Below are positions 1 through 64,000 of a DNA stretch of 64,000 nucleotides, in pieces. The stretch covers positions 25,951 to 89,950 of the forward strand of contig SVAK01000001.1 of assembly GCA_015059445.1 (NCBI GenBank). The letters are read 5' to 3'. How positions within the stretch are numbered: position 1 is the first letter of the stretch; each line of letters starts with the position of its first letter. A model generated the notes under the pieces. It worked only from the letters and a program-made list of their open reading frames with translations, ran no database searches and was not told the DNA's origin. Origin of the DNA: Bacillota bacterium. GTDB lineage: Bacteria; Bacillota_I; Bacilli_A; RF39; UBA660. The position numbers and the translations under genes were made by a program.

Positions 1-1466
1 ATGATGGTAAATTATTAGGAGATTCTATTGATATAGCATTTAAGGTATTAGGGAAAAAATTAAATGTTAACAGAGAAAATATAAAGAAATTAGAAATAAT
101 ACCGTACGAATCAGAGAATAAATATTCTGCAGTCTTTTATGAGCAGGATGGGGAAGTGTATTGTACTGTTAAAGGTTCTTTAGAAAGAGTAAAAGAGTTT
201 TGCAGTAAGATTCAATTAACTAAAAAGAAAATTTCCTCTGATTTACTTGAAACTCAAAATGAAGACTTAGCCAAAGATGGATATCGAGTTATTGCGATAG
301 CAACAGGAAAGATAAAAAAACAAAAAAAATATTGTGAACGTGACATTAGAGATTTAACATTTATGGGAATGGTTGGCTTTATCGATCCAATTAGAAAAGA
401 AGTGGTATCCTCAATAAATGAATGTCGTGGCGCTGGAATTAAGGTTTTAATGATTACTGGAGATCATCCTTTAACGGCATTTTCAATTGCTAAAGAATTA
501 AATCTAACTCAAAATTATGATGATGTGACAAAAGGTTCCGAAGTAGATGAATATCTAGCTAAGGGCAAAGAAGCATTTGATAGTTTTGTGCGAGAAAAAA
601 AAGTATTTACAAGAGTTACCCCTCTTCAAAAATTAGAAATAGTTGAGTCTTTGAAAAGGCAAGGCGAGTTTGTGGCGGTTACCGGTGATGGCGTTAATGA
701 CGCTCCAGCATTAAAAGCTGCAAATATTGGGATTGCTATGGGAAGTGGTACAGATTTAGCCAGAGAATCTGCTAATATGATTGTAATAGATGATAATTTT
801 AAATCAATAGTAGCAGGTGTCAAAGAGGGAAGAATTGCATATGCCAATATTAGAAAAATAATATATTTCTTAATATCTTGTGGATTAGCTGAAGTCTTAT
901 TTTTTTGTTTAGCTATTGTTTTCGATTTATCTATGCCTTTAGTTGCAATTCAACTTTTATGGTTAAATGTTGTAACTGATAGTATTCAAACTTTTGCCTT
1001 ATCATTTGAAAAAGCCGAAGATGGTATTATGAAAGATAAACCAAGGAATCCCAAAGAACCTTTATTTGATAAAAATCTATTTCAAGAAATATTTTTTTCT
1101 GGATTAGTAATTGGATTAATTGTATTTGCTGTTTGGTATTTATTAATTAAAGGTTTAAAATTCGAAGTAGAAGTTGCTAGAGGTTATATAATGGCTTTAA
1201 TGGTATTTATTCAAAATTTTCATGTATTTAATTGTCGTAGTGAAAGTAATTCGGCTTTTTCTGTACCATTAGATAACAACAAACTCATAATTATAGCATT
1301 TTTAAGTTCCATAATAATTCAATTTATTGTGATGGAAATCCCTTTTTTTACTCAATTTTTACAAACATCATCCATTCCATTGGTAGAATTAATATATTTA
1401 TTTGTTGTATCTATATTTGTTTTAATTATTGTAGAATTTTATAAAAATATAAAATATAAAAACTAA
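1..1466 (+). CDS. Cation-transporting P-type ATPase (P2-type), C-terminal part; the 5' end lies outside the window
   Basis: Frame 3 is open from position 3. It shows an IPYESENKYSAV-like phosphorylation-domain segment, the hinge motif TGDGVNDAPALKAANIGIAMG and C-terminal TM helices. The ORF-track Met at 156 is internal. Confidence 0.85.
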   Translation, partial: DGKLLGDSIDIAFKVLGKKLNVNRENIKKLEIIPYESENKYSAVFYEQDGEVYCTVKGSLERVKEFCSKIQLTKKKISSDLLETQNEDLAKDGYRVIAIATGKIKKQKKYCERDIRDLTFMGMVGFIDPIRKEVVSSINECRGAGIKVLMITGDHPLTAFSIAKELNLTQNYDDVTKGSEVDEYLAKGKEAFDSFVREKKVFTRVTPLQKLEIVESLKRQGEFVAVTGDGVNDAPALKAANIGIAMGSGTDLARESANMIVIDDNFKSIVAGVKEGRIAYANIRKIIYFLISCGLAEVLFFCLAIVFDLSMPLVAIQLLWLNVVTDSIQTFALSFEKAEDGIMKDKPRNPKEPLFDKNLFQEIFFSGLVIGLIVFAVWYLLIKGLKFEVEVARGYIMALMVFIQNFHVFNCRSESNSAFSVPLDNNKLIIIAFLSSIIIQFIVMEIPFFTQFLQTSSIPLVELIYLFVVSIFVLIIVEFYKNIKYKN

Positions 1467-1502
1467 ATGGCAAATCACACATAAAATATATTGGTGATAT
1501 AA

Positions 1503-1775
1503 ATGTATACATTACAAGATGCTTTTTATGCAGCATCAGTATTAAATGTTAATTTTGACAAGTTTAGTCCTGAAGAATTTTTAGAAGGAATTAATATTGA
1601 ACTGGAACATGGATTGGTTAATTCTATGACAAATGTAACTAATAACAATTTAATCTTAACTGCTAAAATAGCCTTAGCTCATTTAAATGAATTTCCTAAT
1701 TATTATAATCCTGATTACGGATTAAAAAATTTTGAAAAGTTTTTAAAAAGTAAAATTATTAATAATTCTAATTAA
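1503..1775 (+). CDS. Hypothetical protein (90 aa)
   Basis: ORF with an ATG start shortly after an AT-rich gap. No motif recognised. Confidence 0.35.
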   Translation: MYTLQDAFYAASVLNVNFDKFSPEEFLEGINIELEHGLVNSMTNVTNNNLILTAKIALAHLNEFPNYYNPDYGLKNFEKFLKSKIINNSN

Positions 1776-1811
1776 TATGTTATAATCTTTATAAGAATTA
1801 GTGGTGATGTT

Positions 1812-2531
1812 ATGGCAAAAAGAAAAAAGAGTGATAAAAGTATAAAAGTAACAATTATTTTATTGTTACTTTTTGCTTGCTATAATACATATAAAGATGA
1901 AATTACTAGTTTTTTAAATAGTTACGCTTACAAAAATATCTCTTATAATCTAGATGAAATACCAGAATATAATGGAGATGCTTTTGTAATCATTAATAAT
2001 AACGAACCTAATTTAAAGATAGAAGAAGGAAGCAAAGAAAGTTTTGAGTTTTATAGCTCACAAGATTTATTAGGTAGAAGTGGAGTTGCGTTTGCAAATA
2101 TTGGCATTGATTTGATGCCAAATGAAGAAAGAGGCAGTATAGGTAGTATTAAACCTACTGGGTGGCATACAATAAAATATGATATTGTAGAAGGTAAATA
2201 TTTATATAATAGATGTCATCTTATAGGGCATCAATTATCTGGTGAAAATGCTAACCCGGAAAATCTAATTACTTGTACAAGGCAAATGAATGTTGAAGGA
2301 ATGTTAACTTTTGAAAATATGGTAGCAGAATATGTTGAAGAGACTAAAAATCATGTTTTATATCGAGTAACACCTATATATGAAGGTGACAATTTACTTG
2401 CAAGCGGGGTTCAAATGGAAGCTTTATCGGTTGAAGATAATGGTGAAGGGATAAAATTTAATGTTTACGTTTATAATGTTCAAGATGGAGTAAAAATAGA
2501 CTATAGTAACGGCGAAAGCGCTTTGAAGTAA
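1812..2531 (+). CDS. Secreted or membrane-anchored DNA/RNA non-specific endonuclease-like protein (NucA/EndA-like)
   Basis: N-terminal Lys-rich segment followed by a TM/signal segment. NRCHLIGHQLSG resembles the DRGH active-site motif of the Endonuclease_NS family. Confidence 0.45.
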   Translation: MAKRKKSDKSIKVTIILLLLFACYNTYKDEITSFLNSYAYKNISYNLDEIPEYNGDAFVIINNNEPNLKIEEGSKESFEFYSSQDLLGRSGVAFANIGIDLMPNEERGSIGSIKPTGWHTIKYDIVEGKYLYNRCHLIGHQLSGENANPENLITCTRQMNVEGMLTFENMVAEYVEETKNHVLYRVTPIYEGDNLLASGVQMEALSVEDNGEGIKFNVYVYNVQDGVKIDYSNGESALK

Positions 2532-2550
2532 CGAATTGATTAAAAAAGTG

Positions 2551-2578
2551 TTGACAAATTCCAAAATTGTGCTAGAAT
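2551..2578 (+). promoter_or_regulatory. Sigma-A-like promoter: TTGACA-16-TGcTAGAAT (extended -10)
   Basis: -35 TTGACA at 2551-2556. TG at 2570-2571 and -10 TAGAAT at 2573-2578. It lies about 30 nt upstream of the RBS AAGGGGAGGA (2591-2600) and ATG 2608. Confidence 0.5.
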
Positions 2579-2607
2579 ATATAACCAATCAAGGGGAGGA
2601 AATTTTT

Positions 2608-2904
2608 ATGCAAAGAAATGTTATGAATAGTTTTGGTAGTGGTACTTGTGCTGAACGAGGTTATGTTTGTGATATAGAACCAAAATTTATATCGGATATA
2701 AGAAGAGTAATAGATCCAAAAACTGGCGCTGTTATTGAACAATATCAACAATGTCAAGCATTTTATCAATGTAAACATTGTCTCAGAACTATACAAGTTG
2801 GAACTAAAATTACTAGTGTCGATGAAATAGTTACGTTTGAAACACTTGACCAAGAACGTAAAGCAGCACAACAAGCTGAACAACAACCAACTAGTAGAAG
2901 ATAA
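2608..2904 (+). CDS. Small Cys-rich hypothetical protein (98 aa), possible metal-binding
   Basis: ATG at 2608 is preceded by a strong RBS. The ORF-track start at 2536 would run through the promoter. Cys pairs: CAERGYVC and CQAFYQCKHC. Confidence 0.5.
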   Translation: MQRNVMNSFGSGTCAERGYVCDIEPKFISDIRRVIDPKTGAVIEQYQQCQAFYQCKHCLRTIQVGTKITSVDEIVTFETLDQERKAAQQAEQQPTSRR

Positions 2905-3064
2905 AAAATAAGAAAAGGAGTATTGATTATAATACTTCTTTTTTTTGCATTTTTTCATAAAACTATCACAAAAAAAGTTTAAAATTAGTAATATTTGAAA
3001 TTAGTTGAAATATGTATTAAATATTGATAAAATCAATTATTAGTAGAAAAGAGAGTGTATTTCC

Positions 3065-4828
3065 ATGTTCAAGTTATTTAAAAAACCAGGTAAAAAACAA
3101 CTTGTTTATGCATTAATTTGCGTGACATTTATTTCCTTAAATGTTTATTTAGAGCTAAAAATACCAGATTATATGTCAGAAATAACTGTTTTAGTTCAAA
3201 CAGAAGGAAGTAAAATGATTGATATATTAAAAGAAGGCGGCTATATGTTACTTTGTGCTTTTGGTAGTCTAATAGCCAGCGTTGTGGTAGGATATTTTGC
3301 TTCTCGAGTTGCAGCATATTTTGGTAAAATTACTAGAAAAAGTGTTTTTGAAAAAGTCGGGAAATTTAGTACAGAAGAAATAAACAAATTTTCAACAAGT
3401 AGTTTAATTACAAGAACCACAAATGATGTTACCCAAGTACAAATGCTTATTGCGATGGGTCTTCAAGCAATGATTAAGGCGCCGATTATGGCTACATGGG
3501 CTATAATTAAAATATCTGGTAAAAACTCATCTTGGAGTATAGCTACAGCAGTTGGTGTTGTCATACTTTTAATAACAATATCAATTATTATGTCACTGGT
3601 ATTTCCAAAATTTAAATTAGTTCAAAAGTTAACGGATAATTTAAATAGAATAACTAGAGAAAATTTGACAGGTATTAGAGTCATAAGAGCATTTAACGCT
3701 GAAGGTTATCAACAAAAAAAATTCGAAAATGCCAATGAAGAATTGAAAAATCTTCAATTGTTTAATCAAAAGACAATGGGATTCTTATCTCCTGTTATGT
3801 CATTAGTATCATCAGGCCTTTCTTTAGCAATATATTTTATTGGAGCTATTTTAATTAATGAAGCTAATATGTTAGATAAATTAACATTGTTTGGGGACAT
3901 GGTGGTTTTCTCATCATATGCTATGCAAGTAATAATGTCATTTATGATTTTAATTATGATATTTATTATGTTTCCGAGAGCATCCATATCGGCTAAAAGA
4001 ATATTAGAGGTTTTAGAAACCAATGAAAAAATAACTGATGGCGATATTTTAGAAGGAAAAGAAAAAGGCACAGTAGAATTTAAAAATGTTTCCTTTAAAT
4101 ACCCTGATGCAGAAGAATATATGTTAAAAAATATTTCTTTTAAGGCGAATAAAGGAGAAACTATTGCTTTTATTGGTTCAACTGGTAGTGGTAAAAGTAC
4201 TCTAATTAACTTAGTGCCAAGATTTTATGATGCAACTGAAGGCGAAGTCTTAGTTGATGGTGTGAATGTTAAGGACTATAAAATAGAGGCTTTGAATAAT
4301 ATTATTGGTTATGTTCCCCAAAAAGCAGTTATGTTTAGTGGAACAGTTAATGAAAATGTTAGTTATGGAAATAATGCAAAAGGTAAACCATCACAAGAAA
4401 AAATAAAAGAAGCAGTTAAAGTAGCCCAAGGTGTTGATTTTGTTGAAAAGATGGAAAATCAATATGATGCTATGATTGCTCGTGGTGGCACAAATATTTC
4501 TGGTGGTCAAAAACAAAGACTAGCAATTGCGAGAGCCATTGCTAGGGATCCTGAGATTTATATTTTTGATGATTCATTTAGTGCACTTGATTATAAAACG
4601 GATTTTATATTGAGAAAAGAGTTGAAAAAATATACCAAAGATGCAACTTCTTTAATTGTAGCTCAGAGAGTTGGAACAATTAAAGAAGCGGATAAAATAT
4701 TTGTTTTAGATGAAGGGAATTTAGTCGGAGCTGGTACTCACAAAGAATTATTAAAGTCCTGTGAAATATATAGAGAAATTGCTTTATCACAATTAGGAGA
4801 GGAGGAGTTAGAAAATGAATCCAGGTAG
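3065..4828 (+). CDS. ABC transporter, fused permease/ATP-binding subunit (exporter-type half-transporter 1)
   Basis: Six-TM N-terminal domain. Walker A GSTGSGKST, signature LSGGQKQRLAIARA and Walker B IYIFDD. Confidence 0.9.
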   Translation: MFKLFKKPGKKQLVYALICVTFISLNVYLELKIPDYMSEITVLVQTEGSKMIDILKEGGYMLLCAFGSLIASVVVGYFASRVAAYFGKITRKSVFEKVGKFSTEEINKFSTSSLITRTTNDVTQVQMLIAMGLQAMIKAPIMATWAIIKISGKNSSWSIATAVGVVILLITISIIMSLVFPKFKLVQKLTDNLNRITRENLTGIRVIRAFNAEGYQQKKFENANEELKNLQLFNQKTMGFLSPVMSLVSSGLSLAIYFIGAILINEANMLDKLTLFGDMVVFSSYAMQVIMSFMILIMIFIMFPRASISAKRILEVLETNEKITDGDILEGKEKGTVEFKNVSFKYPDAEEYMLKNISFKANKGETIAFIGSTGSGKSTLINLVPRFYDATEGEVLVDGVNVKDYKIEALNNIIGYVPQKAVMFSGTVNENVSYGNNAKGKPSQEKIKEAVKVAQGVDFVEKMENQYDAMIARGGTNISGGQKQRLAIARAIARDPEIYIFDDSFSALDYKTDFILRKELKKYTKDATSLIVAQRVGTIKEADKIFVLDEGNLVGAGTHKELLKSCEIYREIALSQLGEEELENESR

Positions 4829-6611
4829 AAGAGGAATGAATTCTTCCGAAAAAGCTAAAGATTTCAAAAAATCGATGTTTAACTTAATAAGTTACTGTAA
4901 GCCATATTTAATTCCTATACTTGCTGCAGTCGTGCTTGCTATGGTTAGTGCAATCTTATCAATTATTGGTCCCGATAAATTAAAGGATATTACTAATTTA
5001 ATTACTGAGGGTCTTATGCTTGGTATTAATATGAATGAAATAAAAAAAGTTGCAATTACATTAATTATCATTTATGTAACTAGTGCTATATTTGGTTATG
5101 TTCAGCATTATATAATGGCTGTTGTTACTAATAAATTTTCTAAACAATTAAGAAAAGAAATAACAGAAAAAATAAATAACATGCCACTTAAATATTTTGA
5201 TAAAAATAGTTATGGTGATATTTTATCTAGGGTAACAAACGATGTTGATACTTTAAGTCAAACATTAAATCAAAGCTTAGGAACCCTTGTTAGTGCAATT
5301 ACATTATTAATTGGGTCTGTTTTTATGATGATTATAACTAACGGAATAATGGCAATAACTGCAATGGTATCAAGTATTATTGGTTTTGTATTTTTGTTTG
5401 TAATTATTGCTCGAAGTCAAAAATACTTTGGTTTGCTTCAAAAAGAAATTGGTGAATTAAATGGTCATATTGAAGAAATGTATTCAGGTCATAATGTAGT
5501 AAGGGTATATAATGGTACTAAAATCGCTAATTTAGAATTTGATGAAATAAATAATAGATTGTCTGATAATGTTAGAAAGAGCCAGTTTTTATCGGGACTT
5601 ATGCATCCAATTATGGGATTTATTGGTAACTTTGGATATGTATCTGTATGCATAGTAGGAGCACTTTTAACAATGAATAATGTTATAGACTTTGGGGTAA
5701 TTGTAGCATTTATGTTGTATGTCAGATTATTTACTCAACCATTATCTCAAATAGCGCAGGCTTTATCTAGTCTTCAATCATGTGCAGCATCTTCTGAAAG
5801 AGTTTTTGAATTTTTAGATGAAGAAGAAATGAGTAACGAAAATAGTTTTACAAAAAAACTCTTAAGAAATGAAGTTAAAGGTGAAATAGAATTTAAACAT
5901 GTGAAATTTGGATATGATAAGAATAAAATCATAATTAAAGATTTTAATGTTTCGGTTAAACCTGGGCAAAAAATAGCTATTGTTGGTCCAACAGGAGCAG
6001 GTAAAACAACAATGGTCAATTTACTTATGAAGTTTTATGAAATTAATGATGGGGATATTTTGATAGATGGCATTTCTACAAAAGAATTAACACGCAAAAA
6101 TATCCATGATTTATTTATAATGGTTTTACAAGACACTTGGGTATTTGAAGGAACTATTAAAGAAAACATAAAGTATAATAAGAAAAATATTTCGGATGAT
6201 AGAGTTAAAGAAGTTTGTAAAATAGTTGGTCTTCATCATTTTATCAAAACATTACCAAATGGTTATGATACAATATTGACTGATAACGATTCATTATCTT
6301 CTGGACAAAAACAATTATTAACTATAGCAAGAGGAATGGTTGAAGATGCACCTTTCTTGATTTTAGATGAAGCTACTAGTAGTGTTGATACTAGAACAGA
6401 GGAACTAGTTCAAAAAGCAATGGATAAATTAACAGAAGGAAGAACGTCTTTTATCATTGCTCACCGATTATCAACCATTAAAAATGCTGATCTAATATTA
6501 TTGATGCAAGATGGGAATATTGCGGAACAAGGAAGTCACAAAGAACTTCTCAAACTTAATGAAAAATATGCAGAATTATATAATTCACAATTTGAAAAAA
6601 TGGAAAGTTGA
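4815..6611 (+). CDS. ABC transporter, fused permease/ATP-binding subunit (half-transporter 2; heterodimer partner)
   Basis: Overlaps the upstream gene by 14 nt. TM domain, Walker A GPTGAGKTT, signature LSSGQKQLLTIARG and Walker B FLILDEATS. Confidence 0.9.
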   Translation: MNPGRRGMNSSEKAKDFKKSMFNLISYCKPYLIPILAAVVLAMVSAILSIIGPDKLKDITNLITEGLMLGINMNEIKKVAITLIIIYVTSAIFGYVQHYIMAVVTNKFSKQLRKEITEKINNMPLKYFDKNSYGDILSRVTNDVDTLSQTLNQSLGTLVSAITLLIGSVFMMIITNGIMAITAMVSSIIGFVFLFVIIARSQKYFGLLQKEIGELNGHIEEMYSGHNVVRVYNGTKIANLEFDEINNRLSDNVRKSQFLSGLMHPIMGFIGNFGYVSVCIVGALLTMNNVIDFGVIVAFMLYVRLFTQPLSQIAQALSSLQSCAASSERVFEFLDEEEMSNENSFTKKLLRNEVKGEIEFKHVKFGYDKNKIIIKDFNVSVKPGQKIAIVGPTGAGKTTMVNLLMKFYEINDGDILIDGISTKELTRKNIHDLFIMVLQDTWVFEGTIKENIKYNKKNISDDRVKEVCKIVGLHHFIKTLPNGYDTILTDNDSLSSGQKQLLTIARGMVEDAPFLILDEATSSVDTRTEELVQKAMDKLTEGRTSFIIAHRLSTIKNADLILLMQDGNIAEQGSHKELLKLNEKYAELYNSQFEKMES

Positions 6612-6662
6612 TAAAAACTTTTCTTTTTTTGAAAAAAATTATATATACAATGTGACTATTTT

Positions 6663-6685
6663 GAAGATAAAAATCTTCTTTTTTT
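6663..6685 (+). terminator. Rho-independent terminator
   Basis: Stem GAAGAT (6663-6668), loop AAAA, stem ATCTTC (6673-6678), then a run of seven T. Confidence 0.55.
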
Positions 6686-6729
6686 ATATAATAAATATGG
6701 TAAAATATAAATAAAAGCGGAGGTATCAT

Positions 6730-7923
6730 ATGAGTAAAATAGTAGTAGTTGGGGCTGGGGCCTCTGGAATCATAGCAGCTTTAAAAGCATCTTTAAATAA
6801 TGAAGTTATATTAATTGATGGAAATGATAAGTGTGGAAAAAAAATATTAGTAACTGGTAATGGTAAATGCAATTACTGGAATGAATCCATTAATGTTAAT
6901 AATTATTTTACTAATGATACTAAAAGATTAGATTGCATTTTAGAAAATAAAAATGAAGTATTAGACTATTTATATAGCATCGGAATTTATCCTAAAGTAA
7001 AAAATGGTTATTATTATCCTGCATCTAACCTTGCTGCAAGTATAAGAAAAATATTTGTTAATGAACTTACTAGATGTAATGTAAAAACGCTTTATGATAG
7101 CAGAGTAATAAATATAAAAAAATTGGATAACAAATTTATTATAGAAACTCCGAAAGAAACACTAAAAGCTGACAAAGTAATTATTGCTACTGGTTCAAAA
7201 GCTTTTCCTAAAACAGGAAGCGATGGATTTGGCTACGATGCGGCAAAAAAATTAGGACATAAAATCAATCAAGTTCTACCTGCCTTAGTTGGTTTACAAA
7301 CAAATGATATAAATATAAAAGAATGGGCTGGAGTAAGAAGCGATGCTTCGGTAAGTTTATATGTTGACAATCAAAGATTAACAGAAGAATTTGGGGAAAT
7401 TCAACTGACTGAAAATGGCATAAGTGGAATATGTACATTTAATATATCTGGATTAATTTCCAAAGCATTATATAATAAGAAAAAAGTTATAGTTAGAATA
7501 AATTTTGTACCTGCGATAAATAATTTTGCTGATTTTTTTGATAAACGTAATAGCGAGCTTAAAAACAGAACGATTGAAGAATTGCTTGAAAGTATTTTAA
7601 ATTATAAATTAACTTCAGTAATATTAAAAAAATCAAATATAAAAAATAATAGTTATTGGAATGATTTAAATAGACTTGAAAAAGAAATGTTAATAAGAAA
7701 TATAGAAAATTTTGAACTTAATATTAGTGAAACTAATTCATATGATAAAGCACAAGTGTGTACTGGTGGCATTCCATTAAATGAAGTAAGCAATAATATG
7801 GAATCAATATATTGTAAAGATTTATATTTTGTTGGAGAATTGCTTGATGTTGATGGTAAATGCGGCGGCTTTAATTTAGCATTTGCTTTTATTACGGGCT
7901 ATATTGCAGGAAGTAGTGTGTAA
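6730..7923 (+). CDS. HI0933/BaiN-family NAD(FAD)-utilising flavoprotein (aminoacetone-oxidase-like)
   Basis: N-terminal dinucleotide fold VVVGAGASGIIAA. C-terminal GGFNLAFAFITGYIAG is typical of the family. RBS GGAGG precedes the ATG. Confidence 0.8.
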   Translation: MSKIVVVGAGASGIIAALKASLNNEVILIDGNDKCGKKILVTGNGKCNYWNESINVNNYFTNDTKRLDCILENKNEVLDYLYSIGIYPKVKNGYYYPASNLAASIRKIFVNELTRCNVKTLYDSRVINIKKLDNKFIIETPKETLKADKVIIATGSKAFPKTGSDGFGYDAAKKLGHKINQVLPALVGLQTNDINIKEWAGVRSDASVSLYVDNQRLTEEFGEIQLTENGISGICTFNISGLISKALYNKKKVIVRINFVPAINNFADFFDKRNSELKNRTIEELLESILNYKLTSVILKKSNIKNNSYWNDLNRLEKEMLIRNIENFELNISETNSYDKAQVCTGGIPLNEVSNNMESIYCKDLYFVGELLDVDGKCGGFNLAFAFITGYIAGSSV

Positions 7924-7924
7924 T

Positions 7925-9511
7925 ATGCTAAAAGTAAGACAAATAAAAGTTGATGTTTTAGCGGATAATGATTTGAATAGATTTAATGCGCTATTAAAAA
8001 AGATAAAATTAAAAAAAGAAGAGATATTAAGATATGAAATAACAAAACAATCGCTTGATGCTAGAGATAAAGAAAATATTTTTTATGTATATGAAATGAT
8101 TGTTGAAATAATTAATGAAGAAAAATATTTGCAAAAGAATAAAAATAAAGATATATCATTTTATGTAGAAGAACATTATATATATAAATTTAATGGTAAT
8201 AAAAAACTAAATAGTAATATTGTTATTGTTGGAAGTGGACCGGCTGGGTTGTTTGCAGCCTATATTTTAGCTGAAAATGGCTATAAACCGATTATAATTG
8301 AACGTGGAAAGAAAATAGAAGAACGGGTTAAAGACGTTGAAAATTTTTGGAATAATAATAAACTATTGTTAAATTCTAATGTTCAGTTTGGTGAAGGTGG
8401 AGCTGGAACATTTTCTGATGGAAAACTAAATACATTAATCAAAGATAGATATAATAGAATGAAAAAAGTATTTAATACTTTTGTAGAGTGTGGAGCACCT
8501 AAAGATATTTTATATAGTTATAAACCTCATATTGGAACAGATAAGTTACGAGAAGTTATTATAAATATACGAAATAAAATAATTGAGATGGGCGGTTGTT
8601 TTTTATATGAAACTATTGTCACAAATTTAATTATCGAAGAGAATGAACTAAAAAAAATAGTAGTTAATGATAATGAAGAAATTTTATGTGATGCTTTAGT
8701 TTTAGCAATTGGTCATTCGGCTCGTGATACATTTGAGATGCTTCAAAAAAATAATATAGAAATTGCAAATAAGCCTTTTGCAGTGGGACTAAGAATTCAA
8801 CATAATCAAAAAATGATAAATGAATCTCAATGTGGTAAAAAATATGCTAATATTTTAGGGGCAAGTTCGTATAAATTAACTCATCAAACATCTTGTGGTA
8901 GAGGAGTTTATACATTTTGTATGTGTCCCGGTGGCTTTGTTGTGAATGCTAGTAGTGAAGATAAATATTTAGTTGTAAATGGGATGAGTAATCATAGTAG
9001 AAATGAAGAAAATGCTAATAGTGCAATTATAGTCACAATTACGGAAAAAGATTATGGGACTAATATTCTAGATGGTGTAAAATATCAAAGAATGTTAGAA
9101 GAGAAAGCTTATAATCTTTGTAATGGGAAGATTCCATTACAATTATTTAAAGATTATAAAAAAAATAAGGTTAGTAAGAGTTTACAATCTGTTAATCCAG
9201 TTGTTAAAGGTGAGTATGATTTTGGTAATTTAAACGAATTGTTTTCAGATGAAATTAATAAAGCTTTGACAGAATCTATTATAGTTTTTGGGAGAAAAAT
9301 AAAAGGATTTGATAATGATGATGCAATACTCGCTGGAGTTGAAAGTAGAACTTCATCTCCGGTGAAAATAATTCGTGATGAAAATTTTGAAAGTAATATA
9401 AAAGGTATATTTCCTTGTGGTGAAGGTGCTGGATATGCTGGTGGCATAACTTCAGCTGCAGTTGACGGCATTAAAGTAGCCGAAGCCATTGGAAAAATTT
9501 ATAAAAAATAA
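7925..9511 (+). CDS. Uncharacterised FAD-dependent dehydrogenase (COG2509-like)
   Basis: IVIVGSGPAGLFAAYILAENGYKPIIIERG Rossmann motif. I prefer ATG 7925, 1 nt after the upstream stop (MLKVRQIK...). The ORF-track start at 7883 overlaps the upstream gene. Confidence 0.75.
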   Translation: MLKVRQIKVDVLADNDLNRFNALLKKIKLKKEEILRYEITKQSLDARDKENIFYVYEMIVEIINEEKYLQKNKNKDISFYVEEHYIYKFNGNKKLNSNIVIVGSGPAGLFAAYILAENGYKPIIIERGKKIEERVKDVENFWNNNKLLLNSNVQFGEGGAGTFSDGKLNTLIKDRYNRMKKVFNTFVECGAPKDILYSYKPHIGTDKLREVIINIRNKIIEMGGCFLYETIVTNLIIEENELKKIVVNDNEEILCDALVLAIGHSARDTFEMLQKNNIEIANKPFAVGLRIQHNQKMINESQCGKKYANILGASSYKLTHQTSCGRGVYTFCMCPGGFVVNASSEDKYLVVNGMSNHSRNEENANSAIIVTITEKDYGTNILDGVKYQRMLEEKAYNLCNGKIPLQLFKDYKKNKVSKSLQSVNPVVKGEYDFGNLNELFSDEINKALTESIIVFGRKIKGFDNDDAILAGVESRTSSPVKIIRDENFESNIKGIFPCGEGAGYAGGITSAAVDGIKVAEAIGKIYKK

Positions 9512-9545
9512 AAGAAGATATTTTGAAAAAAATATCTTCTTTTTG
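9512..9545. terminator. Bidirectional rho-independent terminator between convergent genes
   Basis: Perfect 13-bp inverted repeat AAGAAGATATTTT / AAAATATCTTCTT with a 4-nt loop. It is flanked by an A-run and a T-run. Confidence 0.7.
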
Positions 9546-9552
9546 TGGAAAA

Positions 9553-10488
9553 CTATTTAGTTATTAACATTTTTCCTTGATAAGTATCTCTTTTAACCAT
9601 TTCCTTGTCTATATCATTTAATAAACAGAATTTCTTCAGTAACCAATCTGGTGTTATTAATTCTTCTTTTATTGGATCGCCAGTAATTCTTTCAATAACT
9701 ATTTTTTCATCTAATAGTTCTAGTTGCTTAATGACTATATTAATATATTCTTCCTTAGTTAATATAGAAAAATTTTTTTGTTCATATATTTCTGCTAATT
9801 CGGTATTTTTAGAAATATATAACATATGAATTTTAACACCATCAACTTTCAAATCATTTAATAGCTTAATTGTATTTAGCATATCATCTTCAGTTTCGTA
9901 AGGTAGACTATTAATGATATGAGCTACTACAAATATCCCTTTTTCTTTTAACCTTTTTACAGCGTTAATAAAACACTCAACGTTATGTCCTCTTTTTATG
10001 AACTTTAAAGTGTCATTATTACTACTTTGAAGACCCAATTCAATTGTTAAAAAAGTTTTTTTATTAAGTTCTCCTAAATATTCAATTATTTCATCAGTTA
10101 AAGTATCAGGTCTAGTAGCAATAGCTAAACCAACGACTTTAGGATAGTCAAGCAAAATTTCAAATAACCTTTTTAAAGTATCAAGTGGAGCATAAGTATT
10201 AGTGCCAGCTTGAAAATATGGAATATATAAACTATTTGGCCATTTGTTTTCTAACACTTTAATATTATTTGAAAATTGTTCTTCAATAGAATCATTACTA
10301 TTAATAATATTTGCTTTACTATAATCGCTACAATAGATGCAACCATTGCCATTAATTTTGTTTGGACAACTCATATGAGCATCAAGTGGTACTTTAAAAA
10401 CTTTATTATTAAATTTAGTGCGATAAAAATAATTTAATGTATGATATCTTTTATTATCTAGACTATATTTAAACATAATCCACCTCAA
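9553..10488 (-). CDS. Radical SAM protein, TIGR01212 (YhcC-like) family
   Basis: CPNKINGNGCIYCS Cys cluster near the N-terminus, and a size and overall pattern that fit the TIGR01212 family. Confidence 0.75.
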   Translation of the reverse strand: MRWIMFKYSLDNKRYHTLNYFYRTKFNNKVFKVPLDAHMSCPNKINGNGCIYCSDYSKANIINSNDSIEEQFSNNIKVLENKWPNSLYIPYFQAGTNTYAPLDTLKRLFEILLDYPKVVGLAIATRPDTLTDEIIEYLGELNKKTFLTIELGLQSSNNDTLKFIKRGHNVECFINAVKRLKEKGIFVVAHIINSLPYETEDDMLNTIKLLNDLKVDGVKIHMLYISKNTELAEIYEQKNFSILTKEEYINIVIKQLELLDEKIVIERITGDPIKEELITPDWLLKKFCLLNDIDKEMVKRDTYQGKMLITK

Positions 10489-10544
10489 AAATAATATACA
10501 TAAGTTAAATAAATTTGTAAATAATAAGTTTGGAGGAAAATAAA

Positions 10545-10982
10545 ATGGAAGAAAATAAAAAAGAAGTAAATGTATTGGATGAACTTAATAAAGGGGCATG
10601 TATGGGAAGAGATGCTATTCATTTTATAATCGATAAAGTAACAGATAATGGGTTAAAAGAAGAATTAAAAAGGGAATATGCTCAGTACCAAAAAATTACA
10701 GATGAAATAAGTGAATTATATCCAGAGTATAGTGATAAAAAACCTCATGATACAAATGCCATGAATAAAGTTATGACTTGGTATGGAATTGAAATTAGAA
10801 CATTAAAAGATGATAGTACATCTAAATTAGCTGAACTTCTTATGCAAGGTGTTAATATGGGAATTATTGAAGGAAGAAGGTTATTAAATCATAAATCAAC
10901 TGATGAAAATATTAACAGATTAGTTCAAGAATATGTTGATATGCAAGAAGAAGCTGTAGAAAACTTAAAATCATATCTATAA
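10545..10982 (+). CDS. Hypothetical protein (about 145 aa)
   Basis: ATG at 10545 sits 9 nt after GGAGG (10531-10535). The track's TTG at 10530 overlaps the RBS. Confidence 0.4.
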   Translation: MEENKKEVNVLDELNKGACMGRDAIHFIIDKVTDNGLKEELKREYAQYQKITDEISELYPEYSDKKPHDTNAMNKVMTWYGIEIRTLKDDSTSKLAELLMQGVNMGIIEGRRLLNHKSTDENINRLVQEYVDMQEEAVENLKSYL

Positions 10983-11061
10983 GCAGAAAAATTTTCTGCT
11001 TTTTAAATGTAAAAAATAGATTTTATGAAAAATTTTTGTTACAATACACCTAGGTGATATC

Positions 11062-11727
11062 ATGCTGGTTTATGGAAGAAATGTCTTAAAAGAATTGGAT
11101 AAGAAGAAAATAAGAAAAATTTATGTAAGTAGTAATGAACTTATACCTTATTTAAAAGAAGAAAAATTAAAATATGATATAGTTCCAAAGCAAAGACTCG
11201 ATAAAATGGTGAAGGGAAATCATCAAGGCATAGTTATTGATATTTATGATTATGAATATTATACAATAAATGATATTGATAGTGATTTTGTAGTAATATT
11301 AGATCATTTAGAAGATCCCCATAACTTTGGAGCAATTATTCGGACATGTGAATGTGCGGGCATTAAAGATATTATTATTCCTAAAGATAGAAGTGTTACA
11401 GTTAATGAAACAGTAGTAAAAGTCTCAGTTGGAGCCATTGAACATGTTAAAATTATTATGGTTAGTAATTTAGTAAATGCAATTAATAAATTAAAAGATA
11501 TGAATTATTTTATATATGCTGCCGATATGGGCGGAGAAAATTATCAAACTATCACATATCCAAAGAAAAAGGCTTTAATTATTGGAAATGAAGGCAAAGG
11601 AATTAGTAGAATAGTTGAAGAAAATAGTGATTTTATAGTAAGTATTCCAATGAAAGGAAGTATAAATAGTTTAAATGCTAGTACATCTGCTGGTATACTA
11701 ATATACGGAATGAATAAAAATGACTAG
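11062..11727 (+). CDS. rlmB: SpoU/TrmH-family RNA 2'-O-methyltransferase (RlmB/YacO-like)
   Basis: Small N-terminal substrate-binding domain plus the C-terminal motif IGNEGKGIS, with NASTSAGILIY near the end. It lies immediately upstream of a sigH-like gene, as in the Bacillus yacO-sigH arrangement. Confidence 0.7.
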   Translation: MLVYGRNVLKELDKKKIRKIYVSSNELIPYLKEEKLKYDIVPKQRLDKMVKGNHQGIVIDIYDYEYYTINDIDSDFVVILDHLEDPHNFGAIIRTCECAGIKDIIIPKDRSVTVNETVVKVSVGAIEHVKIIMVSNLVNAINKLKDMNYFIYAADMGGENYQTITYPKKKALIIGNEGKGISRIVEENSDFIVSIPMKGSINSLNASTSAGILIYGMNKND

Positions 11728-12358
11728 TGAAGAAATATTTAATACAAATGATAATGAATTAATAATGTTATATCATGAAGAAAATGAAGATGCTAAAAAC
11801 ATTTTATTTTACAAATATAAATTTATTATTGATATTTTAATAAAAAAATATAGTAAATATTTATCAAGTTTAAATATAGATTATCAAGAAATTTATAGTG
11901 AATGCACAGTTGGTTTTAGCGATGGCCTTAGAAGCTTTCAAGAAGATAAAAGTGCTAGTTTAGCAACTTTTATAACTTTGTGTATTGAAAGAAGATTAGG
12001 AAACATTATTCGTAAATATAATAGAGAAAAACATAAGGGATTGCAAGAAACATATTCTCTAGATTATGTATATGAAGAAAGTGATTCTAGATTAATGGAT
12101 TTTATTAGCGATGATTATGAACATGATCCTTTAAAGAATATAACTGAGCAAGAAGGGTATAATGAATTAATAGAAAGCATTCAAGATAAATTGACAGTAA
12201 AAGAATATGAGGTATTTGTTTTAATGGTACGAGGCTTGAGTTATTTGGAAATTGCTAAAATTCTTGATAACACACCAAAACAAATTGACAATACAATTCA
12301 AAGGTTAAAAAATAAAATTAGAAATTTATTAAACGAAAAAGAAAATGCAATTGATTAA
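11720..12358 (+). CDS. sigH: Sigma-70-family RNA polymerase sigma factor, SigH-like
   Basis: About 210 aa. Region 2-like segment (FSDGLRSFQEDKSASLATFITLCIERRL) and region 4 HTH (LSYLEIAKILDNTPKQIDNTIQRLKNKIR). Its position after rlmB supports the call. Confidence 0.6.
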   Translation: MTSEEIFNTNDNELIMLYHEENEDAKNILFYKYKFIIDILIKKYSKYLSSLNIDYQEIYSECTVGFSDGLRSFQEDKSASLATFITLCIERRLGNIIRKYNREKHKGLQETYSLDYVYEESDSRLMDFISDDYEHDPLKNITEQEGYNELIESIQDKLTVKEYEVFVLMVRGLSYLEIAKILDNTPKQIDNTIQRLKNKIRNLLNEKENAID

Positions 12359-12444
12359 AATTGTGTTTTTTTATGGATTTTATGTTATTTACAAAAACCA
12401 TAGTATTTGTTATAATCTATTTATAATAAGAGGGAGTGATTCTA

Positions 12445-13542
12445 ATGAAAATGTTAACTGCAGAGATAACAAAACTATTAGATAAATTATATAACCTACG
12501 TGGTGAAGACAGTGTAATACTTTCTAAAATGGATAGCGAAAGATCAAAAGCTGAAGAAACTAAAGAAAGAACTGCTAAAGAAAAAACTACATTACAAGAA
12601 ACTATAACAAATTTAACTGAAGAAGAAAGAGTGCTTGCTGAAGAAGGAGAAAAATTAGTTGCTATATTAAGTAGAATAAAAACTGATGATTTTAAAATCG
12701 TTTTAGAAAAATTAAATGTTGATTTTAATCCAGATAAAATAAGTGAAGAAGTAAATAGGTTGCTTCCTGCTACAATTAGTAAAGTCCAAGAAGAAAAGAA
12801 AAGTGCTGAAGATGGTTTAGTAAAAGTAGAAGTAGAAATGAATACTGCAATTGCTACTATTGAAGAACTTGCAATTAGAAAAGATGAAGCTTTATCTAAT
12901 CAAGCAAGATTAAATGAATATTTTGATTTAGCATTAAATGGAAATATCAATATAACAAGAGATTCTATTACAAGTTTACTAGAAAAGTTTGAATTTACTG
13001 AGGATGAATGCAGAGAAGCTGCTAAAATCATGATGTTCCCAGAAGATGCTTTATATGATTATGAAAATAAAGCCCAAAATGGTAGTACATCAGGAAAGAG
13101 CATTTCTGAAGTTTTTGCTGAAGCAAAAGAATCAGTTGTTATGGAAGAAGAAAAACCAGTGGTAGAGGAAAAAAGTGTTTCTCCAAAAGAAGCTTTAATT
13201 AGTCTGTTAACTGAATTAGGGTTTGATTATTTAGATTTTACAAGTAATGATATTGATAAAGTTTTAGCAAACTATAATGAAACTGATTTAAGAAGAAATG
13301 TAGAATTTGCAAAAGCAAAAGAAATTAAATTAGATTTATTTGTTGATAATGTTGAATTATTATATGACAGGGAATTGGAACAAAAAATAAGCAAATTAAT
13401 TGAAGTTGGAAAAGAACCATTCGATATTTACTTAAATCCAAATATATTAATTAAATATAATATTAAAGATTTAGATAGTACAATTGATAGATTAAAAAAT
13501 AGTGGTCTAGATCCTAAGAAAGTACCATTAATAGCATACTAG
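12445..13542 (+). CDS. Hypothetical coiled-coil/acidic protein
   Basis: ATG at 12445 follows AGGGAG (12431-12436). Heptad-like charged sequence. No motif recognised. Confidence 0.4.
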   Translation: MKMLTAEITKLLDKLYNLRGEDSVILSKMDSERSKAEETKERTAKEKTTLQETITNLTEEERVLAEEGEKLVAILSRIKTDDFKIVLEKLNVDFNPDKISEEVNRLLPATISKVQEEKKSAEDGLVKVEVEMNTAIATIEELAIRKDEALSNQARLNEYFDLALNGNINITRDSITSLLEKFEFTEDECREAAKIMMFPEDALYDYENKAQNGSTSGKSISEVFAEAKESVVMEEEKPVVEEKSVSPKEALISLLTELGFDYLDFTSNDIDKVLANYNETDLRRNVEFAKAKEIKLDLFVDNVELLYDRELEQKISKLIEVGKEPFDIYLNPNILIKYNIKDLDSTIDRLKNSGLDPKKVPLIAY

Positions 13543-13552
13543 GAGGGATAAA

Positions 13553-14371
13553 ATGGAAAAAAAGATAGCGTTATTAAATATAAATGATGCTGAACTTGCT
13601 AAATTACCTAAATTTATGGCTTCATTAACGTTTGTAACAGCCGATGAAATGAGTGCAATTTTAGATTTTTTGAAATCAAAAGGAGTTGTAATTACTTTAG
13701 CTCATGAGTTAACTATATTTGCTAATGCATTAGAAGATATAAAAAGAAAATTTAGCATTTTAGAAGAAGTTCACGCTATAGATATTTATATACAAAATCC
13801 AATAATGATAAACAAGAATGCAATTGAAATTTATAAAAAAATAAATTATTGCATACAAAATAGTGTACCATACAAAAAAGAAGATGGTACCTATGAACCT
13901 TTTTTATTCAGCGAAAGTGAATGGCAAAAAAAGTTTAATAAAGATGCTGAACTTATTGCAAGTGCGGAACCAAATCGAGCTTTAGGAGAAAGTGTTGTTA
14001 CATTAGAACCTGTAATAACTTCTGAACAAGTTGTTATTCCTTTTGAGCCTGTATCACAAGTTTCAGAGGAACCAAGAAAAGCGCCTCAAGATGATAGATA
14101 TATGGATATTCAAGAATTCATGAGTTCTCCAGAAGAAATACAACCTACAACATTAAATTTTGCTAGTTTAAAAGATTCTGTAAGTAAAATGCATACTGAA
14201 CTGAATGGAATAAGCGCTCAAGCATCAAGCCTTGCATCTGAAAGAAAAAAATTAGAAAACCAATATGCTAATTTAAGTTTATATAAAGATTCATTAGCAC
14301 AGGAGTTGGCAGATGACTTTGTAGGTTTTGATGAAATAGAACCTGATTATAGAACAAGGAGAGCGGCATAA
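13553..14371 (+). CDS. Hypothetical protein (272 aa)
   Basis: RBS GGAGGG precedes the ATG. Translationally coupled to its neighbours. Confidence 0.4.
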   Translation: MEKKIALLNINDAELAKLPKFMASLTFVTADEMSAILDFLKSKGVVITLAHELTIFANALEDIKRKFSILEEVHAIDIYIQNPIMINKNAIEIYKKINYCIQNSVPYKKEDGTYEPFLFSESEWQKKFNKDAELIASAEPNRALGESVVTLEPVITSEQVVIPFEPVSQVSEEPRKAPQDDRYMDIQEFMSSPEEIQPTTLNFASLKDSVSKMHTELNGISAQASSLASERKKLENQYANLSLYKDSLAQELADDFVGFDEIEPDYRTRRAA

Positions 14372-14658
14372 TGAAGTTTTTAGAAAAGTATGATTTTAAT
14401 AAAGAAGAAATAGCTGATTTCTTAAATAATTCCCCTAAAAAATTAATTGATGCTATTAAAACTAATAAGAAATTAGTATGTGAAAATATTAATTATCTAA
14501 AAGATTTAGGTGTAACAAACTACCAACAAATATTTTTGGAATATTATGATATGTTTTTAATGGATCATAGTAATTTTGTGGAAGTATTCTCAAAATATGA
14601 ACCAGAAGATTTAATCGAAAAATTAAAGAAAAATGTTAGAATAGTAGAATATTTATAA
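14371..14658 (+). CDS. Hypothetical protein (95 aa)
   Basis: ATGA start/stop overlap with the upstream gene. Confidence 0.4.
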   Translation: MKFLEKYDFNKEEIADFLNNSPKKLIDAIKTNKKLVCENINYLKDLGVTNYQQIFLEYYDMFLMDHSNFVEVFSKYEPEDLIEKLKKNVRIVEYL

Positions 14659-14759
14659 AGATGTTTAAAACATCTTCTTTTATTTGTGTCAACTAAGTGC
14701 TAAATTGATTTATAAAAAAACTTTAGAATGTTATAATATAAACATAAGGAGAAATGATT

Positions 14760-15773
14760 ATGAAATGTGTTGCAATTAAAGGGGTTAAAGAATTTGAAGT
14801 AAAAGAAATACCGGAATTAGAACCAGAAAAAGGAAAAGTTTTAATTAACGTAAAAAAAACTGGTATTTGTGGTTCTGATATTCATTATTGGGATTTAGGA
14901 AGTCCAGAAGGTCTTGTTATGGGCCACGAATATTCAGGCGTTGTAGTTGATAATGGTGGCAGAGAAGATTTAAATATTGGGGATCGAGTAACAGCCTTAC
15001 CTATTTCGCCTTGTGGAAAATGTGAAGCTTGTTTAACTGGAAATATTCATTATTGTTCAGAAACATGGAATCATGCTAGTGGATTATCATTAGATAATTC
15101 TGGAGGACTTGCTCCACAGTTAAAGGTTCGTAGTGATATGGTGTTGAAATTACCAGATAATATGAGTGATGAAGAAGGTGCTTTAGTAGAACCAACTGCA
15201 GTTGGTTATCATGCAGTTAATTTAGCTAATGTTAAAGTAGGTGATCACGTCTTAGTAGTTGGTGGAGGAATTATTGGTTTAGTTTCTGCTATGTTTGCTA
15301 AAAAAAGTGGGGCAAGCAAAGTAATAGTTTCTGAAGCTAATGAAAGTCGTGGAGAAATGGCTGTTAAACTTGGTGTAGCAGATGCATGGGTTGATGCTAA
15401 AAATCAAGATGAAATGAATAAATATGCGGGTACTTTTGATAGAGTAATTGAATGTTGTGGTAATGCTCCAGCAGTTAATAGTGCATTAACTTTAGTTAAA
15501 GCTGGTGGTACTGTGGTATTAGTTGGAGTATCTATGAATCTAATTAACTATATGAGTATCGCACACGTTATGAGAGAATTAAATGTAATTGGAGCAATAG
15601 CATATACAAAAGAAGAATTTGCTAAATGTATAAGTATGATTGCTAACAAAGAAATTGATGTAATGAAATTTGTTTCCAAAACAGTAACTTTAGAAGAAGT
15701 TCAATCCTCTTATGAAGAACTTACAAGCGGAAATTCAAGTTGTATTAAAATATTAGTTGATCCAAATAAATAA
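14760..15773 (+). CDS. Zinc-dependent medium-chain alcohol/polyol dehydrogenase
   Basis: GICGSDIHYW and GHEYSGVV catalytic-zinc motifs. Structural-zinc Cys cluster CGKCEAC..C. Rossmann motif VVGGGIIG. I prefer ATG 14760, 8 nt after AAGGAG. Confidence 0.85.
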   Translation: MKCVAIKGVKEFEVKEIPELEPEKGKVLINVKKTGICGSDIHYWDLGSPEGLVMGHEYSGVVVDNGGREDLNIGDRVTALPISPCGKCEACLTGNIHYCSETWNHASGLSLDNSGGLAPQLKVRSDMVLKLPDNMSDEEGALVEPTAVGYHAVNLANVKVGDHVLVVGGGIIGLVSAMFAKKSGASKVIVSEANESRGEMAVKLGVADAWVDAKNQDEMNKYAGTFDRVIECCGNAPAVNSALTLVKAGGTVVLVGVSMNLINYMSIAHVMRELNVIGAIAYTKEEFAKCISMIANKEIDVMKFVSKTVTLEEVQSSYEELTSGNSSCIKILVDPNK

Positions 15774-15782
15774 AATGTGAAA

Positions 15783-15808
15783 GTAAATACTTAGGTATTT
15801 GCTTTTTT
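15783..15808 (+). terminator. Rho-independent terminator
   Basis: Stem GTAAATAC / GTATTTGC (8 bp including one G-U pair), loop TTAG, followed by a run of six T. Confidence 0.6.
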
Positions 15809-15917
15809 ATAGGCTTAATAAATAAAAAAAGGCAAAATATTGTTTTGTATAATGTTTTGTGGTAAAATCTAACTAATTGATTGAAACTATAAAGAATTCA
15901 ATAATTATATTGGAAGG

Positions 15918-17351
15918 ATGATAAAGTTGGCAAATAAAAAAATAACAAGTAGAGATATAGATTTTGCACAATGGTATACTGATGTTGTTAATGCTGCTCA
16001 TTTAGCTACTTATTCAAATGTTAAAGGATGTATTATACTTGAACCTAGTGGTTATGCAATATGGGAAATGATGCAAAAAAAACTAGATAAAATGTTTAAA
16101 GAAACTGGTCACAAGAACGTAGCTATGCCAATGTTGATACCAGAAAATTTGATGAATAAAGAAAGCGAGTTAATAAATGGATTTGCGCCAGAAGTTGCTT
16201 GGGTTACAATGGGTGGAAGTAAAAAATTAGAGGAAAGAATGTGTATTAGGCCAACATCTGAGACTTTATTTAGTGATTACTTTGCAACAAAAGTAAAATC
16301 TTACAGAGATTTACCATTAAAATATAATCAATGGTGTTCTGTCATGCGTTGGGAAAAAGAAACCAGACCTTTTCTTAGAAGTCGTGAATTTTGGTGGCAA
16401 GAAGGGCATACTGTTCATTCTACTCAAGAAGATGCCGAAAAAGAAACTAAGGATATGCTAAATATTTATAAGACTTTTTTTGAAAAATATTTAGCTATCC
16501 CAGTACTTACTGGTAAAAAAACAGAGAAAGAAAAATTTGCTGGTGCTGATTATACTTTAACGATAGAGGCACTGATGTATAATGGTGTATCACTACAATC
16601 AGGTACTAGCCATTATTTTGGTCAAAGATTTAGTAAAGCTTATGATATTAAATTTTTAAATAAAGATAATGAATTGGAAAATGCGTATCAAACATCGTGG
16701 GGAGTTTCATCTCGAATGATAGGCGCTTTAATTATGGTTCATAGTGATGATGATGGTTTAGTACTTCCACCTAATATTGCTCCAATACAAGTAGCAATTA
16801 TCCCTATTGGTGATGATTCTAAAGTTCAAAATCTAGTTAATGAAACTTATACAAAATTAGTAGATAATAATGTTACAGCATATGTAGATAACACTGATAA
16901 ATCTCCGGGATTTAAATTTGCAGAAGCAGAAGTAAATGGAATACCAGTCAGGATAGAAATAGGAGCAAGAGATTTAGAAAACGGATTAGTTACAATAGCA
17001 CGACGTGATACTAAAGAAAAATATCAAATACCATATGATACAAATATAGTTGAGTATGTTAAAGAGTTAATGAACAAAATTCAAGAGGATATGTTTAATA
17101 AGGCAAAAATTAGAAACGAAAGTAAAACTTACGAATGTCATAAATTAGAAGAAGTAGAAGAAATTATGAACAATAATCCAGGCTTTGTTAAAGCAATGTG
17201 GTGTGGCAATGAAGAATGTGAACTTAAAATGAAAGAAATTCGTGGAACTAAATCTAGATGTATTTTAGAAAATCATGAACCTATTGATAATAAATGTATT
17301 GTGTGTGGTAAAGACGCTAAAGAATTAGTAGTGTGGGGTATACAATATTAA
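15918..17351 (+). CDS. proS: Prolyl-tRNA synthetase, archaeal/eukaryotic-type (class II)
   Basis: About 477 aa with no bacterial-type editing insertion. C-terminal zinc-binding domain with CIVCGK. Class II core motifs. The exact start is uncertain (TTG at 15933 is an alternative). Confidence 0.88.
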   Translation: MIKLANKKITSRDIDFAQWYTDVVNAAHLATYSNVKGCIILEPSGYAIWEMMQKKLDKMFKETGHKNVAMPMLIPENLMNKESELINGFAPEVAWVTMGGSKKLEERMCIRPTSETLFSDYFATKVKSYRDLPLKYNQWCSVMRWEKETRPFLRSREFWWQEGHTVHSTQEDAEKETKDMLNIYKTFFEKYLAIPVLTGKKTEKEKFAGADYTLTIEALMYNGVSLQSGTSHYFGQRFSKAYDIKFLNKDNELENAYQTSWGVSSRMIGALIMVHSDDDGLVLPPNIAPIQVAIIPIGDDSKVQNLVNETYTKLVDNNVTAYVDNTDKSPGFKFAEAEVNGIPVRIEIGARDLENGLVTIARRDTKEKYQIPYDTNIVEYVKELMNKIQEDMFNKAKIRNESKTYECHKLEEVEEIMNNNPGFVKAMWCGNEECELKMKEIRGTKSRCILENHEPIDNKCIVCGKDAKELVVWGIQY

Positions 17352-17381
17352 AACAATTAATGCATAATTAATTGTTTTTTT
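17352..17381 (+). terminator. Rho-independent terminator
   Basis: Perfect 10-bp stem AACAATTAAT / ATTAATTGTT, loop GCATA, then a T-run. Confidence 0.6.
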
Positions 17382-17436
17382 GTTTGTTAAGAATATTATT
17401 TATAGTATAATATTTTTATAAGAACGGGGAATTAAA

Positions 17437-19098
17437 ATGACAGATATTGAAATTTCTAAAAGTATTAAATTGCATAATATTAAAGATATAGCTGAATCTC
17501 TCGGTTTAAATGAAGAAGATATAGAAGAATATGGAAAATATAAAGCGAAAATAACCAATAAAGTTTTGGAAAAATTAAAGGATAAAAAAAATGGTAAATT
17601 AGTTTTAGTAACATCAATTAATCCAACACCTTTAGGCGAAGGTAAAACAACAATGTCTATTGCTATAGCTGATGGGTTAAAAAAAATAGGAAAGAATGCC
17701 ATATTAGCTTTAAGAGAACCATCTTTAGGACCAGTATTTGGTATTAAAGGTGGAGCTACTGGCGGAGGCATGGTTCAAATTGCTCCGATGGAAGATATCA
17801 ATCTTCATTTTACTGGCGATATTCATGCAATTACAGCTGCTAATAATTTACTAGCAAGCTTAATTGATAATCATATATACTTTGGTAATGAATTGGGTTT
17901 TAAAAAAGTAACGTGGAAAAGATGTCTGGATTTAAATGATAGACAGTTAAGAAAAGTTAATACTGGTTTATCTGAAGAGGGTAAAATGGTATCTAGAATG
18001 GATTCTTTTGACATTTCGGTTGCATCAGAAGTAATGGCAATTTTATGTTTAGCTACAGATTTACAAGATTTAAAATTACGTTTGGGTAATATTTTAGTAG
18101 GTTATAACCATAATGATGAAGCAATTTATGCTAAAGATTTAAAAGCTGAAGGAAGTATGGCAGCATTATTAAAAGATGCTATTAAACCAAATTTAGTTCA
18201 AACTTTAGAGCATACACCTGCTATAGTGCATGGTGGGCCTTTTGCTAACATAGCCCATGGATGTAATAGTATTATTGCTACGAAAATGGCTTTGAAATTA
18301 AGTGATTATGTTATTACGGAAGCAGGTTTTGGGGCTGATTTAGGAGCTGAAAAATTTTTAGATATAAAATGTCGCATTGGTAATTTAAAGCCTGATGCAG
18401 TGGTCATTGTAGCAACAATGAAAGCTTTGAAATATCATGGTGGAGTTTCCATTTCAGATGTAGAAAAAGAAAATGTTGAAGGATTAGAAAAAGGCCTAAA
18501 AAATTTATTACATCATATTAACCATTTGAAAAATAATTATGGTCTTAATGTTATGGTGGCTATTAACAAATATGGTTTTGATACGCAAAATGAAATAGAC
18601 TTTTTAAGTAAAAAGTTAGAAGAACAAAGTGTTTTACTTAGTTTAGTTGAAGGTTACACGCTGGGTGGTTTAGGAGCAATGGATATTGCAAATAAATTAG
18701 TAAATTTATCAGAAGTTGAAAGTGAATTTAAATATATATATAATCTAGATGATTCTATTGAAGAAAAAATAAGAAAAGTTGCTACTAATATTTATGGGGC
18801 AAAAGATGTAACATATGAAGAAGAAGCTTTAAAGGAAATTAAAATTATTGAAAGGCTTGGTTATGATAAATTTCCTATATGTATTGCAAAAACTCAATAT
18901 TCTTTATCTGATGATCCGAAAAACTTAGAATGCAATAATGAATATAATATTACAGTTAGAAATATTGAGTTAAAAACAGGAGCTGGATTTATAGTAGTAT
19001 TAACAGGGAATGTAATGACAATGCCTGGGTTATCTAGAAATCCATCTGCCGAAAAAATAGACATTGATGATAATGGTAATATAATTGGTATATTTTAA
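17437..19098 (+). CDS. fhs: Formate--tetrahydrofolate ligase
   Basis: PTPLGEGKTT P-loop. Full-length, about 553 aa, typical of FTHFS. Confidence 0.92.
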   Translation: MTDIEISKSIKLHNIKDIAESLGLNEEDIEEYGKYKAKITNKVLEKLKDKKNGKLVLVTSINPTPLGEGKTTMSIAIADGLKKIGKNAILALREPSLGPVFGIKGGATGGGMVQIAPMEDINLHFTGDIHAITAANNLLASLIDNHIYFGNELGFKKVTWKRCLDLNDRQLRKVNTGLSEEGKMVSRMDSFDISVASEVMAILCLATDLQDLKLRLGNILVGYNHNDEAIYAKDLKAEGSMAALLKDAIKPNLVQTLEHTPAIVHGGPFANIAHGCNSIIATKMALKLSDYVITEAGFGADLGAEKFLDIKCRIGNLKPDAVVIVATMKALKYHGGVSISDVEKENVEGLEKGLKNLLHHINHLKNNYGLNVMVAINKYGFDTQNEIDFLSKKLEEQSVLLSLVEGYTLGGLGAMDIANKLVNLSEVESEFKYIYNLDDSIEEKIRKVATNIYGAKDVTYEEEALKEIKIIERLGYDKFPICIAKTQYSLSDDPKNLECNNEYNITVRNIELKTGAGFIVVLTGNVMTMPGLSRNPSAEKIDIDDNGNIIGIF

Positions 19099-19105
19099 AA
19101 TAAAA

Positions 19106-19142
19106 AATAATTAGTGTTTTTAATTACTAATTATTTTTTTGT
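19106..19142. terminator. AT-rich bidirectional hairpin terminator between convergent genes
   Basis: Inverted repeat AATAATTAGT / ACTAATTATT flanked by A- and T-runs. Confidence 0.45.
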
Positions 19143-19891
19143 CTGCTTTTCTTCCATTGAATATGATAAGCAATAATAAGTTGTAGTCTATAAGGAATAA
19201 ATCTTAAACCAAAGTTACCAAGTTTCATAGATAGAGTAGGAAGAATAATCATTTTTTCTTGAAACATTTTATCTATTCCATATTTTGCCACATATTCACT
19301 CGATACTTCTTTAATACCAAAAGTTCCTTTTGCAACTTTATTAAATTCAGTACTAGTTGGCCCTGGGCATAAGGCGGAGATTACAACTTTGCTTTTTCTT
19401 TGTCTTAATTCTTCATTTATAGCCATTGTTAATTTTGTTAAATAATTTTTAGTGGCATAATAAGTATTTAATTTGGGGCCTGCCATAAAACCCGCTGATG
19501 AGCAAACATTTAAAATGTAACCGGAATCTTTTTTAATAAAATCTTTTAAGAATAATTTAGTTAATATATGTGGTGCTTTAATATTAACATCTATCATATT
19601 AAGTTCTACAGCTAAATCAGTTTCAGCAAAATCACCAAATAAACCAAATCCAGCATTATTAATTAAAATATCAATATTTTCTTCTTTGCATTTTTCATAT
19701 AATTTATAAACATTACTCTCTTTACCCAAATCCAAACTAATAATTTTAGTATTTACATTTAATTCTTTAGCTAAACTTTCTAATTTTTCTTTTCGTCTAG
19801 CTACTAATACTAAATCTATTCCTAATTTATCTAAATATCTGGCCATATCTCTTCCGATGCCAGAAGATGCTCCAGTAATAAGTGCTTTCAT
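19127..19891 (-). CDS. Short-chain dehydrogenase/reductase (SDR) family oxidoreductase
   Basis: ITGASSGIG cofactor motif, NNAG and a YxxxK catalytic pair. Confidence 0.8.
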   Translation of the reverse strand: MKALITGASSGIGRDMARYLDKLGIDLVLVARRKEKLESLAKELNVNTKIISLDLGKESNVYKLYEKCKEENIDILINNAGFGLFGDFAETDLAVELNMIDVNIKAPHILTKLFLKDFIKKDSGYILNVCSSAGFMAGPKLNTYYATKNYLTKLTMAINEELRQRKSKVVISALCPGPTSTEFNKVAKGTFGIKEVSSEYVAKYGIDKMFQEKMIILPTLSMKLGNFGLRFIPYRLQLIIAYHIQWKKSRQKNN

Positions 19892-21840
19892 TATTTTATT
19901 TCTCCTTTTAATTCAAATAAAATATCTCTAAGTTCCATTGCTCTTTCAAAATCTAAAGCCTTTGCTGCATTACGCATTTCTTCTTCAATTTTAACTATCA
20001 TATCTAAAGTTTCTTTTTTGCTCATTTTCTTCTTTTTATCTTTAGTTTCAACTTGATTAGAAATAACTTCTTTAATATCTTTAATAATTGTTTTAGGAAT
20101 AATTCCATTTTCTTTATTAAACTTATCTTGAATTTCTCTTCTTCTATTAGTTTCTTCAATTGCAATATTCATTGCTTCACTATAAGCATCTGCATACATA
20201 ATAACCTTACCATTTTCATTTCTAGCACATCTACCTATAGTTTGAATTAAACTGCGACTACTTCTTAAGAAACCTTGTTTATCAGCATCTAAAATACATA
20301 TTAGTGATACTTCAGGAATATCAATACCTTCTCTAAGTAGGTTAATTCCTACAACTACGTCGTATATACCACATCTTAAATCATGAATAATTTTAAGTCT
20401 TTCTAATGTTTTTATTTCATTATGTAAGTAAGCTACCTTAATATTCATTTCTTTTAAATAGTTAGTTAATTCTTCACTCATTCTAATAGTTAGGGTAGTA
20501 ATTAAAACTCTTTCATTTAAACTAATTCTTTTGTTAATTTCTCCAATAATATCATCTATTTGACCTTCTGTTTGTCTTACTTCAATAGTTGGATCGAGTA
20601 GTCCGGTTGGTCTAATTATTTGTTCTGTAACCTGATCTACTTTTTCCAATTCATAATCTCCAGGGGTTGCTGATACAAAAATGGCCTGATTTATTTTATT
20701 TTCAAATTCTTCAAAACGAAGAGGTCTATTATCCAGAGCACTAGGAAGCCTAAAACCATAATCTACTAAAGTTTGTTTACGCATTCTATCTCCATTATAC
20801 ATTCCTCTAACTTGAGGTAGGGTAACATGCGATTCATCTACTACTAGTAAAAAATCATTAGGCATAAAATCTATTAAACATGTAGGAGTAACACCTTCTT
20901 CTCTTAAAGCTAAATGTCTTGCATAATTTTCTACACCATTGCAATATCCTGTTTCTTTCAACATTTCAAGATCATAATTAACTCGTTCTCTAAGTCTTTG
21001 TTCTTCGATATATTTATCATTATTTTTAAACCATTGTAATCTTTCTTCTTTTTCTTTTTCAATTCTTTTAATGGCCTCTTCTAATTTTTCAGGACTAGTT
21101 ACAAAATGAGACGCTGGAGAGATTGTGATAGTTTTTTTTGATTCCTTTACTACACCAGTAAGAGGATCAAACTCGGTGATAGCTTCTACAATATCATCGT
21201 CCAATTCGATTCTAATACCAGATGCTTTTTCGTTAACTGGTATAATATCTATTGATGAACCTCTTACTCTAAAGGTGCCGCGATGAAAATCTAAATCACT
21301 TCGTTCATATGTCATGTCTACTAATTTGTCTATAATTTTATTTCGATTGACTTTATCACCAACACTTAGAATTAACATATTTTTTTCGTATTCTTCTTTT
21401 TCGCCAATACCATAAATACAAGAAACTGAGGCTACAACAATAACATCTTTATGATTAATTAAAGCACTTGTAGCACTATGTCTAAGTTCATCAATTTCAT
21501 CATTAACAGAGGCATCTTTTTCTATATAAGTATCACTTGAAGGTACATAAGCCTCTGGTTGATAATAGTCATAATACGATACAAAGTATTCTACATGATT
21601 ATTAGGAAATAACTCTTTAAATTCACTATATAATTGTCCTGCTAAAGTTTTATTGTGAGCTAGAACTAGAGTAGGTTTGTTTACTTCTTTAATAACATTA
21701 GCAATTGTAAAAGTTTTACCAGTACCAGTTGCACCTAATAAAACTTGATATTTTTTATTGTTATTAATTCCTTCAACTAATTCTTTTATAGCATTGGGTT
21801 GATCTCCATTTGGTTGGTATTTAGAAACTAATTTAAACAT
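19891..21840 (-). CDS. uvrB: Excinuclease ABC subunit B
   Basis: [10 protein letters not shown] Walker A. Helicase motifs, a beta-hairpin region and the C-terminal UVR domain ([12 protein letters not shown]). 649 aa. Confidence 0.95.
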
Positions 21841-21999
21841 TTTAATCCTCCCTATATATTTAGTATTATATATTTATAAAAAATAATTAAACGCTTAATA
21901 AAATATTTTCAAACATATTATAACATAATAAATACTTTTGTTTGAATTTTTTGATAAAATATGTTAGAATAACAAACTATAAAAAAAGGGGGATACATT

Positions 22000-23040
22000 A
22001 TGCATTTGAATAAAGCAGTAATTCCGCATTATCGAAGCGAAAGAATACCAATTGAAAAGTTGAAATATAGAGTAGCTTTGAATGAAAATTATTTAAGAGA
22101 AAAACCTGATTGGTACGAAATTGAAGGCAAACTTCAGTATTTTAAAATAAGAAGTGATTTTAGACTTTTCACAGAACAATTTTTTAGTATGTTTGGTAGA
22201 GAGGTCATGGAACTTGATACATTGGATTATAGAGTGGCCTATGTTAGAACAATAAATCCAGTTATAAAAAAGTCTCAAGAAATAACACAGTGTGGGTTAC
22301 TATCAGACAATTTTCAAACACTAGATAATAATTATTATCTAGTAAGTGAATTACTGAATTCACTTATATCTGACTTTAAAATGTATGGTGGATATACTTT
22401 GGAAAACTTACTTGCATTTTTTAGAGATTATTTAGATGAAAAAGATTATAAAGCTAATGAATTATTTTTAATTAAATTATTTATTGCGGATGCAATTACG
22501 CACCAAGAAGATCGAAACCATAATAATATTTGTTATAAAATTCCAAAGATTGAAGGTATACCTTATACTAGAAGGCTTCATCCCGAAATTATTAAGAAGT
22601 ATCCAAATGCTAGTGGTCATTATGTAATGAAACCAGACGGCGGTATCTTGTTAAAGGGGCTAACCCCAGCTAAAGTTTATGACAATGAAAGAATTTTTGG
22701 TACTGATCATAAGAATGTGTTTACTTATCATCCTGGCCAAGTATGGAGACCTTTATTTCCATATTCAAAACATACATTATTTAAATCTCCAGAAGAAGCT
22801 GCTAAAGCTCAAAGAGAATATGATGGTTTGGATCCTAATTTATTTGAATTATATATAAATCATCAAGATGTTTGTAGACCAATTTTTGAAAGACTTGTTT
22901 ATGATTCGGAATATCGAAGAATTCTGGAAAGGTTTAAAGGTGAAACAAGTCAAATTTGTCTAAGCGATAAATCAGCAGAAAGAATAACACAAATATTTGA
23001 AGATAAACAAATGGTTTTAGCTAGAATTTTAAAATATTAA
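22000..23040 (+). CDS. Hypothetical protein (346 aa) with a possible kinase-like catalytic loop
   Basis: RBS GGGGGA precedes the ATG. The segment ITHQEDRNHNNI loosely resembles D-x-H-x-x-N catalytic loops of atypical kinases (HipA/PI3K-like). The resemblance is weak. Confidence 0.35.
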   Translation: MHLNKAVIPHYRSERIPIEKLKYRVALNENYLREKPDWYEIEGKLQYFKIRSDFRLFTEQFFSMFGREVMELDTLDYRVAYVRTINPVIKKSQEITQCGLLSDNFQTLDNNYYLVSELLNSLISDFKMYGGYTLENLLAFFRDYLDEKDYKANELFLIKLFIADAITHQEDRNHNNICYKIPKIEGIPYTRRLHPEIIKKYPNASGHYVMKPDGGILLKGLTPAKVYDNERIFGTDHKNVFTYHPGQVWRPLFPYSKHTLFKSPEEAAKAQREYDGLDPNLFELYINHQDVCRPIFERLVYDSEYRRILERFKGETSQICLSDKSAERITQIFEDKQMVLARILKY

Positions 23041-23044
23041 TTTA

Positions 23045-23078
23045 ATAAAAAAGGTTTTAATATAAAACCTTTTTTATG
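23045..23078. terminator. Bidirectional rho-independent terminator
   Basis: Perfect 9-bp stem AAGGTTTTA / TAAAACCTT with a 3-nt loop. It is flanked by an A-run upstream and a T-run downstream, between convergent genes. Confidence 0.65.
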
Positions 23079-23882
23079 TTATTTTTCAAATCTGTAAATA
23101 TTAATTGATGGTGTGTTTAATAATCTAAAATTGTACTTTTCATATCCTAGACCATTTGATATTAATAATTCCGTATTATTCAAAACATAATAATCATTAA
23201 TATAAGTTTTAGCACCGTCTTTTTTTAATAATCCGCCATAATATGGTATATTTATAATTCCTCCTAAAGAATGTCCGCTTAAAATTGTATCAATATCATA
23301 TTCACTTAGTTTAGTAAAATTATCTGGTTCATGCACTATAGCTAATGAGTATTCATATTCTACATCAGTATCTAATAATTCAGCAACATTATCTATATTA
23401 GTTAGGCCTATTATATTAATCGGAGTAATATCTTTATAAAATAGTAAAGTATTTTGATTATCTAGTAAATTAAATTCTGAATCATATAAAATATCCTTAT
23501 AATTATCTAAAAACTTCTTATCATTGTCCCCAATAACAGCATATTTGTACAATGACGCTTCCATTTCGTTTAATGAACTTTTTAAAAAATCAAAATCTTC
23601 TGTAGAATACTTTTCATTATTATTAAATAAATCACCACTAAAAATAATAATGTCAGGTTTAATTTTATTAACGTTTTCTATTAAATTAGTTAATTTGTCC
23701 TTGTTTTTTGATACATATAAAATATCGGAAAAGTGGACGATTTTTAAATTTTCAAAACTTTTAGGAATCTTATTATTATTGATTGTATATTCTTTAATTT
23801 TAAAATTGTTTACTTCGAAATACTTACCATATAAAAAGATTGAAATGATAAGAATGAGAACAACTGCTATAATCTTTTTCAT
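23079..23882 (-). CDS. Secreted or membrane-anchored calcineurin-like metallophosphoesterase
   Basis: N-terminal TM/signal segment. Motifs VHFSDIL, SGDLF and GHSLGG match the conserved metallophosphatase blocks. Confidence 0.7.
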   Translation of the reverse strand: MKKIIAVVLILIISIFLYGKYFEVNNFKIKEYTINNNKIPKSFENLKIVHFSDILYVSKNKDKLTNLIENVNKIKPDIIIFSGDLFNNNEKYSTEDFDFLKSSLNEMEASLYKYAVIGDNDKKFLDNYKDILYDSEFNLLDNQNTLLFYKDITPINIIGLTNIDNVAELLDTDVEYEYSLAIVHEPDNFTKLSEYDIDTILSGHSLGGIINIPYYGGLLKKDGAKTYINDYYVLNNTELLISNGLGYEKYNFRLLNTPSINIYRFEK

Positions 23883-23884
23883 TT

Positions 23885-24580
23885 TTATCCCCCAATAAAG
23901 AATAATAATAATGCAATTGCATTATGGATAGAGTGAAAGCTAATGCTAGTCCAAATATTTTTAGTTTTATAATATATAAATGAAAAAGAACAACCTAAAG
24001 CACCATAAGGGATAATATAAAATATTTCTTCAAGGCTAGTAATGTTAAATAAGTGAAGTGCTCCAAAGATTAATCCTGAAGTTAGAACATAAAATGTTGG
24101 TCTTTTAAAGGTATCTTTTAAAATCACTCTAGTAATTAATTCTTCAACAATCGGAGCTACAATAATCATGGTAATAGATGAATAAATAGGCATTCTTTCT
24201 AATAAATTTTGATTTAGTTCTTCGTTAACAGATGTACCAATAAAATTACTAAGGATTAGATTACTTATTATCATTATGATTAATCCTAAAATCCAAAATA
24301 TTGCACTTTTTTTAATATAATTTTTACCATTCTTCTTAAATTCATAATAATCAGGAATTATAGTTTTACGAAAAATAAAAATAAAAATTGTTAATACAAT
24401 TAACTCTATAAAAATACTACTAATATTAGCAATCCATGTATTACTACTCATAACATCTCTTTTAAAAGTTAATTGCAGAGAAACTACGACTATAAAATAA
24501 AAAAACACTATTGAAATTTGTTTAATAAACGCGATAATTTTATGAAAAATATCACTCAAAAAAATAATTATTTTGTTCAT
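23885..24580 (-). CDS. CPBP-family intramembrane glutamic endopeptidase (CAAX protease-like)
   Basis: Polytopic membrane protein with EELITRVIL (motif 1), FGALH (motif 2) and HSIHN (motif 3). Confidence 0.75.
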   Translation of the reverse strand: MNKIIIFLSDIFHKIIAFIKQISIVFFYFIVVVSLQLTFKRDVMSSNTWIANISSIFIELIVLTIFIFIFRKTIIPDYYEFKKNGKNYIKKSAIFWILGLIIMIISNLILSNFIGTSVNEELNQNLLERMPIYSSITMIIVAPIVEELITRVILKDTFKRPTFYVLTSGLIFGALHLFNITSLEEIFYIIPYGALGCSFSFIYYKTKNIWTSISFHSIHNAIALLLFFIGG

Positions 24581-24633
24581 TTGAATTCACCTATTTTTAA
24601 TATATCACAACTTAAAAAAGTAATCAATCCAAC

Positions 24634-24662
24634 TTGATAATGATAAGATGATATGATAAAAT
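24634..24662 (+). promoter_or_regulatory. Sigma-A-like promoter TTGATA-17-TAAAAT upstream of the first gene of the cluster
   Basis: -35 at 24634-24639 and -10 at 24657-24662. RBS AGGTGG (24676-24681) and TTG start at 24687 follow. Confidence 0.55.
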
Positions 24663-24686
24663 CTTTAATAGAGAGTAGGTGGACTT

Positions 24687-25409
24687 TTGAAGAAAAAATT
24701 ATTACTTACGTTAGCTACTTTATTTTTATTTACCATTAAAGTAGAAGCGGCGTCTATTTGTTCATATAAAGAACAAACTGAAATTAATCAATTAGCTGCA
24801 AATGTTAAGGCCACTTATGAAGTTGTTCAAGATACAGTTCAGTTTGAAGATATGAACTCTACAATGGATGTGTTTAACATCTCACTTTTTAATGTAACAG
24901 AAAAAATTTACGTGGTTATAAAAAACAACATAAATAATGAAGAAAAAATAATAACATCGAATGATGCAACTGAAGGTGTAGCAAGTTTTAAATGGGATTA
25001 TGCAGAAGCAGTTACTAATTTTACTATTCAAGTTTATACAACAGAGAGAACTAGTTGTCCTAATGAAAGATACAAAACAATTTATTTAACTACACCAAGA
25101 TATAATGAATTTTATGATAGGGAAACTTGTCAAGAACTAACAGATTTTTACCTTTGTCAAAAGTTTGTAACTTTTTCAGAAATTAGTGAAGAAAAATTTT
25201 TTAAACAATTGGAAAGTTATCGAAATGGTGATGTTAATGACTCTGGTGAGGATATAAAAGATAAAGATGATAATTCAACTACAGATAAAGTATTTAATTT
25301 TATAGACGATTATAAATGGTATTTTGTTGGAGGTACAATAGTTGTTTTAGTGGTTATAATAATTATCTTCAAGTTGAAAGGTAGGAAACAGAGGGATTTA
25401 GGTTTATGA
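24687..25409 (+). CDS. Secreted protein with a C-terminal TM anchor (240 aa), first gene of the pilus/T4SS cluster
   Basis: TTG start. Signal peptide MKKKLLLTLATLFLFTIKVEAAS. C-terminal hydrophobic helix GGTIVVLVVIIIIF followed by KLKGRKQRD. Confidence 0.55.
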   Translation: MKKKLLLTLATLFLFTIKVEAASICSYKEQTEINQLAANVKATYEVVQDTVQFEDMNSTMDVFNISLFNVTEKIYVVIKNNINNEEKIITSNDATEGVASFKWDYAEAVTNFTIQVYTTERTSCPNERYKTIYLTTPRYNEFYDRETCQELTDFYLCQKFVTFSEISEEKFFKQLESYRNGDVNDSGEDIKDKDDNSTTDKVFNFIDDYKWYFVGGTIVVLVVIIIIFKLKGRKQRDLGL

Positions 25410-28400
25410 AAAAGTTTGTAAAATTAGGTTTATTTATAATCACAATGTTTTTTGGTGTTAATATAATTAAAGCAGAAAGAACTTGTGAAGATATTGAATT
25501 ATATGCTAATCGCGATTTCTGGGGAAGAACCGGAATAAACATGAATTATGCAGGAACTTCTTATAATTATTCTATGTATACTTTAAAAAGTGATATAGGT
25601 GCAGCTTTTTCAAGTTATTGTCGAAATGCTGGTGCTTCTACTGGGAAAAAAAGTAATGGAGAAAAATATTATTGTAAAGAAGTAGTGTTTGATACATCCT
25701 CATCAAATGAGACAAAGAAAATATATGATGCTGGAGTTATTGAAATATTAAAACAAGGTTATAGCAGTAGAAACAATAATACCTATCCATTAGAAAAAAA
25801 TCAGGAATATGCCGCAACAACTCTTGCTTTAAGAGTGTATGAGATGTTATGGAAAGATATTAACACTAATGGTTCAAACAATACAAAAATTAATAATGCT
25901 CATAAATATTATGTGAATTTATTTTTAGATGATTCGGAAATTACTAGCAAATTAAGAGAAGCTTCAGGTAGTGTTAGAGAAAAATTTTCTAATGCTGTTA
26001 CAGTAACATCATGGACTACTGTAAATAACGGAATAAATGTTACAAATAATATTGTTGAAGAAGCAAGAAGATTAGTTAAATTAGGTTTAGATGCTGCAGT
26101 AGTTTATAAAAATAATGGTGCCGCTACATTAACTTGGAATTCGACACCAGTAAAAGCAAAATCACCGGTAGTGACTGATGCTTCAGGGAATTCGAATTAT
26201 AGAGAAAGTTTAACCTATACTTTTAAAGCTGATAAATTTAGATCTAGCAATGGCTACATAAGAATGAACTTCTCATGTACAGATTGTGCAACGTATGGAA
26301 TTGATTATACTTTATATGTTAATGATACAAATGTTGGCAAGACTATTCCTGAAAATTTAATAAGCTTATTAACAAATGGCGCCGGTGAAATTAAAATAAA
26401 AATTGAATTTACAGGAGACTCAGCAAAATATAAATGCGATGAGTTAAATTATGAGTTAAAAGTTACATATTATGATGAGACAATAAATACAGAAGCATAT
26501 GATATGTATTCAGAACATTGTTATTCTAATGTTTTTTGTCAACATTTTTATATGTTATATGCAGATGATGTAGCTCAAGAAGCAACCATCAAAAACAGCA
26601 CAGAATTATGTTCGCTAAATTGTGATGATTTAAAAAGACAATGTGAAGAAGACAACAATGCTGATGCTTGTAGTAGGTTCCAATCTGAATATGGTGGGAC
26701 TTGTGCCAATTGTTCTGCATATATATCTAATGCTCAGTGTAGTGATACTGATTCAGTAATTGATATCAAAGAAGGATATGAAGTAGATTCATCAACATGT
26801 AATGTTGAAAGTGAAGCCAACGTTTTGGGATGTATTATTAACAAAGAAGATCAAGCTGGAAATTCATATAAAGCAACTGATTTAGTTAGTAATAAATATT
26901 GTAGCATTTGGTGTAAAGAAGATTATCATTTCGTAATGCCAGGGATTAAAGAGGTTAATAGTGGTAGATATTTTTCACTTAAAACTTCTGTTCAAGGAAC
27001 AAAAACTTGTTATACATCAAAAATAAATAAAACATCTTTTGAAAATGACTATGAATCAGCAAGAAAAGAAATAATTAACAATTATAATACTTATAAGGTT
27101 TATGAAGGTGCTGTAAACGAAAGCACATGTACAGAAACTAATCATAGTGGAGAATCAATTAAGATAACCAATAGAGTGCCTCAAACCGTGACTGAGACCA
27201 CTTATAGTTGTCCAGAAGGATATACCAAAATAAATACTGGAGAAAATACTAAATGTAGAAAAAATTTATATAATGAATGTTATAAAAAAGCAACAGATGC
27301 AGGTATTCCTCCACAAGAAGCAAGAGCTACTTGTTCTAAAGATTACCCTGTTGCAAATAGATATGAATTTACCGAACCTATAAAAGAAACAAATAATGTT
27401 ACTGAATATCAAAATGTTACTAAAACTATTCAGGCACCTGATTATACAGATTATAAATGTACATGGAGTTACAGTGGTTATACCTCAAATGGAGGAGTAT
27501 CCTATACTTATTCTTCTGGTAATACAAATTGTAGTGGTGGAACTTGTACTTATGAAAGTAAAGGTTCAACAGTTTGTACTGGTAAAGATAACTGTACATC
27601 CACTAATGGTACACCATTGTCAAGCGTATACAATTCTACAGAATTAACTTCTAAAAAGTCATTATTAAATTCTGCAATTAGTAGTGCTAGTACTATTTTA
27701 AAGAATTATAACTCTTGTAGTACATGGACTATGGATTATGATTTTAAACCTGATGTTCATTTCTGGTATGAAGAAAGCTACATGAATAATGTTTATACTG
27801 ATAAATTAGATACAGTAGGAAACACTGATAAGTCGAATGTAGAAATTCAAAGATGTACATCAGATACTAATAATTCTTATGAATCATGCACAAGTGGATG
27901 GTCAAATAATACAACTCAATATAAAGATGTAAATAAATTCATATGTTATAAAAATTCGAATGGCTCTTATAGTTGTGGAACTAAAACAATATCTGTTAGT
28001 CAAACTATAAGAATGAAGGCAAGTGTAACAGCAAAAGGTGAATATGTAACACCAACACAATTCTATACAATTTATCCAACTGGTGCGATTGCGGTGTCTG
28101 ATCCAAATGTTAACATAGAAAATGGGTCTCCTTTAACTAATAGATTGCCTGTTGGATTAGGTACAACTCAAGGAGTATATAATTATACTTTGATAGTTAA
28201 TAATCTAGGGGAGTATTATAATAGCGATAAACTTGGACGCGTTTGGGGGGCTAAAGATAGTGTAGTGTCAGAAACATTAAAAGAAAACAGTCAATGTCAA
28301 CAAACGGGAGCTTTAAAATATGAGACGAATATTGATGGTACATATTTTGATAATGGGGTTTATGTATGTGCTTACAAAGTAAACTGTCCTGATTGTCCGG

Positions 28401-29080
28401 TTGAGTGTGAGGAAAATGGATGTTACAATCCAGATTGTCCTGATGGAAATTGTCCAGTTGAATGTAAAAATTGTATTTATAATAATAACAATTCAAACAT
28501 TAATTATCGTCCAATTACTCCGGGTGATTTAAATCCTAATGATCGTGATTTAGGAAAAAATTGGCAACATGATAATTCAATTTCGACAGCTCTAGAAATG
28601 AAAGCATATGTAACAACTGAAGAGATTGAAGAAAATGGCGAAAATATATATGATATTAATTATGAGAGTACTGATGTTAACGATGATTTTGCTATGGAAG
28701 TTGTTATGGACAGCAAAATGATTAGCAAAATAAGAGCTTATAATGAACAACATGAAGATGATGGGGGATATTTAAATAACTCTTTAAAATGTTATGATCA
28801 TGAAAATAGTGAAGATGGAAAAACATATAAAAATATTTATTGTTACAGTACATTCATAGATGAATTATTAACAGATAATGATACAAAAGATAATATAAAA
28901 ATAACGGGTGGTACTAGATATTTAACGGAAGCTGAAAGAAAGGCTAAATCCCAATGGTCTGGATATTGGACTACATGGTCTGAAGCAAATTTAAATAAAT
29001 GGACAATTACCACTGAACATGGACTAGCATATTATAAAGAAAATTATGCAGAAATAGGTATTGGTCCAGCATGGAAATAG
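25406..29080 (+). CDS. Giant Cys-rich secreted protein (1224 aa), candidate adhesin or tip protein
   Basis: ATGA overlap with the upstream gene. Signal peptide MKKFVKLGLFIITMFFGVNIIKA. Very high Cys/Asn/Ser/Thr/Tyr content. Tandem CPDCPVEC / CPDGNCPVEC mini-repeats near residue 990. No LPXTG motif and no C-terminal TM. Confidence 0.6.
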   Translation: MKKFVKLGLFIITMFFGVNIIKAERTCEDIELYANRDFWGRTGINMNYAGTSYNYSMYTLKSDIGAAFSSYCRNAGASTGKKSNGEKYYCKEVVFDTSSSNETKKIYDAGVIEILKQGYSSRNNNTYPLEKNQEYAATTLALRVYEMLWKDINTNGSNNTKINNAHKYYVNLFLDDSEITSKLREASGSVREKFSNAVTVTSWTTVNNGINVTNNIVEEARRLVKLGLDAAVVYKNNGAATLTWNSTPVKAKSPVVTDASGNSNYRESLTYTFKADKFRSSNGYIRMNFSCTDCATYGIDYTLYVNDTNVGKTIPENLISLLTNGAGEIKIKIEFTGDSAKYKCDELNYELKVTYYDETINTEAYDMYSEHCYSNVFCQHFYMLYADDVAQEATIKNSTELCSLNCDDLKRQCEEDNNADACSRFQSEYGGTCANCSAYISNAQCSDTDSVIDIKEGYEVDSSTCNVESEANVLGCIINKEDQAGNSYKATDLVSNKYCSIWCKEDYHFVMPGIKEVNSGRYFSLKTSVQGTKTCYTSKINKTSFENDYESARKEIINNYNTYKVYEGAVNESTCTETNHSGESIKITNRVPQTVTETTYSCPEGYTKINTGENTKCRKNLYNECYKKATDAGIPPQEARATCSKDYPVANRYEFTEPIKETNNVTEYQNVTKTIQAPDYTDYKCTWSYSGYTSNGGVSYTYSSGNTNCSGGTCTYESKGSTVCTGKDNCTSTNGTPLSSVYNSTELTSKKSLLNSAISSASTILKNYNSCSTWTMDYDFKPDVHFWYEESYMNNVYTDKLDTVGNTDKSNVEIQRCTSDTNNSYESCTSGWSNNTTQYKDVNKFICYKNSNGSYSCGTKTISVSQTIRMKASVTAKGEYVTPTQFYTIYPTGAIAVSDPNVNIENGSPLTNRLPVGLGTTQGVYNYTLIVNNLGEYYNSDKLGRVWGAKDSVVSETLKENSQCQQTGALKYETNIDGTYFDNGVYVCAYKVNCPDCPVECEENGCYNPDCPDGNCPVECKNCIYNNNNSNINYRPITPGDLNPNDRDLGKNWQHDNSISTALEMKAYVTTEEIEENGENIYDINYESTDVNDDFAMEVVMDSKMISKIRAYNEQHEDDGGYLNNSLKCYDHENSEDGKTYKNIYCYSTFIDELLTDNDTKDNIKITGGTRYLTEAERKAKSQWSGYWTTWSEANLNKWTITTEHGLAYYKENYAEIGIGPAWK

Positions 29081-29100
29081 GAAAAGGAGGAAACATTTAA

Positions 29101-29505
29101 ATGAAAGAATCATATTGGGGATACTGGCTAGTTATCCTAGGAGTATTTGTAGTAGTAATAATGCTTTTAATTCAAAATGTTACCTCTAATAATGCCGAAG
29201 ATAGTTATACGATAAAACAAATTAGTGAAGCTGCTTTAATTGATGCAGTAGATTATGCTTACTATAGAGAATATGGTGAGTTAAGAATCACTAGAGAAAA
29301 ATTTATTGAAAGTTTCTTAAGAAGATTTGCTGACACAGCTTCACTTACTACCAAATATAAAATTACTTTTACTGGTATTTATGAAGCTCCCCCTAAAGTT
29401 AGTGTAGAGGTGACAAGTCAAACAAATACTTACGTAGTAGCTACTGATACAGAAACATTTGATATGTCTAGTAGAGTAGATGCTATTTTAGAACAAAACG
29501 ATTAA
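29101..29505 (+). CDS. Pilin-like/TadE-like small protein (134 aa) with an N-terminal hydrophobic helix
   Basis: Strong RBS AAGGAGG. N-terminus MKESYWGYWLVILGVFVVVIMLL shares the MKE(A/S)..G plus hydrophobic-helix pattern with four downstream pilin-like genes. Confidence 0.4.
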   Translation: MKESYWGYWLVILGVFVVVIMLLIQNVTSNNAEDSYTIKQISEAALIDAVDYAYYREYGELRITREKFIESFLRRFADTASLTTKYKITFTGIYEAPPKVSVEVTSQTNTYVVATDTETFDMSSRVDAILEQND

Positions 29506-29519
29506 GGAGGAAGAATAAA

Positions 29520-30296
29520 ATGGGAAATGTAGTTACAACAATTAAAAGGTTTTTGGGAAACAAGAATACAGTGACAATTTTAGCGGTACTAGCAGGTATA
29601 ATAGTTTTATGGTATTTTTACACATATCGTGTAGAGCAGGCTATAACTACTATAAAAATACCATATGCAACACAAGCTATAGATACTGGAACAAAAATTG
29701 AAACTGATATTATTGAGTATAAAGAAATAACTTCTAGTACATTAAAGGATAGCGACATGATAACTGATGTATCTGCTTTAAAAGATAAATATGTTTGTGT
29801 TGGTACTAGTATACCTGCAAATGGCTTCTTTTATGAATCACAAGTTTGCGATAAAAAAGAATTACCAAATTCAGTTTTAGATGATATACCAGATGATTAT
29901 AAACCATTTACTTTAAGTGTTAATAATCAAATGACATATGCCAATTCCATTATGCCTGAAGATTATATTGATTTATACTTACAAGCAAAAGATGATGATG
30001 GTCAAATAATTTGGGGCCCATTAATTGAGAGTATTGAAGTTCTAGCTGTAAGAGATTCTAGTGGAAGAGATGTATTCTGGGATTCAGCAGCAGGAGATTC
30101 GGCTTACTTATTATTTGCAGTCCCAGATGAATATCATCAATTACTAAATGTTGCTGGATTAATAACTGCAAATAGCATTAAAATTATACCTGTTCCAAGA
30201 AGTGCATCTTATACAGCAAATCCTGGAGAAACTAAGATATCAAGCGAAGAATTATATTACTTTATAATGAGTAAAGCAGCAACATTAACAGAGTAA
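29520..30296 (+). CDS. CpaB/RcpC-like Flp pilus assembly protein
   Basis: N-terminal TM (TVTILAVLAGIIVLWYF) followed by a SAF-like beta-rich domain. The size (258 aa) and position before the ATPase match Tad loci. Confidence 0.55.
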   Translation: MGNVVTTIKRFLGNKNTVTILAVLAGIIVLWYFYTYRVEQAITTIKIPYATQAIDTGTKIETDIIEYKEITSSTLKDSDMITDVSALKDKYVCVGTSIPANGFFYESQVCDKKELPNSVLDDIPDDYKPFTLSVNNQMTYANSIMPEDYIDLYLQAKDDDGQIIWGPLIESIEVLAVRDSSGRDVFWDSAAGDSAYLLFAVPDEYHQLLNVAGLITANSIKIIPVPRSASYTANPGETKISSEELYYFIMSKAATLTE

Positions 30297-30315
30297 AAAA
30301 AGGAGTGGTCGAAAA

Positions 30316-31401
30316 GTGAATGATGCTATATTTTCACAAATAGATTTTGGACCTTTAAAAGAATTTTTAGATGATGATAATATTACGGACATATCCTATA
30401 GTAATAATGGTCAAATTCATTTAAAAACTTTAGATAAAGGTGTATATCCGGTCGAAAGACCAGACATAAATAATGCATTATTGGAAAAATTAGCTTTCCA
30501 ATGTTCTAATGTAATGGGAAAAACATTTAATATGGCTCATCCATTACTCGATGCTGAATCAGCAGAACTGCGTTTAAACTTTGTTCATGATTCCATTGCT
30601 ACAAATGGTATAGCCTGTACAATTAGAAAAACACCAGCCAAGATAAGATTAAATAAAGAAAAATTAATAAATGAACAATATGTTACTGAAGAATTATTGG
30701 ATTTCTTATTAACTTGTGTTGCTGGGCATTGTAATATCATTGTTAGTGGAGAAACAGGTTCTGGTAAAACAGAATTAGTTAAATATTTAGCTAGTCATAT
30801 AAAAGAAAATGAAAAAATAATTACTATTGAAGATACATTAGAATTACACTTAGATAGAATATTTCCTCATCGAGATATTGTAGCTATGAAAACTAATAAC
30901 ATCGCTGGGTATTCTGATGTATTGGTAGCATGTATGAGACAAAATCCAAGATGGATTTTACTATCCGAAGTTAGAAGCGATGAAGCTGTTACTGCAGCGC
31001 GTAATTCGATTTCATCAGGTCATAATATTTTATCAACAATTCACTCTGATAGAGCTAAAAATGTTCCAATGCGTATGTATAGTTTGCTGGAAACAAATCA
31101 AGATATAGAGCAATTTTTAAAATCAATTCATAGATATGTTCAACTAGCAGTACATGTTAAGGGATATATGAGTAAAGAATTAGGAAGATTTCAAAGAGAA
31201 ATTGTTGAAGTGTGTGAATTTTATGTGGATGATGATAATCAAGCAGGTTCAAATGTTATATATAAGAAAAATCTAGATGGAAAATTATTATTTAATGAGC
31301 CATCTAAATATTTAAAAGACTATTTAGGTTCACAAGGTGTTAATTTAAAAGAAAATATTTTTGGAGAAAACACAGAAGTAGAAGAAATAGATTCATTATA
31401 A
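30316..31401 (+). CDS. TadA/CpaF/VirB11-family secretion ATPase
   Basis: GTG start after AGGAGTGG. Walker A VSGETGSGKTE. ITIEDTLEL Asp box/Walker B region. HSD His box. 361 aa. Confidence 0.8.
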   Translation: MNDAIFSQIDFGPLKEFLDDDNITDISYSNNGQIHLKTLDKGVYPVERPDINNALLEKLAFQCSNVMGKTFNMAHPLLDAESAELRLNFVHDSIATNGIACTIRKTPAKIRLNKEKLINEQYVTEELLDFLLTCVAGHCNIIVSGETGSGKTELVKYLASHIKENEKIITIEDTLELHLDRIFPHRDIVAMKTNNIAGYSDVLVACMRQNPRWILLSEVRSDEAVTAARNSISSGHNILSTIHSDRAKNVPMRMYSLLETNQDIEQFLKSIHRYVQLAVHVKGYMSKELGRFQREIVEVCEFYVDDDNQAGSNVIYKKNLDGKLLFNEPSKYLKDYLGSQGVNLKENIFGENTEVEEIDSL

Positions 31402-31421
31402 AAAGGGAAGAAGGTGCATAA

Positions 31422-32327
31422 ATGAGAACATTAACAGAACTTTTAATATTACTAGCATTGGCGATTTTTGTTTTAATGTATCGTAAATCAAAAGATGGTA
31501 AAGTTTTAAAAAATATAGCTGATTCTGTTGGAGATGTTTATAATAAATATGCACCATATTCTTTTAAAATAGTTCGAGAAAAAGCAAAAGAATTAGGGCA
31601 AGAATATACTACACGCCAATATATAACCCAAGTGATTTTATTGGGTGGACTTGCTGGTATTATTGGTTACTTTTACTTTTATAGTATTGTTTGGGCTGTA
31701 ATATATGCTCTAGCAACTATAGCTTTTATACCATATTTAGCATATTTAAGATGTCAAAGAGTATATAGTGAATTTATTTTTGAGCAAATTCAAACTTATA
31801 CAACTAATGTTATAATGGAATTTAATACTACTCAAAGTTTTGTTAAAAGTTTAGAAGGTGTAAGAGATTCAGGGATTATTGAAGATCCTGTATTAAGTGA
31901 CATTAGTAAAATGATAGATATGTCTTATAAAAACGGTACTATAGATGAATCAATTGAATATTTTAATTCTAAATATCCTTATTATATGGTAAAAAATATG
32001 CATCAATTATTTTTGCAAATTACTAAAGAAGGTTCAAGAGATGCTGGAGAATCTTTGGAAAACATGTCAATGGATATCGATGCCTTAGTTGAAGGTGTAT
32101 ATCGTGATCAAATGGATCGAAAGAATTTCCATAAAAGATTCTTAACTTTTGCCCTTGTTTTATTTGCTTTAGTAATAGTTGTAGAGTTTATGTTAGGTAA
32201 AGATAACTATATTGAATTATTGGAAATGTGGTATGTTCAGTTAATCTTACATGTTATTATCATAATAAATATTTATTTCCTAATCACTGGTGAAAAATAT
32301 TACAATGAAGATGTGGGGGCTGAATAA
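31422..32327 (+). CDS. TadB-like (T2SS-F/GspF-domain) pilus assembly membrane protein
   Basis: N-terminal TM, a central helical T2SSF-like cytoplasmic domain and C-terminal TM helices. Sits immediately after the ATPase. Confidence 0.55.
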   Translation: MRTLTELLILLALAIFVLMYRKSKDGKVLKNIADSVGDVYNKYAPYSFKIVREKAKELGQEYTTRQYITQVILLGGLAGIIGYFYFYSIVWAVIYALATIAFIPYLAYLRCQRVYSEFIFEQIQTYTTNVIMEFNTTQSFVKSLEGVRDSGIIEDPVLSDISKMIDMSYKNGTIDESIEYFNSKYPYYMVKNMHQLFLQITKEGSRDAGESLENMSMDIDALVEGVYRDQMDRKNFHKRFLTFALVLFALVIVVEFMLGKDNYIELLEMWYVQLILHVIIIINIYFLITGEKYYNEDVGAE

Positions 32328-33115
32328 TGCAAATAGAAATTATTATAATAGCAATTCTTATATTTGTTGTAATGACCTATAATGGTCAACTTAGCATTAA
32401 AGATTTAATTAATGACAATTTCCATTTATTTCGCAAATTAAAAGAAGATGATTGGGACTTTTATGTCAGAGCTAAATATGGTGATAATGTTAAATCTGAT
32501 AGTATTTTTATTAAAAGAATTAGAAACGGTTTAGCAGTAATTGTTATTTGTCTATTCTTTTTTATTAAAGATTTGGACGCTCTTAAAGTATTAATCTCAG
32601 TTGTGGTAGGATATCTAATATTTAAAATAGATTATTATGATATTAAATCTTTCTATAAAAGACATGTATACCACATTGATAGTATGTTACCGCATTATTT
32701 AAAAAGTATTGAAATATTAATACAACATTATACTGTACCAGTAGCAATCGGCAAATCTATTCTAGATGCTCCGGAAATTTTTAAAGATGGGTTACAGGAA
32801 ATGATTAATGAAATTAATTCTGGTAATGATACAATTGAACCTTATATGAATTTTGCTAAAAAATATCCGGTAAGGGATTCAATGCGTATGATGCGTCTTT
32901 TATATCGTTTGAGCTTAGGAAGTCAAGATAGAAAACAAGAGCAGATGATAATGTTCTCTAGAACTATTTCTAATCTACAACAAAAAGCAAGAGAAACAAA
33001 ATATAAAAATCGTTTAGATAAGATGGAAAGTAAAACCATGAGTATGTTGATGTCAACAGGATTTGGAGTAATGGTTTTGCTAGTATTAGCAGTATTACAA
33101 ATGATGAATTTATAA
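32327..33115 (+). CDS. TadC-like (T2SS-F-domain) pilus assembly membrane protein
   Basis: TAATG overlap with the tadB-like gene. Same architecture: TM, helical domain, TM. It is the paralogue partner of the upstream gene. Confidence 0.5.
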   Translation: MQIEIIIIAILIFVVMTYNGQLSIKDLINDNFHLFRKLKEDDWDFYVRAKYGDNVKSDSIFIKRIRNGLAVIVICLFFFIKDLDALKVLISVVVGYLIFKIDYYDIKSFYKRHVYHIDSMLPHYLKSIEILIQHYTVPVAIGKSILDAPEIFKDGLQEMINEINSGNDTIEPYMNFAKKYPVRDSMRMMRLLYRLSLGSQDRKQEQMIMFSRTISNLQQKARETKYKNRLDKMESKTMSMLMSTGFGVMVLLVLAVLQMMNL

Positions 33116-33212
33116 AAGGTTTTAACTAGCCTTTTATTTTTTTGTCTTGCTTTGCGTATCAGTAAGAATGTTGTCAATAATCATCTAATAATAATTTTTT
33201 ATTTTAAAAATG

Positions 33213-33241
33213 TTGTTATTTTTAAAATAATTAGTTATAAT
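33213..33241 (+). promoter_or_regulatory. Sigma-A-like promoter TTGTTA-17-TATAAT upstream of the tandem pilin-like genes
   Basis: -35 at 33213-33218 and a perfect -10 at 33236-33241. RBS GGAGGAG (33258-33264) precedes the TTG start at 33271. A weak hairpin/T-run follows the tadC stop upstream. Confidence 0.55.
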
Positions 33242-33270
33242 AAAAATATATAATAGAGGAGGAGATTAGT

Positions 33271-33534
33271 TTGAAAGAAGCAACTGGAGAATTAAATATG
33301 ACAGTTATTACTATAGTAGCAATAGGAGCATTGGTAGCATTCTTCTATTTGGTTATTTGGCCAAATATCCAAGTTGGTATGACTTTATCGTCTGCTTGTA
33401 ATAGTGCAGGGACTGCAGCGATGAATCAAACATTAGATGATGGTTCTACCATAGTTTGTAATGGTGCAGATCCAAATGTTTGTACATATACACCAGCAGG
33501 TGGAGGCGCTGCTACAACAAGAACTTGTGACTAA
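33271..33534 (+). CDS. Short pilin-like protein 1 (87 aa) with a Cys-rich C-terminus
   Basis: TTG start. MKEATGELN leader then hydrophobic helix MTVITIVAIGALVAFFYLVIW. C-terminal CNSAG...CNGADPNVCTYTPAGGGAATTRTCD. Confidence 0.5.
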   Translation: MKEATGELNMTVITIVAIGALVAFFYLVIWPNIQVGMTLSSACNSAGTAAMNQTLDDGSTIVCNGADPNVCTYTPAGGGAATTRTCD

Positions 33535-33540
33535 CTAATT

Positions 33541-33774
33541 ATGAAAGAAGCAACAGGTGAACTTAATGCCACTGTTGTAGTAGTATTGGCTATTGGAGTT
33601 CTAATAGCCTTTTTTTACTACACTTTGTGGCCTTTAATGAAAGATAATTTCAATAAAAATTCACAATGTAGTAAGGCTATTTGTGAATCATGTAATACGG
33701 GGAATTGTGATTATGTGACTTGTCATCCTAAAAATGATCCAACTACTGAATTTGAATGTGTATATAAAGGTTAA
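33541..33774 (+). CDS. Short pilin-like protein 2 (77 aa), tandem paralogue
   Basis: Identical MKEATGELN leader, hydrophobic helix ATVVVVLAIGVLIAFFYY, and a six-Cys C-terminus (CSKAICESCNTGNCDYVTC...C). Confidence 0.5.
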   Translation: MKEATGELNATVVVVLAIGVLIAFFYYTLWPLMKDNFNKNSQCSKAICESCNTGNCDYVTCHPKNDPTTEFECVYKG

Positions 33775-33786
33775 GGAAGTGATTTA

Positions 33787-34305
33787 ATGAAAGAAGCTTT
33801 GGGTGGAATATCTTTGTTTCAAATAGTTATAGTTTTTATTCTGCTATTTACAGGTATTATTTGTCTAACAATTAATCAATCTAAAGCTTTTGCTGTTAAA
33901 GATGAAATTATTACTATAATCCAAAATCAAAATATTGATTCATTTAGTAATGGTTCCGATTATAAACTCACTGACGATACATCTCAAAATATAGCGGTTC
34001 GTTTAAAAGATGCGGGATATAGAACTACTGGTAATTGTCCAAGTGGTGAATGGATTGGTTATAGTAGAGATGGCGTTGAAGTGAGTAATAACGCAGCCTT
34101 TTGCATTAGAGTTAATAATGTATCTAGCACGTTTTATTCAGATTTAGAAAATAAATGCACTGCTGATAAATGTATAATTACATCAGAAGATTACCCTTCG
34201 ATGGTTTATTATGATATCGTCTTATTTTATGAGTTAGATATACCAATATTAAAATATTTTATGAATTTTAAAATATATGGTTCTACGAAAGTATTGTTTG
34301 GTTAG
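33787..34305 (+). CDS. Pseudopilin/TadE-like minor pilin candidate (172 aa)
   Basis: MKEALGG leader plus the hydrophobic helix ISLFQIVIVFILLFTGIICL. Shares a GY(R/D)T(T/V)G(N/K)C block with the next gene. Confidence 0.45.
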   Translation: MKEALGGISLFQIVIVFILLFTGIICLTINQSKAFAVKDEIITIIQNQNIDSFSNGSDYKLTDDTSQNIAVRLKDAGYRTTGNCPSGEWIGYSRDGVEVSNNAAFCIRVNNVSSTFYSDLENKCTADKCIITSEDYPSMVYYDIVLFYELDIPILKYFMNFKIYGSTKVLFG

Positions 34306-34312
34306 GTGATTT

Positions 34313-34807
34313 ATGAAACAGGCAGTAGCAACAACATCTATTTTTAAAGTAGTATTAGTTTTTACGCTTTTATTTTCGGCATTTCTAGCAGTGGCAATAA
34401 CTTATAATAGAGTTTATAAGTTAAAAAATGAAACAATAGCTATAGTTGAAAAATATGAAGGAATAAGTAGAAAATCTTTAACTATAATCAATAATTATTT
34501 ACAAAATAGCGGTTATGATACAGTAGGAAAATGTGAAAATGGAGAATATGGGATAACCGATTTATCTAGTGATACTTATGAACTTTCCCAAAATAATAAA
34601 GATTATTATTATTGTTTGAATTTTTTTTGTCAAGGTTCAAGCTGTAATGTAAATGATTCTTCTACACCAAATGGTAATCAAATATTTTATAATGTTAAAT
34701 TCTTTTTTAAATTTAACATTCCATTTATTGGAGAATTATTTACTTTTAATATAAATGGCAATACAAAAGGAATTAAGCTTTATTCTGAAACACAAAAATT
34801 ATCATAG
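34313..34807 (+). CDS. Pseudopilin/TadE-like minor pilin candidate (164 aa), paralogue of the preceding gene
   Basis: MKQAVATTSIFKVVLVFTLLF leader/helix. Conserved GYDTVGKCENGEYG block. Confidence 0.45.
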   Translation: MKQAVATTSIFKVVLVFTLLFSAFLAVAITYNRVYKLKNETIAIVEKYEGISRKSLTIINNYLQNSGYDTVGKCENGEYGITDLSSDTYELSQNNKDYYYCLNFFCQGSSCNVNDSSTPNGNQIFYNVKFFFKFNIPFIGELFTFNINGNTKGIKLYSETQKLS

Positions 34808-34821
34808 AAGGAGTATTATAA

Positions 34822-35787
34822 ATGAATGTAATAATATCAAATAAATATCAAACTTTATTAGGAACATTAAATATTGATGTTATTAAAACTATCAATGGAG
34901 AGTTTAGTGTTCAAGATTTAGTTAATCAATTTAGTAATTTTTACTATAATAAAATGGTTATTGATATAACAGCAATTAAAAATTATCAGAATGTTAATGT
35001 TATGCGCGAGTTATCAATGAATTTTGAAATGGATAAAGTAGTTGTTTTATTAGATGATTCACCTCAGGTGAATTCATCAATGTACTTATCGCAATTAGTG
35101 TCAGTTGGAATTTATAATTTTACTAGAAGTGTAGATGCTATTCCTTTCTTAATTGAACATTCTAATTCATATAAAGATGTTGCTAGTTATCAAAACTTTA
35201 ACGCGAATTCCGGAAATTTTGTGCCAACTAAAGAAGAAAGTACTCCAGTTAAATTAGAACAAAGAGTTATAGGATTTAAAAATGTCACGGAACATGCCGG
35301 GGCTACAACTCTAATATATATGCTAAAAAAACATCTTCAAGACACATATAAAGTCAAAGCCATAGAGGTAAATAATAATGACTTTGAATATTTTAATGAT
35401 AAAACATTAGAAAGCGCTGACTTTATGAATGTTTCTTATAAAATTTCTAATTTTTCTGATGTAGAAGTAATTTTGGTGGATTTAAATGATGCTCCAGAAA
35501 GTATTTGTACTGAAATAATTTATTTAATTGAACCAGGAATAATTAAATTAAACAAGTTAATTAGAACTGATAGAAAAATATTTGATAAATTAAGAAATAA
35601 GAAAATAGTATTAAATAAAAGTGTATTAAGTAATAATGATGTATCTGATTTTGAATATGAAAGTGGCAGTAAAGTGTTTTTTAATATACCTTGTTTAGAC
35701 GAAAAATTGGATAATAACAAAAAAATTGTTGAGTTTTTAATTGCTCTAGGTTTTTCTAGATTAAATAGCGAAACCAAAAGATGGTAA
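34822..35787 (+). CDS. TadZ/CpaE-like protein with a degenerate ParA/MinD ATPase domain
   Basis: N-terminal receiver-like alpha/beta segment (VVVLLDD). Central segment RVIGFKNVTEHAGATTLIYML sits where the deviant Walker A (KGGxGKT) would be but lacks the Lys-Thr. ILVDLND resembles a Walker B. Confidence 0.4.
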   Translation: MNVIISNKYQTLLGTLNIDVIKTINGEFSVQDLVNQFSNFYYNKMVIDITAIKNYQNVNVMRELSMNFEMDKVVVLLDDSPQVNSSMYLSQLVSVGIYNFTRSVDAIPFLIEHSNSYKDVASYQNFNANSGNFVPTKEESTPVKLEQRVIGFKNVTEHAGATTLIYMLKKHLQDTYKVKAIEVNNNDFEYFNDKTLESADFMNVSYKISNFSDVEVILVDLNDAPESICTEIIYLIEPGIIKLNKLIRTDRKIFDKLRNKKIVLNKSVLSNNDVSDFEYESGSKVFFNIPCLDEKLDNNKKIVEFLIALGFSRLNSETKRW

Positions 35788-35814
35788 TTTATAGTCAAGA
35801 TAATTTGTTTTGTC

Positions 35815-35843
35815 TTGACATATATATATAAATTCGTTAGAAT
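35815..35843 (+). promoter_or_regulatory. Near-consensus sigma-A promoter TTGACA-17-TAGAAT at the boundary between the Tad-like and T4SS-like modules
   Basis: -35 TTGACA at 35815-35820 and -10 TAGAAT at 35838-35843. The RBS and ATG 35870 lie downstream. Confidence 0.6.
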
Positions 35844-35869
35844 TTAATTAAAGAAAGAAGGTTTAAAAT

Positions 35870-36259
35870 ATGTTAATAGCAGCAGGTTTATGTGAAGAAA
35901 CAGCAAATGTTTGGTATTTATTAGGATTAGTAGTAAATCTTATAAGAATAATTATTCCACTAATTTTAATTATATTGGGAATGTTAGATTTAGGAAAGGC
36001 TGTAGTAAACAGTGATGAAAAAGCTGTATCAAAAGCAGTAGGGACTTTAGCAAAAAGATTTGTAGGAGCTTTAATAATGTTCTTTATCCCAACAATTATT
36101 AGTGCAATCTTTAGTGCCCTTACTACAATAAATCTAACTAGTGGTGATGCTAATGTATGTATGCAATGTTTAACAAATGCAACTGGTGATACTCCGGTAG
36201 GTTCTCAAAATCAAAGTTGTAAAGCTTATGCTGATGCATTAAATGGAACTGGAAACTAA
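35870..36259 (+). CDS. Small two-helix membrane hairpin protein (129 aa), candidate major structural subunit (VirB2-analogue?)
   Basis: Two TM helices flank an amphipathic loop DLGKAVVNSDEKAVSKAVGTLAKRF. The C-terminal tail carries CMQC...SCK. The gene is bracketed by its own strong promoter and terminator. Confidence 0.5.
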   Translation: MLIAAGLCEETANVWYLLGLVVNLIRIIIPLILIILGMLDLGKAVVNSDEKAVSKAVGTLAKRFVGALIMFFIPTIISAIFSALTTINLTSGDANVCMQCLTNATGDTPVGSQNQSCKAYADALNGTGN

Positions 36260-36285
36260 AAAATCACATAAAGTGATTTTTTTTA
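36258..36285 (+). terminator. Rho-independent terminator right after the 129-aa hairpin gene
   Basis: Stem AAATCAC (36261-36267), loop ATAAA, stem GTGATTT (36273-36279), then a run of eight T. Confidence 0.65.
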
Positions 36286-36355
36286 TTTTATACTTTTAAA
36301 TTGTCTCGGAAAATGTTAAAATTGTATTATAAGTTATATAGATGGGATGTTGGGT

Positions 36356-37414
36356 ATGAAAAAACTTTTTTTGGCTTTTATAATTTGTTTATTTAGTATT
36401 CCGATTTTTACGCATGCAATAGCTGAATATGAATATGCTGATATTAAAAAATGTTACTTGAAAAATGTAGAGTCTACTAATATAGTAAATGATTCTTACA
36501 CAAATAATAAAAGTGCTTGTTTTCCTGCATTTGATAGAGGAGCAAATCAGATTGTTGATAAAGAACGTTTGGAAAACGAAAGTGCGTGTGATGACGGCTT
36601 TGAACTTTATCAAATAAAACATCCATATACAGACGAGCTTGGCAATGAATGGGAGGCTGTAGGTTATGGGTGTAGAAAAAAAACAGGTGAAGTATTTATA
36701 AATGAAACAATGTATTGTAGATACGATTTAAATAGTTATAAACTTATGTTAGTATACAAAAATAACAAATTTAGTATAAAAACTACAACTGTACGCCCTG
36801 ATGTAGAAATAGATTATATGCCTTCATATGATGATGCAACTTGGTCTTTAAGTTACACTAATTATTCTTTTAGTAATACTAATAAAGTCTTAGATGGTGT
36901 ATTATGGGGGTGCCCAAATTATGTTGAGCCTGTATTAGATAGTAATGGTAATGTTATTGAATATTCTTTTTATGATAAAAAAAATGATAACGAAAATGGA
37001 TATTCGATATATACAAAGGATGACACTGATGATAGTTTTTATGCTAGTCTTTGTTCTACAGATAATAAATCAACCACTCAAGTTAGATTAGCATTTAAAA
37101 TGGCTGGCTATGTAATACAAATAATAAAGTGGTTAATACCTATTCTGATTGTAGTTTTAGGTATGGTGGATTTTGGTCAAGCAGTTATATCTAATGACGA
37201 AAAAGCCTTAAGTAAATCTTTAGCATCTTTGACAAAAAGATTAATAGCAGGAGTAGTAGTGTTTTTTATACCTTCTATAATAATGGGAATATTAAGTGTA
37301 ATTGAAATTACAAAAGGAATTGAAAAAGAATCAAATTCAAATTTTGGGGCTTGTACAAAATGTTTATTTGATCCATTTGATAGTTGCGATATTCCCGAAG
37401 AATATAAAAAATAA
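36356..37414 (+). CDS. Secreted Cys/Tyr-rich protein (about 352 aa) anchored by a C-terminal two-helix hairpin, paralogous to 35870..36259
   Basis: Signal peptide MKKLFLAFIICLFSIPIFTHA. C-terminal IIKWLIPILIVVLGMVDFGQAVISNDEKALSKSLASLTKRLIAGVVVFFIPSII. CTKC near the C-terminus. I prefer ATG 36356 to the track's 36347. Confidence 0.55.
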   Translation: MKKLFLAFIICLFSIPIFTHAIAEYEYADIKKCYLKNVESTNIVNDSYTNNKSACFPAFDRGANQIVDKERLENESACDDGFELYQIKHPYTDELGNEWEAVGYGCRKKTGEVFINETMYCRYDLNSYKLMLVYKNNKFSIKTTTVRPDVEIDYMPSYDDATWSLSYTNYSFSNTNKVLDGVLWGCPNYVEPVLDSNGNVIEYSFYDKKNDNENGYSIYTKDDTDDSFYASLCSTDNKSTTQVRLAFKMAGYVIQIIKWLIPILIVVLGMVDFGQAVISNDEKALSKSLASLTKRLIAGVVVFFIPSIIMGILSVIEITKGIEKESNSNFGACTKCLFDPFDSCDIPEEYKK

Positions 37415-37455
37415 TGCTTAGTTAATGGTTTAATTAGATTAAAGGAGATATTTTA

Positions 37456-38847
37456 ATGAAAAGATATATAATTTTAATTGTTTTTATTTTTATGATGCTT
37501 ATGCCAACTTATACTGAAGCAAAAGAATACCAAGAATTAGTTTGTATGTATGTGGTAGCTTCAGATACAACTGGAGAACATGCGATTCTTATTGAGCAGT
37601 TATCAGATGGAAGCAAAACGGTTTATACAAGAAAGCCAAATACTTATAAAGATGATAGTGATAAAACTTACAATTTTATAAGAGACAAGTGGGATACTAT
37701 TGGTGAGATTATGGGAGGAAATAACTCAAAATATGATATTAAAGACTGGGAAAATGGTTGGGTTGAAACTCCAAATATAAACTGGTATTCTGAAATTCAA
37801 CCACTGGGAACTTATGATTACAGAAATGGCGATTTTTGTGATGCGAGCAGTGGAACGGATTATCTTTGTGAAGGTTATATAAAAAAAATTACAGCTTCTG
37901 AATTTGATTTGGCTGATTATTGTGGCGACGATGACATGAATTTATATAGATTTCATGATACTGCAAGTGAGGAAGTTGGATCTCCTTATTGGGATTATAC
38001 TACTTCTGCATTCTATGCAACTCTTACTAAGAGACATTTAGTTTTTAGTGAAGATATTTTGTCTTTGGAAACAAATGAAGGTTTTATAGAATATGTATTT
38101 GCAGCCTCTTCATTCACTATCGGAAAACATGATGGAAGTGGTAACTTAGATCCGGGGTATCAAGGTGCCATAGATAATATAGATACTATAATTCCTTATG
38201 ATGGTGATTATGAGGAATATAAAAATATAAAGTATAATACATACTGGAATATGTACTGTCATTATGGTTCGCCATTAAATATGAAAACGGTTGTGGAATT
38301 GTATGTTAATAATAGTACTCTATTATTATATAACCCGAACTCTGAAACAAATTATCCTTATTCAGCTTTTAATCACGATGATGTAAAAAATATGGAATCT
38401 TGTCCTCCAGTCTTATATGGAGTGGGAGCTATAGTAGATGGTATCCAACATTATACTTATTATTTGAAGGAACCTGCTTTATGGTCTGGATATTCTTTGC
38501 TTTATTCAGGTAGTGGATTTGTACCAGGCGAAGAGAATGTTTTGATCCAAGAGCAAAGTTGTGAGTCTCTGTTAGGCAATCCTCAGACTAATGGAACACC
38601 AGCTTATTACTTGCAATTTGTTCTAAATTTGATTAAATATGCTGCCATCATATTGCTAGTAGTATTAAGTATTTTTGATTTTGTCGGCGCCGTTTCATCA
38701 CATGATCAAGAAATACTTTCTAAGTGTGTCAAAAAAGTCGGTTTTAGACTTATTTGGTGTGTAGCTATATTCTTTATTCCAACCATACTAAATTATATAT
38801 TTACATTTGTAGAAATATATAGTCCTAGTACATGCGGAATTAAATAA
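37456..38847 (+). CDS. Secreted protein (463 aa) with a C-terminal two-helix hairpin module, third paralogue
   Basis: Signal peptide MKRYIILIVFIFMMLMPTYTEA. C-terminal LIKYAAIILLVVLSIFDFVGAVSSHDQEILSKCVKKVGFRLIWCVAIFFIPTIL. Confidence 0.55.
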   Translation: MKRYIILIVFIFMMLMPTYTEAKEYQELVCMYVVASDTTGEHAILIEQLSDGSKTVYTRKPNTYKDDSDKTYNFIRDKWDTIGEIMGGNNSKYDIKDWENGWVETPNINWYSEIQPLGTYDYRNGDFCDASSGTDYLCEGYIKKITASEFDLADYCGDDDMNLYRFHDTASEEVGSPYWDYTTSAFYATLTKRHLVFSEDILSLETNEGFIEYVFAASSFTIGKHDGSGNLDPGYQGAIDNIDTIIPYDGDYEEYKNIKYNTYWNMYCHYGSPLNMKTVVELYVNNSTLLLYNPNSETNYPYSAFNHDDVKNMESCPPVLYGVGAIVDGIQHYTYYLKEPALWSGYSLLYSGSGFVPGEENVLIQEQSCESLLGNPQTNGTPAYYLQFVLNLIKYAAIILLVVLSIFDFVGAVSSHDQEILSKCVKKVGFRLIWCVAIFFIPTILNYIFTFVEIYSPSTCGIK

Positions 38848-38865
38848 TAAAGAAAGGAGTAACAA

Positions 38866-41361
38866 ATGAATATTTTATCAATTTTTTCAATTTTAGCTGG
38901 ACCCTTTTCTGGATTAGAAGGCAGTGAAATAATAATCAATTTTTTACTTTTAATTGATTCGAAAATTTATGAATTATTTGGTTATTTATATGGTTTATAT
39001 ATATCAATAGCTAGTGCGAAAATATTTAATGTCGAAGTTTTTGATTATTTTGTTAAAAATATTTATATTATTTTTGGGGTAGTAGCTTTATTTATTCTTG
39101 CTTTCTTTCTATTACAAAATGTTGTAAATCCAGAAGGAAATGGCACCAAAGATGCAAAAGATTTTATTATGCGTTTTGTCTTGGCAATTGGATTAACATT
39201 TTTGATTCCATTCTTTTTTGATTTTCTTTATGACTTTCAATATTCTATTTTAAAATACGGCACTATACCCAAGATTACTCTAAGCGAAGCTAGAAATACT
39301 ATTGTAGAAGTGCCAATATATTATAAAAATGAACTTGGTCAATATTTTTGCGAAGATCTAACAACTTTTTATGATGAAAAAACTAATCCATGCAAAATCT
39401 ATTCTACTGTCGAAAAAGTAGATAAAGGTGAAGCAGTACTTCGCGCATACGGTTACGGTATAGCATATGATGTATTTAGTGGTTTTCTCTATCCATCTGG
39501 GCTAGTTGCAGACGATGAACTCGTAATAAATGCTAGTGACTATTTTACAGCTGAGAGAGGTGCCTCATGGGGAATTTGGGGATGTATTGCTGGAGCTGGG
39601 CTAGTTGCAGTTGGAGCTGTAGTTACTTATTTTACCGGAGGTCTAGGGGCTGTTGGAGGTTTTATTACTGCTAAAACAGGTACCGCAATGGTGTTAGGGT
39701 GTCTTGGCCTCGGTGCCTTAGGGGGAGTGGCCAATGCTGTGGGTGGCGTAATTGATGCCGAAAAATATCCATGGACTAGTATAGTACAAAGTATGGAATA
39801 TATGGGAGATTATTCTTTAGTACCAGCACTAGATGGTGCTATTGTTACCGGCCATATAGAATATTCACCTATTATTTCTACTGTTGCTGGTATCATTTTA
39901 GTGTATTTAATATTTAGTTTTTGTCTTGATTTGGGTGTAAGAGCTGCTAAATTAGTTTTATATCAACTATTAGCACCATTAAGTTTTATTATAAGCGCAA
40001 TTCCATCAAAGAAAGATTTAATGTCCAAATGGTTTAAAGCTGTTTTTACAATTTGGATGGAGGTTTTTATAAGAATAGTTTGTGTTTGTGGCGTAGCAAT
40101 GCTAATCCGAAATTTAAATTTGGGTGAGTTTGAGAGTTTAGGCGGCTTAGCTAAAGCTATTATTGTTTTAGGTTTAGTAACATTTGCTAAACAGTTTCCT
40201 AGATTGTTGGGAGATATACTTGGTTTTGATTCAGGAAACTTGAAATTAGGTATAAAAGAAAAATTAGCTGAAGGTGGTGCATTTACTGCTGGAGCATTAG
40301 TTGGAGCTGGAGCGACAGCACTTTTAAGAAATACTGTAGCAGGAGCAAAAGGTGTCAAAAATAAGTTCTTGGAAAACAAAAAAGCATTAAATGATGCTGG
40401 TAAAACAGGTTGGAAGGCTAATTTGGCTGCTGCTTGGCAGTCTAAAGGAGCAGCTGGTAAAATGCTTGGATCTATGGCTGCTGGAACGGTATCCGGAGCT
40501 TTCAGAGGTGGTAAAGCTGGATGGTCTGCCAAAAATTGGGGTGATATGACATCAGCAGCTGGTAAAGGCGCAAAAGGTGCTACTGATGCAAGAATAAAGC
40601 GAGCAAGTTACAAAGCTAGCCACGGAGGTACTATTGGTGGAGCTTTTGAAGGACATTTCCATGACATGCTTCAAGGTGGAGCAAAATGGCTTGGAATTGA
40701 AGAAGACTACACTGTGCTTCAAGCCGAGCAAAATAGCGCTGATTCATTATTAGCATCAGTAAAAAAAATTGGGGATATAAGCGAAGATTATATTGTTAAA
40801 CATCAGAGTGAATTTTTTGCGAAATTAACTGAGGATCAAGAAAATGCTATTGCAGAACTTAGAAAGAAAATTGCAAATACTAGTCCTCACCGTAAAGATA
40901 AGATACAAAAATATGAACAACAAATAGCTCAAATTCAAGCATCAACAAGATTAGATTATTTAGAAGCGGCTATTAAAGAAGCTGAAAAGTCTGGAGATGC
41001 AATAGCAATTGCTGAGGCAACTAATAGATATAAAAAAGCTTTTAAAGATATTAAAGATGGATTTGCATCTTCAGTATTTTCACATGAGGGAGCTAGTAAG
41101 GAAGCAATTGCTATTCAAGCAGAATTGGATAGTATCAATAATAAATTGCGTGAAGAAGTCAATTCTCAAGTTGTGTCATTGTTAAGATCAGGTAGAGCAA
41201 ATGAAGCTGGTAAAACTATTGTTGGTGCACAAGAAGGAGATGTAAGAGCTGATAATGCTGCCGATTTCTTGAAACAATTAAAGTCTGCTGCTGAAGTAAC
41301 TACTGCTGAAATAAGTGCTGAACGTTCTAAACTTGAAAGAAGACAAAAAAAAGATAAATAA
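38866..41361 (+). CDS. VirB6-like polytopic membrane protein of Gram-positive T4SS (TcpH/PrgH/ConG-like), 831 aa
   Basis: Multiple TM helices including a Gly/Ala-rich membrane segment (GIWGCIAGAGLVAVGAVVTYFTGGLGAVGGF...). A roughly 350-aa C-terminal Ala/Lys/Gly-rich coiled-coil domain. Its size and its position before the VirB3/VirB4-like genes fit the family. Confidence 0.55.
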   Translation: MNILSIFSILAGPFSGLEGSEIIINFLLLIDSKIYELFGYLYGLYISIASAKIFNVEVFDYFVKNIYIIFGVVALFILAFFLLQNVVNPEGNGTKDAKDFIMRFVLAIGLTFLIPFFFDFLYDFQYSILKYGTIPKITLSEARNTIVEVPIYYKNELGQYFCEDLTTFYDEKTNPCKIYSTVEKVDKGEAVLRAYGYGIAYDVFSGFLYPSGLVADDELVINASDYFTAERGASWGIWGCIAGAGLVAVGAVVTYFTGGLGAVGGFITAKTGTAMVLGCLGLGALGGVANAVGGVIDAEKYPWTSIVQSMEYMGDYSLVPALDGAIVTGHIEYSPIISTVAGIILVYLIFSFCLDLGVRAAKLVLYQLLAPLSFIISAIPSKKDLMSKWFKAVFTIWMEVFIRIVCVCGVAMLIRNLNLGEFESLGGLAKAIIVLGLVTFAKQFPRLLGDILGFDSGNLKLGIKEKLAEGGAFTAGALVGAGATALLRNTVAGAKGVKNKFLENKKALNDAGKTGWKANLAAAWQSKGAAGKMLGSMAAGTVSGAFRGGKAGWSAKNWGDMTSAAGKGAKGATDARIKRASYKASHGGTIGGAFEGHFHDMLQGGAKWLGIEEDYTVLQAEQNSADSLLASVKKIGDISEDYIVKHQSEFFAKLTEDQENAIAELRKKIANTSPHRKDKIQKYEQQIAQIQASTRLDYLEAAIKEAEKSGDAIAIAEATNRYKKAFKDIKDGFASSVFSHEGASKEAIAIQAELDSINNKLREEVNSQVVSLLRSGRANEAGKTIVGAQEGDVRADNAADFLKQLKSAAEVTTAEISAERSKLERRQKKDK

Positions 41362-41381
41362 ATTGAAGGAGGAATAAAAGG

Positions 41382-41699
41382 GTGAATAATTATTTAATAC
41401 CAGCCAATACAAAGAAATCCCAATTAATTTTAGGTTTCTTTACTCTGACAGATTTAATTATATTTATAGTTGGAGTTGTATGGTCATTTATAATGTTAGT
41501 ACTTATAAAATCATTAAATTTACCAGTTTTAATTTTAATAATGCTACCGGCATTAATTGCAACATTCTTAGTAATGCCGGTACCGCATTATCATAATATA
41601 TTGCAATTACTAACTAATATATTTAGTTTTTATACTAATAGAAGACAATATTTTTGGAAAGGATGGTGTATTCATGAAGGAAACAACTCAAGTAAATAA
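41382..41699 (+). CDS. VirB3-like small membrane protein (PrgI/ConD-like), 105 aa
   Basis: GTG start after GAAGGAGG. Two TM helices. Sits immediately upstream of, and overlapping, the VirB4 gene. Confidence 0.45.
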   Translation: MNNYLIPANTKKSQLILGFFTLTDLIIFIVGVVWSFIMLVLIKSLNLPVLILIMLPALIATFLVMPVPHYHNILQLLTNIFSFYTNRRQYFWKGWCIHEGNNSSK

Positions 41700-42237
41700 T
41701 GGCGCAAGGTTTACAGATGCTTGGTTACCAGTTAGACAAATCATGAATGGAATGATTCAACTTGATAGTGGTTACTATGTTACCGGTGTTAAGGTTCATC
41801 CTAAGAATATATTTATTATGGATCAACAAGCTCAAGACGGTATGGTTTATAATTTAAGAAATTTTTACAATACTATAGATTATGAATTTTGGTTAATCAT
41901 AGCTGATCGACCAGTTGATATTAATTTATACTTAGCAGAACTTCAAAGAATGTATAATAATACTACTAGTAATGAAATTAGAAAATTAATATTACAGGAT
42001 ATTAATAAAGCCAATCAATTCATGAGCATTGAATATAATGTTGTGGATACTGAATATTATTTGATTTTCCAAGAAAAAAAATTGGAAGTATTACAAAAGA
42101 AATTACATAATATGATAAGTGGACTTGCCTCATGTGGATTACAATCTACTCAAACAAGTAATAGTGATTTAAGGGTTATTTTAGATAATTTATTAAATGG
42201 GGGAGAAACAATTAATTTTGGGACGGTGATGTACTAA
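41674..42237 (+). CDS. VirB4-family ATPase, N-terminal domain as a separate 187-aa ORF
   Basis: Overlaps the upstream gene by 26 nt. Ends in TAATG overlapped by the start of the next ORF. 187 + 594 aa together give the usual length of about 780 aa for a Gram-positive VirB4 (TcpF/PrgJ/ConE). Confidence 0.5.
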   Translation: MKETTQVNNGARFTDAWLPVRQIMNGMIQLDSGYYVTGVKVHPKNIFIMDQQAQDGMVYNLRNFYNTIDYEFWLIIADRPVDINLYLAELQRMYNNTTSNEIRKLILQDINKANQFMSIEYNVVDTEYYLIFQEKKLEVLQKKLHNMISGLASCGLQSTQTSNSDLRVILDNLLNGGETINFGTVMY

Positions 42238-44021
42238 TGGGTTTAAGAAGTGAAATAGCTCCGAGAGGAATGGAATTTAAACCAACTGAGTTTAGAATTG
42301 GTGGAAAATATTCTACCATTATGACAATAGTTACTTTTCCCAAAAATATCTATGTAGGTTATTTATCTGATATTACTAGTATATCTGGTGTAAAAGTTGT
42401 AGTAAAACATATTCCAATTCAATTTAGTGTTTTACAAAAAATGATTAATAAAGAAATTGCGGATTTAAAAACTAGATATCAAGCAGAAAAAGATCAAACA
42501 ATGCAAGAAAAATTACGTCAAGATTATGAATCTTTAGAACAATTTGTTAGTATGTTAGCTGCTACTTCTGCTAGAATATTTGATTTTCAAATGCATTTGA
42601 TGATTACTGCTGATAGTAAAGAAGAATTAGATATTAAGAAAATGGAAGTTAAGAGTTATTTAAATGCCATGGGCATGAGTGGAGTAGCTTTAATGTTTGA
42701 ACAAGAAAAAGTTTTAAAAAGTATTATTCCAATATTTCCAAAACAAGATATTGAAGAAAGAATTGGTACTCCAATTCCTTCTGTCACAGTAGCAGCGATG
42801 TATCCATTTGTTTTTGATAGTATCAAAGATCCTGGACCAGCTTGTCTATTTGGTGTAGACTTTTCTGGAGGAGTAGTATTATTTAATCAGTTCCTATATC
42901 AATTAAGAAAAGAACATAACCGTAATAATGCTAATATGATTTTACTTGGTACATCAGGGAGTGGTAAATCAACTGCAGCAAAATTACTATTAAGAACTCA
43001 TATTAGAAATGCTTGTAAAATTGTTGCAATAGATCCTGAAGGCGAATTAGAAGAAATGTGTAACACTCTTGGTGGAGATTTCTTGGATTTAGGTAAAGGT
43101 GGAGAATTCGGAATGATAAATCCACTGGAAGTTGTAGTAGATGTTGATGAAGAAGAAATAAGTCAAGGATTAGGTTATACAGTTTTAACAAGAACTATTC
43201 AACAATTAAAAGCTTTTATGAAGTATTATAGTCCTTCTATAGAAGAAGACGTTTTAACTTTATTTAGTGAAGTTGTTCAAGATACTTATAAAAGATATAA
43301 AATAGATTACAATACAGATTTTACTAAGTTAACTAGTGAAATGTTCCCAACTTTTGATGATGTTTATGCCACAATCAAAGGAAGATTATTATCAATGGTT
43401 GATGCAACTCATGAAAGAGATGTAATGGAAAGATTAGAACTTAAAGTAAGACCATTAATTAAAGAATTAAGATATTATTTTACTGGACACACTACAATTC
43501 AAATTAATAGTGATTTTATAGTCTTTAATATCAAAGAATTAATGAATAGTGATGAAAATATTAAAAATGCTTTATTCTTTAATATATTAAAATATGCTTG
43601 GGGATTATGTTTAGAAAAAGATGTTAATACAGTAATGATGGTGGATGAAGCACATACATTACTAACAACTCATAACGAGCTCGGTGCTGAATTCTTATCA
43701 CAAATTCAAAGACGTAGTCGTAAATATAACACAGGAACTATTATAATTACGCAACAACCAACCGATTTTGCAGCGCCAAATATAATTCAACATGGTAAAG
43801 CAATATTTGATAATGCTAGTTATTATCTAATTATGGGTCTTCGTAAACAGGCAGTTGATGATTTAGCTCAATTAATTGATTTAAATGAATCAGAAAAAGA
43901 AAGTATTAAATTCTATCCACAAGGTCAAGGTTTATTTGTATGTGGTAATAGAAGAATGAGAATTAATGTAGTGGTAACTCAGGAAGAACTAGATTCATTT
44001 GGTTCTGGAGGAGGATTCTAA
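42237..44021 (+). CDS. VirB4-family T4SS ATPase, C-terminal (NTPase) part
   Basis: Walker A LLGTSGSGKSTAAK, Walker B VMMVDEAHTLL and the RSRKYNTGTIIITQQPTDF motif typical of VirB4/TraC. Confidence 0.8.
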   Translation: MGLRSEIAPRGMEFKPTEFRIGGKYSTIMTIVTFPKNIYVGYLSDITSISGVKVVVKHIPIQFSVLQKMINKEIADLKTRYQAEKDQTMQEKLRQDYESLEQFVSMLAATSARIFDFQMHLMITADSKEELDIKKMEVKSYLNAMGMSGVALMFEQEKVLKSIIPIFPKQDIEERIGTPIPSVTVAAMYPFVFDSIKDPGPACLFGVDFSGGVVLFNQFLYQLRKEHNRNNANMILLGTSGSGKSTAAKLLLRTHIRNACKIVAIDPEGELEEMCNTLGGDFLDLGKGGEFGMINPLEVVVDVDEEEISQGLGYTVLTRTIQQLKAFMKYYSPSIEEDVLTLFSEVVQDTYKRYKIDYNTDFTKLTSEMFPTFDDVYATIKGRLLSMVDATHERDVMERLELKVRPLIKELRYYFTGHTTIQINSDFIVFNIKELMNSDENIKNALFFNILKYAWGLCLEKDVNTVMMVDEAHTLLTTHNELGAEFLSQIQRRSRKYNTGTIIITQQPTDFAAPNIIQHGKAIFDNASYYLIMGLRKQAVDDLAQLIDLNESEKESIKFYPQGQGLFVCGNRRMRINVVVTQEELDSFGSGGGF

Positions 44022-44046
44022 AAAAGCTATTCAATAGCTTTTTTTT
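44022..44046 (+). terminator. Rho-independent terminator after VirB4, followed by an extended -10 promoter (TGgTAAAAT, 44048-44056)
   Basis: Inverted repeat AAAAGCTATT / AATAGCTTTT, then a T-run. Confidence 0.5.
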
Positions 44047-44079
44047 ATGGTAAAATAGTTACAAATAGGTGGTAATCAT

Positions 44080-46506
44080 ATGGAAAAAGAACGTGTTATA
44101 AAAAAAGCTGAAAAATTAGGGATAACCACGTCCAGCAGCAATAGTTTAGAAAAATTAGAAGAAATTGCTCATCAATTAGGATTAGAAAATTTTAACCCAT
44201 TAAGTGATATTAAAATGTTGGAAGATGTTTTGGATGCCGAATTAGCTAATAGTACAGAAGAATTTTTAGATACCGAAGAGATGCCACAAGAGGAATATTT
44301 GGAAGAAGTCCCATCATCAGTTTCTGATTACAGAGATGAACTACCACAAAGTACAGAAGATGAAAAAACTAACGATGACCCAGAAAAAACGAAAAATGAA
44401 AAACAACCTGATGATTTAAAAAAAGAAGAACAAGAGAAAAAAAAGGAAGAATCTCCAGATTCCAAAAAAAATGATCCATCAGAGGAAGTTAATAAAAAGC
44501 CAGATGGTCAGCAGAATAAAAATATAAAAGATAACAATAATTTAAAAAAGGATCAAACCAAAGATGCTTTATCAAAACCAAAGCGTCAAAATCAACAATC
44601 CCAAAATTTTGGGAAGCAAAAAAATAGTTTATTACCAGGCGAAAAAGTTACAAAAGCGAAACCTAATAATTTTTTTGATAGTTTAAAAAATAAATTTTTA
44701 AAACCTAATGCAGGTAAAGGTAAAGGGTTAAAAGATTTAGGAAAATCAATTGCAAACATAGGTAAAACAATCTTTTCATTTTTGAAAGCTCATCCTATGG
44801 TTTTAATCGTAATAGTTTTTATTTTGTTATTTATAATTATTTTGTTTTTTGTCTTATTTTTTTTCATGGATTCAGATGGAAACTCATCAGCTAGCAGTTC
44901 AAATAATAGTTCAGTAGGTTATTATGATTCTAAGTGTAACTTTAATGATGTTAAAGTCATTTATCAAGAGCAGAGAAACGGAGAATCACAATCGGATTAT
45001 TTAGATGATTTTGTAAAAAAAATTGCTTATAATAATGTAAATTCTGGTACTTTAAGTGATGATCAGCTAAAAGCTTATTTAATAATGCTTAAAACCAATG
45101 TTTTAAGTCTGGGCACATATAATAGTGATGACAATACTATAACATGTAATGAAAGTGTTCAGGAAATTGATAACCCGGATCAAGGTATAGAAGAAAGAAT
45201 AAATGATATATATACAAGTGTTAGTGAACAATTATATCTATCTAAAGATTTTACTGGCACTTTTAAAGACTTAACTGAAAATAATGCAGTTATTATAGAT
45301 TTCGCCACTTTATCAAGCAGTACAGGAAATTATGAAGAAGTTTTAAAGGAAATGTATTCATCAGATAATTATGAAATTTATAATTTGGAAGATAATTGTA
45401 CATTTTATACTGTAACTGAAAATGATGCTTATTGGTGGCCTATTGGTAGCGCAAGTCCTACAAATGGGAATATTTATGGAGGAGAACCAGTTACTATTAA
45501 CGTATCATCTAAATATGGTATGAGAGATCACCCAATTGATAATGTTCGAAAAATGCATAATGGTATTGATATTAGTGATAAAAAAGATAATTGTGGAGAA
45601 GTAATTATAGCAGCTAAAAGTGGTACTGTAACAGGTACGAAGTTTGAAAAAAATGGTTTTGGTTATTATGTTGTAATAGACCATGGCGATGGAATAAAGA
45701 CAAGATATGCCCACATGCAAGCTGATTCTTTTGCTGTATCAGTAGGGGATAAAGTTGTACAAGGTCAAAAAATAGGTTTAGTTGGGACTACTGGTAAATC
45801 TACAGGATGCCACTTGCACTTTGAAGTAGTTGTAAATGGTAAAAGAGTGGATCCATTAAATTATGTAAGCACTGATAATCCTAGAGGAGTTAATAAATAT
45901 TCATTAGCACCGGTTAATGATGCCGTAACCGGAAAAGACGATGTTAAACAAGAAATATGTAGAGTATTTTTAAAAAGTGGTTTTTCTGAGAATTCTGTAG
46001 CAGGTATGTTAGTTAACATTCAAGTAGAAGGAAGCTTTAAAACCAATAACTTAGAAGGATGTTATGAAGAAAATCGCTGTTGTAAAAATGGCACATATGG
46101 ATTTTGTAAACACCCAGAAATAACAGGATTTGGTAGTGACGAATTATATACAAGTGGAGTTGATTCTGGTGCTTACCCAAGGGACAAATTTATTAGTGAC
46201 AGAGCCGGTTACGGATTAATTCAATGGACATCAAAAGGAAGAAAAACTGGTTTATATGATTATGTTAAAAGCCAAAATAAATCAATTGGATCATTAAGTG
46301 GTCAGTTGGGATATTTATTAGAAGAATTAAAAGAATATCCTAAAACTTATAAATATGTTACAGGTAATTATTCAGCTTATGATATTGCAAATAATTTTTG
46401 TTTAGACTTTGAAAGACCATCCAATAAGGAAGTAGGATGTCCAAGAAGAGCAAATAATTATTCTAGTACAATGTTGACTTACGTACAAAATGGATGTAGC
46501 GATTAG
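44080..46506 (+). CDS. Membrane-anchored cell-wall hydrolase of the T4SS (PrgK/CwlT-like): M23 peptidase plus a lysozyme-like C-terminal domain
   Basis: About 165 aa of highly charged KE/D-rich N-terminus, a TM (MVLIVIVFILLFIIILFFVLFFF), then an M23/LytM domain (HNGIDIS, TRYAHMQ, GCHLHFEV). The C-terminal domain carries a GYGLIQWT motif like phage-tail/lysozyme-like muramidases, plus Cys clusters. Confidence 0.7.
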   Translation: MEKERVIKKAEKLGITTSSSNSLEKLEEIAHQLGLENFNPLSDIKMLEDVLDAELANSTEEFLDTEEMPQEEYLEEVPSSVSDYRDELPQSTEDEKTNDDPEKTKNEKQPDDLKKEEQEKKKEESPDSKKNDPSEEVNKKPDGQQNKNIKDNNNLKKDQTKDALSKPKRQNQQSQNFGKQKNSLLPGEKVTKAKPNNFFDSLKNKFLKPNAGKGKGLKDLGKSIANIGKTIFSFLKAHPMVLIVIVFILLFIIILFFVLFFFMDSDGNSSASSSNNSSVGYYDSKCNFNDVKVIYQEQRNGESQSDYLDDFVKKIAYNNVNSGTLSDDQLKAYLIMLKTNVLSLGTYNSDDNTITCNESVQEIDNPDQGIEERINDIYTSVSEQLYLSKDFTGTFKDLTENNAVIIDFATLSSSTGNYEEVLKEMYSSDNYEIYNLEDNCTFYTVTENDAYWWPIGSASPTNGNIYGGEPVTINVSSKYGMRDHPIDNVRKMHNGIDISDKKDNCGEVIIAAKSGTVTGTKFEKNGFGYYVVIDHGDGIKTRYAHMQADSFAVSVGDKVVQGQKIGLVGTTGKSTGCHLHFEVVVNGKRVDPLNYVSTDNPRGVNKYSLAPVNDAVTGKDDVKQEICRVFLKSGFSENSVAGMLVNIQVEGSFKTNNLEGCYEENRCCKNGTYGFCKHPEITGFGSDELYTSGVDSGAYPRDKFISDRAGYGLIQWTSKGRKTGLYDYVKSQNKSIGSLSGQLGYLLEELKEYPKTYKYVTGNYSAYDIANNFCLDFERPSNKEVGCPRRANNYSSTMLTYVQNGCSD

Positions 46507-46518
46507 GAGAATAGATAT

Positions 46519-47298
46519 ATGAATAATTCAAAAAAGAAAATTTTAATAGGAATAGCAGTAATATTATTATTAGTTACATTAATTGTTATCTTTTTAGGAA
46601 ATCGCGAAAAAGAACCTATTGATAATAAAAATAATGGTACCCCAGTGGCAGAAATATCTAAAACTTTTTCTAAAGTAAATGATTATAAAGAATATTTTAG
46701 TATTGAAAATACAATAAGTCAAACTTTAGCACTTACTGAAGCGTTCTTTGCTAAAGAAATATACACTAATAATGATAGTACAACCAGATACTATTTTGTG
46801 AATGGATGTATCACTGAAGTATTAATGGATGATGAAACTACAAATTATAATAAATCAGTTAATTATTTATTAATTGTGGGAATGCGTAATAATAATTATG
46901 AAATTGTAAATTTAAGTAATAATATTTCAGATTTATTAGATTATGCGAAAAAATATGATGTTAAACATCAGGAAATTAATACTGGTCAAAGACTTGCAAA
47001 TGGTATTGATAATATTCAAAATATTCTTATAACGTATATAGAATACTTTAAAGAGATGTTGTTTTTTGATCCAGAATTAGCATATAATATGTTAACTGCG
47101 GATACAAAAAATAAATATTTAAATTATGCTGATTTTTATAATCAAATACCAGATGTTTATAATAACTTATCTTCTGCTATATTTGCTTATAGTAAGAAAG
47201 AAAAAGAAGATATTATAGAATATTATATAAAAGACGATAGTCAAAATGATATAAAGATTATTGAGTATGATATTATGAACTTTAAAATTAGTTATTAA
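46519..47298 (+). CDS. Membrane-anchored extracytoplasmic protein, VirB8-like candidate (PrgL/TcpC/TraM position)
   Basis: N-terminal TM (ILIGIAVILLLVTLIVIFL) followed by about 230 aa of soluble domain. The call rests on gene order between the hydrolase and the coupling protein. Confidence 0.3.
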   Translation: MNNSKKKILIGIAVILLLVTLIVIFLGNREKEPIDNKNNGTPVAEISKTFSKVNDYKEYFSIENTISQTLALTEAFFAKEIYTNNDSTTRYYFVNGCITEVLMDDETTNYNKSVNYLLIVGMRNNNYEIVNLSNNISDLLDYAKKYDVKHQEINTGQRLANGIDNIQNILITYIEYFKEMLFFDPELAYNMLTADTKNKYLNYADFYNQIPDVYNNLSSAIFAYSKKEKEDIIEYYIKDDSQNDIKIIEYDIMNFKISY

Positions 47299-47306
47299 AA
47301 TATTTT

Positions 47307-47335
47307 TTGATATTAAGTATTATTTATAGTATAAT
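47307..47335 (+). promoter_or_regulatory. Consensus sigma-A promoter TTGATA-17-TATAAT upstream of the coupling-protein gene
   Basis: -35 at 47307-47312 and -10 TATAAT at 47330-47335. RBS AGGAGGAG and GTG 47360 follow. Confidence 0.6.
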
Positions 47336-47359
47336 AAGACGTGAATTAGGAGGAGTAAC

Positions 47360-49582
47360 GTGAAATTTAAAGTAGAACCAAAAGATTTTTTCTTATTTAT
47401 AGTGTATTGTATAATACTCCTATACTTATGTGCGCTAGCTGTATCCAACTTTTTTTGCTTAATAAATACAGGGACATTTTATGGATTGTTGCCTATTAGT
47501 GCCTTCACTTGGCAATATTTACCTATTACATTGGCTTTATTTATTGGAGCATTAATTTTAATTTTTACAAGTGTATCATCTTATATATTTGATAAACAAA
47601 AAGGTAAAGGTATTGGTTTAAAAATTAGTGGAGAAAAAGCTAGTGACGGTTATTCTAGATGGTCTAAAGATAAAGAAATAAAAACATCTAGTAATGTTGA
47701 AAAAATAAATCCCCGCGAAAAAGAATTAGAAGCGGCAGGAATACCACTTATTAACAATGGAAAAGAAATTTGGGTGGATAATGGTAGTTATCATAACTTA
47801 GTAATTGGGTCCACTGGTAGTGGTAAATCTGAAAGCTTAGTTTTTCCAATGGTAAATATCTTAGCTAAAAAGGGAGAAAGTATGATTATTACTGACCCTA
47901 AGGGTGAAATTTATCGTAAGACAGCAAAAAACTTAGAAGATAGAGGTTATAAAGTAATAATTTTGAACTTCAGAGAACCAAATAGAGGTAACGCTTGGAA
48001 TCCCCTAGCATTACCTTATCAATATTACAAAGAAGGAAATTGTGATAAATCGACAGAATTATTAGATGACGTAGCATTAAATATTTTATATGACCCTAGT
48101 AGCAAAGGTGATTCTGACTTCTGGGAAAAGGGGGCAGCAGACTATTTCTCTGGTCTAACACTAGGTTTATTTCAAGATGCCACTGAAAAAGAAGTTAATT
48201 TAAATAGTATTAACTATATGAGTACTGTTGGAGAAGAGCGTTATGCTACAAGTAACTTTATAAAAGAATATTTTAATTTAAAGGGACCAGATTCAAATGC
48301 CTATATGTTTGCGAGTACAACAATTAATGCTCCCAATGATACAAAAGGTGGTTTACTTTCAACATTTAGACAAAAGATAAGAGCATTCTCAACAAGAGAA
48401 AGTTTATCTGAAATGCTTTCTCATAGTGATTTCGATATGCGTGATATCGGAAAAGGTAAGACAGCGGTATTTATGATTATCCATGACGAAAAGAAAACAT
48501 ACCATAGTTTAATGACTATCTTCATTAAACAATGTTATGAAACTTTAATTGATGTGGCTCAACAAAATGGTGGGAAATTACAATATCGTACTAATTTTAT
48601 TTTAGATGAGTTTGCTAATATGCCACCATTAAAAGATGTTGATAGTATGGTATCAGCAGCACGTTCTCGTGATATTAGATTTACATTTATTATTCAAAAC
48701 TTTGCTCAACTTAATGATGTATATGGTGAAGAAGTTGCGCAAGTTATAAAGGGTAACTGTGGTAATTTAATTTATTTAATTAGTACAGAATTAAAAGCTT
48801 TAGAAGAAATTAGCAAAATGTGTGGAGAAGTTAAATCTAAGGAAAAAGATAAAACTGCCTCAACACCACTAGTAACTGTAAGTGATTTACAAAAATTAAA
48901 ATTAGGAGAAGCTATAATTATTCGTCTTCGTATGAATCCATTCAAAACAAAATATGCTCCTAACTTTAAAGTTGACTGGGGTGAAGATTATCCAGAAGCA
49001 AGTTACCCAGAAAGAAAGACAGAAGATATAGAATTATTTGATTTAAAGAAATATGTTACTGAAGAGAAACGAAAAAAAATGATGAATAATTCTGATGGAA
49101 TGCCTGGAATGGGAATGCCGAAAGATACATTTAATCCTTTGTCAATGCATAATAATCCATCACCATTTAATTCCATTGGACCAAGTCCAATGAATAATCC
49201 GATGAATAACCCTATGATGAATCCGATGGCTAATCCAATGAATAGTCCAATGGGTCAGATGAATCCAATGAACCCTTTTTCTGGAGGGGAACTTCAAGGA
49301 ATGGATATTGATGCAATGATGAAAGATATTGATCAAAAGTTAAAAGAGCTTGATGAAGAAGAAAAAAGACAAAAAGAAAAATTAAAAGAACAAAATAGAC
49401 AACTAATGGAAGAAGCAACAAAAAAAGAAGAGGAATTTGCAAAGGGATTTGTTAAAGAACAAGACGAAGTTAAACCAGTTGATAAGCCAAAAATCAATAT
49501 TGATGTTGATAGTGTTATTGTTAATGAAAATGTAATTACTGATGACGAATTTTTTGATGACTTTTTTGGAGAAGATGAATAG
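47360..49582 (+). CDS. Type IV coupling protein (VirD4/TraG family) with a C-terminal PMNNP-repeat tail and acidic coiled coil
   Basis: Two N-terminal TM helices. Walker A VIGSTGSGKSE, the TDPKGE motif, Walker B-like FILDEFANMPP and RSRDIRFTFIIQNFAQL. The tail is NPMNNPMNNPMMNPMANPMNSPMGQMNPMNPF, then EEEKRQKEKLKEQ. Confidence 0.8.
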   Translation: MKFKVEPKDFFLFIVYCIILLYLCALAVSNFFCLINTGTFYGLLPISAFTWQYLPITLALFIGALILIFTSVSSYIFDKQKGKGIGLKISGEKASDGYSRWSKDKEIKTSSNVEKINPREKELEAAGIPLINNGKEIWVDNGSYHNLVIGSTGSGKSESLVFPMVNILAKKGESMIITDPKGEIYRKTAKNLEDRGYKVIILNFREPNRGNAWNPLALPYQYYKEGNCDKSTELLDDVALNILYDPSSKGDSDFWEKGAADYFSGLTLGLFQDATEKEVNLNSINYMSTVGEERYATSNFIKEYFNLKGPDSNAYMFASTTINAPNDTKGGLLSTFRQKIRAFSTRESLSEMLSHSDFDMRDIGKGKTAVFMIIHDEKKTYHSLMTIFIKQCYETLIDVAQQNGGKLQYRTNFILDEFANMPPLKDVDSMVSAARSRDIRFTFIIQNFAQLNDVYGEEVAQVIKGNCGNLIYLISTELKALEEISKMCGEVKSKEKDKTASTPLVTVSDLQKLKLGEAIIIRLRMNPFKTKYAPNFKVDWGEDYPEASYPERKTEDIELFDLKKYVTEEKRKKMMNNSDGMPGMGMPKDTFNPLSMHNNPSPFNSIGPSPMNNPMNNPMMNPMANPMNSPMGQMNPMNPFSGGELQGMDIDAMMKDIDQKLKELDEEEKRQKEKLKEQNRQLMEEATKKEEEFAKGFVKEQDEVKPVDKPKINIDVDSVIVNENVITDDEFFDDFFGEDE

Positions 49583-49624
49583 GTAAATTCATTTTCTCTT
49601 TTTTTATTTTTTTCATAAATTATA

Positions 49625-49894
49625 ATGGTGATATTGGTGAAAACGATAAAGGAAAGCGAATATAGGCCAGAAATGGGAACTTTAATTGATGTTAAAGACC
49701 CTATTAGTTATGGAGAAAAGCATAATCCCCATAGTATAAATATTTATTATGATAAATTGTTGATGAATCATAAGATTCTTTTAAATAAGTATAAAAAGTA
49801 TTTTATAATTTGTGATAAAGGACGAAAAAGTAAACAGGCAGTTAGAATATTAGAGTTTTACGGCTATGATGTAACATTTGTTATAAATTCGTGA
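49625..49894 (+). CDS. Single-domain rhodanese-like protein
   Basis: Putative active-site loop CDKGRKS (Cx2GxR) near the C-terminus. 89 aa. Confidence 0.55.
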   Translation: MVILVKTIKESEYRPEMGTLIDVKDPISYGEKHNPHSINIYYDKLLMNHKILLNKYKKYFIICDKGRKSKQAVRILEFYGYDVTFVINS

Positions 49895-49935
49895 TTTTTC
49901 CACATACTTATATTATAATAAGTATGTGATTTGTT

Positions 49936-50520
49936 ATGGGAAGTTTTCTAAATGAAATTTATAATTATATAATTACATTAATAAATAGTTCAGTAATATT
50001 TGGACCATTATTAGCATGCTTATTAATATTTTTAGAATCAATACTTCCTATTCTACCACTTTTTGTGTTTATTACTATTGTATTTGTTGCATATGGTCAT
50101 ATCTTTGGTTTTATTATTTCTTATATTTTAACTTGCTTAGGCTGTATTTTTGCATTTTATTTGTGTCGTAAATTTTTAAAAAATTTTTTTGAAAAAAAAA
50201 TCAGAAAAATAGATAATTTAGATAATTTAATGAAAAAACTTGATAAAATTAAATTATCAAGTTTAGTTATTTTAATAGCTATTCCATTTACACCAGCATT
50301 CGCTATAAATATTGCTGCTTCTTTATCAAAAATACAATTTAAAAAATTTTTATTTGCAATTATTATAGGGAAAATTTCTTTGGTAACTTTTTGGGGATAT
50401 ATTGGGACTAGTTTGTTAGAAAGCTTGAGAAATCCTAAAATACTTTTGGTAATAATTAGTATGCTATTGATTGCCTTTATTTTAAGTAAAATAGTTACTA
50501 AAAAATTAGAAATAGAGTAA
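49936..50520 (+). CDS. TVP38/TMEM64 (DedA-related) family membrane protein
   Basis: About 194 aa, polytopic. The N-terminal re-entrant-like segment and overall pattern fit YdjX-like proteins. Confidence 0.45.
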   Translation: MGSFLNEIYNYIITLINSSVIFGPLLACLLIFLESILPILPLFVFITIVFVAYGHIFGFIISYILTCLGCIFAFYLCRKFLKNFFEKKIRKIDNLDNLMKKLDKIKLSSLVILIAIPFTPAFAINIAASLSKIQFKKFLFAIIIGKISLVTFWGYIGTSLLESLRNPKILLVIISMLLIAFILSKIVTKKLEIE

Positions 50521-50603
50521 ATATCTTGTCAACAAAAATTAAGTAATTTGACATTGAATTATTTAAATAGTATATTAATAATAGAAACTAGTGGGTGATA
50601 TAC

Positions 50604-51728
50604 ATGAGTATAGAAAAGTTAACTGAAGAAAATCATCTTGCACCATGGGAAGATAGTATCAACGAAAATAGAGAAATTTATGATTTGGCATTAGAAATCC
50701 AAAATGCTTATAAATTAAATCTAGACATAAATGAGATAAAAAGTGTAATTAGATATTTAATTGAGGAATTGGGTAAAACTATTGAGGAAATCAGAGCAGG
50801 AAAAGCAAAAGAGGAATTAGAATACATGCTCAAAGTAAGAATTGCCAAAAATGAATCTATTAACGAATTTAATTCAAGATATATTGGTAAATATGAAAAA
50901 CAACAGGATATTCCTGAAATCGAAGGGGAACCAGTTAAAACGCCATTGGATATTCATAGAAAGTCTTTATCAAAAACTGCTTTAGCAATTATTTTAGTTG
51001 TAGCTATATCTGTGTCGAATGCAGCTATGATTATTGATGGAGTAATTAATAAATTACAAAAAAACAAAGAATTATTAGATGATTTTTCGTCTAATCTAGG
51101 AATTATTGCCTCTGCTCAGATGGAAAATAGCTCCGAAAAAAGTATATTAGAGCAATGTAAATATATTAGAGGTTATAATAAAGGGGTTCCTATTTTAGCA
51201 ACAGATATAGATGCTATAGCAGATAAAATAAAAATAGTAGCTTTAACAAATCCTCAATTATTTGATGTTTGTTTGGCAGATATATATTTTGAGATGGATC
51301 ATAGTCGTTTGAATTATATGGATAAAATTTTAAATTTATTAAAAACAAGTTTCAAAGATGAACCAGTATTAGCAGAATTATATGATGATATAAAAGATTG
51401 TGATGTTTTTTTGGATTATTTAATCAAAAAAGGTTTTATTAGTCCTAATCATAATAAATATGCAGAAATAATTGATGCTGTAACAGCATATCGAAATAAA
51501 AGAATGAAGTATGTATCTGATACTTTAGTATTTGAATCACTTACTGATAACCAACAAAAAGTTATTAAAAATTATTTAATTAAAGAATATAAAAAATTTA
51601 AAACAAAAAGAATTAAAGAACTAAGTGAATTAGTATTTATGGTTGCAACTGACGTTGAAGATAAAAATGTTGAAGATAAAAATATAGAAGAAGGTGAAGT
51701 AGTTGGCGGTAGACCAAGTGGAAGTTAA
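50604..51728 (+). CDS. Hypothetical protein with one central TM helix
   Basis: ATG at 50604 follows GGGTGAT. TM ALAIILVVAISVSNAAMIIDGVI. Confidence 0.4.
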   Translation: MSIEKLTEENHLAPWEDSINENREIYDLALEIQNAYKLNLDINEIKSVIRYLIEELGKTIEEIRAGKAKEELEYMLKVRIAKNESINEFNSRYIGKYEKQQDIPEIEGEPVKTPLDIHRKSLSKTALAIILVVAISVSNAAMIIDGVINKLQKNKELLDDFSSNLGIIASAQMENSSEKSILEQCKYIRGYNKGVPILATDIDAIADKIKIVALTNPQLFDVCLADIYFEMDHSRLNYMDKILNLLKTSFKDEPVLAELYDDIKDCDVFLDYLIKKGFISPNHNKYAEIIDAVTAYRNKRMKYVSDTLVFESLTDNQQKVIKNYLIKEYKKFKTKRIKELSELVFMVATDVEDKNVEDKNIEEGEVVGGRPSGS

Positions 51729-51969
51729 TTGTGTAACTCTTGAAAATGGTAGAGAATATATTATTGTTGATGCAATAATCAATGATAATGGCAAATACTT
51801 AGTTTTGGCAAGCGAAACAAATCAATTTGATCACTGTGTTCGTAAAGTTATCGTGGAAGAGGGAAAAGAATATATAACAAAATTAGATACTGAAGAAGAA
51901 TTTGATGAGGTTATGAAAGATTTTTATTTTAGACATAATAAGGAAAGGGAAGATAAAAATGAAGAATAA
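51703..51969 (+). CDS. Small acidic protein, DUF1292-like
   Basis: About 88 aa. VTLENGREYIIVDAIINDNGKYLVL resembles the DUF1292 pattern. Start uncertain: the TTG at 51703 overlaps the upstream gene. Confidence 0.35.
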   Translation: MAVDQVEVNCVTLENGREYIIVDAIINDNGKYLVLASETNQFDHCVRKVIVEEGKEYITKLDTEEEFDEVMKDFYFRHNKEREDKNEE

Positions 51970-52417
51970 AAGTGTGTTATTAGGAATTTTAATAATTGTA
52001 GTAGTTATATTTGCAACAGGTTGTATGTTTAGTTCTTTAAAACCACAAGATTTTAAAGAACATTTTGGAGCTTTAGGCTATATAGTAAGTGATACAGAAG
52101 AACCTAAATATGATACAGGAACTAGTTATTTAGTGGCAACCAAGGAAGATGTTCCATTTAAGATAGAGTATTATGAATTTGATGAAGAAGTAGAAGCTAA
52201 GAAAATTTATAAAAAATATGAGACTAATTTAAAAGATTATTTAACAACTAGTTCAAAGAATAATGCAACAACCGGAGCTTTATTTTCTAGATTAGTAGCT
52301 GTATCAGACAATGAGTATATAGTTATTTCCAGAGTAAAAAACACTTTAATATTTGTAGCTGGAACAAATGACTACTCTAAAGAAATAAATAAATTATTAG
52401 AAGAAATAAATTATTAA
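51959..52417 (+). CDS. Lipoprotein (152 aa)
   Basis: Signal peptide ending in the lipobox ATGC (LGILIIVVVIFATGC). Confidence 0.5.
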   Translation: MKNKSVLLGILIIVVVIFATGCMFSSLKPQDFKEHFGALGYIVSDTEEPKYDTGTSYLVATKEDVPFKIEYYEFDEEVEAKKIYKKYETNLKDYLTTSSKNNATTGALFSRLVAVSDNEYIVISRVKNTLIFVAGTNDYSKEINKLLEEINY

Positions 52418-52450
52418 GAAAAGAGATTTTCGTGATTGAAAATCTCTTTT

Positions 52451-52777
52451 CTAATTATTTAAACTACTAAATTCATTAGCTAAAGTTTTTAATTCTGAAT
52501 CAATTTTAGTTTTTGTAGCACTTTCTAAAGAATACCATCCAAATTTAAACATTAATTCATAAGTTTGTCTTTGATATTCACTTATAGAGTCAAATGTTTT
52601 TTTATATTTATTATATAAATTTTCATTTGAACTTTCTGTTAGGACAATTGCCATATCTTTTTCCATACATTTTAATGTTGATAAAAGTAGAGTTAGATAA
52701 TCTTTATCATTTAAAGCAATACCAGTAGGTACTTCTTTTTTTTGATTACTTATTTTATTATTCATTATTACCACCAT
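52451..52777 (-). CDS. Coat F (CotF-like) domain protein
   Basis: Small helical protein with the D-x-D-x-L pattern (LNDKDYLTLLLSTLKCMEKDMAIV). The start MVVIMNNK is shared with its tandem paralogue. Confidence 0.4.
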   Translation of the reverse strand: MVVIMNNKISNQKKEVPTGIALNDKDYLTLLLSTLKCMEKDMAIVLTESSNENLYNKYKKTFDSISEYQRQTYELMFKFGWYSLESATKTKIDSELKTLANEFSSLNN

Positions 52778-52997
52778 TTTCTAGTATATTTAATACATCA
52801 TTCATATTCTCATAAAATAAATTACTACATTCCTTTAATAATTTACTAATTTCTTTATTTTCTACAAACTGCATCGAATCATTCAATAGTTTATAAGCAC
52901 TATAATTCCATCCAAATATATCTTTTAAATAACTTAAATCTTTTCCAGTTAGAATATTGGGAGCCTTTTTATATTCTCTATTCATTATCATCACCAT
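52758..52997 (-). CDS. Coat F (CotF-like) domain protein, tandem paralogue
   Basis: MVMIMNREYK start. GKDLSYLKDIFGWNYSAYKLLNDSMQFVENKE. It overlaps the downstream paralogue by 20 nt. Confidence 0.4.
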   Translation of the reverse strand: MVMIMNREYKKAPNILTGKDLSYLKDIFGWNYSAYKLLNDSMQFVENKEISKLLKECSNLFYENMNDVLNILENGGNNE

Positions 52998-53069
52998 CCA
53001 TTTTTATTATCTACTTATTTTAATATTATATACTTGGTAAAGAATGGAATTATTTGCTATAATAGCAAT

Positions 53070-53720
53070 ATGAAGTTAGAAGAGTTAAATAAGGAATATG
53101 ATAAATTACAATTAGAATATGGAGCTAAAGAATTGGATTCTATTTATAGTGGAGGATGCATTAATAATCCCGATATTTGTTTTGTTTTTATGAATCCTAC
53201 TGGAAGAAATATTGCTTCCTTAAAATCTTGGAATGGCCCAAAGTCTCCATGGATTGGAACAAAAAATATTTGGACATTGTTTCATGAGTTGGAATTAATA
53301 GATGATAATATTTTTTGGGAAATTAGAAGCAAGTCTGGAAAAGAGTGGACTCCAGAATTTGCTAACACGGTTTATGATAATGTCAAAAAACATAAATTCT
53401 TTATAACTAATTTAGGTAAATGTACGCAAATTGATGCTAGGGCTTTAAATGATGAAGTTTTTTATAAATATTTAGATTTACTCAGAAAAGAAATTGAAAT
53501 AGTTAATCCCAAAGTAATTATTTTATTTGGTAATCAAGTAAGCTCTATATTTTTACAAGAAAAGATATCCGTATCTCAAGTTAGAAAAAAAGAATTTAAT
53601 AAAAAAATTAATGGTAAGAATTATAGATGCTTTTCTGTTTATTATCCCGTAGGTAATGGTTTTTTTAACGTTGATAAAGCAATCGAAGATATAAAATATA
53701 TTATAAATAATATAAATTAG
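53070..53720 (+). CDS. Uracil-DNA glycosylase superfamily protein (putative)
   Basis: A -10 TATAAT at 53056-53061 lies inside the track's 53034 ORF, so I prefer ATG 53070. FVFMNPTGRN sits at the position of the family-4/5 UDG motif A and YYPVGNG at motif B. The resemblance is weak. Confidence 0.35.
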   Translation: MKLEELNKEYDKLQLEYGAKELDSIYSGGCINNPDICFVFMNPTGRNIASLKSWNGPKSPWIGTKNIWTLFHELELIDDNIFWEIRSKSGKEWTPEFANTVYDNVKKHKFFITNLGKCTQIDARALNDEVFYKYLDLLRKEIEIVNPKVIILFGNQVSSIFLQEKISVSQVRKKEFNKKINGKNYRCFSVYYPVGNGFFNVDKAIEDIKYIINNIN

Positions 53721-53748
53721 ATTGGGCATACTACAATTGTGAAGCAGT

Positions 53749-54264
53749 ATGAAAGAAATAATAAAAAAAGAAGATTTAATTATAAAATTGGGATTATTGT
53801 TTTATTTTTGTAGTATTTTAGGATATATTTATGAATTAATACTATGTTATTTTTATAGTGGTAAAATCTTTAGTCATGGGATTTTATCTGGACCTTGGTT
53901 ACCAATCTATGGGACTGGATCAGTACTTATTATGTTATTTTATAAATATCGAAAAAATCCTTTTTTGATTTTTGTTTTATCTTTTTTTGTTACAGGAACT
54001 CTAGAATACATATGTGGAGTAGTCTTATTAAAATTTTTTAAAATGCGTCTTTGGGATTATACAGGTCATTTTTTAAATATTGGTGGACGTGTTTGCTTGC
54101 TTAGTGCTTTTTGTTTTGGCATAGGAGGACTTTTAATAACTTATTTAATTTATCCATTTATCAAAAAAATGTATAATAAAGTTAATAAAAAAGTTTTAAA
54201 AGCTGTTATAGGTATTATTAGTGGTTTGTTTTTAACAGATATAATTGCATCAATCTTAAAATAA
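53749..54264 (+). CDS. Small polytopic membrane protein (possibly CmpB/DUF1113-like)
   Basis: About 171 aa with four to five TM helices. Contains a YELILCYFY segment and a GPWLPIYG motif. Confidence 0.3.
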   Translation: MKEIIKKEDLIIKLGLLFYFCSILGYIYELILCYFYSGKIFSHGILSGPWLPIYGTGSVLIMLFYKYRKNPFLIFVLSFFVTGTLEYICGVVLLKFFKMRLWDYTGHFLNIGGRVCLLSAFCFGIGGLLITYLIYPFIKKMYNKVNKKVLKAVIGIISGLFLTDIIASILK

Positions 54265-54301
54265 TTATATAATATATTAGATTTAAGAAAAGAGTGTAAT
54301 T

Positions 54302-54994
54302 ATGGATTTTGCAGGTCTTGTTGTTTTAATAACTGGAGCGAGTAGAGGCATTGGAGCATGTTTAGCAAATATTATGCATGAATATGGTGCAACAGTTATC
54401 GGGGTATATAATAATACCAAAATAAAAAATGTATTATTTGATACTTATCAATGTGATTTATGTAATGAAGAAGATATAAAAAAGTTAATCAAATATGTTA
54501 AAGATAAACATGAGAAAATAGATGTAGTAGTAAATTGTGCCGCTTTAAGCTTAGATGATGATATGTATGATAAGTCCAAAGAAGATTTTATGAAAGTTTT
54601 AGAAGTTAATTTAGTTGGAATTTTTCTTATGTGTAAATATGCTTCTTTAGAAATGGAAAGAGGAGTAATAATAAATATCTCTTCAACTAATGCGCAAGAC
54701 ACTTATAATCCAATTAGCATGGATTATGATGCTTCAAAAGCCGGAGTAGAGAATTTAACTAAAAATTTAGCTATGAGACTACCTAATTTAAAAATATGTG
54801 CTTTGGCACCGAATTGGGTTGCAACAGAATCCGTTTTAAATATGGAAAGAAATTATTTAGAAAATGAACTAAAAAGAATAGGGCAAGATAAATTATTAAA
54901 AAAAGAAGAAGTAGCTCTTAAAATAATTGAGATAATTATTAATGATGATATAAGAAGTGGTGAAATAATTAGAATAGGTGGTTTTGATGCATAG
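54302..54994 (+). CDS. SDR-family oxidoreductase
   Basis: ITGASRGIG, NCAA and YDASKAG (YxxxK). Confidence 0.8.
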   Translation: MDFAGLVVLITGASRGIGACLANIMHEYGATVIGVYNNTKIKNVLFDTYQCDLCNEEDIKKLIKYVKDKHEKIDVVVNCAALSLDDDMYDKSKEDFMKVLEVNLVGIFLMCKYASLEMERGVIINISSTNAQDTYNPISMDYDASKAGVENLTKNLAMRLPNLKICALAPNWVATESVLNMERNYLENELKRIGQDKLLKKEEVALKIIEIIINDDIRSGEIIRIGGFDA

Positions 54995-56243
54995 ATATTT
55001 AAATATTTTTAATATAAATTTAAAAGTAGTAGATTTAGTTAGTAAATCCGAAAGAGAGTTAAAAGATATATTTAGTAATATAGATCAAAATGTCTTTTTA
55101 AATAGTTTAAAAGTAATAAGTGCTTTTAAAGAAGAAGGATTATCAGAAAGTGATTTTGCATCTACTACAGGATATGGATATAACGATGTAGGAAGAGATA
55201 AAATAGAAAGAATTTTTGCGAAAGTTTTAGGGGCAGAAGATGCTCTAGTTAGAAATCAATTTATATCAGGCACTCATGCTTTAACTGTAGCGTTATTTGC
55301 TCTTTTACGTCCAAATGATACCTTGCTTAGTATTTCAGGACTTCCATATGATACTTTACATGAGATTATCGGTATTAGAGAAAATCCTAGTTCTTTAAAA
55401 TCTTATAATATTAATTATGAACAAATTGATTTGGTAAATGATGATTTTGATTACCATAAAATATTAGAAACTTTAAAAAATAAAAAGATTAAATTAATTG
55501 AAATTCAAAGAAGTAAAGGATACTCAACTCGAAAAAGTATTTCAATAGATAAGATTGAAAAAGTAATTAAAGCAATTCGAGAAGTAGATCAGAATGTAAT
55601 TATTATGATAGATAATTGTTATTGTGAATTTGTAGAAAACATCTCACCTTTAGAGGTTGGGGCTGATATTATAGTCGGTTCTTTAATTAAAAACTTAGGT
55701 GGTGGAATTGCTTCGAATGGGGCATATATTGCCGGTCGAAAGAATTTGGTGGAACTTGCTGCCGAAAGATTAACGGCTCCGGGTGAAGGAAAAGAAGTAG
55801 GTCCATCTCTTGGGGCTAATCGTGAATTTTTGCTTGGATTATATCATGCTCCAAGTGTTGTGGGCAGTAGTTTAAAAACAGCAGTTTTAACTAGCAAAGT
55901 TTTAGAAGAGTTAGGTTATAATGTTGAACCTAAATATAATGACGATAGAGCAGATATAGTTCAAAACATTATTTTTGGAAATAGTGAAGATTTAATTAAA
56001 TATTGTGAAGGTATCCAATCGGCTTCAGCAATCGATGCTTTTGCTCTGCCAGAACCAACAGACATGCCAGGATACGACGACAAGATAATAATGGCATCTG
56101 GTTCATTTACCCAAGGCTCATCAATTGAAATATCTTGTGATGGTCCAATAAGAGATCCATTTATAGCATATCAACAAGGTGGATTGACTTACGAATATGG
56201 CAAAATAGCATTAATGGCTGCTGTAAGTAAATTAATTAAATAA
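54987..56243 (+). CDS. PLP-dependent Cys/Met-metabolism family protein (aluminium-resistance/YnbB-like)
   Basis: ATG 54987 follows AGGTGG and overlaps the upstream stop (ATGCATAG). About 419 aa. The N-terminal region and length are typical of the YnbB family. Confidence 0.6.
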   Translation: MHRYLNIFNINLKVVDLVSKSERELKDIFSNIDQNVFLNSLKVISAFKEEGLSESDFASTTGYGYNDVGRDKIERIFAKVLGAEDALVRNQFISGTHALTVALFALLRPNDTLLSISGLPYDTLHEIIGIRENPSSLKSYNINYEQIDLVNDDFDYHKILETLKNKKIKLIEIQRSKGYSTRKSISIDKIEKVIKAIREVDQNVIIMIDNCYCEFVENISPLEVGADIIVGSLIKNLGGGIASNGAYIAGRKNLVELAAERLTAPGEGKEVGPSLGANREFLLGLYHAPSVVGSSLKTAVLTSKVLEELGYNVEPKYNDDRADIVQNIIFGNSEDLIKYCEGIQSASAIDAFALPEPTDMPGYDDKIIMASGSFTQGSSIEISCDGPIRDPFIAYQQGGLTYEYGKIALMAAVSKLIK

Positions 56244-56439
56244 AAATGTATAAAATATAATATAAAATTGGCGTACATAAGAAATATTTGTTTTAAGAAT
56301 GTGGACACACTATGATAAATTATAAAAAAGGATTGTCACTTATAAATTAAGGTTGACAATTCTTTTTTTCATTTCAGTAAAGTCCTAAACTCTTTTTAAG
56401 ATAAGTATTTCAAAATTTACAACTTTTTCTTGCTTAATA

Positions 56440-56468
56440 AATTAAATTATGCTATATTACTAGTGAAC
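56440..56468 (+). promoter_or_regulatory. Extended -10 promoter TTGCTT-17-TGcTATATT upstream of secE
   Basis: -35 at 56440-56445, TG at 56460-56461 and -10 at 56463-56468. Confidence 0.5.
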
Positions 56469-56508
56469 ACGGAAGTGTTTTTTAATTGCAAAAAATTAGG
56501 AGGTTAAA

Positions 56509-56757
56509 ATGGCGAAGGAAAAAGATATTAAGAAAAAAGATGTAAAAAAAGTAAATTCTAAAAAGAATGTGAAAAATAATAAACCTAAAGAAAAATTTAC
56601 TGAAGGTATCAAGAAAGAATTAAAATTAGTTAAATGGCCAACAGTTAAAGAAATTTTAAAATATACATTGGCAACAGTTATATTTTGTATTATTTTAGTA
56701 GCATTTTTTGAAGTGTTGAATTTAGTAATGGCTTTTATAAAGGGGATGTTTAATTAA
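56509..56757 (+). CDS. secE: Preprotein translocase subunit SecE
   Basis: 82 aa. Lys-rich N-terminus and a single C-terminal TM. Sits immediately upstream of nusG. RBS AGGAGG. Confidence 0.8.
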   Translation: MAKEKDIKKKDVKKVNSKKNVKNNKPKEKFTEGIKKELKLVKWPTVKEILKYTLATVIFCIILVAFFEVLNLVMAFIKGMFN

Positions 56758-57290
56758 TGGAAAAGTTATGGTATGTAGTTAATACTTATTCAGGACATGA
56801 AAGCAAAGTTAAAGAAAAATTAGAAGCAAAAATTGAATCAATGGGAATGGAAGATTATATTTTTAGAGTTGTAATTCCAGAAACTACAGAAGTAGAAGTT
56901 AAAGATGGTGTGAAGAAGGAAAAAACAAAAAAAATGTTTCCGGGATATATTTTAGTAGAAATGGTTATGTCAGATGAAGCATGGTATATTGTAAGAAATA
57001 CACCAGGAGTTACAGGATTTATTGGTTCAAGTGGTAAGGGAGCTAAACCTACACCATTATTACCTCAAGAAATAGATCGTATTTTAGTTAACATGGGTAT
57101 GAGTCGTGTTAATGTTGAAGATGATTTAAAAGTTGGAGATTCAGTAAGTATTGTTGATGGACCATTCAAAGGAATGATGGGTAGAGTTGATAATATTGAT
57201 ACTGAAAATAATAGATTAAATATTATTATTGATTTATTTGGTCAAGAAACATCAGTAGATGTAGAATTATTCCAAGTGAGTAAAAATTAA
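56757..57290 (+). CDS. nusG: Transcription termination/antitermination factor NusG
   Basis: 177 aa. NGN domain (MEKLWYVVNTYSGHESKV...), KOW motif (VGDSVSIVDGPFKGMMGRV) and the ATGG overlap with secE. Confidence 0.9.
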   Translation: MEKLWYVVNTYSGHESKVKEKLEAKIESMGMEDYIFRVVIPETTEVEVKDGVKKEKTKKMFPGYILVEMVMSDEAWYIVRNTPGVTGFIGSSGKGAKPTPLLPQEIDRILVNMGMSRVNVEDDLKVGDSVSIVDGPFKGMMGRVDNIDTENNRLNIIIDLFGQETSVDVELFQVSKN

Positions 57291-57314
57291 ACGAGAGTCT
57301 TTCTCGTTTTTTTA
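57289..57314 (+). terminator. Rho-independent terminator after nusG
   Basis: Stem AAACGAGA / TCTCGTTT around loop GTCTT, followed by a T-run. Confidence 0.65.
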
Positions 57315-57373
57315 ATAAAATAGCACTTAATAATTTATTAAGTGCTAAATTCTTTTTAATGCAAGTATAGTAT

Positions 57374-58162
57374 TTAAATATGTTTTAATAATTTTTTTTC
57401 TAACATAACAATTAATTTATATAAAATATAAGATATAAATGCAAGTAGAATAATTCCAGTCATAACTAAATTAAGATTAAAGACTTGTTTACCGTATACA
57501 ATTAAATAACCTATACCTTGTTTACTAACTAAAAATTCTCCCATTATGACACCAATTAATGTTTGAGCTATACATAATTTAAATGAAGCAATTATGGTTT
57601 GATAGCTACTAGGAATTACTAGATGAGTAAGAGTTTGAAATTTAGTGGCATTCAAAGTTTTAAATAGTTTTAAACGATATTCATCAGTATTTTGAAATCC
57701 ATTGTAAATGGTAATAATACTTACAATTAAATTTATAAGCAAAGCCATAATAATAATACTTTTAGTATTTGCTCCAAAAATAATTATAATAAGGGGGCCT
57801 AAAGCTACTTTAGGAAGGGAATTAAGCATTGTTAAAAATGGATCAACAATTTTAGCTAAAGTTTTACATTCGTATAAAATAAGGGCAATTATAAAACCTA
57901 AAGATATACCAAGCATAAAAGAAATTAATACTTCAATTAAAGTAGTATAAATATGAATAAAAAAATTGTTATTTATAATAAGTTCATTTATAGTTTTAAT
58001 TATTCTTGAAGGGCTAGAGTAGATGAAGGCACTAATAATACCTAAGTTTACCAAGAATTCCCAAATAAATAAAAATAAAACAATAATTAAAACTTGAAAG
58101 AAGAATATTTTTAATTTAGCCAATTTTATTTTTTTTAAAAAATTTTGTTGTTCAAGACTCAT
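57374..58162 (-). CDS. ABC transporter permease (NitT/TauT nitrate/sulfonate/bicarbonate family)
   Basis: Six-TM permease. Last gene of the SBP-ATPase-permease operon on the minus strand. Confidence 0.75.
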   Translation of the reverse strand: MSLEQQNFLKKIKLAKLKIFFFQVLIIVLFLFIWEFLVNLGIISAFIYSSPSRIIKTINELIINNNFFIHIYTTLIEVLISFMLGISLGFIIALILYECKTLAKIVDPFLTMLNSLPKVALGPLIIIIFGANTKSIIIMALLINLIVSIITIYNGFQNTDEYRLKLFKTLNATKFQTLTHLVIPSSYQTIIASFKLCIAQTLIGVIMGEFLVSKQGIGYLIVYGKQVFNLNLVMTGIILLAFISYILYKLIVMLEKKLLKHI

Positions 58163-58901
58163 TTATATCTAAATCCTTCCAAATAATATCAAAATATTTA
58201 TGAAAATTAGCATCTTTTCTTCTTTCATATATTGATTCCTGATTTGAAATATCTATTGTTATAATATTTTTAATCAAAGCTGGTCTTTTTGATAAAATAA
58301 TAATTTTATCAGAAAATATAATAGCTTCTTCAATATTATGCGTTACTAAAATAACGGTTTTATTTTCTTTTTTGATTAATTTATAAACATCATCACTTAT
58401 TAATAATCTTGATTGTTGGTCTAAGGCACTGAAAGGTTCATCTAAAAGTAATAAATCAGGTTTTAATGCTAAAGTTCTAATTAATGCTAGTCGTTGTTTC
58501 ATTCCTCCAGATAAACTTTTAGGATAATTGTTTTTAAACTCAATTAAATTATAAAAATTCAATAAATAATCAACATATTCTAAATTTTCTTTAGTAAGCT
58601 TATTTTGAATTTTTAATCCTAAAATGGCATTTTCATAGATTGTTAACCAAGGAAGTAGGGCATCACTTTGTAACATATAAGCAATTTTTATGTCATCATT
58701 ATTTAAAATACATCCAGAATAATTTTTATCTAGATTGGCAACGATTGTTAAAAGTGTAGATTTACCACATCCCGAAGGTCCAACTAAAGAAATAATTTGG
58801 CCTTTTTCTATTTCCAAATTAAAATCTTTAATCGCAGCGATTTCGCCTTCCTTAGTATGATAATTTTTAGTTATATTTTTAATTTCTAATAAATTATTCA
58901 T
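58152..58901 (-). CDS. ABC transporter ATP-binding protein
   Basis: Walker A GPSGCGKST, signature LSGGMKQRLALIR and Walker B LLLLDEPFSALD. Confidence 0.9.
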   Translation of the reverse strand: MNNLLEIKNITKNYHTKEGEIAAIKDFNLEIEKGQIISLVGPSGCGKSTLLTIVANLDKNYSGCILNNDDIKIAYMLQSDALLPWLTIYENAILGLKIQNKLTKENLEYVDYLLNFYNLIEFKNNYPKSLSGGMKQRLALIRTLALKPDLLLLDEPFSALDQQSRLLISDDVYKLIKKENKTVILVTHNIEEAIIFSDKIIILSKRPALIKNIITIDISNQESIYERRKDANFHKYFDIIWKDLDINES

Positions 58902-59883
58902 ATAAATTATTTACCAAATCTTTATAGTAAACATCATCTTTTATTAATTTATTATCTTTAAGTAAATTCACTAAAGTATTATAAAAACTTTCTTTAACCA
59001 AAGGATTAACAAGCCACGCATCAGCATTTTTATATCGATCAATCATAATAGCTAAATCTTCTAATTTAGTATCACTAAATTGTTGTTGAATAACTTTTGC
59101 GGTATCTACACCTTCATGAGTTAATGTATAATCCATTCCTTTTTTTATAGCATTTGTAAATTTAGTTAATAATTCTTTATTTTCTGTAATATAACTTTTT
59201 CTTGCATAAAAAGCTGTATAAGGAAATTCTCCAGAAACTTTACCAACGCTTTCTACAACATAACCATTTTTATTATCTTCTAATTTTGATGCTAAAGGCT
59301 CAAATAAATTTACATAATCACCATCTCCACCAATAAATGATCCAGAAAGTTCTGCAAATTCAATTGATGTATTAATATTGATTTTATCTTTAGCTATACC
59401 TTTATTTTCTAGTGCTTTTAAGAAACTTAAGGCAGGCATTCCAGTACTTCTTCCAATTAAAATTTCTTTACCTATTAAATTATTCCAATCAAATTTTTCA
59501 TTACTTCTAGATAAAATAAATTGACCATCTCTTTTAGTAAGACCAGAAAATACTTGTAAGTAATCTTTTTCTTTACCTAAATAAACATAGATTGCTGATT
59601 CTGGTCCGGCAAGTCCAACTTCAGTGTCGCCAGATAAAACGGAAGCTGCAACATTATCACTACCACTTACTAACATCAAGTCAATTTCAATACCTTCTTC
59701 TTCAAAGTATCCATTTTCTATCGCCACATAAAATGGAGTATAGAAAATACTATGGGTAACTTCAGCCACTTTAATTGTTTCTAAATTGCTGTCATCCTTA
59801 TTTTTAAAAAATAATCCAATTACTAAAACAATAATAATAATTGTTAATAAACTGACTAAAATATATAAAATATTTTTTTTCAC
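58894..59883 (-). CDS. ABC transporter substrate-binding protein (NMT1/THI5-like)
   Basis: N-terminal TM/signal segment. Periplasmic-binding-protein fold of the NMT1 family. First gene of the operon. Confidence 0.6.
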   Translation of the reverse strand: MKKNILYILVSLLTIIIIVLVIGLFFKNKDDSNLETIKVAEVTHSIFYTPFYVAIENGYFEEEGIEIDLMLVSGSDNVAASVLSGDTEVGLAGPESAIYVYLGKEKDYLQVFSGLTKRDGQFILSRSNEKFDWNNLIGKEILIGRSTGMPALSFLKALENKGIAKDKININTSIEFAELSGSFIGGDGDYVNLFEPLASKLEDNKNGYVVESVGKVSGEFPYTAFYARKSYITENKELLTKFTNAIKKGMDYTLTHEGVDTAKVIQQQFSDTKLEDLAIMIDRYKNADAWLVNPLVKESFYNTLVNLLKDNKLIKDDVYYKDLVNNLYE

Positions 59884-60179
59884 ACAAACACTCCTTACAT
59901 AAATAATATATTCATGAGTGTTCCAATGTGATAAAAAGATTAATTATAAAATAATATTCATTTAAAAACGCTCAATTCTTTAACGTAACTCAAAATGTTT
60001 CTTTTTCATGCTTTATTAATTAAATGAATATTATATTTTTTTACATCACTTAATACTTTTTTCATCCAAATGTCTTGATAAAAATTAATAATATAGTTTG
60101 GAACTAATGACTTTTTGTTATAAATTCGCTATAATTAAACTGAAAATATTTTTAAACAAGTATAGAATAGGTGATAATT

Positions 60180-62978
60180 ATGAATTATCTAAAAAGGGCA
60201 ATTATTATTAATAAAATTAAGAAAAATCCAGTTTCATATAGATATTTGAAAAATGATAAAGATAAAGAATATCAAAGTGATTTAACTATTATTAAACACG
60301 TGTTGAAAAAAAGAAAATTTTTTGAAATGAATGTTTTTGTAGAAACAATAGCAAATAATTTTAACCGATTTAATTCAGAAGAAAAAGAATTTATATTTTC
60401 CCATATTTTTGATATATATATTTTATTTCCTGATTTAGCAAAGAAAATCGTTTCTAATTTAGATGAAGAATTTTTAATAAATAATTATATATGCGGTATA
60501 GAAGAACTTTATTCTGATATAGTATTAGTTGAATTATATTCAACTAATACTCAGGAAAAAATTAAATTAGAATTATTTAAACGTATAGAAAATTCAGATT
60601 ATCTGTTAAAAATAGTTTTGGGAAAAATATTATATAATGCAGATAAAATAATTGAAATTTATTGTCATTTTTGTGGTAATTCTAAAAAAGAAAAAATAAT
60701 AAATGAATTTTTACTAGACAAAATAAATCAAAACAAAATAGATAATGAAACTATAATAAGTTTAATTAGCATTAACCCTTTTCTATACGAAAGAATAAAT
60801 AATCAAGAAGTTTTGAATTGGCTTGTTAATCAATTAATTACAAATCATTTGAATTCACTTGTCAACAAGTCAAATAAAAACCAAGAAGTTTTAGATGAAA
60901 TAATAGAAAAATCAAATAATAATTTAAACTTTCTTATTAAAGAAATTTCCAAATTAGATATATCATCAATTGAAAATATAGTTAATAATTTAAATTATAA
61001 TTCACTAAAAAAATTAGTCACTATAAATCCAATTTTTTTTCAATATATAGCAACAAAACCAAATTTTTCTTTAAGGAAATTTTGTGAAAACCTACAAAAT
61101 ATAGAAGAATTAGAGATTTTATTAAAATATTATCCATTTTTTACTATTAAAGGATATCAAAGTACTAGATCGAGTACAGGAATTAGAGGGGAAACAATTT
61201 ATGAAAATTTACCACCTATTGGAGAAATTAATTGTGAATTTTTACTAAAAAATTGTGAATTATTAAATAATATGGATTATAATTTAATAACTTACTTTAT
61301 AAATATCGGCAATAATAGTGAAGTTAAAATTGAATTATTTTTTAATATCCTAAAAAAACTATATGATAAAGATACTTTTAATAATATTTTGCCATCAATA
61401 AATGTTATTTTTAAAAATTTTAATAGATTATATTTTGAATCAGAAACTTTAAAAAATTTTAGAATAGGTGAAGAATATAAGTTTTGTTTCAAATTATTGT
61501 TCAATAAAGAAATACTTTTATCAAACAATCATGAGTTAGTTAATAGTTTTATTCATGACTTCTGCAATAATAAAGAATCAGCAACTGATAAATTTTATCA
61601 AATTATAGGTAACACTTATGGGCAAAAAGCTGTAGCAATTTTAAAATCAAGACCAGGATTAAATATTTTAACAATTTCTTCATTAGAAGTTTTTAGGCCC
61701 GAAATATTAAATAATTTTAAAGAAGGTTTTATTCATGATTTATTATCATACGATGTTTTGGGATTTAATGCTTTCTTGTCTATAATAAAAAATGAAGAAG
61801 ATTTAGAATTATACAAAGTATATTATGAACTGATGTCTAAAGTGCATGGTGAAAACGTTGTTACAATGCAAAAAACTTTTTCAAATTATTTCTATGTAAA
61901 AGATTTAATTAAAGATGCTATTGGTAGAGATTTAACTGATATTCAGCAACTACAACTATTGACTGTTTTGTGTGGAGAATTTAATATATGTAATATAAAA
62001 AATGTAAATCAATTAGATGAATATGATATACTACTAAATAAAAATTTACAATATACTATTAATAGTATTGATAACATAGAACAATTAAAACAAATTCTAT
62101 TTAAAAATTTATTTTCACTAAATTTAGCTGATTATATATATTATAAGGCGCTTCCTTCATATAACATCAATAGTGAATTATATACAGGGGTAAATGAAAA
62201 TGAAATTTTAGTAATGAAAACACTAAATTTTATAAAAGAGTGTAAAAACATAGATGAATTAAAGAATTTTGCGTTTGAAATATTAAAAGAAAGTAATGTT
62301 AGAACTCCTATATCTGCTATAAATTTATTATCAAAAATTAAGAAAAACGAAATTTATTTAATTAATAAAAATCAAAATTATTTAACTCCAACCAAAATTA
62401 ATGAATTAATACAATCAGGTTCATTAGAATTAAGAAAGATAGAGGATGTAGAAATATTAGTATATAAAGAACTGGATTCTTTAAACATAGGGTACATTTG
62501 TCATTCAAGAGGAATAACAATTGATGAATTTTTAACTCTAGAAGGTTCAAGAACCTGTTCAACAATTTCAACATGGGCTCGAGAACACAATGGCTTTTCT
62601 TTATCAAGACTTAATTCACATAGTTTTTTTACACATGTTCCAGATGATACTGAAGTTGTTGCATATTTTGATGGGGATGCTGGTGTTGCAGGAGAAAGTA
62701 AAAAAGTTTATTCAACAAATACACATCCAAAAGAATACAATCCGATGTGTTTCATGTATGGAGAACTTGCATTTTATAGAAGACACAGAGACCACAAAAA
62801 TATTTCAAACAAAAATTATGGTGGTAGAATTATACCAAACTTGTTATTTCAATTAAACTCTGAAAACATAGAATTTGCTAAAAAACATGGTGCTATAATT
62901 ATGTGTTCTGAAGAACAATTTGATGAATATATAAAATTAAATAATTCTATTTTATCTGAAGGAGGTAAAACAAGATGA
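60180..62978 (+). CDS. Large uncharacterised cytoplasmic protein (about 932 aa)
   Basis: ATG 60180 sits 6 nt after AGGTGA. The track's GTG at 60171 overlaps the RBS. No TM helices. Helical, Leu/Asn/Ile-rich. A His-rich C-terminal block (HSRG...HNGF...HSFFTHV...RRHRDH) has no recognisable family. Confidence 0.45.
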   Translation: MNYLKRAIIINKIKKNPVSYRYLKNDKDKEYQSDLTIIKHVLKKRKFFEMNVFVETIANNFNRFNSEEKEFIFSHIFDIYILFPDLAKKIVSNLDEEFLINNYICGIEELYSDIVLVELYSTNTQEKIKLELFKRIENSDYLLKIVLGKILYNADKIIEIYCHFCGNSKKEKIINEFLLDKINQNKIDNETIISLISINPFLYERINNQEVLNWLVNQLITNHLNSLVNKSNKNQEVLDEIIEKSNNNLNFLIKEISKLDISSIENIVNNLNYNSLKKLVTINPIFFQYIATKPNFSLRKFCENLQNIEELEILLKYYPFFTIKGYQSTRSSTGIRGETIYENLPPIGEINCEFLLKNCELLNNMDYNLITYFINIGNNSEVKIELFFNILKKLYDKDTFNNILPSINVIFKNFNRLYFESETLKNFRIGEEYKFCFKLLFNKEILLSNNHELVNSFIHDFCNNKESATDKFYQIIGNTYGQKAVAILKSRPGLNILTISSLEVFRPEILNNFKEGFIHDLLSYDVLGFNAFLSIIKNEEDLELYKVYYELMSKVHGENVVTMQKTFSNYFYVKDLIKDAIGRDLTDIQQLQLLTVLCGEFNICNIKNVNQLDEYDILLNKNLQYTINSIDNIEQLKQILFKNLFSLNLADYIYYKALPSYNINSELYTGVNENEILVMKTLNFIKECKNIDELKNFAFEILKESNVRTPISAINLLSKIKKNEIYLINKNQNYLTPTKINELIQSGSLELRKIEDVEILVYKELDSLNIGYICHSRGITIDEFLTLEGSRTCSTISTWAREHNGFSLSRLNSHSFFTHVPDDTEVVAYFDGDAGVAGESKKVYSTNTHPKEYNPMCFMYGELAFYRRHRDHKNISNKNYGGRIIPNLLFQLNSENIEFAKKHGAIIMCSEEQFDEYIKLNNSILSEGGKTR

Positions 62979-63070
62979 AATTTAACATAGATTTAGAAAA
63001 ATTGGAGAAACAAAAATTATTAAAACTTTATAATATCATATTGAAGTTAAAAAATAGGATACAAAAATAA
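62975..63070 (+). CDS. Possible 31-aa coiled-coil micropeptide coupled to the upstream large gene
   Basis: ATGA overlap with the upstream stop. GGAGGT RBS 8 nt upstream (62961-62966). Sequence MKFNIDLEKLEKQKLLKLYNIILKLKNRIQK. Confidence 0.25.
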   Translation: MKFNIDLEKLEKQKLLKLYNIILKLKNRIQK

Positions 63071-63239
63071 GATATTTTATAGTGTTTTATGAAATAGATA
63101 TACTTCAGGAGAAAATATATTAGGACCAGTTAATGAGAGCGAAATATCCAAACAAAAAAATTACAAAATCCAGACGCTTGTAAAAAAAATCAATTAGTGA
63201 TAAAATAATAATATCTTTTGAGAAAGAGATATTATAAAT

Positions 63240-63316
63240 AGCCCGTTGGTGAAGCGGTTTAACACACTGCGTTCTCAGCGCAGCATTCACGGGTTCGAAC
63301 CCCGTACGGGTTACCA
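63240..63316 (+). tRNA. tRNA-Glu, anticodon read as CUC
   Basis: Manual cloverleaf. Acceptor AGCCCGT / ACGGGTT with A1:U72 and G2:U71. D-arm GTG..CAC with a GAAGCGGTTTAAC-type loop. Anticodon stem CTGCG/CGCAG, loop TTCTCAG. T-arm ACGGG-TTCGAAC-CCCGT. Discriminator A plus encoded CCA. The body closely resembles Bacillus tRNA-Glu. Confidence 0.8.
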
Positions 63317-63323
63317 ATAAAAT

Positions 63324-63363
63324 AAAAAAACATGATACTATTTTCTAGCATCATGTTTTTTTC
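63324..63363. terminator. Bidirectional rho-independent terminator between the tRNA and typA
   Basis: Stem AACATGATACTA / TAGCATCATGTT (one mismatch), loop TTTTC. A-run 63322-63330 and T-run 63356-63362. The right arm overlaps the last codons of typA. Confidence 0.6.
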
Positions 63364-64000
63364 TTAATTCTGTATTTAAAATTACTTTTCTAAGTCTTAT
63401 ATGATTTGGTGTAACTTCAACAAGTTCATCTTGATTAATGTAATCTAAAGCATACTCTAAAGTTATTGGTCTTGGTCTTTTTAATACTACAGTTTTATCA
63501 GATGAAGCAGCTCTTGTATTAGTAAGTTCTTTACCTTTAACAACATTTATAGCAAGGTCATTATCACGATTACACTCACCAACAATCATCCCCTCATAAA
63601 CTTCAGCATTTGGTTCAATAAACATAATTCCACGATCTTCAAGTTGACCTAAACTATAAGCTGTTGCTTTACCAGTTTCGCTAGAAACCAAAACACCTAA
63701 TTTTCTTTCGCCTAAATCTACATTTGCGTGAGGACCATATTCTTTAAATGTATGATTCATAATTCCATAACCTTTAGTTAAAGTCATAAAATTAGTAGCA
63801 AATCCAATCAATCCACGAGATGGAATAGTGTATGTTATTCTTGTTAAAGTTCCTATGTGAGTCATATTATCCATTATTGCACCACGAGAACTTAATTCTT
63901 CGATAACGCCGCCCATGTATTCATCATCAACTTCAATTTGTAAATCTTCATAAGGTTCACATTTTACACCATCTATTTCTTTAACAATTACTTTTGGTTT
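63338..64000 (-). CDS. typA: Translational GTPase TypA/BipA, C-terminal part (gene continues beyond the window end)
   Basis: The C-terminal region (GIMNHTFKEYGPHANVDLGERKLGVLVSSETGKATAYSLGQLEDRG...) matches the BipA-specific C-terminal domain. The ORF is open up to position 64000. Confidence 0.8.
   Translation of the reverse strand, partial: KPKVIVKEIDGVKCEPYEDLQIEVDDEYMGGVIEELSSRGAIMDNMTHIGTLTRITYTIPSRGLIGFATNFMTLTKGYGIMNHTFKEYGPHANVDLGERKLGVLVSSETGKATAYSLGQLEDRGIMFIEPNAEVYEGMIVGECNRDNDLAINVVKGKELTNTRAASSDKTVVLKRPRPITLEYALDYINQDELVEVTPNHIRLRKVILNTELRKKHDARK

Follow-up and report, generated by a model that had tools for sequence, protein, structure and literature searches.

Gene organisation of the locus

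The window analysed in this study, a stretch of 64 kb of DNA, comes from an uncultured gut bacterium that is the source of all five tagged pilin-like proteins; in this bacterium the module is chromosomal. The five open reading frames named in the original prediction (29101, 33271, 33541, 33787 and 34313) were all found, and the features of the locus are listed in Table 1. Some 200 genome stretches were found to hold relatives of the DUF5411 protein, almost all of them from genomes of gut Bacilli (RF39-like), and the gene order of the module is kept across 78 related loci.

Table 1. Genes and other features in and around the module (window positions).
Feature	Position	Strand	Basis
Metallophosphoesterase, membrane-anchored (YaeI/LpxG-like)	23079..23882	-	Pfam Metallophos; NCBIfam LpxG/YaeI below cutoff
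CPBP (Rce1-like) intramembrane glutamic protease	23885..24580	-	Pfam Rce1-like, 6e-18
p240: Sec signal peptide, Cys-containing ectodomain, C-terminal transmembrane segment, basic tail	24687..25409	+	Sequence and orthologues
Cys-rich secreted protein, 1224 aa	25406..29080	+	Sec-type N-terminus
DUF5411 protein, tag MKESYWG then transmembrane segment	29101..29505	+	PF17424, 180 bits
CpaB/RcpC-like bitopic protein	29520..30296	+	TIGR03177, 1.4e-9 (below cutoff); Pfam RcpC, 5.6e-5
CpaF/TadA/VirB11-type secretion ATPase	30316..31401	+	Pfam T2SSE, 1.4e-30
Polytopic membrane protein 1, TadB position	31422..32327	+	hhalign 95% to Bacillus cytotoxicus plasmid counterpart
Polytopic membrane protein 2, TadC position	32327..33115	+	hhalign 95.5% to Bacillus cytotoxicus plasmid counterpart
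Promoter-like site, TTGTTA-17-TATAAT	33213..33241	+	Consensus match only
Short pilin-like protein A, 87 aa, MKEATGELN	33271..33534	+	
Short pilin-like protein B, 77 aa, MKEATGELN	33541..33774	+	6 Cys in C-terminal 35 residues
p172, minor-pilin-like, MKEALGG	33787..34305	+	AlphaFold2 model
p164, p172 paralogue over full length, MKQAVAT	34313..34807	+	hhalign 99.4%, E 1.4e-21
p321, conserved soluble protein	34822..35787	+	
Two VirB2-type T4SS_pilin-like membrane proteins	35870-36259, 36347-37414	+	PF18895, weak
Rest of Gram-positive type IV secretion system (T4SS): p463; VirB6-like (38866); split VirB3/VirB4 (41382, 41674, 42237); M23 + lysozyme cell-wall hydrolase (44080); p259; VirD4 (47360)	37456..49582	+	Pfam, NCBIfam

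The phosphoesterase gene has the same orientation as the CPBP protease gene, and 40 related loci have it upstream of the module; its membership of the system is uncertain. p240 was found in 70 loci and the 1224-aa Cys-rich protein in 75, and in several loci the gene for the latter is duplicated along with those for p240 and the DUF5411 protein. A family search with the 1224-aa protein gave no match; it is presumed to be an adhesin, its position matching that of the thioester adhesin of pLS20.

The closest solved relatives of the ATPase are CpaF, FlaI and VirB11. Searches of Pfam and the PDB gave no match for polytopic protein 1 and matches at chance level only (E of at least 0.04) for polytopic protein 2, and Pfam searches with the module genes returned no Flp, TadE or T2SSF match. 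The promoter-like site falls in a 155-bp AT-rich gap before the first short pilin-like gene, which starts with TTG and has a ribosome-binding site (GGAGG) 8 nt before the start. p321 matched nothing in Pfam, NCBIfam or the PDB; a local match of 13% probability to a Bacillus AAA_31 protein, confined to a GATT P-loop-like segment, suggests that it may be a degenerate TadZ/ParA-like protein.

Analysis of the downstream genes revealed a VirD4 of the CD1115 family (NCBIfam, 291 bits, exceeding the cutoff of 250) and a VirB4 with an Mbov_0397 match of 350 bits, which is below cutoff. The VirB2-type proteins are kept in 35 loci, and their pLS20 counterpart matches PF18895 at 1.3e-7. The link to a pLS20-type T4SS, the DUF5411 identity of the protein at 29101 and the conserved adjacent CPBP protease had all been missed in the earlier reading.

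A shared N-terminal tag in three unrelated families

All five proteins begin with M-[KR]-[EQ]-[AST]-x(1-2)-G or a close variant of it: MKESYWGYW (29101), MKEATGELN (33271 and 33541), MKEALGGIS (33787) and MKQAVATTS (34313). The start MKE(A/S/Q)xxG proposed in the original prediction thus holds as a common tag, but its spacer is one or two residues instead of a fixed two (glycine is residue 6 of the short proteins and of p172, and residue 7 of the DUF5411 protein), and the protein at 34313 has Gln3 and Ala6 in place of the glycine. As had been proposed, the tag runs directly into a hydrophobic segment, of about 22 residues here, and glutamic acid directly follows glycine in both short proteins. 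Direct reading of the five sequences also bore out the absence of the type IVa (G/FTLIE) and Flp (G/XXXXEY) motifs, and a scan of the window and the related loci for G/FTLIE-type motifs found them in no gene.

A search of the six-frame translation for M[KR][EQDN][ASTG]x(1-2)[GSA] followed by a hydrophobic stretch matched these five open reading frames alone in the window; in about 1.2 Mb of the 78 related loci, 246 of 248 matches fell in the same five families. Comparison of the N-termini across orthologues revealed glycine at position 6 in 95 of 96 short proteins (with leucine at position 8 in 96 of 96), 44 of 47 p172 proteins and 33 of 39 p164 proteins, and at position 7 in 75 of 78 DUF5411 proteins. 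The exceptions are mostly small residues (Ser, Ala, Thr). Synonymous codons at A4, T5 and G6 vary as much as in the rest of the gene, indicating that the constraint acts on the protein. Residues 2-5 (K-E-A-T) are conserved to the same degree as the mature part, and the net charge of the tag is neutral.

The tag bearers belong to three unrelated families. In the short Cys-rich proteins, the putative major subunits, the N-terminal 31 residues are highly conserved across 459 clusters at 50% identity, with F25 and W30-P31 invariant, and the C-terminus is hypervariable and Cys-rich, a pattern that likens them to major pilins. The p172/p164 paralogues form the second family; p172 has 164 homologues, none with annotation, and does not match DUF4320. 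The third is DUF5411, whose N-terminus is conserved in 120 homologues and in the 78 loci. An extended N-terminal helix was obtained for p172, for which AlphaFold2 predicted a lollipop shape with a continuous helix (residues 3-47) and a beta head (pLDDT 81), but not for the DUF5411 protein, whose poor model (pLDDT 64) lacks a single long helix. Comparison of the tagged proteins with solved pilins found similarity in neither sequence nor fold.

Peptidase genes

The original prediction that no prepilin peptidase is encoded in the window was upheld and extended. Peptidase_A24 had no Pfam match in the window or about 9 kb past each end (about 82 kb in all), as judged by Pfam runs on the window's open reading frames and precomputed Pfam data for the remaining genes and flanks, and the GxGD[hydrophobic][KR] signature was present in no polytopic open reading frame. 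An A24 peptidase was likewise found in none of the 78 related loci, nor anywhere on the 53-kb Bacillus cytotoxicus plasmid, which has a homologous module.

The CPBP protease, in contrast, is catalytically intact as judged from its EExxxR, FxxxH and HxxxN motifs, which at least 40 of 41 orthologues retain. Its NCBIfam matches are MrtJ/MroQ-like, weak and below cutoff. The gene adjoins the module, in divergent orientation, in about 38 of the 49 loci (about 78%) with enough upstream DNA.

Comparison with known systems

Gene order and profile similarity place the module within a pLS20-type Gram-positive T4SS. The conjugation operons of pLS20 (Bacillus subtilis) and of Bacillus cereus-group plasmids such as pCh38_53 are colinear with it, the common order being a large surface adhesin, DUF5411, (CpaB-like), TadA/VirB11-like ATPase, two polytopic proteins, small transmembrane proteins, T4SS_pilin, VirD4 (CD1115 family) and VirB6-like. 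The polytopic proteins of the Bacillus plasmid are homologous to the RF39 ones by hhalign, and a prepilin peptidase is not among the annotations of the 53-kb plasmid. However, the small proteins of the Bacillus plasmid carry DUF4320 and lack the M-K-E-x-G tag, and the Bacillus modules are plasmid-borne with a relaxase, whereas no relaxase was recognised in the chromosomal RF39 locus.

Resemblance to Tad/Flp systems (type IVc; Caulobacter Cpa, Aggregatibacter Tad) extends to the CpaF-type ATPase, the CpaB/RcpC-like protein, two polytopic proteins after the ATPase, small major subunits followed by larger minor ones, and a peptidase gene that is not linked in every case. The module differs in its lack of the Flp motif, of Flp, TadE and T2SSF matches and of a TadV in the searches above, in its highly conserved, net neutral leader of 6-7 residues, and in being embedded in a T4SS. 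Type IVa pilins (MKAQKG/FTLIELMIVVAIIGIL...) share a 6-residue leader ending in glycine, about 20 hydrophobic residues, a variable Cys-containing C-terminus and a helix-kinking proline about 25 residues into the mature part (compare W30-P31), but their glutamic acid is at +5 instead of directly after glycine, their leader is basic, and neither sequence homology to them nor a PilD was found here.

Miller et al. 2022 (PMC9523054) described, from gene embedding and HHpred only, an uncharacterised 'membrane machinery' of Roseburia, Ruminococcus and Eubacterium. By description it likewise comprises CpaF, a PilC-like platform, DUF5411, a large invasion/adhesin-like protein and several unannotated small proteins; its authors did not analyse the N-terminal tag and reported no T4SS link.

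Nature and possible processing of the tagged proteins

Whether the tag is cut, and by which enzyme, is subject to competing readings; the original prediction had offered two, a divergent processing specificity and unprocessed membrane anchors, and the present data do not separate them. The best of the readings, held tentatively at somewhat less than an even chance, regards the five as pilin-like subunits that belong to a Tad-like module within a pLS20-type T4SS, with the tag being cut by an unlinked peptidase. The pilin-like reading of the original prediction gains support from the confinement of a tag under protein-level constraint to three unrelated families, the long helix and beta head predicted for p172, and the variability pattern of the short proteins. 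It is further supported by the separate promoter-like site and strong ribosome-binding site of the first short gene, and by the conserved order of CpaB-like protein, ATPase and polytopic proteins directly upstream, the last two homologous to proteins of a conjugative-type plasmid. The platform protein of the Clostridial DUF5411 operon is PilC by HHpred (PMC9523054).

For cleavage, a near-invariant glycine at the polar/hydrophobic boundary would suit A24 peptidases, whose one strict requirement is Gly or Ala at -1 (Pseudomonas aeruginosa PilA mutagenesis), and the leader length equals the 6-7 residues of type IVa pilins. An unlinked gene would have a parallel in Bifidobacterium breve, in which tadV reportedly lies apart from the tad locus. 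Against this stand the absence of A24 genes from all loci searched, the missing +5 glutamic acid and Flp EY motif, the lack of likeness to solved pilins and pilin families, the low-confidence DUF5411 model and the Bacillus DUF5411 relatives, which lack the conserved glycine. The leader is also net neutral and as conserved as the mature part, whereas classical leaders are variable in sequence and net positive.

These last properties would be expected if the Tad-like motor assembled leaderless subunits and the N-terminal octapeptide stayed on, serving recognition or packing in the mature subunit, a reading we consider unlikely. The K2/E3(/E7) charges cancel, so that the short N-terminus could leave the cytoplasmic face uncut; every residue of MKEATGEL is constrained, not glycine alone; and the DUF5411/DUF4320 proteins of the Bacillus modules begin with 3-9 polar residues, among which glycine is not conserved. 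No linked A24 gene accompanies the 78 loci or the Bacillus plasmid relatives, and a peptidase is missing from the Clostridial operon list (PMC9523054). However, the A24 absence covers the surroundings of the locus and the related loci, so the gene could lie elsewhere in the genome, and the glycine in three unrelated families has the look of a cleavage site. To our knowledge, no type IV filament system characterised to date can do without leader removal.

The CPBP protease is a candidate for an alternative processing enzyme that would remove the K-E-[AS]-x-G tag on the cytoplasmic side of the membrane in place of a prepilin peptidase, which we judge improbable. It is linked to the tagged proteins by gene neighbourhood only, directly upstream regardless of what lies beyond, and a sequence-specific protease would account for the conserved residues 2-5. 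CPBP relatives remove short peptides beside membrane segments: MroQ cuts AgrD, and MrtJ/MrtX act on C-terminal sorting signals. The gene is, however, missing near about 10 loci bearing the same tag and from the operons of the Bacillus plasmid and pLS20 relatives; its partner is the phosphoesterase gene and not the pilin genes, p240 is an equally plausible substrate by virtue of its C-terminal transmembrane segment and basic tail, and we know of no CPBP protein that acts on pilin-like substrates.

Quite improbable, too, is that the five proteins form no filament and are bitopic parts of a T4SS channel or wall-spanning scaffold, with the shared N-terminus serving as a tag for membrane insertion or complex assembly. 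Gram-positive T4SSs are believed to lack pili (PMC8092201). Genes for VirB2-type T4SS_pilin proteins are present in the locus as well, and the missing pilin match in sequence and fold, together with a DUF5411 model that is no clear lollipop, fits this reading. Yet we know of no role beyond filament assembly for the combination of a CpaF-type ATPase, its two polytopic partners and a CpaB-like protein, and hypervariable Cys-rich C-termini on a conserved hydrophobic N-terminus suit exposed filament subunits, as does the 45-residue N-terminal helix in the p172 model.

Ordinary Sec signals cut further downstream by signal peptidase I are very improbable: the conserved S-K-A-F-[GA] after the hydrophobic stretch of p172 orthologues resembles an AxA site, but it lies within the predicted continuous helix, the short proteins have no such site, the n-region carries no net charge, the hydrophobic stretch, at 22-24 residues, is longer than the 12-17 residues of the locus's evident Sec signals (MKKKLLL, MKKFVKL, MKRYIIL), and residue-for-residue conservation over about 460 clusters is not expected of Sec signals.

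Under the preferred reading of pilin-like subunits processed by an unlinked peptidase, the short proteins at 33271 and 33541 would be the major subunits and p172, p164 and DUF5411 minor or initiating ones; DUF5411 is proposed to be linked to the adhesin, probably by coupling to the large Cys-rich surface protein whose gene directly precedes its own. The tag and the hydrophobic residues would constitute a lineage-specific class-III-like signal with two tasks: to keep the subunits in the membrane in N-in/C-out orientation, and to flag them for the CpaF-like ATPase and the two polytopic proteins that act with it. The cut would most likely fall after the conserved glycine and be made by a prepilin-type peptidase whose gene lies in another part of the genome; if so, the major subunits would carry glutamic acid at +1 instead of the usual +5.

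Conserved N-terminal tag of the pilin-like proteins

The five pilin-like ORFs of the original prediction proved to be real, and in each of the five proteins a hydrophobic run of ~22 residues follows the shared N-terminal tag M-[KR]-[EQ]-[AST]-x(1-2)-G (Table). A fixed MKE(A/S)..G leader had also been proposed. The tag itself stood and the fixed spacing did not: glycine occupies position 6 or 7, and the product of the gene at 34313 (p164) has Ala6 and no glycine. A class III signal, i.e. a short polar leader ending in Gly/Ala followed by ~20 hydrophobic residues, is present, with glycine in four of the five window proteins and alanine in p164. A six-frame scan of the 64-kb window with the pattern M[KR][EQDN][ASTG]x(1-2)[GSA] plus a hydrophobic stretch matched these five ORFs only. 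When the same pattern was applied to 78 related loci (~1.2 Mb), 246 of the 248 matches belonged to these five families.

Comparison of orthologues revealed the conserved residues of the tag. In the short proteins (encoded at 33271 and 33541; MKEATGEL), G6 is found in 95 of 96 and L8 in all 96 orthologues, while F25 and W30-P31 are invariant. The glutamic acid predicted directly after the glycine in both short proteins (ATG-ELN) was confirmed, and E7 occurs in 89 of 96 orthologues. G6 is present in 44 of 47 orthologues of the 33787 product (p172; M[RK]E[AS]IGG) and in 33 of 39 orthologues of p164 (M[RK][EQ][AS]IG), the rest of the latter having mostly Ser or Thr; in the DUF5411 protein (29101 product; MKE[SA]YWG) glycine appears as G7 in 75 of 78. 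All four codons are used for Ala, Thr and Gly at positions 4-6, with synonymous entropy as high as in the rest of the gene. Because codons 4-6 vary freely, the tag is conserved at the protein and not at the mRNA level. Direct reading of the five proteins and of the orthologue tables bore out the absence of Glu at +5 and of the Flp motif G/XXXXEY, and a motif scan of the window and the related loci found no gene with a G/FTLIE-type motif.

Analysis of the relationships between the tagged proteins showed that p172 and p164 are paralogous over their full length (hhalign 99.4%, E 1.4e-21) and that the two short proteins are paralogues of each other; the DUF5411 protein and p172 have nothing in common past the first 11 residues. 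One N-terminal tag on otherwise unrelated families looks like a shared targeting or processing signal.

Pilin-like character

An exhaustive profile search with the short proteins found 459 clusters at 50% identity. The best 150 matches listed all align from residue 1; among the matches listed, the first 31 residues are almost invariant and the C-terminus of 30-60 residues is hypervariable and Cys-rich. This combination is typical of exposed major pilins. The AlphaFold2 model of p172 (pLDDT 81) has a predicted helix at residues 3-47 and four strands, i.e. a lollipop fold; the model of the DUF5411 protein has a pLDDT of 64. The latter protein matches DUF5411 (PF17424) over its full length at 180.3 bits (cutoff 30). 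None of the five proteins matched Flp pilin (PF04964), TadE/TadF (PF07811) or another Pfam or NCBIfam pilin profile at E<1, and PDB profile searches gave nothing meaningful for p172, the short proteins, the DUF5411 protein, the two polytopic proteins or the 34822 product (p321). Since no Flp, TadE or other pilin profile matches, the likeness of the five proteins to pilins lies in their architecture and context rather than in family membership. A terminator-like hairpin (9-bp stem and T-run) lies inside the second short pilin-like gene and is the only such site in 32900-36400 (chance expectation 0.6).

Gene order and T4SS context

The tagged proteins are encoded in a Tad-like module that is followed by type IV secretion system (T4SS) genes (Table). 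The secretion ATPase matched T2SSE at 1.4e-30, its best PDB relatives being CpaF (1.7e-20), FlaI and VirB11; against the NCBIfam VirB11, TrbB and TadA models it scored under all equivalog cutoffs. Neither polytopic protein matched PF00482 (GspF/T2SSF) at E<1; their position, topology and Bacillus plasmid homology fit a TadB/TadC platform role. No relationship between the two polytopic proteins was detectable. For p321 as a TadZ-like protein, only a 13%-probability local match to a Bacillus TadZ-like ATPase was found, which does not support this assignment.

Parts of the T4SS were identified by Pfam (TraG P-loop, AAA_10, PrgI, M23 and lysozyme). The VirB4 NCBIfam scores are under equivalog cutoffs and the VirB6-like assignment is weak. 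VirB4 is split over three consecutive ORFs (PrgI/VirB3-like membrane part, TraC-like N domain and ATPase), which jointly match the Mbov_0397 mycoplasma ICE VirB4 model end to end. The two VirB2-type T4SS_pilin-like proteins are encoded side by side, and the second has a Cys-rich N-terminal ectodomain of ~240 residues with its own signal peptide.

The first three genes (24687-29505), encoding p240, the large Cys-rich protein and the DUF5411 protein, are tandemly duplicated as a unit in the related loci L009, L022, L038, L043, L058/L074 and L059. This duplication suggests that the adhesin genes form exchangeable cassettes, in which a DUF5411 adaptor goes with each adhesin.

Table. Features of the locus and its surroundings, with window coordinates (a single number is the gene position)
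Feature	Order	Coordinates	Strand	N-terminus or remark
ORFs of 368, 272 and 95 aa		12436-14658		consecutive
proS, fhs, uvrB				upstream flank, housekeeping
Metallophosphoesterase		23079-23882	-	YaeI/LpxG-like, membrane-anchored
CPBP protease		23885-24580	-	Rce1/MroQ-like
Tad-like module and T4SS		24687-49582
p240	1	24687	+	type I membrane protein
1224-aa Cys-rich protein	2	25406	+	secreted
DUF5411 protein	3	29101	+	MKESYWGYW
CpaB/RcpC-like protein	4		+
CpaF/TadA/VirB11-type ATPase	5		+
Two polytopic proteins	6	31422, 32327	+
155-bp gap	7		+	promoter-like site
Short protein (87 aa)	8	33271	+	MKEATGELN; TTG start, GGAGG site 8 nt upstream
Short protein (77 aa)	8	33541	+	MKEATGELN
Terminator-like hairpin		33588-33609
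p172	9	33787	+	MKEALGGIS
p164	9	34313	+	MKQAVATTS
p321	10	34822	+
Two T4SS_pilin-like proteins	11	35870-37414	+	VirB2-type
p463	12	37456	+
VirB6-like protein	13		+
Split VirB3/VirB4	14	41382-44021	+
M23-plus-lysozyme hydrolase	15		+
VirD4	16		+
secE, nusG, bipA				downstream flank, housekeeping

Genome setting and distribution

The window DNA (GC ~28%) comes from a metagenome-assembled genome of an uncultured gut Bacillota. The DUF5411 protein and p172 are 100% identical to E7161_00255 and E7161_00290, respectively, of 'MAG: Firmicutes bacterium', and the same species was found again on 170-250 kb contigs from several metagenomes. A complete-looking Gram-positive T4SS and the Tad-like module lie together on the chromosome, flanked on both sides by housekeeping genes. 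Within the window, in which the ORFs at 22000, 46519, 50595 and 12436 are without any family match, no match to a relaxase or integrase family was found. The region looks vertically inherited or domesticated and not like a mobile element.

Analysis of species-representative genomes revealed that the gene order of the module is kept in 78 loci. It is the Tad-like half that is conserved across them, the flanks of these loci stopping short of most T4SS genes. A DUF5411 relative is encoded in ~200 genome stretches. Uncultured Bacilli account for most of the labels; some are 'Tenericutes' or 'Mycoplasma sp. CAG:472', and a few are Muribaculaceae, Clostridia or other. The labels uncultured Bacilli, 'Tenericutes' and 'Mycoplasma sp. 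CAG:472' suggest RF39-like lineages. Three consecutive ORFs at 12436-14658, none with a Pfam or NCBIfam match, directly adjoin the phosphoesterase-CPBP gene pair in 12 other genomes and are separated from it here by ~8 kb of housekeeping genes.

Relatives in cultured bacteria

Relatives on Bacillus plasmids were found by protein search with the window ATPase; a DNA search and tblastn of the plasmid collection with the locus, the DUF5411 protein and the 77-aa protein gave a 93-nt ATPase match or nothing. On plasmid pCh38_53 of Bacillus cytotoxicus, genes for a large 'conjugal transfer protein', DUF5411 and a CpaB-like protein are followed by those for a TadZ-like AAA_31 ATPase and TadA. Next come two polytopic proteins, which are homologous to the window pair (hhalign 95% and 95.5%), an 88-aa transmembrane protein and DUF4320, and then the T4SS. 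No relationship between p172 and DUF4320 was detectable. The same layout occurs in pLS20 (L083, 5420-13208), where a Tad-like block comes straight after the thioester adhesin p34. The members of this block are a protein with a weak match to DUF5411, a TadA-like ATPase, a pair of polytopic proteins, a protein weakly matching DUF4320 and a transmembrane protein of 47 aa. Plasmid pLS20 also encodes a T4SS_pilin protein and a CD1115-type VirD4, and the window VirD4 passes the cutoff of the same family (NF045973, 291 bits against 250).

The Tad-like block is not mentioned in the pLS20 adhesin paper, which reports that p34 is not sortase-anchored and that Gram-positive T4SSs apparently lack pili (PMC8092201). 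An operon with CpaF, PilC-like, DUF5411 and internalin-like proteins in Roseburia, Ruminococcus and Eubacterium has been described as uncharacterised machinery (Miller et al. 2022, PMC9523054); the PilC assignment of the platform protein by HHpred concerns this Clostridial variant only. Literature searches on RF39 pili or T4SS, DUF4320, a pLS20 pilin and Tad-like Gram-positive conjugation turned up no account of the present proteins. The relatives in the Bacillus plasmid, pLS20 and Clostridia indicate that the Tad-like module is a recurrent, essentially unstudied part of Firmicutes conjugation-type systems.

Peptidase search and processing of the tag

To our knowledge, every type IV filament characterised (type IV pili, T2SS pseudopili, Com, Tad and archaella) needs an aspartyl peptidase of the A24 family and a Glu close to the start of the mature subunit. 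That no A24 peptidase is encoded nearby, as predicted, held for the whole window, where neither a Peptidase_A24 match nor a GxGD signature occurs. Neither the match nor the signature was found in ~9 kb past each window end or in the 78 related loci. A scan of ten unassigned polytopic ORFs of the related loci gave housekeeping families or no match, none being A24, and the complete annotation of the 53-kb Bacillus cytotoxicus plasmid lists no prepilin peptidase. A 136-aa polytopic ORF with 'PGDTKM' just upstream of the pCh38_53 module (L082, 4461-4871) appeared TadV-like by eye and was rejected, having no Pfam match. In L056, a weak S26 signal-peptidase-like ORF (14772-15515) follows the second polytopic gene, where pilin-like genes sit elsewhere.

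Cleavage of the tag after glycine by an A24 enzyme encoded elsewhere in the genome is the reading that we tentatively favour. In three unrelated families, glycine marks the exact border between the polar and the hydrophobic part, its substitutes are mostly small residues, and the leader is as long as that of type IVa pilins. Glycine at -1, the sole strict requirement of A24 enzymes, is likewise counted in favour. Several points speak against a classical A24 step: conservation of residues 2-5 matches that of the mature part, the tag carries no net charge, Glu stands right after the glycine and not at +5, the peptidase gene is never linked in the loci examined, and Bacillus DUF5411 homologues have short N-termini without the conserved glycine. 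The points on these two sides determine how all the readings are weighted here. On this weighting, it is less probable that the subunits are unprocessed, i.e. 'leaderless'.

CPBP-dependent processing of the tag is unlikely. The divergent CPBP gene (Pfam Rce1-like, 6e-18) lies immediately upstream of the module and occupies this place in ~38 of the 49 loci whose upstream DNA extends far enough, irrespective of the genes further out, and at least 40 of 41 orthologues keep the EExxxR, FxxxH and HxxxN motifs; against this, the gene is missing from the neighbourhood in ~10 loci carrying the same tag. The CPBP and metallophosphoesterase genes form a divergent pair beside the module in ~78% of loci. 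It is also improbable, on the same weighting, that the five proteins are non-filament T4SS components. Ordinary Sec signals are very hard to reconcile, by inspection, with a neutral n-region (basic in Sec signals) and a hydrophobic stretch of 22-24 residues (7-15 in the Sec h-region).

Proposed function and significance

The locus is a putative variant of type IV filament systems with a new class of subunit signal, in an unexpected place. We propose that the subunits would insert into the membrane N-in/C-out, with the tag recognised at the cytoplasmic face, and that the CpaF-like ATPase, together with both polytopic proteins, would extract the short subunits and stack them onto a primer of p172, p164 and the DUF5411 protein. 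The DUF5411 protein probably links the filament with the large Cys-rich surface protein, because it is duplicated as a unit with p240 and the large protein in several genomes and because a large adhesin precedes DUF5411 in Bacillus and Clostridia too. The filament or pseudopilus may serve contact formation for the adjacent T4SS. Somewhat less probable than A24 cleavage is the reading that this type IV filament does without an A24 peptidase, its subunits being leaderless or CPBP-trimmed, and that it supplies the pilus or pseudopilus long missing from Gram-positive conjugation machines of the pLS20 type, retained here on the chromosome across an entire order of gut Bacilli with reduced genomes.

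How far the A24 and Glu rules apply would be put to the test by a widespread pilin class whose neutral, highly conserved tag has 6-7 residues, with Glu at +1 and without a linked peptidase. The module is built into conjugation operons of the pLS20 type, with colinear gene order. If the five proteins form a filament, this would change the view of mating-pair formation in Firmicutes and hint at a display route for non-sortase adhesins such as p34 of pLS20. Since DUF5411 relatives occur mostly in uncultured gut Bacilli, the module may bear on how organisms with reduced genomes attach to, or exchange DNA with, their partners.

Follow-up and report, generated by a model that had tools for sequence, protein, structure and literature searches.

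Background

Whether type IV secretion systems (T4SSs) of single-membrane bacteria carry pili was long answered with 'no', and this answer has been under revision since 2023-2025. Arrays of VirB2-like pilins have been described in monoderm Patescibacteria (Wang et al. 2023, PMC10633639; Quinonero-Coronel et al. 2025, PMC12102498), and a preprint of December 2025 reported VirB2-like proteins in most Gram-positive conjugative plasmids, with PrgF, a protein of two transmembrane (TM) helices encoded beside a VirB6-like gene, being essential for the transfer of pCF10 (ter Beek et al., bioRxiv 10.64898/2025.12.18.695078). These three reports make outdated the premise, from which an earlier sequence-only reading of the present locus had started, that Gram-positive T4SSs are pilin-less.

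Here we describe an ORF at positions 35870-36259 (+ strand) of the window, i.e. of the whole 64,000-nucleotide stretch of DNA that was analysed. Judging from sequence comparisons, this ORF probably encodes the short, and probably the major, subunit of a VirB2-like pilin set in a chromosomal T4SS of the MPF-FATA type, carried by uncultured low-GC gut/rumen Bacilli; support for this reading comes from homology and not from function. Our literature search found nothing on such a system in RF39-type Bacilli.

Expression signals and their conservation

The 129-aa ORF is preceded by a sigma-A type promoter, TTGACA-17-TAGAAT (35815..35843, + strand; -35 TTGACA at 35815-35820, 17-nt spacer, -10 TAGAAT at 35838-35843), with a predicted transcript start at ~35850, and by the Shine-Dalgarno sequence AGAAGG (35856..35861, + strand) located 8 nt 5' of the ATG at 35870. 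The near-consensus promoter noticed by the sequence-only reading is present, and with 11/12 matching positions it was the top + strand match in a promoter scan of the 30-47 kb interval. Since the total number of promoter-like sites found in this interval (104) equals that expected from shuffled sequences (104.8), the site in this single window is not significant. An in-frame TAA (35864-35866), 3 nt upstream of the ATG, rules out an N-terminal extension and hence a signal peptide of the 129-aa protein.

On the 3' side, the gene runs into an intrinsic terminator (36258..36289, + strand) composed of an AU-rich 10-bp stem (arms 36258-36267/36273-36282) with a 5-nt loop, followed by a T-run (TTTTTTTTATTTT); its folding energy is -9.3 kcal/mol (z = -3.1 against shuffled sequences). 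The terminator had been described as strong and canonical; the canonical shape is confirmed, while 'strong' does not suit an AU-rich stem of this energy with only 2 G-C pairs, and the terminator is probably leaky. A consensus terminator scan missed it because the scan needs 3 G-C pairs. The Rfam search of the whole window reported only a tRNA (63240-63313), and no known RNA element in the cassette.

To assess conservation, the same signals were sought in a non-redundant set of 80 homologous loci, taken from other species and encoding proteins of 35-58% identity; 834 other ORFs of these loci served as controls. The promoter is kept as TTGAC(A/T)-17-TAAAAT, with a match of at least 10/12 in 75/80 loci (15% of the controls) and of at least 11/12 in 51/80 loci (3% of the controls); 74 of the 75 fit the pattern TTGAC(A/T)-17-TAxAAT, and in most of the 75 the promoter ends 23-36 nt 5' of the ATG. 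When the surroundings of the promoter were examined for a conserved operator, the sole features to stand out apart from the two hexamers were TTTC ahead of the -35 and TtAGa ahead of the -10, and the motif agaaagaagg recurs among many of the aligned upstream regions. A stem-loop with a T-run occupies the equivalent position 3' of the gene in 66/80 loci (105/834, or 13%, of the controls), with stems that vary in sequence from species to species and retain the structure. The expression signals around the short hairpin gene are conserved across species; a promoter in the gap 3' of the gene, found in 20/54 loci, is not comparably conserved.

Topology and cysteines of the 129-aa protein

The ORF is a real gene, as indicated by 161 homologues in a word-indexed search, 9357 cluster representatives in a full scan (E <= 1e-3) and relatives encoded in at least 402 species genomes. 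As the sequence-only reading proposed, its product is a membrane hairpin with two TM segments by hydropathy: an N-tail (residues 1-13), TM1 (14-39), a charged cytoplasmic segment (40-63), TM2 (64-86) and a variable C-tail (87-129). The charge counts (5 K/R residues in the loop, none in the N-tail and 1 in the C-tail) and the AlphaFold2 monomer model (pLDDT 77; helices 12-46 and 50-86, separated by a 3-residue turn) agree with two TM helices, and both termini are predicted to be outside, with the K/R-rich segment 40-63 in the cytoplasm. The N-out orientation of the hairpin module follows from the long paralogues described below, in which TM1 comes immediately after a signal peptide and a large Cys-rich domain. 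In the 129-aa protein, TM1 is preceded by only 13 residues, and the homologues likewise begin with ML right before a conserved Cys.

Across 80 species, the core formed by TM1, the loop and TM2 is more conserved (0.63-0.73) than the tails (0.33-0.48), a pattern typical of pilins. The four cysteines, C8 in the N-tail and C97-x-x-C100 and C117 in the C-tail, are each kept in at least 99% of these species. Two-helix hairpins hold little fold information, and a Foldseek search of the PDB with the AlphaFold2 model reported generic helical hairpins (best E = 2.4) and no pilins.

Family assignment

The profile PF18895 (T4SS_pilin) aligns with residues 14-80 of the 129-aa protein over profile positions 5-71 of 71, which covers the whole two-helix model, with a score of 16.5 bits (E = 0.009), under the gathering cut-off of 26.6 bits. 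Among 38 homologues, 32 match this profile at E <= 0.01 (best E = 1e-6), and four rescanned homologues, 53-57% identical, pass the cut-off (P0014, 27.1 bits; P0019, 29.1 bits; P0044, 27.7 bits; P0106, 27.2 bits). On these comparisons, the predicted membership of the 129-aa protein in PF18895 holds by transitivity, not directly. By the detection criterion used for the Patescibacteria (i-E < 0.001 plus >50% HMM coverage; PMC12102498), the protein itself passes in coverage and fails in E-value (0.0092), and several of its homologues would pass.

The sequence-only reading had pointed to the genomic signature of VirB2/TrbC-type pilins, and had suggested profile searches against TrbC/VirB2 and PrgF-like families. 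The topology, the size and the position ahead of the VirB6-like candidate, VirB3 and VirB4 do fit this signature, and the profile searches, whose mixed outcome leans towards a pilin, yielded the end-to-end, sub-cut-off alignment with PF18895; PF04956 (TrbC/VirB2) matched none of the 38 family members at E <= 0.01, and hhalign revealed no detectable similarity to PrgF of pCF10 (probability 0.3%). One of the 38 members matches T4SS_CagC (E = 0.0075). The PDB sequence search with the family profile returned chance matches to Shaker channels only (E ~3) and no solved pilin chain; NCBIfam gave only chance-level matches to hydrophobic families for the 129-aa protein (e.g. MamI, FrdD), and chance-level matches among the profile searches also include Frizzled and 7TM. 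In PHROGs the single match is of unknown function (E = 0.008), with no lysis family reported. Neither tblastn with the 129-aa protein nor megablast with the 33-47 kb segment found a match among the 72,556 plasmids of PLSDB.

Paralogues and T4SS genes downstream

The 129-aa gene is the first of three consecutive genes that contain the hairpin module (hmmsearch E = 6e-51, 3e-30 and 4e-14, respectively). The second (36347..37414, + strand) encodes a 355-aa protein with a signal peptide, a Cys-rich N-terminal domain of ~240 aa and the pilin module at residues 249-346 (hhalign 99.5%, E = 1e-22). The homologue search with this paralogue found one near full-length match, 99% identical, and 7 others that cover 28-41% of the query; by this search, its N-terminal domain appears to be without a homologue beyond its own species. 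The third gene (37456..38847, + strand) encodes a 463-aa protein with a signal peptide, a large Cys-rich N-terminal domain and a C-terminal pilin module (TM segments at 384-455). Tandem arrays of 2-3 module copies occur in 42/83 loci, and the full scan revealed many family members in which the module forms the C-terminus of proteins of 200-450 aa.

The array is followed, 2.6 kb downstream of the 129-aa gene, by the start of a gene for an 831-aa polytopic membrane protein (38866..41361, + strand; ~7 TM segments), a VirB6-like candidate by position and topology only; it showed a weak NCBIfam match to pLS20_p028 (E = 0.086), no similarity to PrgH in BLASTP and none to any PDB chain in phmmer. On the same strand, 5-12 kb downstream of the 129-aa gene, lie genes for a 105-aa VirB3-like protein of the PrgI/TcpE family (41382..41699; Pfam PrgI E = 2.5e-5, TcpE E = 1e-4), a VirB4 ATPase (41674..44021), a VirB1-like cell-wall hydrolase with Peptidase_M23 and Phage_lysozyme2 domains (44080..46506) and a VirD4-like coupling protein of the CD1115 family (47360..49582; NCBIfam E = 1e-86, 291 bits against a cut-off of 250). 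VirB4 is encoded by two ORFs of 187 aa (41674-42237) and 594 aa (42237-44021), which match positions 99-276 and 297-891 of the NCBIfam model VirB4_plasma, and this split is common to every locus that holds these genes. The hairpin gene had been placed just before the VirB6, VirB3 and VirB4 genes: T4SS genes do follow it, and two longer paralogues intervene before the VirB6-like candidate. VirB3/VirB4 are found within 10 kb downstream in 26/45 loci and are absent from this interval in 19/45.

Tad-like block and genomic setting

Directly upstream of the hairpin gene lies a Tad-like type IV filament block (29101..35787, + strand), syntenic with it in most loci, which comprises DUF5411, an RcpC/CpaB-like protein, a T2SSE ATPase, two polytopic proteins, a 321-aa cytoplasmic protein, two Cys-rich mini-pilin-like ORFs and two longer pilin-like ORFs (172 and 164 aa). 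The hairpin gene is directly 3' of the 321-aa last Tad-like gene in 52/73 loci, and its linkage to the Tad-like block is at least as tight as that to VirB3/VirB4 (26/45 loci).

On one side the locus is bordered by ProRS, FTHFS and UvrB, and on the other by UDG and Met gamma-lyase, all of them housekeeping genes; its GC content is uniform. Among the ORFs scanned (12.4-13.5, 14.8-51.7, 52.0-56.2 and 60.2-63.0 kb), none matched a relaxase or integrase family, and several matched no family. A mobile element (ICE) was considered for this locus and is not supported by the housekeeping flanks, the uniform GC content and the lack of integrase and relaxase genes among the scanned ORFs.

Discussion

If the 129-aa protein is a pilin subunit, the near-consensus sigma-A promoter would give rise to a short transcript that mostly ends at the AU-rich terminator, so that the small subunit would far outnumber the products of the machinery genes downstream, which would be expressed by read-through and from weaker promoters. 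The protein would insert into the membrane as a hairpin in the predicted orientation, without the aid of a signal peptide, leaving C8, C97, C100 and C117 all outside, where they probably form two disulfides that tie both tails. Subunits pulled from the membrane could then be stacked, powered by VirB4, on the polytopic VirB6-like protein to form a tube or a short pilus through the cell wall, and the two longer paralogues may use the same module to place their N-terminal domains, which look fast-evolving, in the structure as minor or adhesive subunits.

We think it rather unlikely that the protein is instead a membrane-embedded channel or base component of the T4SS, homologous to PF18895, which makes no extracellular filament, or nothing longer than a short sleeve through the wall, with the array paralogues as adhesins that use the hairpin as an anchor only. 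To our knowledge, no filament of the PF18895 family has yet been seen, the family name itself being a prediction. The occurrence of the module at the C-terminus of so many longer proteins has the look of a simple membrane anchor, the Tad-like block already provides the locus with a separate filament system, and electron microscopy saw no pilus for PrgF (10.64898/2025.12.18.695078). However, an inert anchor would not require anything like the conservation of the hairpin core, cytoplasmic segment included, and the fact that the short form has a conserved promoter and terminator of its own implies that it is needed in large amounts, which suits a polymer better than a base part present in fixed number. 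Involvement with the upstream Tad-like filament machinery rather than with the T4SS, for instance in anchoring or as part of the assembly platform, appears still less probable: the sole family link is to T4SS_pilin, the paralogues are on the T4SS side, and in loci such as L047, L057 and L067 the hairpin gene is followed by VirB3/VirB4, mostly with a VirB6-like gene, while the 6-10 kb upstream contain no Tad genes. What speaks for a role in the Tad-like system is the position of the hairpin gene directly after the last Tad-like gene in most loci, the loci that lack VirB3/VirB4 within 10 kb, the absence of any terminator separating the hairpin promoter from the 321-aa gene, and locus L008, where the hairpin gene ends the pilin block and housekeeping genes follow. 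We know of no Tad component that is a two-TM hairpin of this kind.

Small proteins with two TM helices are common, and weak profile matches to hydrophobic families are unreliable, as the chance-level matches to Frizzled, 7TM, MamI and FrdD illustrate; an unrelated small membrane protein (class II holin, bacteriocin-immunity protein or exclusion factor) might merely lie between the two machines. This is hardly credible in view of the strict synteny with T4SS and Tad genes across hundreds of species, the secreted domains fused to the paralogues, the lack of any match to a lysis or phage family other than the PHROG of unknown function, and PF18895 being the top and only consistent match, with full model coverage. 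A class II holin in particular is disfavoured, as no lysis PHROG matches and the gene lies in a secretion locus rather than in a prophage.

With the 129-aa protein as a pilin subunit, the locus provides independent comparative evidence on pili in T4SSs of single-membrane bacteria, in the form of a PF18895-like pilin set in Bacillota with a conserved expression cassette, as would be expected for a structural subunit made in bulk, together with adhesin-like fusion paralogues and strict coupling to a Tad-like filament. It also points to a sizeable group of gut/rumen Bacilli in which such a machine is chromosomally encoded. With no relaxase seen in the window, the question arises what such a machine transfers. 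By analogy with the essential T4SS of epibiotic Patescibacteria, we tentatively raise the possibility, doubtful as it may be, that a composite machine is fixed in the chromosome across the lineage and has the cassette as its most strongly expressed part; in it, a Tad-like filament and a T4SS with a VirB2-like pilin array would serve as an organelle for cell-to-cell interaction or acquisition and not as the transfer apparatus of a mobile element. Its hosts would be uncultured and apparently small-genome gut/rumen Bacilli and, if true, a way of life, or at least a machine, would be common to Patescibacteria and a Bacillota lineage frequent in animal guts.

Comparison with known systems

With the VirB2/TrbC/TraA pilins of Gram-negative bacteria the 129-aa protein shares the termini outside and a short charged loop inside (as predicted here), as well as a gene position ahead of VirB3/VirB4/VirB6, and the proposed disulfides between the N- and C-tails would, as we infer, resemble the head-to-tail cyclisation of TrbC, VirB2 and TrhA (PMC12037004). 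It differs from VirB2/TrbC in that there is no long cleaved signal peptide, no evidence of cyclisation and no match to PF04956, and in that its host has no outer membrane. CedA1/TedC of archaeal systems for DNA import (Beltran et al. 2023, PMC9905601) are likewise VirB2-like hairpins of a chromosomal, non-mobile T4SS-like machine working alongside a separate type IV pilus in cells without an outer membrane, whereas the window protein has no sequence match to any solved pilin chain.

PrgF of pCF10 resembles the window protein in being small, with two TM helices, a charged cytoplasmic connection, no signal peptide and a gene near a VirB6-like gene, and the 129-aa protein falls within the screen of ter Beek et al. 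(50-150 aa, two TM helices, PrgF-like topology, near virB6; 10.64898/2025.12.18.695078). In contrast, the sequences show no detectable similarity, and PrgF has 75 aa against 129 aa, the excess being the Cys-bearing C-tail; PrgF is plasmid-borne and lacks a separate cassette, its gene being part of the long prgQ operon, while the window gene is chromosomal, lineage-wide and equipped with its own promoter and terminator.

The pilin arrays of Patescibacteria differ from the present one in their host, which here is a member of the Bacilli, and in the sub-cut-off score of the window protein for PF18895; moreover, two of the three proteins of the window array are long and carry the module fused to secreted N-terminal domains, and the window encodes VirD4, which Southlakia epibionticum is reported to lack. 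Common to both are the two-TM hairpin with a full-model PF18895 alignment, tandem divergent pilin-like genes by VirB6/VirB3/VirB4 in an MPF-FATA-like system of a monoderm host, the chromosomal location, a co-encoded type IV filament system and no relaxase seen (here, in the window ORFs scanned). The layout of the window array, with three tandem paralogues, a polytopic protein, VirB3, VirB4, the hydrolase and VirD4, matches that reported for Patescibacteria (PMC12102498).

The cassette and its conservation

The gene of the hairpin protein, a 129-codon ORF (35870-36259), lies in a plus-strand cassette spanning 35815-36289, of which every element was found: a -35 hexamer TTGACA (35815-35820), a 17-nt spacer, a -10 hexamer TAGAAT (35838-35843), a Shine-Dalgarno sequence AGAAGG (35856-35861) 8 nt 5' of the ATG (35870), and a terminator stem-loop (36258-36282) followed by TTTTTTTTATTTT. 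Since an in-frame TAA stands 3 nt 5' of the ATG, the protein has no longer N-terminus and no signal peptide. The promoter scores 11/12, the top plus-strand match within 30-47 kb; promoter-like sites are as frequent in this sequence (28% GC) as expected by shuffling (104 observed, 104.8 expected), so that the window alone leaves the promoter unproven. The terminator, described in the sequence-only reading as canonical and strong, is canonical in shape, with a stem of 10 pairs, and the label 'strong' is unsupported: only 2 pairs are G-C, the folding energy is -9.3 kcal/mol (z = -3.1 versus shuffles), and a consensus terminator scan that needs 3 G-C pairs did not report it.

A word-indexed search returned 161 homologues of the 129-aa protein, and an exhaustive scan 9357 cluster representatives at E <= 1e-3; genomes of no fewer than 402 GTDB species encode a relative, and 80 loci were taken for comparison. 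By their record titles they come from uncultured Bacilli, 'Tenericutes', 'Mycoplasma sp.' and Erysipelotrichaceae MAGs, among them Candidatus Coprovivens (Bacilli incertae sedis) and Firmicutes bacterium CAG:460, the sources being gut or rumen of rabbit, human, goat, buffalo, deer and chicken; these organisms probably correspond to the GTDB order RF39.

Expression signals were compared in 80 non-redundant loci, whose proteins are 35-58% identical to that of the window, with 834 other ORFs of the same loci as controls. A promoter of at least 10/12 precedes the hairpin gene in 75/80 loci and 15% of control ORFs (Fisher p 2e-48), one of at least 11/12 in 51/80 and 3% (p 3e-43), and a stem-loop with a T-run lies 3' of the stop in 66/80 and 105/834 (p 1e-39), p-values that overstate independence because the loci are related. 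The promoter is nearly always TTGAC(A/T)-17-TAAAAT, and for most of the 75 loci its end lies 23-36 nt 5' of the ATG. The terminator stem varies in sequence between species (AAAAATCAC/GTGATTTTT, AACCAC/GTGGTT, AAGAATGA/TCATTCTT and AACAATAGATTT/AAATCTATTGTT are examples), its structure and position being kept. This conservation across species makes the proposed self-contained cassette a real, selected feature. In the gap 3' of the hairpin gene a promoter-like site of at least 10/12 occurs in only 20/54 loci, and the simplest reading is that a strong promoter and a leaky terminator would give a high ratio of the 129-aa protein to the downstream gene products. In several loci (L038, L039, L078, L087 and others) a second TTGACA/TTTACA-like hexamer stands ~24 nt upstream of the -35; it is not conserved over the whole set and may represent a tandem promoter or a site for a regulator.

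Structure and family assignment of the 129-aa protein

Hydropathy and an AlphaFold2 model (pLDDT 77, pTM 0.57; lower confidence in the C-terminal tail) agree on two long helices, 12-46 and 50-86, separated by a 3-residue turn, as the two-helix hairpin claimed from the sequence implied. The count of K/R (5 in segment 40-63, none in the N-tail, one in the C-tail) predicts, by the positive-inside rule, that both termini are outside the cell. Among 80 species the core of TM1, loop and TM2 is conserved (frequency of the commonest residue 0.63-0.73) and the tails are variable (N-tail 0.48, C-tail 0.33), with the exception of C8, C97, C100 and C117, kept in at least 99%; exactly four cysteines are present in 65/80 homologous proteins. 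All four would be extracellular in the predicted topology, and two disulfides likely join the N- and C-tails.

The only Pfam match of the protein is PF18895, 'Type IV secretion system pilin' (E = 0.009), which covers profile positions 5-71 of 71 at 16.5 bits, below the 26.6-bit cut-off. The same family is matched by 32/38 homologues (best E = 1e-6), and four of them, 53-57% identical to the window protein, pass the cut-off (27.1-29.1 bits), which places the 129-aa protein, as a divergent member, on the margin of PF18895; we regard the homology as very probable. The suggested VirB2/TrbC-type identity was thus partly supported, as to a T4SS pilin family, with a score under the cut-off, and not as to TrbC/VirB2 (PF04956) or PrgF, neither of which showed similarity. 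Searches of PDB sequences and PLSDB plasmids gave no match.

A three-gene array of pilin-like genes

A family profile search of the window found the module twice more, once in each of the two genes that follow on the plus strand, which encode proteins of 355 aa (36347-37414; C-terminal module, E = 3e-30; hhalign 99.5%, residues 249-346) and 463 aa (37456-38847; C-terminal module, E = 4e-14). Both begin with a signal peptide and a Cys-rich domain (~240 and ~380 residues, respectively), so that TM1 must, on independent grounds, be oriented N-out. Across the broader family the module is often found at the end of 200-450-aa proteins, and 42/83 loci hold 2-3 copies.

In a search of 5.8 billion proteins the 355-aa protein had one near full-length match, 99% identical, the other 7 covering just 28-41% of the query; for its N-terminal domain (36347-37100) no homologue was found beyond its own species. 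The C-terminal pilin module is widely conserved, unlike this domain. The pattern suggests an exposed, rapidly diversifying domain, which would behave like an adhesin or variable surface domain.

Genomic context

The hairpin gene had been placed just before VirB6/VirB3/VirB4 genes; such genes do follow on the same strand, with the two paralogues intervening. They encode an 831-aa polytopic protein with ~7 TM segments (38866-41361), a PrgI/TcpE (VirB3-like) protein (41382-41699), VirB4 in two ORFs of 187 and 594 aa (41674-42237 and 42237-44021), a cell-wall hydrolase with M23 and lysozyme domains (44080-46506), a 259-aa single-TM protein (46519-47298) and a VirD4 of the CD1115 family (47360-49582), all on the plus strand. 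By position and topology only, the 831-aa protein is a VirB6-like candidate; its best family match has E = 0.086 and comparison with PrgH revealed no similarity. In L001, a metagenome strain of the same species, this gene is called as two ORFs of 434 and 384 aa (12997-15491), owing to a frameshift in that strain or to an error in sequencing. The nearest families of VirB4 are the Mycoplasma ICE family and CD1110. Its 187-aa ORF corresponds to a TraC-like N-domain and the 594-aa ORF to the ATPase, the stop of the former overlapping the start of the latter by one base; as all related loci holding VirB4 genes keep the split, VirB4 is genuinely encoded by two genes here and is no pseudogene.

Directly upstream lies a Tad-like type IV filament block (29101-35787, plus strand), encoding DUF5411, an RcpC/CpaB-like protein, a T2SSE ATPase, two polytopic proteins, two Cys-rich mini-pilin-like ORFs (87 and 77 aa), two longer pilin-like ORFs (172 and 164 aa) and a 321-aa cytoplasmic protein; a prepilin peptidase could not be assigned to it. 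The mini-pilin-like ORFs start with (L/M)KEATGELN followed by a hydrophobic stretch, and the first may have its own promoter (TTGTTA-17-TATAAT, 33213-33241, 10/12). The block is preceded by a gene, conserved in most loci, for a secreted protein of 1224 aa that has 47 cysteines and matches no family (25406-29080); the Cys content of the extracellular parts of the whole locus is unusually high for an anaerobe. Synteny of the block with the T4SS was seen in most of the 80 loci.

Loci in which the hairpin protein shares only 36-60% identity have the same gene order. The hairpin gene is directly 3' of the 321-aa gene in 52/73 loci, and VirB3/VirB4 lie within 10 kb downstream in 26/45. Where the blocks are rearranged either association can persist: the hairpin gene remains with the Tad pilin block in L008 and with VirB3/VirB4 in L047, L057 and L067 (the latter two also with the VirB6-like gene). 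Given this linkage both ways, the two machines appear to be inherited together as a single unit, the hairpin gene lying where they meet.

Housekeeping genes flank the locus, with ProRS, FTHFS and UvrB to one side and UDG and Met gamma-lyase to the other, and GC content is uniform. The ORFs scanned, at 12.4-13.5, 14.8-51.7, 52.0-56.2 and 60.2-63.0 kb, yielded no match to a relaxase or integrase family, and several window ORFs have no family match. Together, flanks, GC content and the absence of relaxase and integrase in the ORFs scanned make an ICE less likely. A 935-aa ORF (60171-62978) without Pfam or NCBIfam match lies in a ~20% GC stretch (60001-62000) and is followed by a tRNA gene (63240-63313).

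Proposed mechanism and comparison with known systems

In the mechanism that we propose, the 129-aa protein supplies most of the subunits of a VirB2-like polymer. Its own promoter would have it produced in excess, and it would insert as an N-out/C-out hairpin stabilised by extracellular disulfides, and a VirB4-driven machine would stack the subunits on the polytopic VirB6-like protein, the presumed partner, to form a conduit or a short pilus across the wall; the long paralogues would co-assemble via the shared module and display their variable domains. Taken as a whole, we moderately favour this mechanism. The same hairpin could be a non-polymerising membrane component or anchor, which we consider unlikely, or, given its place behind the 321-aa gene and its persistence with the Tad pilin block in L008, part of the Tad-like machine, a still less probable assignment in view of the PF18895 match and the VirB3/VirB4 association. 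We consider a small membrane protein of unrelated kind, for instance a holin, very improbable, the 129-aa protein having no lysis-family match.

In the literature searched we found no description of this PF18895-edge branch in Bacillota, of the conserved promoter-terminator cassette, the four-Cys signature or the fusion paralogues, or of a fixed coupling to a Tad-like block, seen here in a large group of gut Bacilli. VirB2-like pilins of Gram-positive-type T4SSs are a kind already known. A December 2025 review has VirB2 missing from Gram-positive T4SSs, Patescibacteria excepted (PMC12857230); a preprint of the same month reports PrgF of pCF10 as an essential VirB2-like protein and predicts VirB2-like proteins in ~95% of 174 Gram-positive conjugative plasmid classes (10.64898/2025.12.18.695078), so that the premise of pilin-less Gram-positive T4SSs is the older view. 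In the pCF10 locus (L090), PrgF (11546-11773) weakly matches Pfam Maff2, below threshold (E = 0.004); since the members of Maff2 are small membrane proteins from conjugative elements of Firmicutes, that family might be the one to which PrgF-type VirB2-like proteins belong.

It is conceivable, at rather long odds, that the locus encodes, in place of a conjugation apparatus, a chromosomal organelle for interaction that would be the counterpart of the essential T4SS of Patescibacteria. The arrays reported in Patescibacteria, with PF18895 among the search profiles, are alike in layout, a short subunit being accompanied by divergent tandem paralogues near virB4 (PMC12102498; PMC10633639).

Follow-up and report, generated by a model that had tools for sequence, protein, structure and literature searches.

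The locus described here suggests that a Gram-positive lineage has a pilus-type secretion machine whose surface heads can be exchanged. In the window, by which we mean the whole analysed stretch of 64,000 nucleotides, three + strand ORFs lie exactly where a preliminary description of this DNA had placed them: a short form of 129 aa (35870..36259), a middle paralogue with a longest ORF of 355 aa (36347..37414) and a last paralogue of 463 aa (37456..38847). Judging from their sequences, the three genes are probably paralogues within a family of VirB2-like (T4SS_pilin-like) helical-hairpin membrane proteins, and this forms part of what we consider the best explanation of the locus: one major-type subunit together with modular minor subunits, the latter presenting variable ectodomains on a T4SS that is encoded in the chromosome and for which the window gave no relaxase. 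We put this explanation forward tentatively, as one on which we come close to being evenly divided. The middle gene probably starts at M4 (position 36356), since a database protein 99% identical to it (P0122) has a length of 352 aa.

Common to all three proteins is a C-terminal module of ∼100 aa. In composition-adjusted BLASTP the module gave E-values of 3e-22 (129 versus 355 aa), 6e-13 (129 versus 463 aa) and 1e-13 (355 versus 463 aa), far above chance, so that the homology claimed earlier is real; identity among the three window paralogues is 31–37%. The preliminary description had named a purely hydrophobic likeness as the finding that would speak against it. We observed that at least 15 module positions, including four Cys, are invariant across 104 short homologues: C8, W15, I27, P30, L33, G37, M38, D40, L41, G42, A44, V45, L60, R63, A67, F71, F72, P74, F81, C97, C100 and C117. 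As polar and Cys positions are among them, the likeness is more than one of hydrophobic composition. The motif that had been written for all three copies fits the 129-aa and 355-aa proteins in full, whereas the 463-aa copy has diverged from it (IP to AI, LGM to LSI, DEKA to DQEI and KR to FR). The short form belongs to subfamily 11; the module of the middle paralogue (37052..37414, + strand, with AF2 helices) belongs to subfamily 8 and follows the pattern ...SLC...IKWLIPILIVVLGMVDFG.AVISNDEKALSK...FFIPSI...FGACTKCLFDP..C; the diverged module of the last paralogue (38551..38847, + strand) belongs to subfamily 1, typically the final array gene before VirB6.

The top family for the module was Pfam PF18895, T4SS_pilin (VirB2-like). 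The window short form matched this model over profile positions 5–71 of 71 but with 16.5 bits (E 0.009), below the gathering cut-off of 26.6 bits, and the two long window forms gave no match to it in the Pfam scan. Among the 104 homologues, 94 reached E ≤ 0.01 against PF18895, the lowest value being 1e-6, and several relatives, 52–63% identical, have a precomputed PF18895 assignment; weak matches to unrelated membrane families, e.g. DUF996, were seen as well. The AF2 model of the short form is a two-helix hairpin (helices 12–47 and 50–85, pLDDT 76–89), and the model of the middle paralogue has helices at 241–278 and 282–315 (pLDDT 80–86). With T4SS_pilin as best Pfam family and a hairpin in the models, the pilin-type membrane hairpin proposed in the preliminary description gained support. 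The short form consists of an N-tail with Cys8, helix 1, a basic loop, helix 2 and a C-tail with CxxC (97, 100) and C117; its charges (N-tail −2, loop +2, C-tail −2) and hydropathy segments fit a hairpin. The basic loop of the module reads D-x-G-K-A-V...K...K...KR, and the net-negative tails bear the invariant Cys. No signal peptide or leader was found in the short form, whose start lies 7 residues before the invariant Cys and for which a longer ORF is impossible. The module proteins were matched neither by the PF12666/PF12648 (VirB3/PrgI/TcpE) models nor, in Pfam or NCBIfam, by the Tad families (Flp, TadE/F, TadZ, TadB/C, RcpC).

The short gene bears predicted signals typical of highly expressed genes, which agrees with its earlier characterization as major-subunit-like. 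A sigma-70-like promoter match (TTGACA-17-TAGAAT, 11/12; 35815..35843, + strand) lies in the 82-bp gap before the gene, and a terminator-like hairpin with a 10-bp stem followed by a U-rich run (36258..36290, + strand; −8.1 kcal/mol, z −4.45) lies directly 3′ of it. In related loci, a promoter match of ≥11/12 within 77 nt upstream was found for 51% of the first (short) genes versus 3% of other array genes, and the 48 nt 3′ of first-position genes had a fold z < −2 in 57% of loci versus 29% for other array genes.

Both longer proteins start with typical Sec signal peptides, as had been claimed: MKKLFLAFIICLFSIPIFTHA in the middle paralogue (36356..36418, + strand), cut between THA and I, and MKRYIILIVFIFMMLMPTYTEA in the last (37456..37521, + strand), cut between TEA and K. 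Long forms in general consist of such a signal peptide, a variable ectodomain, a conserved juxtamembrane ‘(L/F)C’ motif and the hairpin. Export of the ectodomains is accounted for by the Sec signal peptide, thus the earlier wording that they are delivered through the hairpin was imprecise; most simply, the hairpin is an anchor and assembly module. The middle ectodomain (36419..37051, + strand; ∼211 aa, Tyr/Asp/Asn-rich, 6 Cys) is an orphan: homologues of the protein span at most 41% of it, that is, the module and the juxtamembrane part, and the ectodomain had no BLAST neighbour among 102 N-extensions, which fall into 73 BLAST clusters. The last ectodomain (37522..38550, + strand; ∼343 aa, Tyr/Asp-rich, 6 Cys) is a strict orphan: it has no Pfam domain, and neither 5.8 billion proteins nor 1.84 billion cluster representatives, the latter searched exhaustively with phmmer, gave any match other than itself. 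The enrichment noted earlier is real for Tyr (10% versus 4.9%) and Asp (9–10% versus 5.8%); the description ‘Cys-rich’ holds only mildly, the 6 Cys of each ectodomain making up 2.9% and 1.7% versus a background of 1.4%. Structure prediction, which the preliminary description had proposed, yielded no confident fold for the ectodomain of the 355-aa protein (AF2 pLDDT <50 over most of it).

Ectodomains diverge much faster than the modules that carry them: in three orthologous pairs identity was 32% versus 91%, 22% versus 90% and 12% versus 79%. The Pfam scan detected no hydrolase domain (SLT, CHAP/NlpC, LytM, amidase) in either window long form. Such domains were found joined to the module in some relatives, all of subfamily 4, namely NlpC/P60 (L035:5429-6403), M15_4 with Amidase_3 (L059:12603-14450) and Peptidase_C39_2 (L057:13292-14425); in one relative there is a hydrolase domain like the C-terminal one of VgrG3. 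Enzymes are borne by the conserved members (65–82% identity) rather than by the hypervariable ones. VirB2, TraA and TrbC pilins are synthesised with long leaders, and the N-terminal extensions could by analogy be very long propeptides removed to yield mature short pilins, with the ‘(L/F)C’ motif marking a processing site. We regard this as very improbable, because extensions of up to ∼500 aa occur, with folded enzymes among them, and because ‘bare’ members of the same subfamilies have ordinary signal peptides; mid forms of other subfamilies consist of a signal peptide and the hairpin.

Downstream of the array, on the same strand, lie genes of a T4SS. They encode a VirB6-like polytopic membrane protein (831 aa, 38866..41361; assigned by position, membrane character and weak family matches) that is prolonged at its C-terminus by a long helical extension, a PrgI/VirB3-like protein (105-aa ORF, 41382-41699; PF12666/PF12648 models, E 2.5e-5 and 1.1e-4), a VirB4 N-domain or TrsD-like protein (41674-42237; family match) and a VirB4 ATPase (42237-44021; ∼28% identical to the VirB4 proteins found on 1,859 Gram-positive plasmids). 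These are followed at 44080..49582 by a cell-wall hydrolase of 808 aa (M23 and phage-type lysozyme), a 259-aa protein of unknown nature and a VirD4 coupling protein (CD1115 family). Upstream, also on the + strand, family matches and synteny define a Tad-like cluster (24687..35787) with proteins of 240 aa and 1224 aa, DUF5411, RcpC/CpaB, a CpaF/TadA ATPase, two polytopic proteins, two small pilin-like proteins and proteins of 172, 164 and 321 aa. Scanning the window ORFs of ≥100 aa, several of which have no family, brought up neither a relaxase nor an integrase family, and no immunity-like small genes were found between the window array genes. The locus is flanked by housekeeping genes (ProRS, FTHFS and UvrB; NusG).

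The pattern of a short form with domain-extended paralogues, pointed out in the preliminary description, recurs well beyond the window. One pattern-based scan with 10-kb flanks gave 212 module genes in about 80 related loci, in arrays of 1–8; the locus counts are phylogenetically non-independent. Nearly all of the loci, from uncultured gut MAGs, are labelled uncultured Bacilli, Tenericutes or Mycoplasma, and a few carry other labels. The subfamilies are conserved and keep a fixed gene order, short, type 2, type 3, VirB6; the order 11-8-1, that of the window genes, was seen in 11 loci, plus variants. T4SS genes were found downstream in 23 of the 51 loci with enough downstream flank, a VirB6-like homologue in 20 of the 51. 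N-extended forms were tied to VirB6/VirB3/VirB4, being present in 22/23 loci with downstream T4SS genes versus 1/28 without (Fisher p 3e-12, uncorrected for phylogeny).

This tight link suits a reading in which the hairpin does no more than anchor or dock proteins in the membrane, tethering diverse extracellular proteins such as adhesins or wall hydrolases by the T4SS channel in the way that VirB1-like hydrolases of Gram-positive bacteria are fixed to the membrane; no polymer would form, and the short form would be a small integral subunit of the channel. Pili are generally absent from Gram-positive T4SSs (PMC12857230), relatives bear peptidoglycan hydrolase domains on the same module, and a sequence search with the module retrieved no solved pilin. 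Nevertheless, the best family match is to a pilin family, the short gene has major-subunit-style signals (a strong private promoter and an attenuator-like hairpin), a PrgI/VirB3-like protein and a hydrolase are already encoded in the window as proteins of their own, and the extracellular Cys pattern and the loop motif are conserved beyond the needs of a simple anchor. We consider the anchor-only reading possible but rather unlikely.

The preliminary description had asked whether the module always occurs with VirB4/VirB6, and it does not. In 28 of the 51 loci no T4SS was adjacent; these loci have a Tad-like cluster, short forms only and then housekeeping genes, so the short form there may serve the Tad machine or a T4SS encoded elsewhere. 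One could suppose that the short form is part of the Tad-like (type IVc pilus-like) machine and that the N-extended paralogues were secondarily recruited by the neighbouring T4SS. Of 56 related loci with sufficient flanking sequence, 42 have a Tad-like cluster in synteny directly upstream of their short gene; in 19 of the 40 loci with both flanks such a cluster is accompanied by 1–2 short forms and T4SS genes are absent within 5.5–10 kb; and the module was missing from all of 72,556 plasmids, 1,859 of which have VirB4 homologues. On the other side, five loci have a short form and a T4SS with Tad genes absent in at least 6.5 kb upstream, the Pfam kinship is to a T4SS pilin family, the short form has its own promoter apart from the Tad genes, and no such protein is known from Tad systems. 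We think that such a role in the Tad machine is improbable.

The joining of a conserved module to highly variable or enzymatic domains, the VgrG3-like one included, and the presence of a VirD4 coupling protein are also features that one might expect if the long forms were polymorphic cargo or effectors. In that case the hairpin would be a recognition and loading module, and the N-domains would be released as toxins onto or into target bacteria, like evolved VgrG proteins or polymorphic toxins. However, the ectodomains carry Sec signal peptides, hence their export is independent of VirD4; the window array lacks interleaved immunity-like small genes; and it is the conserved members, not the hypervariable ones, that bear enzymes. 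An effector function therefore seems to us quite improbable.

Under the preferred explanation of a major-type subunit with modular minor subunits, the hairpin would insert like VirB2/TraA pilins, its basic loop facing the cytoplasm and its two tails the exterior. The short protein, if abundant, would form the core as the major-type subunit, and the extended paralogues would co-assemble with it via the hairpin at the VirB6/VirB3/VirB4 machine. The assembled product could be a short pilus or a wall-spanning conduit, with ectodomains thereby displayed on the outside or tip of the machine. Hypervariable ectodomains, including both of the window, may act as target-recognition or adhesion heads, and the conserved enzymatic ectodomains of other arrays may cut peptidoglycan. 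The two external tails may be stapled by a disulfide that joins the invariant Cys ahead of helix 1 to the final Cys behind helix 2; this would parallel, without a covalent backbone link, the head-to-tail cyclisation known for TrbC/VirB2.

The closest known system, set beside ours by descriptions and by a shared Pfam model, is that of the VirB2-like pilin arrays of Patescibacteria, where 2–11 genes lie by chromosomal T4SSs mostly without relaxase (PMC12102498) and where one array is essential in Southlakia (PMC10633639). The comparison set comprised Southlakia epibionticum ML1 and Nanosynbacter TM7x (PMC12102498, PMC10633639, PMC12857230). As in a Patescibacteria-type array, the window has tandem divergent paralogues, a chromosomal MPF-FATA-like T4SS and no relaxase found among ORFs of ≥100 aa. 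The likeness extends to tandem hairpin pilin-like genes (31–37% identity here versus a mean of 25% there), to an adjoining chromosomal monoderm-type T4SS with PrgI/VirB3, a separate TrsD-like VirB4 N-domain, VirB4 and VirB6, to a type IV-pilus-class machine also encoded in the genome, and to detection with the same model, PF18895, which the window short form matches below the gathering cut-off. In contrast, the host here is of a Bacilli lineage (a database twin is labelled Firmicutes bacterium), the large N-terminal ectodomains, hydrolases included, are undescribed in PMC12102498, PMC10633639 and PMC12857230, the locus here encodes a VirD4 coupling protein as well as a VirB1-like hydrolase, and the array directly adjoins a Tad-like cluster.

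With the VirB2/TrbC/TraA pilins the module shares its build, a small hairpin of two helices connected by a basic loop, the prediction that both ends lie outside, and a gene within a T4SS cluster; it differs in having no detectable sequence likeness to solved pilins, in a short form without leader peptide and in fused ectodomains, which known pilins lack. The envelope here is that of a monoderm, VirB5, VirB7, VirB9 and VirB10 were not seen, and the conserved Cys pattern would replace cyclisation at most by analogy. Modular type IV pilins, e.g. PilB of Streptococcus sanguinis, fuse a pilin module to a functional domain. They too have a conserved polymerisation or anchor module with variable domains and a plain major subunit gene alongside, but they are unrelated in fold and machine, using the type IV pilin N-terminal helix and T4P rather than a VirB2-like hairpin with a T4SS, and their added domain is C-terminal, not N-terminal. 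Arrays of VirB2 paralogues in Bartonella, Anaplasma and Rickettsia are thought, according to work cited in PMC12102498, to give surface variation. Gram-positive T4SSs have membrane-anchored VirB1-like hydrolases, such as PrgK, TraG of pIP501 and TcpG (PMC12857230); like these, the subfamily-4 relatives place NlpC/P60, M15, amidase and C39-like domains outside the membrane in a T4SS cluster, but by a C-terminal pilin-like hairpin instead of an N-terminal transmembrane helix, and the window long forms have no recognisable hydrolase domain, a separate M23 and lysozyme protein being present.

According to a review of December 2025, Patescibacteria are the exception among Gram-positive T4SSs, which otherwise have no VirB2-type pilins (PMC12857230), and the Patescibacteria survey leaves the origin of the pilin arrays open because MPF-FATA systems were thought to lack pilins (PMC12102498). 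The locus family bears on both points, as up to eight PF18895-like hairpin genes form an array by an MPF-FATA-like T4SS in Bacilli. Here the hairpin appears to be a common scaffold on which ectodomains can be exchanged, and some of these are clearly hydrolases of the cell wall. It becomes testable whether a monoderm T4SS can make a pilus-like structure, and how such a machine recognises and penetrates a target cell wall. Obvious candidates for determinants of host or partner specificity in this widespread uncultured gut lineage are the hypervariable ectodomains. More speculatively, and in our opinion on the unlikely side, genome-reduced gut Bacilli could build a VirB2-type pilus or conduit from modular subunits as a contact apparatus used with the Tad-like pilus. 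The plain hairpin would then be the bulk subunit of a chromosomal T4SS (relaxase not found in the window), paralogous hairpins would bear exchangeable, fast-diversifying receptor-binding heads or peptidoglycan-cutting enzymes, and the machine and the adjoining Tad-like pilus would attach to and breach other bacteria. If true, the Firmicutes would have their own equivalent of the pilin arrays that are essential to epibiotic Patescibacteria, and those arrays may even have evolved from it.

Mycoplasma ICEs offer a further parallel in CDS13/CDS15, small two-transmembrane proteins encoded just upstream of the VirB6-like and VirB4 genes of a T4SS of Mollicutes/Bacilli type and named in NCBIfam ‘Mbov_0395 family pilin-like conjugal transfer protein’. 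Sequence kinship of the module with this family was unsupported, as only 2 of the 104 homologues touched the model, with E 0.03. The PrgI and VirB4 pieces of the window match the Mycoplasma VirB4 model.

Three consecutive ORFs on the + strand at window positions 35870-38847 encode proteins of 129, 355 and 463 aa. The true start of the middle gene is probably its fourth codon, as a database protein with 99% identity is 352 aa long. As the preliminary description had proposed, the three are paralogues with a common C-terminal module: composition-adjusted BLASTP gave E-values of 3e-22, 6e-13 and 1e-13 for the three pairs, and the trimmed alignment of the modules has in common the residues C, V, I, L, D, AV, D, SK, R, FFIP, I, I, P and the last C. 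A profile search found 494 relatives, most of them 112-140 aa long; the positions invariant in 104 relatives include C8, W15, P30, G37, D40, G42, A44, V45, R63, F71, F72, P74, C97, C100 and C117. The adjusted E-values, together with invariant positions that are polar or Cys, rule out a merely compositional similarity. Two of the proteins match the motif in its original wording, the copy in the 463-aa protein having diverged, and the ectodomains (the secreted N-terminal extensions), described as Cys-rich, are Tyr- and Asp-rich with only mild Cys enrichment, six Cys in each. A lipoprotein signal in the short form was rejected on inspection: 'MLIAAGLC' lacks the length, and its position -1 is L in place of G, A or S.

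The sole family aligning with the module end to end is PF18895 (T4SS_pilin). The window short form scored 16.5 bits, below the 26.6-bit cut-off, with profile positions 5-71 of 71 covered; a match at E<=0.01 was observed for 94 of 104 homologues, and the assignment is precomputed for several close relatives. Membership of the window proteins is probable; since they score under the threshold, we file the module proteins as a VirB2-like, PF18895-related family. Searching NCBIfam with the module proteins yielded no meaningful assignment (2 of 104 homologues matched the Mycoplasma 'pilin-like' model, at E 0.03), and a search of solved structures with the module profile gave chance matches only, to Shaker channels.

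AlphaFold2 with a 104-sequence alignment predicted two long helices in the short form, 12-47 and 50-85, at pLDDT 76-89. The hairpin of the long form (the 352-aa form, 25-row alignment) was predicted with equal confidence, while pLDDT was 52 overall and <50 across most of the ectodomain. The hairpin carries charges of -2 in the N-tail, +2 in the loop and -2 in the C-tail; from this distribution and the Sec signal peptides of the long forms we infer an extracellular position for both tails and all invariant Cys and an intracellular one for the basic loop, the same as the known topology of VirB2 and TraA pilins. A disulfide staple may be present. It is also possible, though less likely than not, that such a hairpin is purely an anchor or docking module forming no polymer.

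To collect related loci we scanned species-representative genomes once, obtaining 348 relatives and keeping 80 loci, nearly all from uncultured gut Bacilli, 'Tenericutes' or 'Mycoplasma sp.' MAGs. The module HMM, run across the ORFs of these loci, detected 212 module genes in 81 loci, window included; 65 loci had at least two, and the largest arrays had eight. By size, 110 genes were short, 27 had 25-99 extra N-terminal residues and 75 had at least 100; all 75 of the latter had a signal-peptide-like start. Three proteins in the 212-gene table have, by our reading, an extension of at least 120 aa beyond the module at the C-terminus instead of the N-terminus, which fits a topology with both tails outside. 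An extra domain 3' of the hairpin, as a C-terminal extension of 120-260 aa, was noted at L030:10470-12077, L055:3702-5213 and L017:5615-6679.

Subfamilies obtained by clustering of modules track gene position. The 129-aa protein falls into the 'first' subfamily, found in 80 loci, the 355-aa protein into the 'middle' and the 463-aa protein into the 'last' one; the gene order first-middle-last was observed in 11 loci, with variants besides. The middle and last subfamilies include both bare members of 131-147 aa (signal peptide and hairpin) and loaded members of up to 607 aa; therefore, ectodomains have been acquired in the interval from the signal peptide to a juxtamembrane '(L/F)C' motif, which is conserved. 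That N-extensions so placed are giant propeptides strikes us as very improbable.

The ectodomain of the 463-aa protein matched only itself, both in a word-indexed search of 5.8 billion proteins and in an exhaustive phmmer search of 1.84 billion representatives; for that of the 355-aa protein we found no homologue, the homologues of this protein covering the module only. No function can therefore be assigned to either by homology. In the related loci, 102 N-extensions formed 73 BLAST clusters. Even in orthologous arrays, module identity of 79-91% goes with much lower conservation of the ectodomains: between loci L035 and L047, identities of ectodomain and module were 32% and 91% at position 2, 22% and 90% at position 3, and 12% and 79% at position 4, and between L012 and L015 they were 25% and 89% at position 2. 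Long forms of such variability might be polymorphic cargo, a reading to which we give little credence. Unlike the variable ectodomains, those with enzyme domains are conserved at 65-82% identity. The enzyme domains are NlpC/P60 (L035:5429-6403), M15_4 with Amidase_3 (L059:12603-14450) and Peptidase_C39_2 (L057:13292-14425 and two others); every mapped enzyme domain is carried by a subfamily 4 module in one of the last positions of a larger array. One further relative, with locus not mapped, has a VgrG3-like C-terminal domain (VgrG3-like_C). By eye, the stretch 'HFHGFGD' in the ectodomain of the hairpin paralogue at L005:2008-3378 is reminiscent of an alpha/beta-hydrolase or esterase; this ectodomain had no Pfam match.

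All genes at 24.7-49.6 kb of the window are on the + strand, with the hairpin array situated between a Tad-like cluster and a T4SS. The eleven genes of the Tad-like cluster (24687-35787) encode proteins of 240 and 1224 aa, DUF5411, RcpC/CpaB, a CpaF-type ATPase, two polytopic proteins, two small pilin-like proteins, which begin with MKEATGEL followed by a hydrophobic helix, and proteins of 172, 164 and 321 aa. Pfam recognises only three of the eleven; the small proteins and the 172-, 164- and 321-aa proteins had no Pfam match, and their labels 'Flp / TadE-F / TadZ-like' are putative. None of the scanned window ORFs was recognised as a prepilin peptidase.

The T4SS genes 3' of the array encode a VirB6-like protein, PrgI/VirB3, a separate VirB4 N-domain (TrsD-like), VirB4, an M23 and lysozyme hydrolase and VirD4 of the CD1115 family. 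The VirB6-like protein (38866-41361) is very long, 831 aa; its membrane part is followed by a C-terminal Ala/Lys/Glu-rich helical region of ~350 aa, with a weak ApoLp-III match at residues 597-735, as in an 'extended VirB6'. VirB3, the VirB4 N-domain and the VirB4 ATPase (41382-44021; 105, 187 and 594 aa) are separate, slightly overlapping ORFs that jointly tile a single Mycoplasma ICE VirB4 model of 894 positions, the first two at 2-96 and 99-276. The 808-aa hydrolase (44080-46506), with a long N-terminal region containing a hydrophobic segment ahead of Peptidase_M23 (residues 491-592) and Phage_lysozyme2 (623-790), presumably serves this T4SS as its VirB1-like wall hydrolase; other array types carry hydrolase domains on hairpin paralogues instead of a separate protein. 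The locus is flanked by housekeeping genes (ProRS, FTHFS, UvrB; NusG), and no relaxase or integrase was recognised among the scanned window ORFs of at least 100 aa, several window ORFs having no family assignment.

We observed N-extended forms in 22 of the 23 loci where VirB6, PrgI or VirB4 is encoded downstream, and in one of the 28 where at least 5.5 kb of downstream sequence contains none of these genes (Fisher p 3e-12, loci counted without regard to phylogeny). Of the 56 loci whose upstream flank is long enough, 42 have a syntenic Tad-like cluster ahead of the short form; of the 40 with both flanks, 19 have UvrA and other housekeeping genes after the short form and no T4SS, while five loci show the reverse pattern, a T4SS with no Tad genes upstream. 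A Tad-associated role of the short form appears improbable to us. At the level of neighbourhoods, constant co-occurrence of the module with VirB4/VirB6 thus holds for the extended paralogues and not for the short form. The initial interpretation, of a major-subunit-like short form with extended paralogues in the manner of tip or minor subunits, is supported in part.

A recurrent locus type has the Tad-like cluster, then exactly two short hairpin genes (~116 and 111 aa), an unrelated minus-strand gene of 490-510 aa and UvrA, with no T4SS genes within 7-10 kb (L033, L034, L039, L048, L050, L063, L068, L073, L077 and L078, positions ~9580-10330 in each). The module was absent from the 72,556 plasmids of PLSDB, where the window VirB4 has 1,859 homologues, as well as from IMG/VR viral contigs; on this basis we dismissed the view of it as a regular component of systems carried by plasmids or phages.

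Upstream of the short gene is TTGACA-17-TAGAAT, which matches a promoter better than any other site in the region; directly 3' of the gene is a hairpin of -8.1 kcal/mol (z -4.45) with a U-run. In the related loci a promoter match of at least 11/12 within 77 nt upstream was found for 51% of first genes versus 3% of other array genes, and the 48 nt past the stop had a folding z below -2 in 57% versus 29%. Such a design is what one would expect of a major subunit made in abundance, with partners of lower expression after it. The reading we tentatively prefer, at somewhat less than an even chance, is that a VirB2-like assembly has the short protein as its bulk subunit and is joined by extended paralogues that display ectodomains. 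The extended paralogues would join via the same hairpin at the VirB6/VirB3/VirB4 machine; co-assembly of short and long forms, as well as any filament, is what we infer. Ectodomains would then be presented on the cell-distal surface, where hypervariable ones might be recognition or adhesion heads and the hydrolases wall cutters.

Among described systems, the VirB2-like pilin arrays of Patescibacterial T4SSs come closest, with 2-11 genes beside chromosomal, mostly relaxase-less, MPF-FATA-related systems with PrgI and TrsD (PMC12102498); in Southlakia an array of this kind is essential (PMC10633639). The separate VirB4 N-domain protein of the window resembles the TrsD arrangement reported as typical there; the host here, however, belongs to Bacilli, and outside Patescibacteria VirB2 is not found in Gram-positive T4SSs according to a 2025 review (PMC12857230). 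N-terminal ectodomain fusions, including those with peptidoglycan hydrolases, are not mentioned in these publications (PMC12102498, PMC10633639, PMC12857230).

Some related contigs (L046, L048, L067, L069, L070, L072 and L074) are labelled as Muribaculaceae, Agathobacter or Merdimonas MAGs, and their gene content matches that of the Bacilli loci; these are probably mis-binned contigs rather than cases of transfer.
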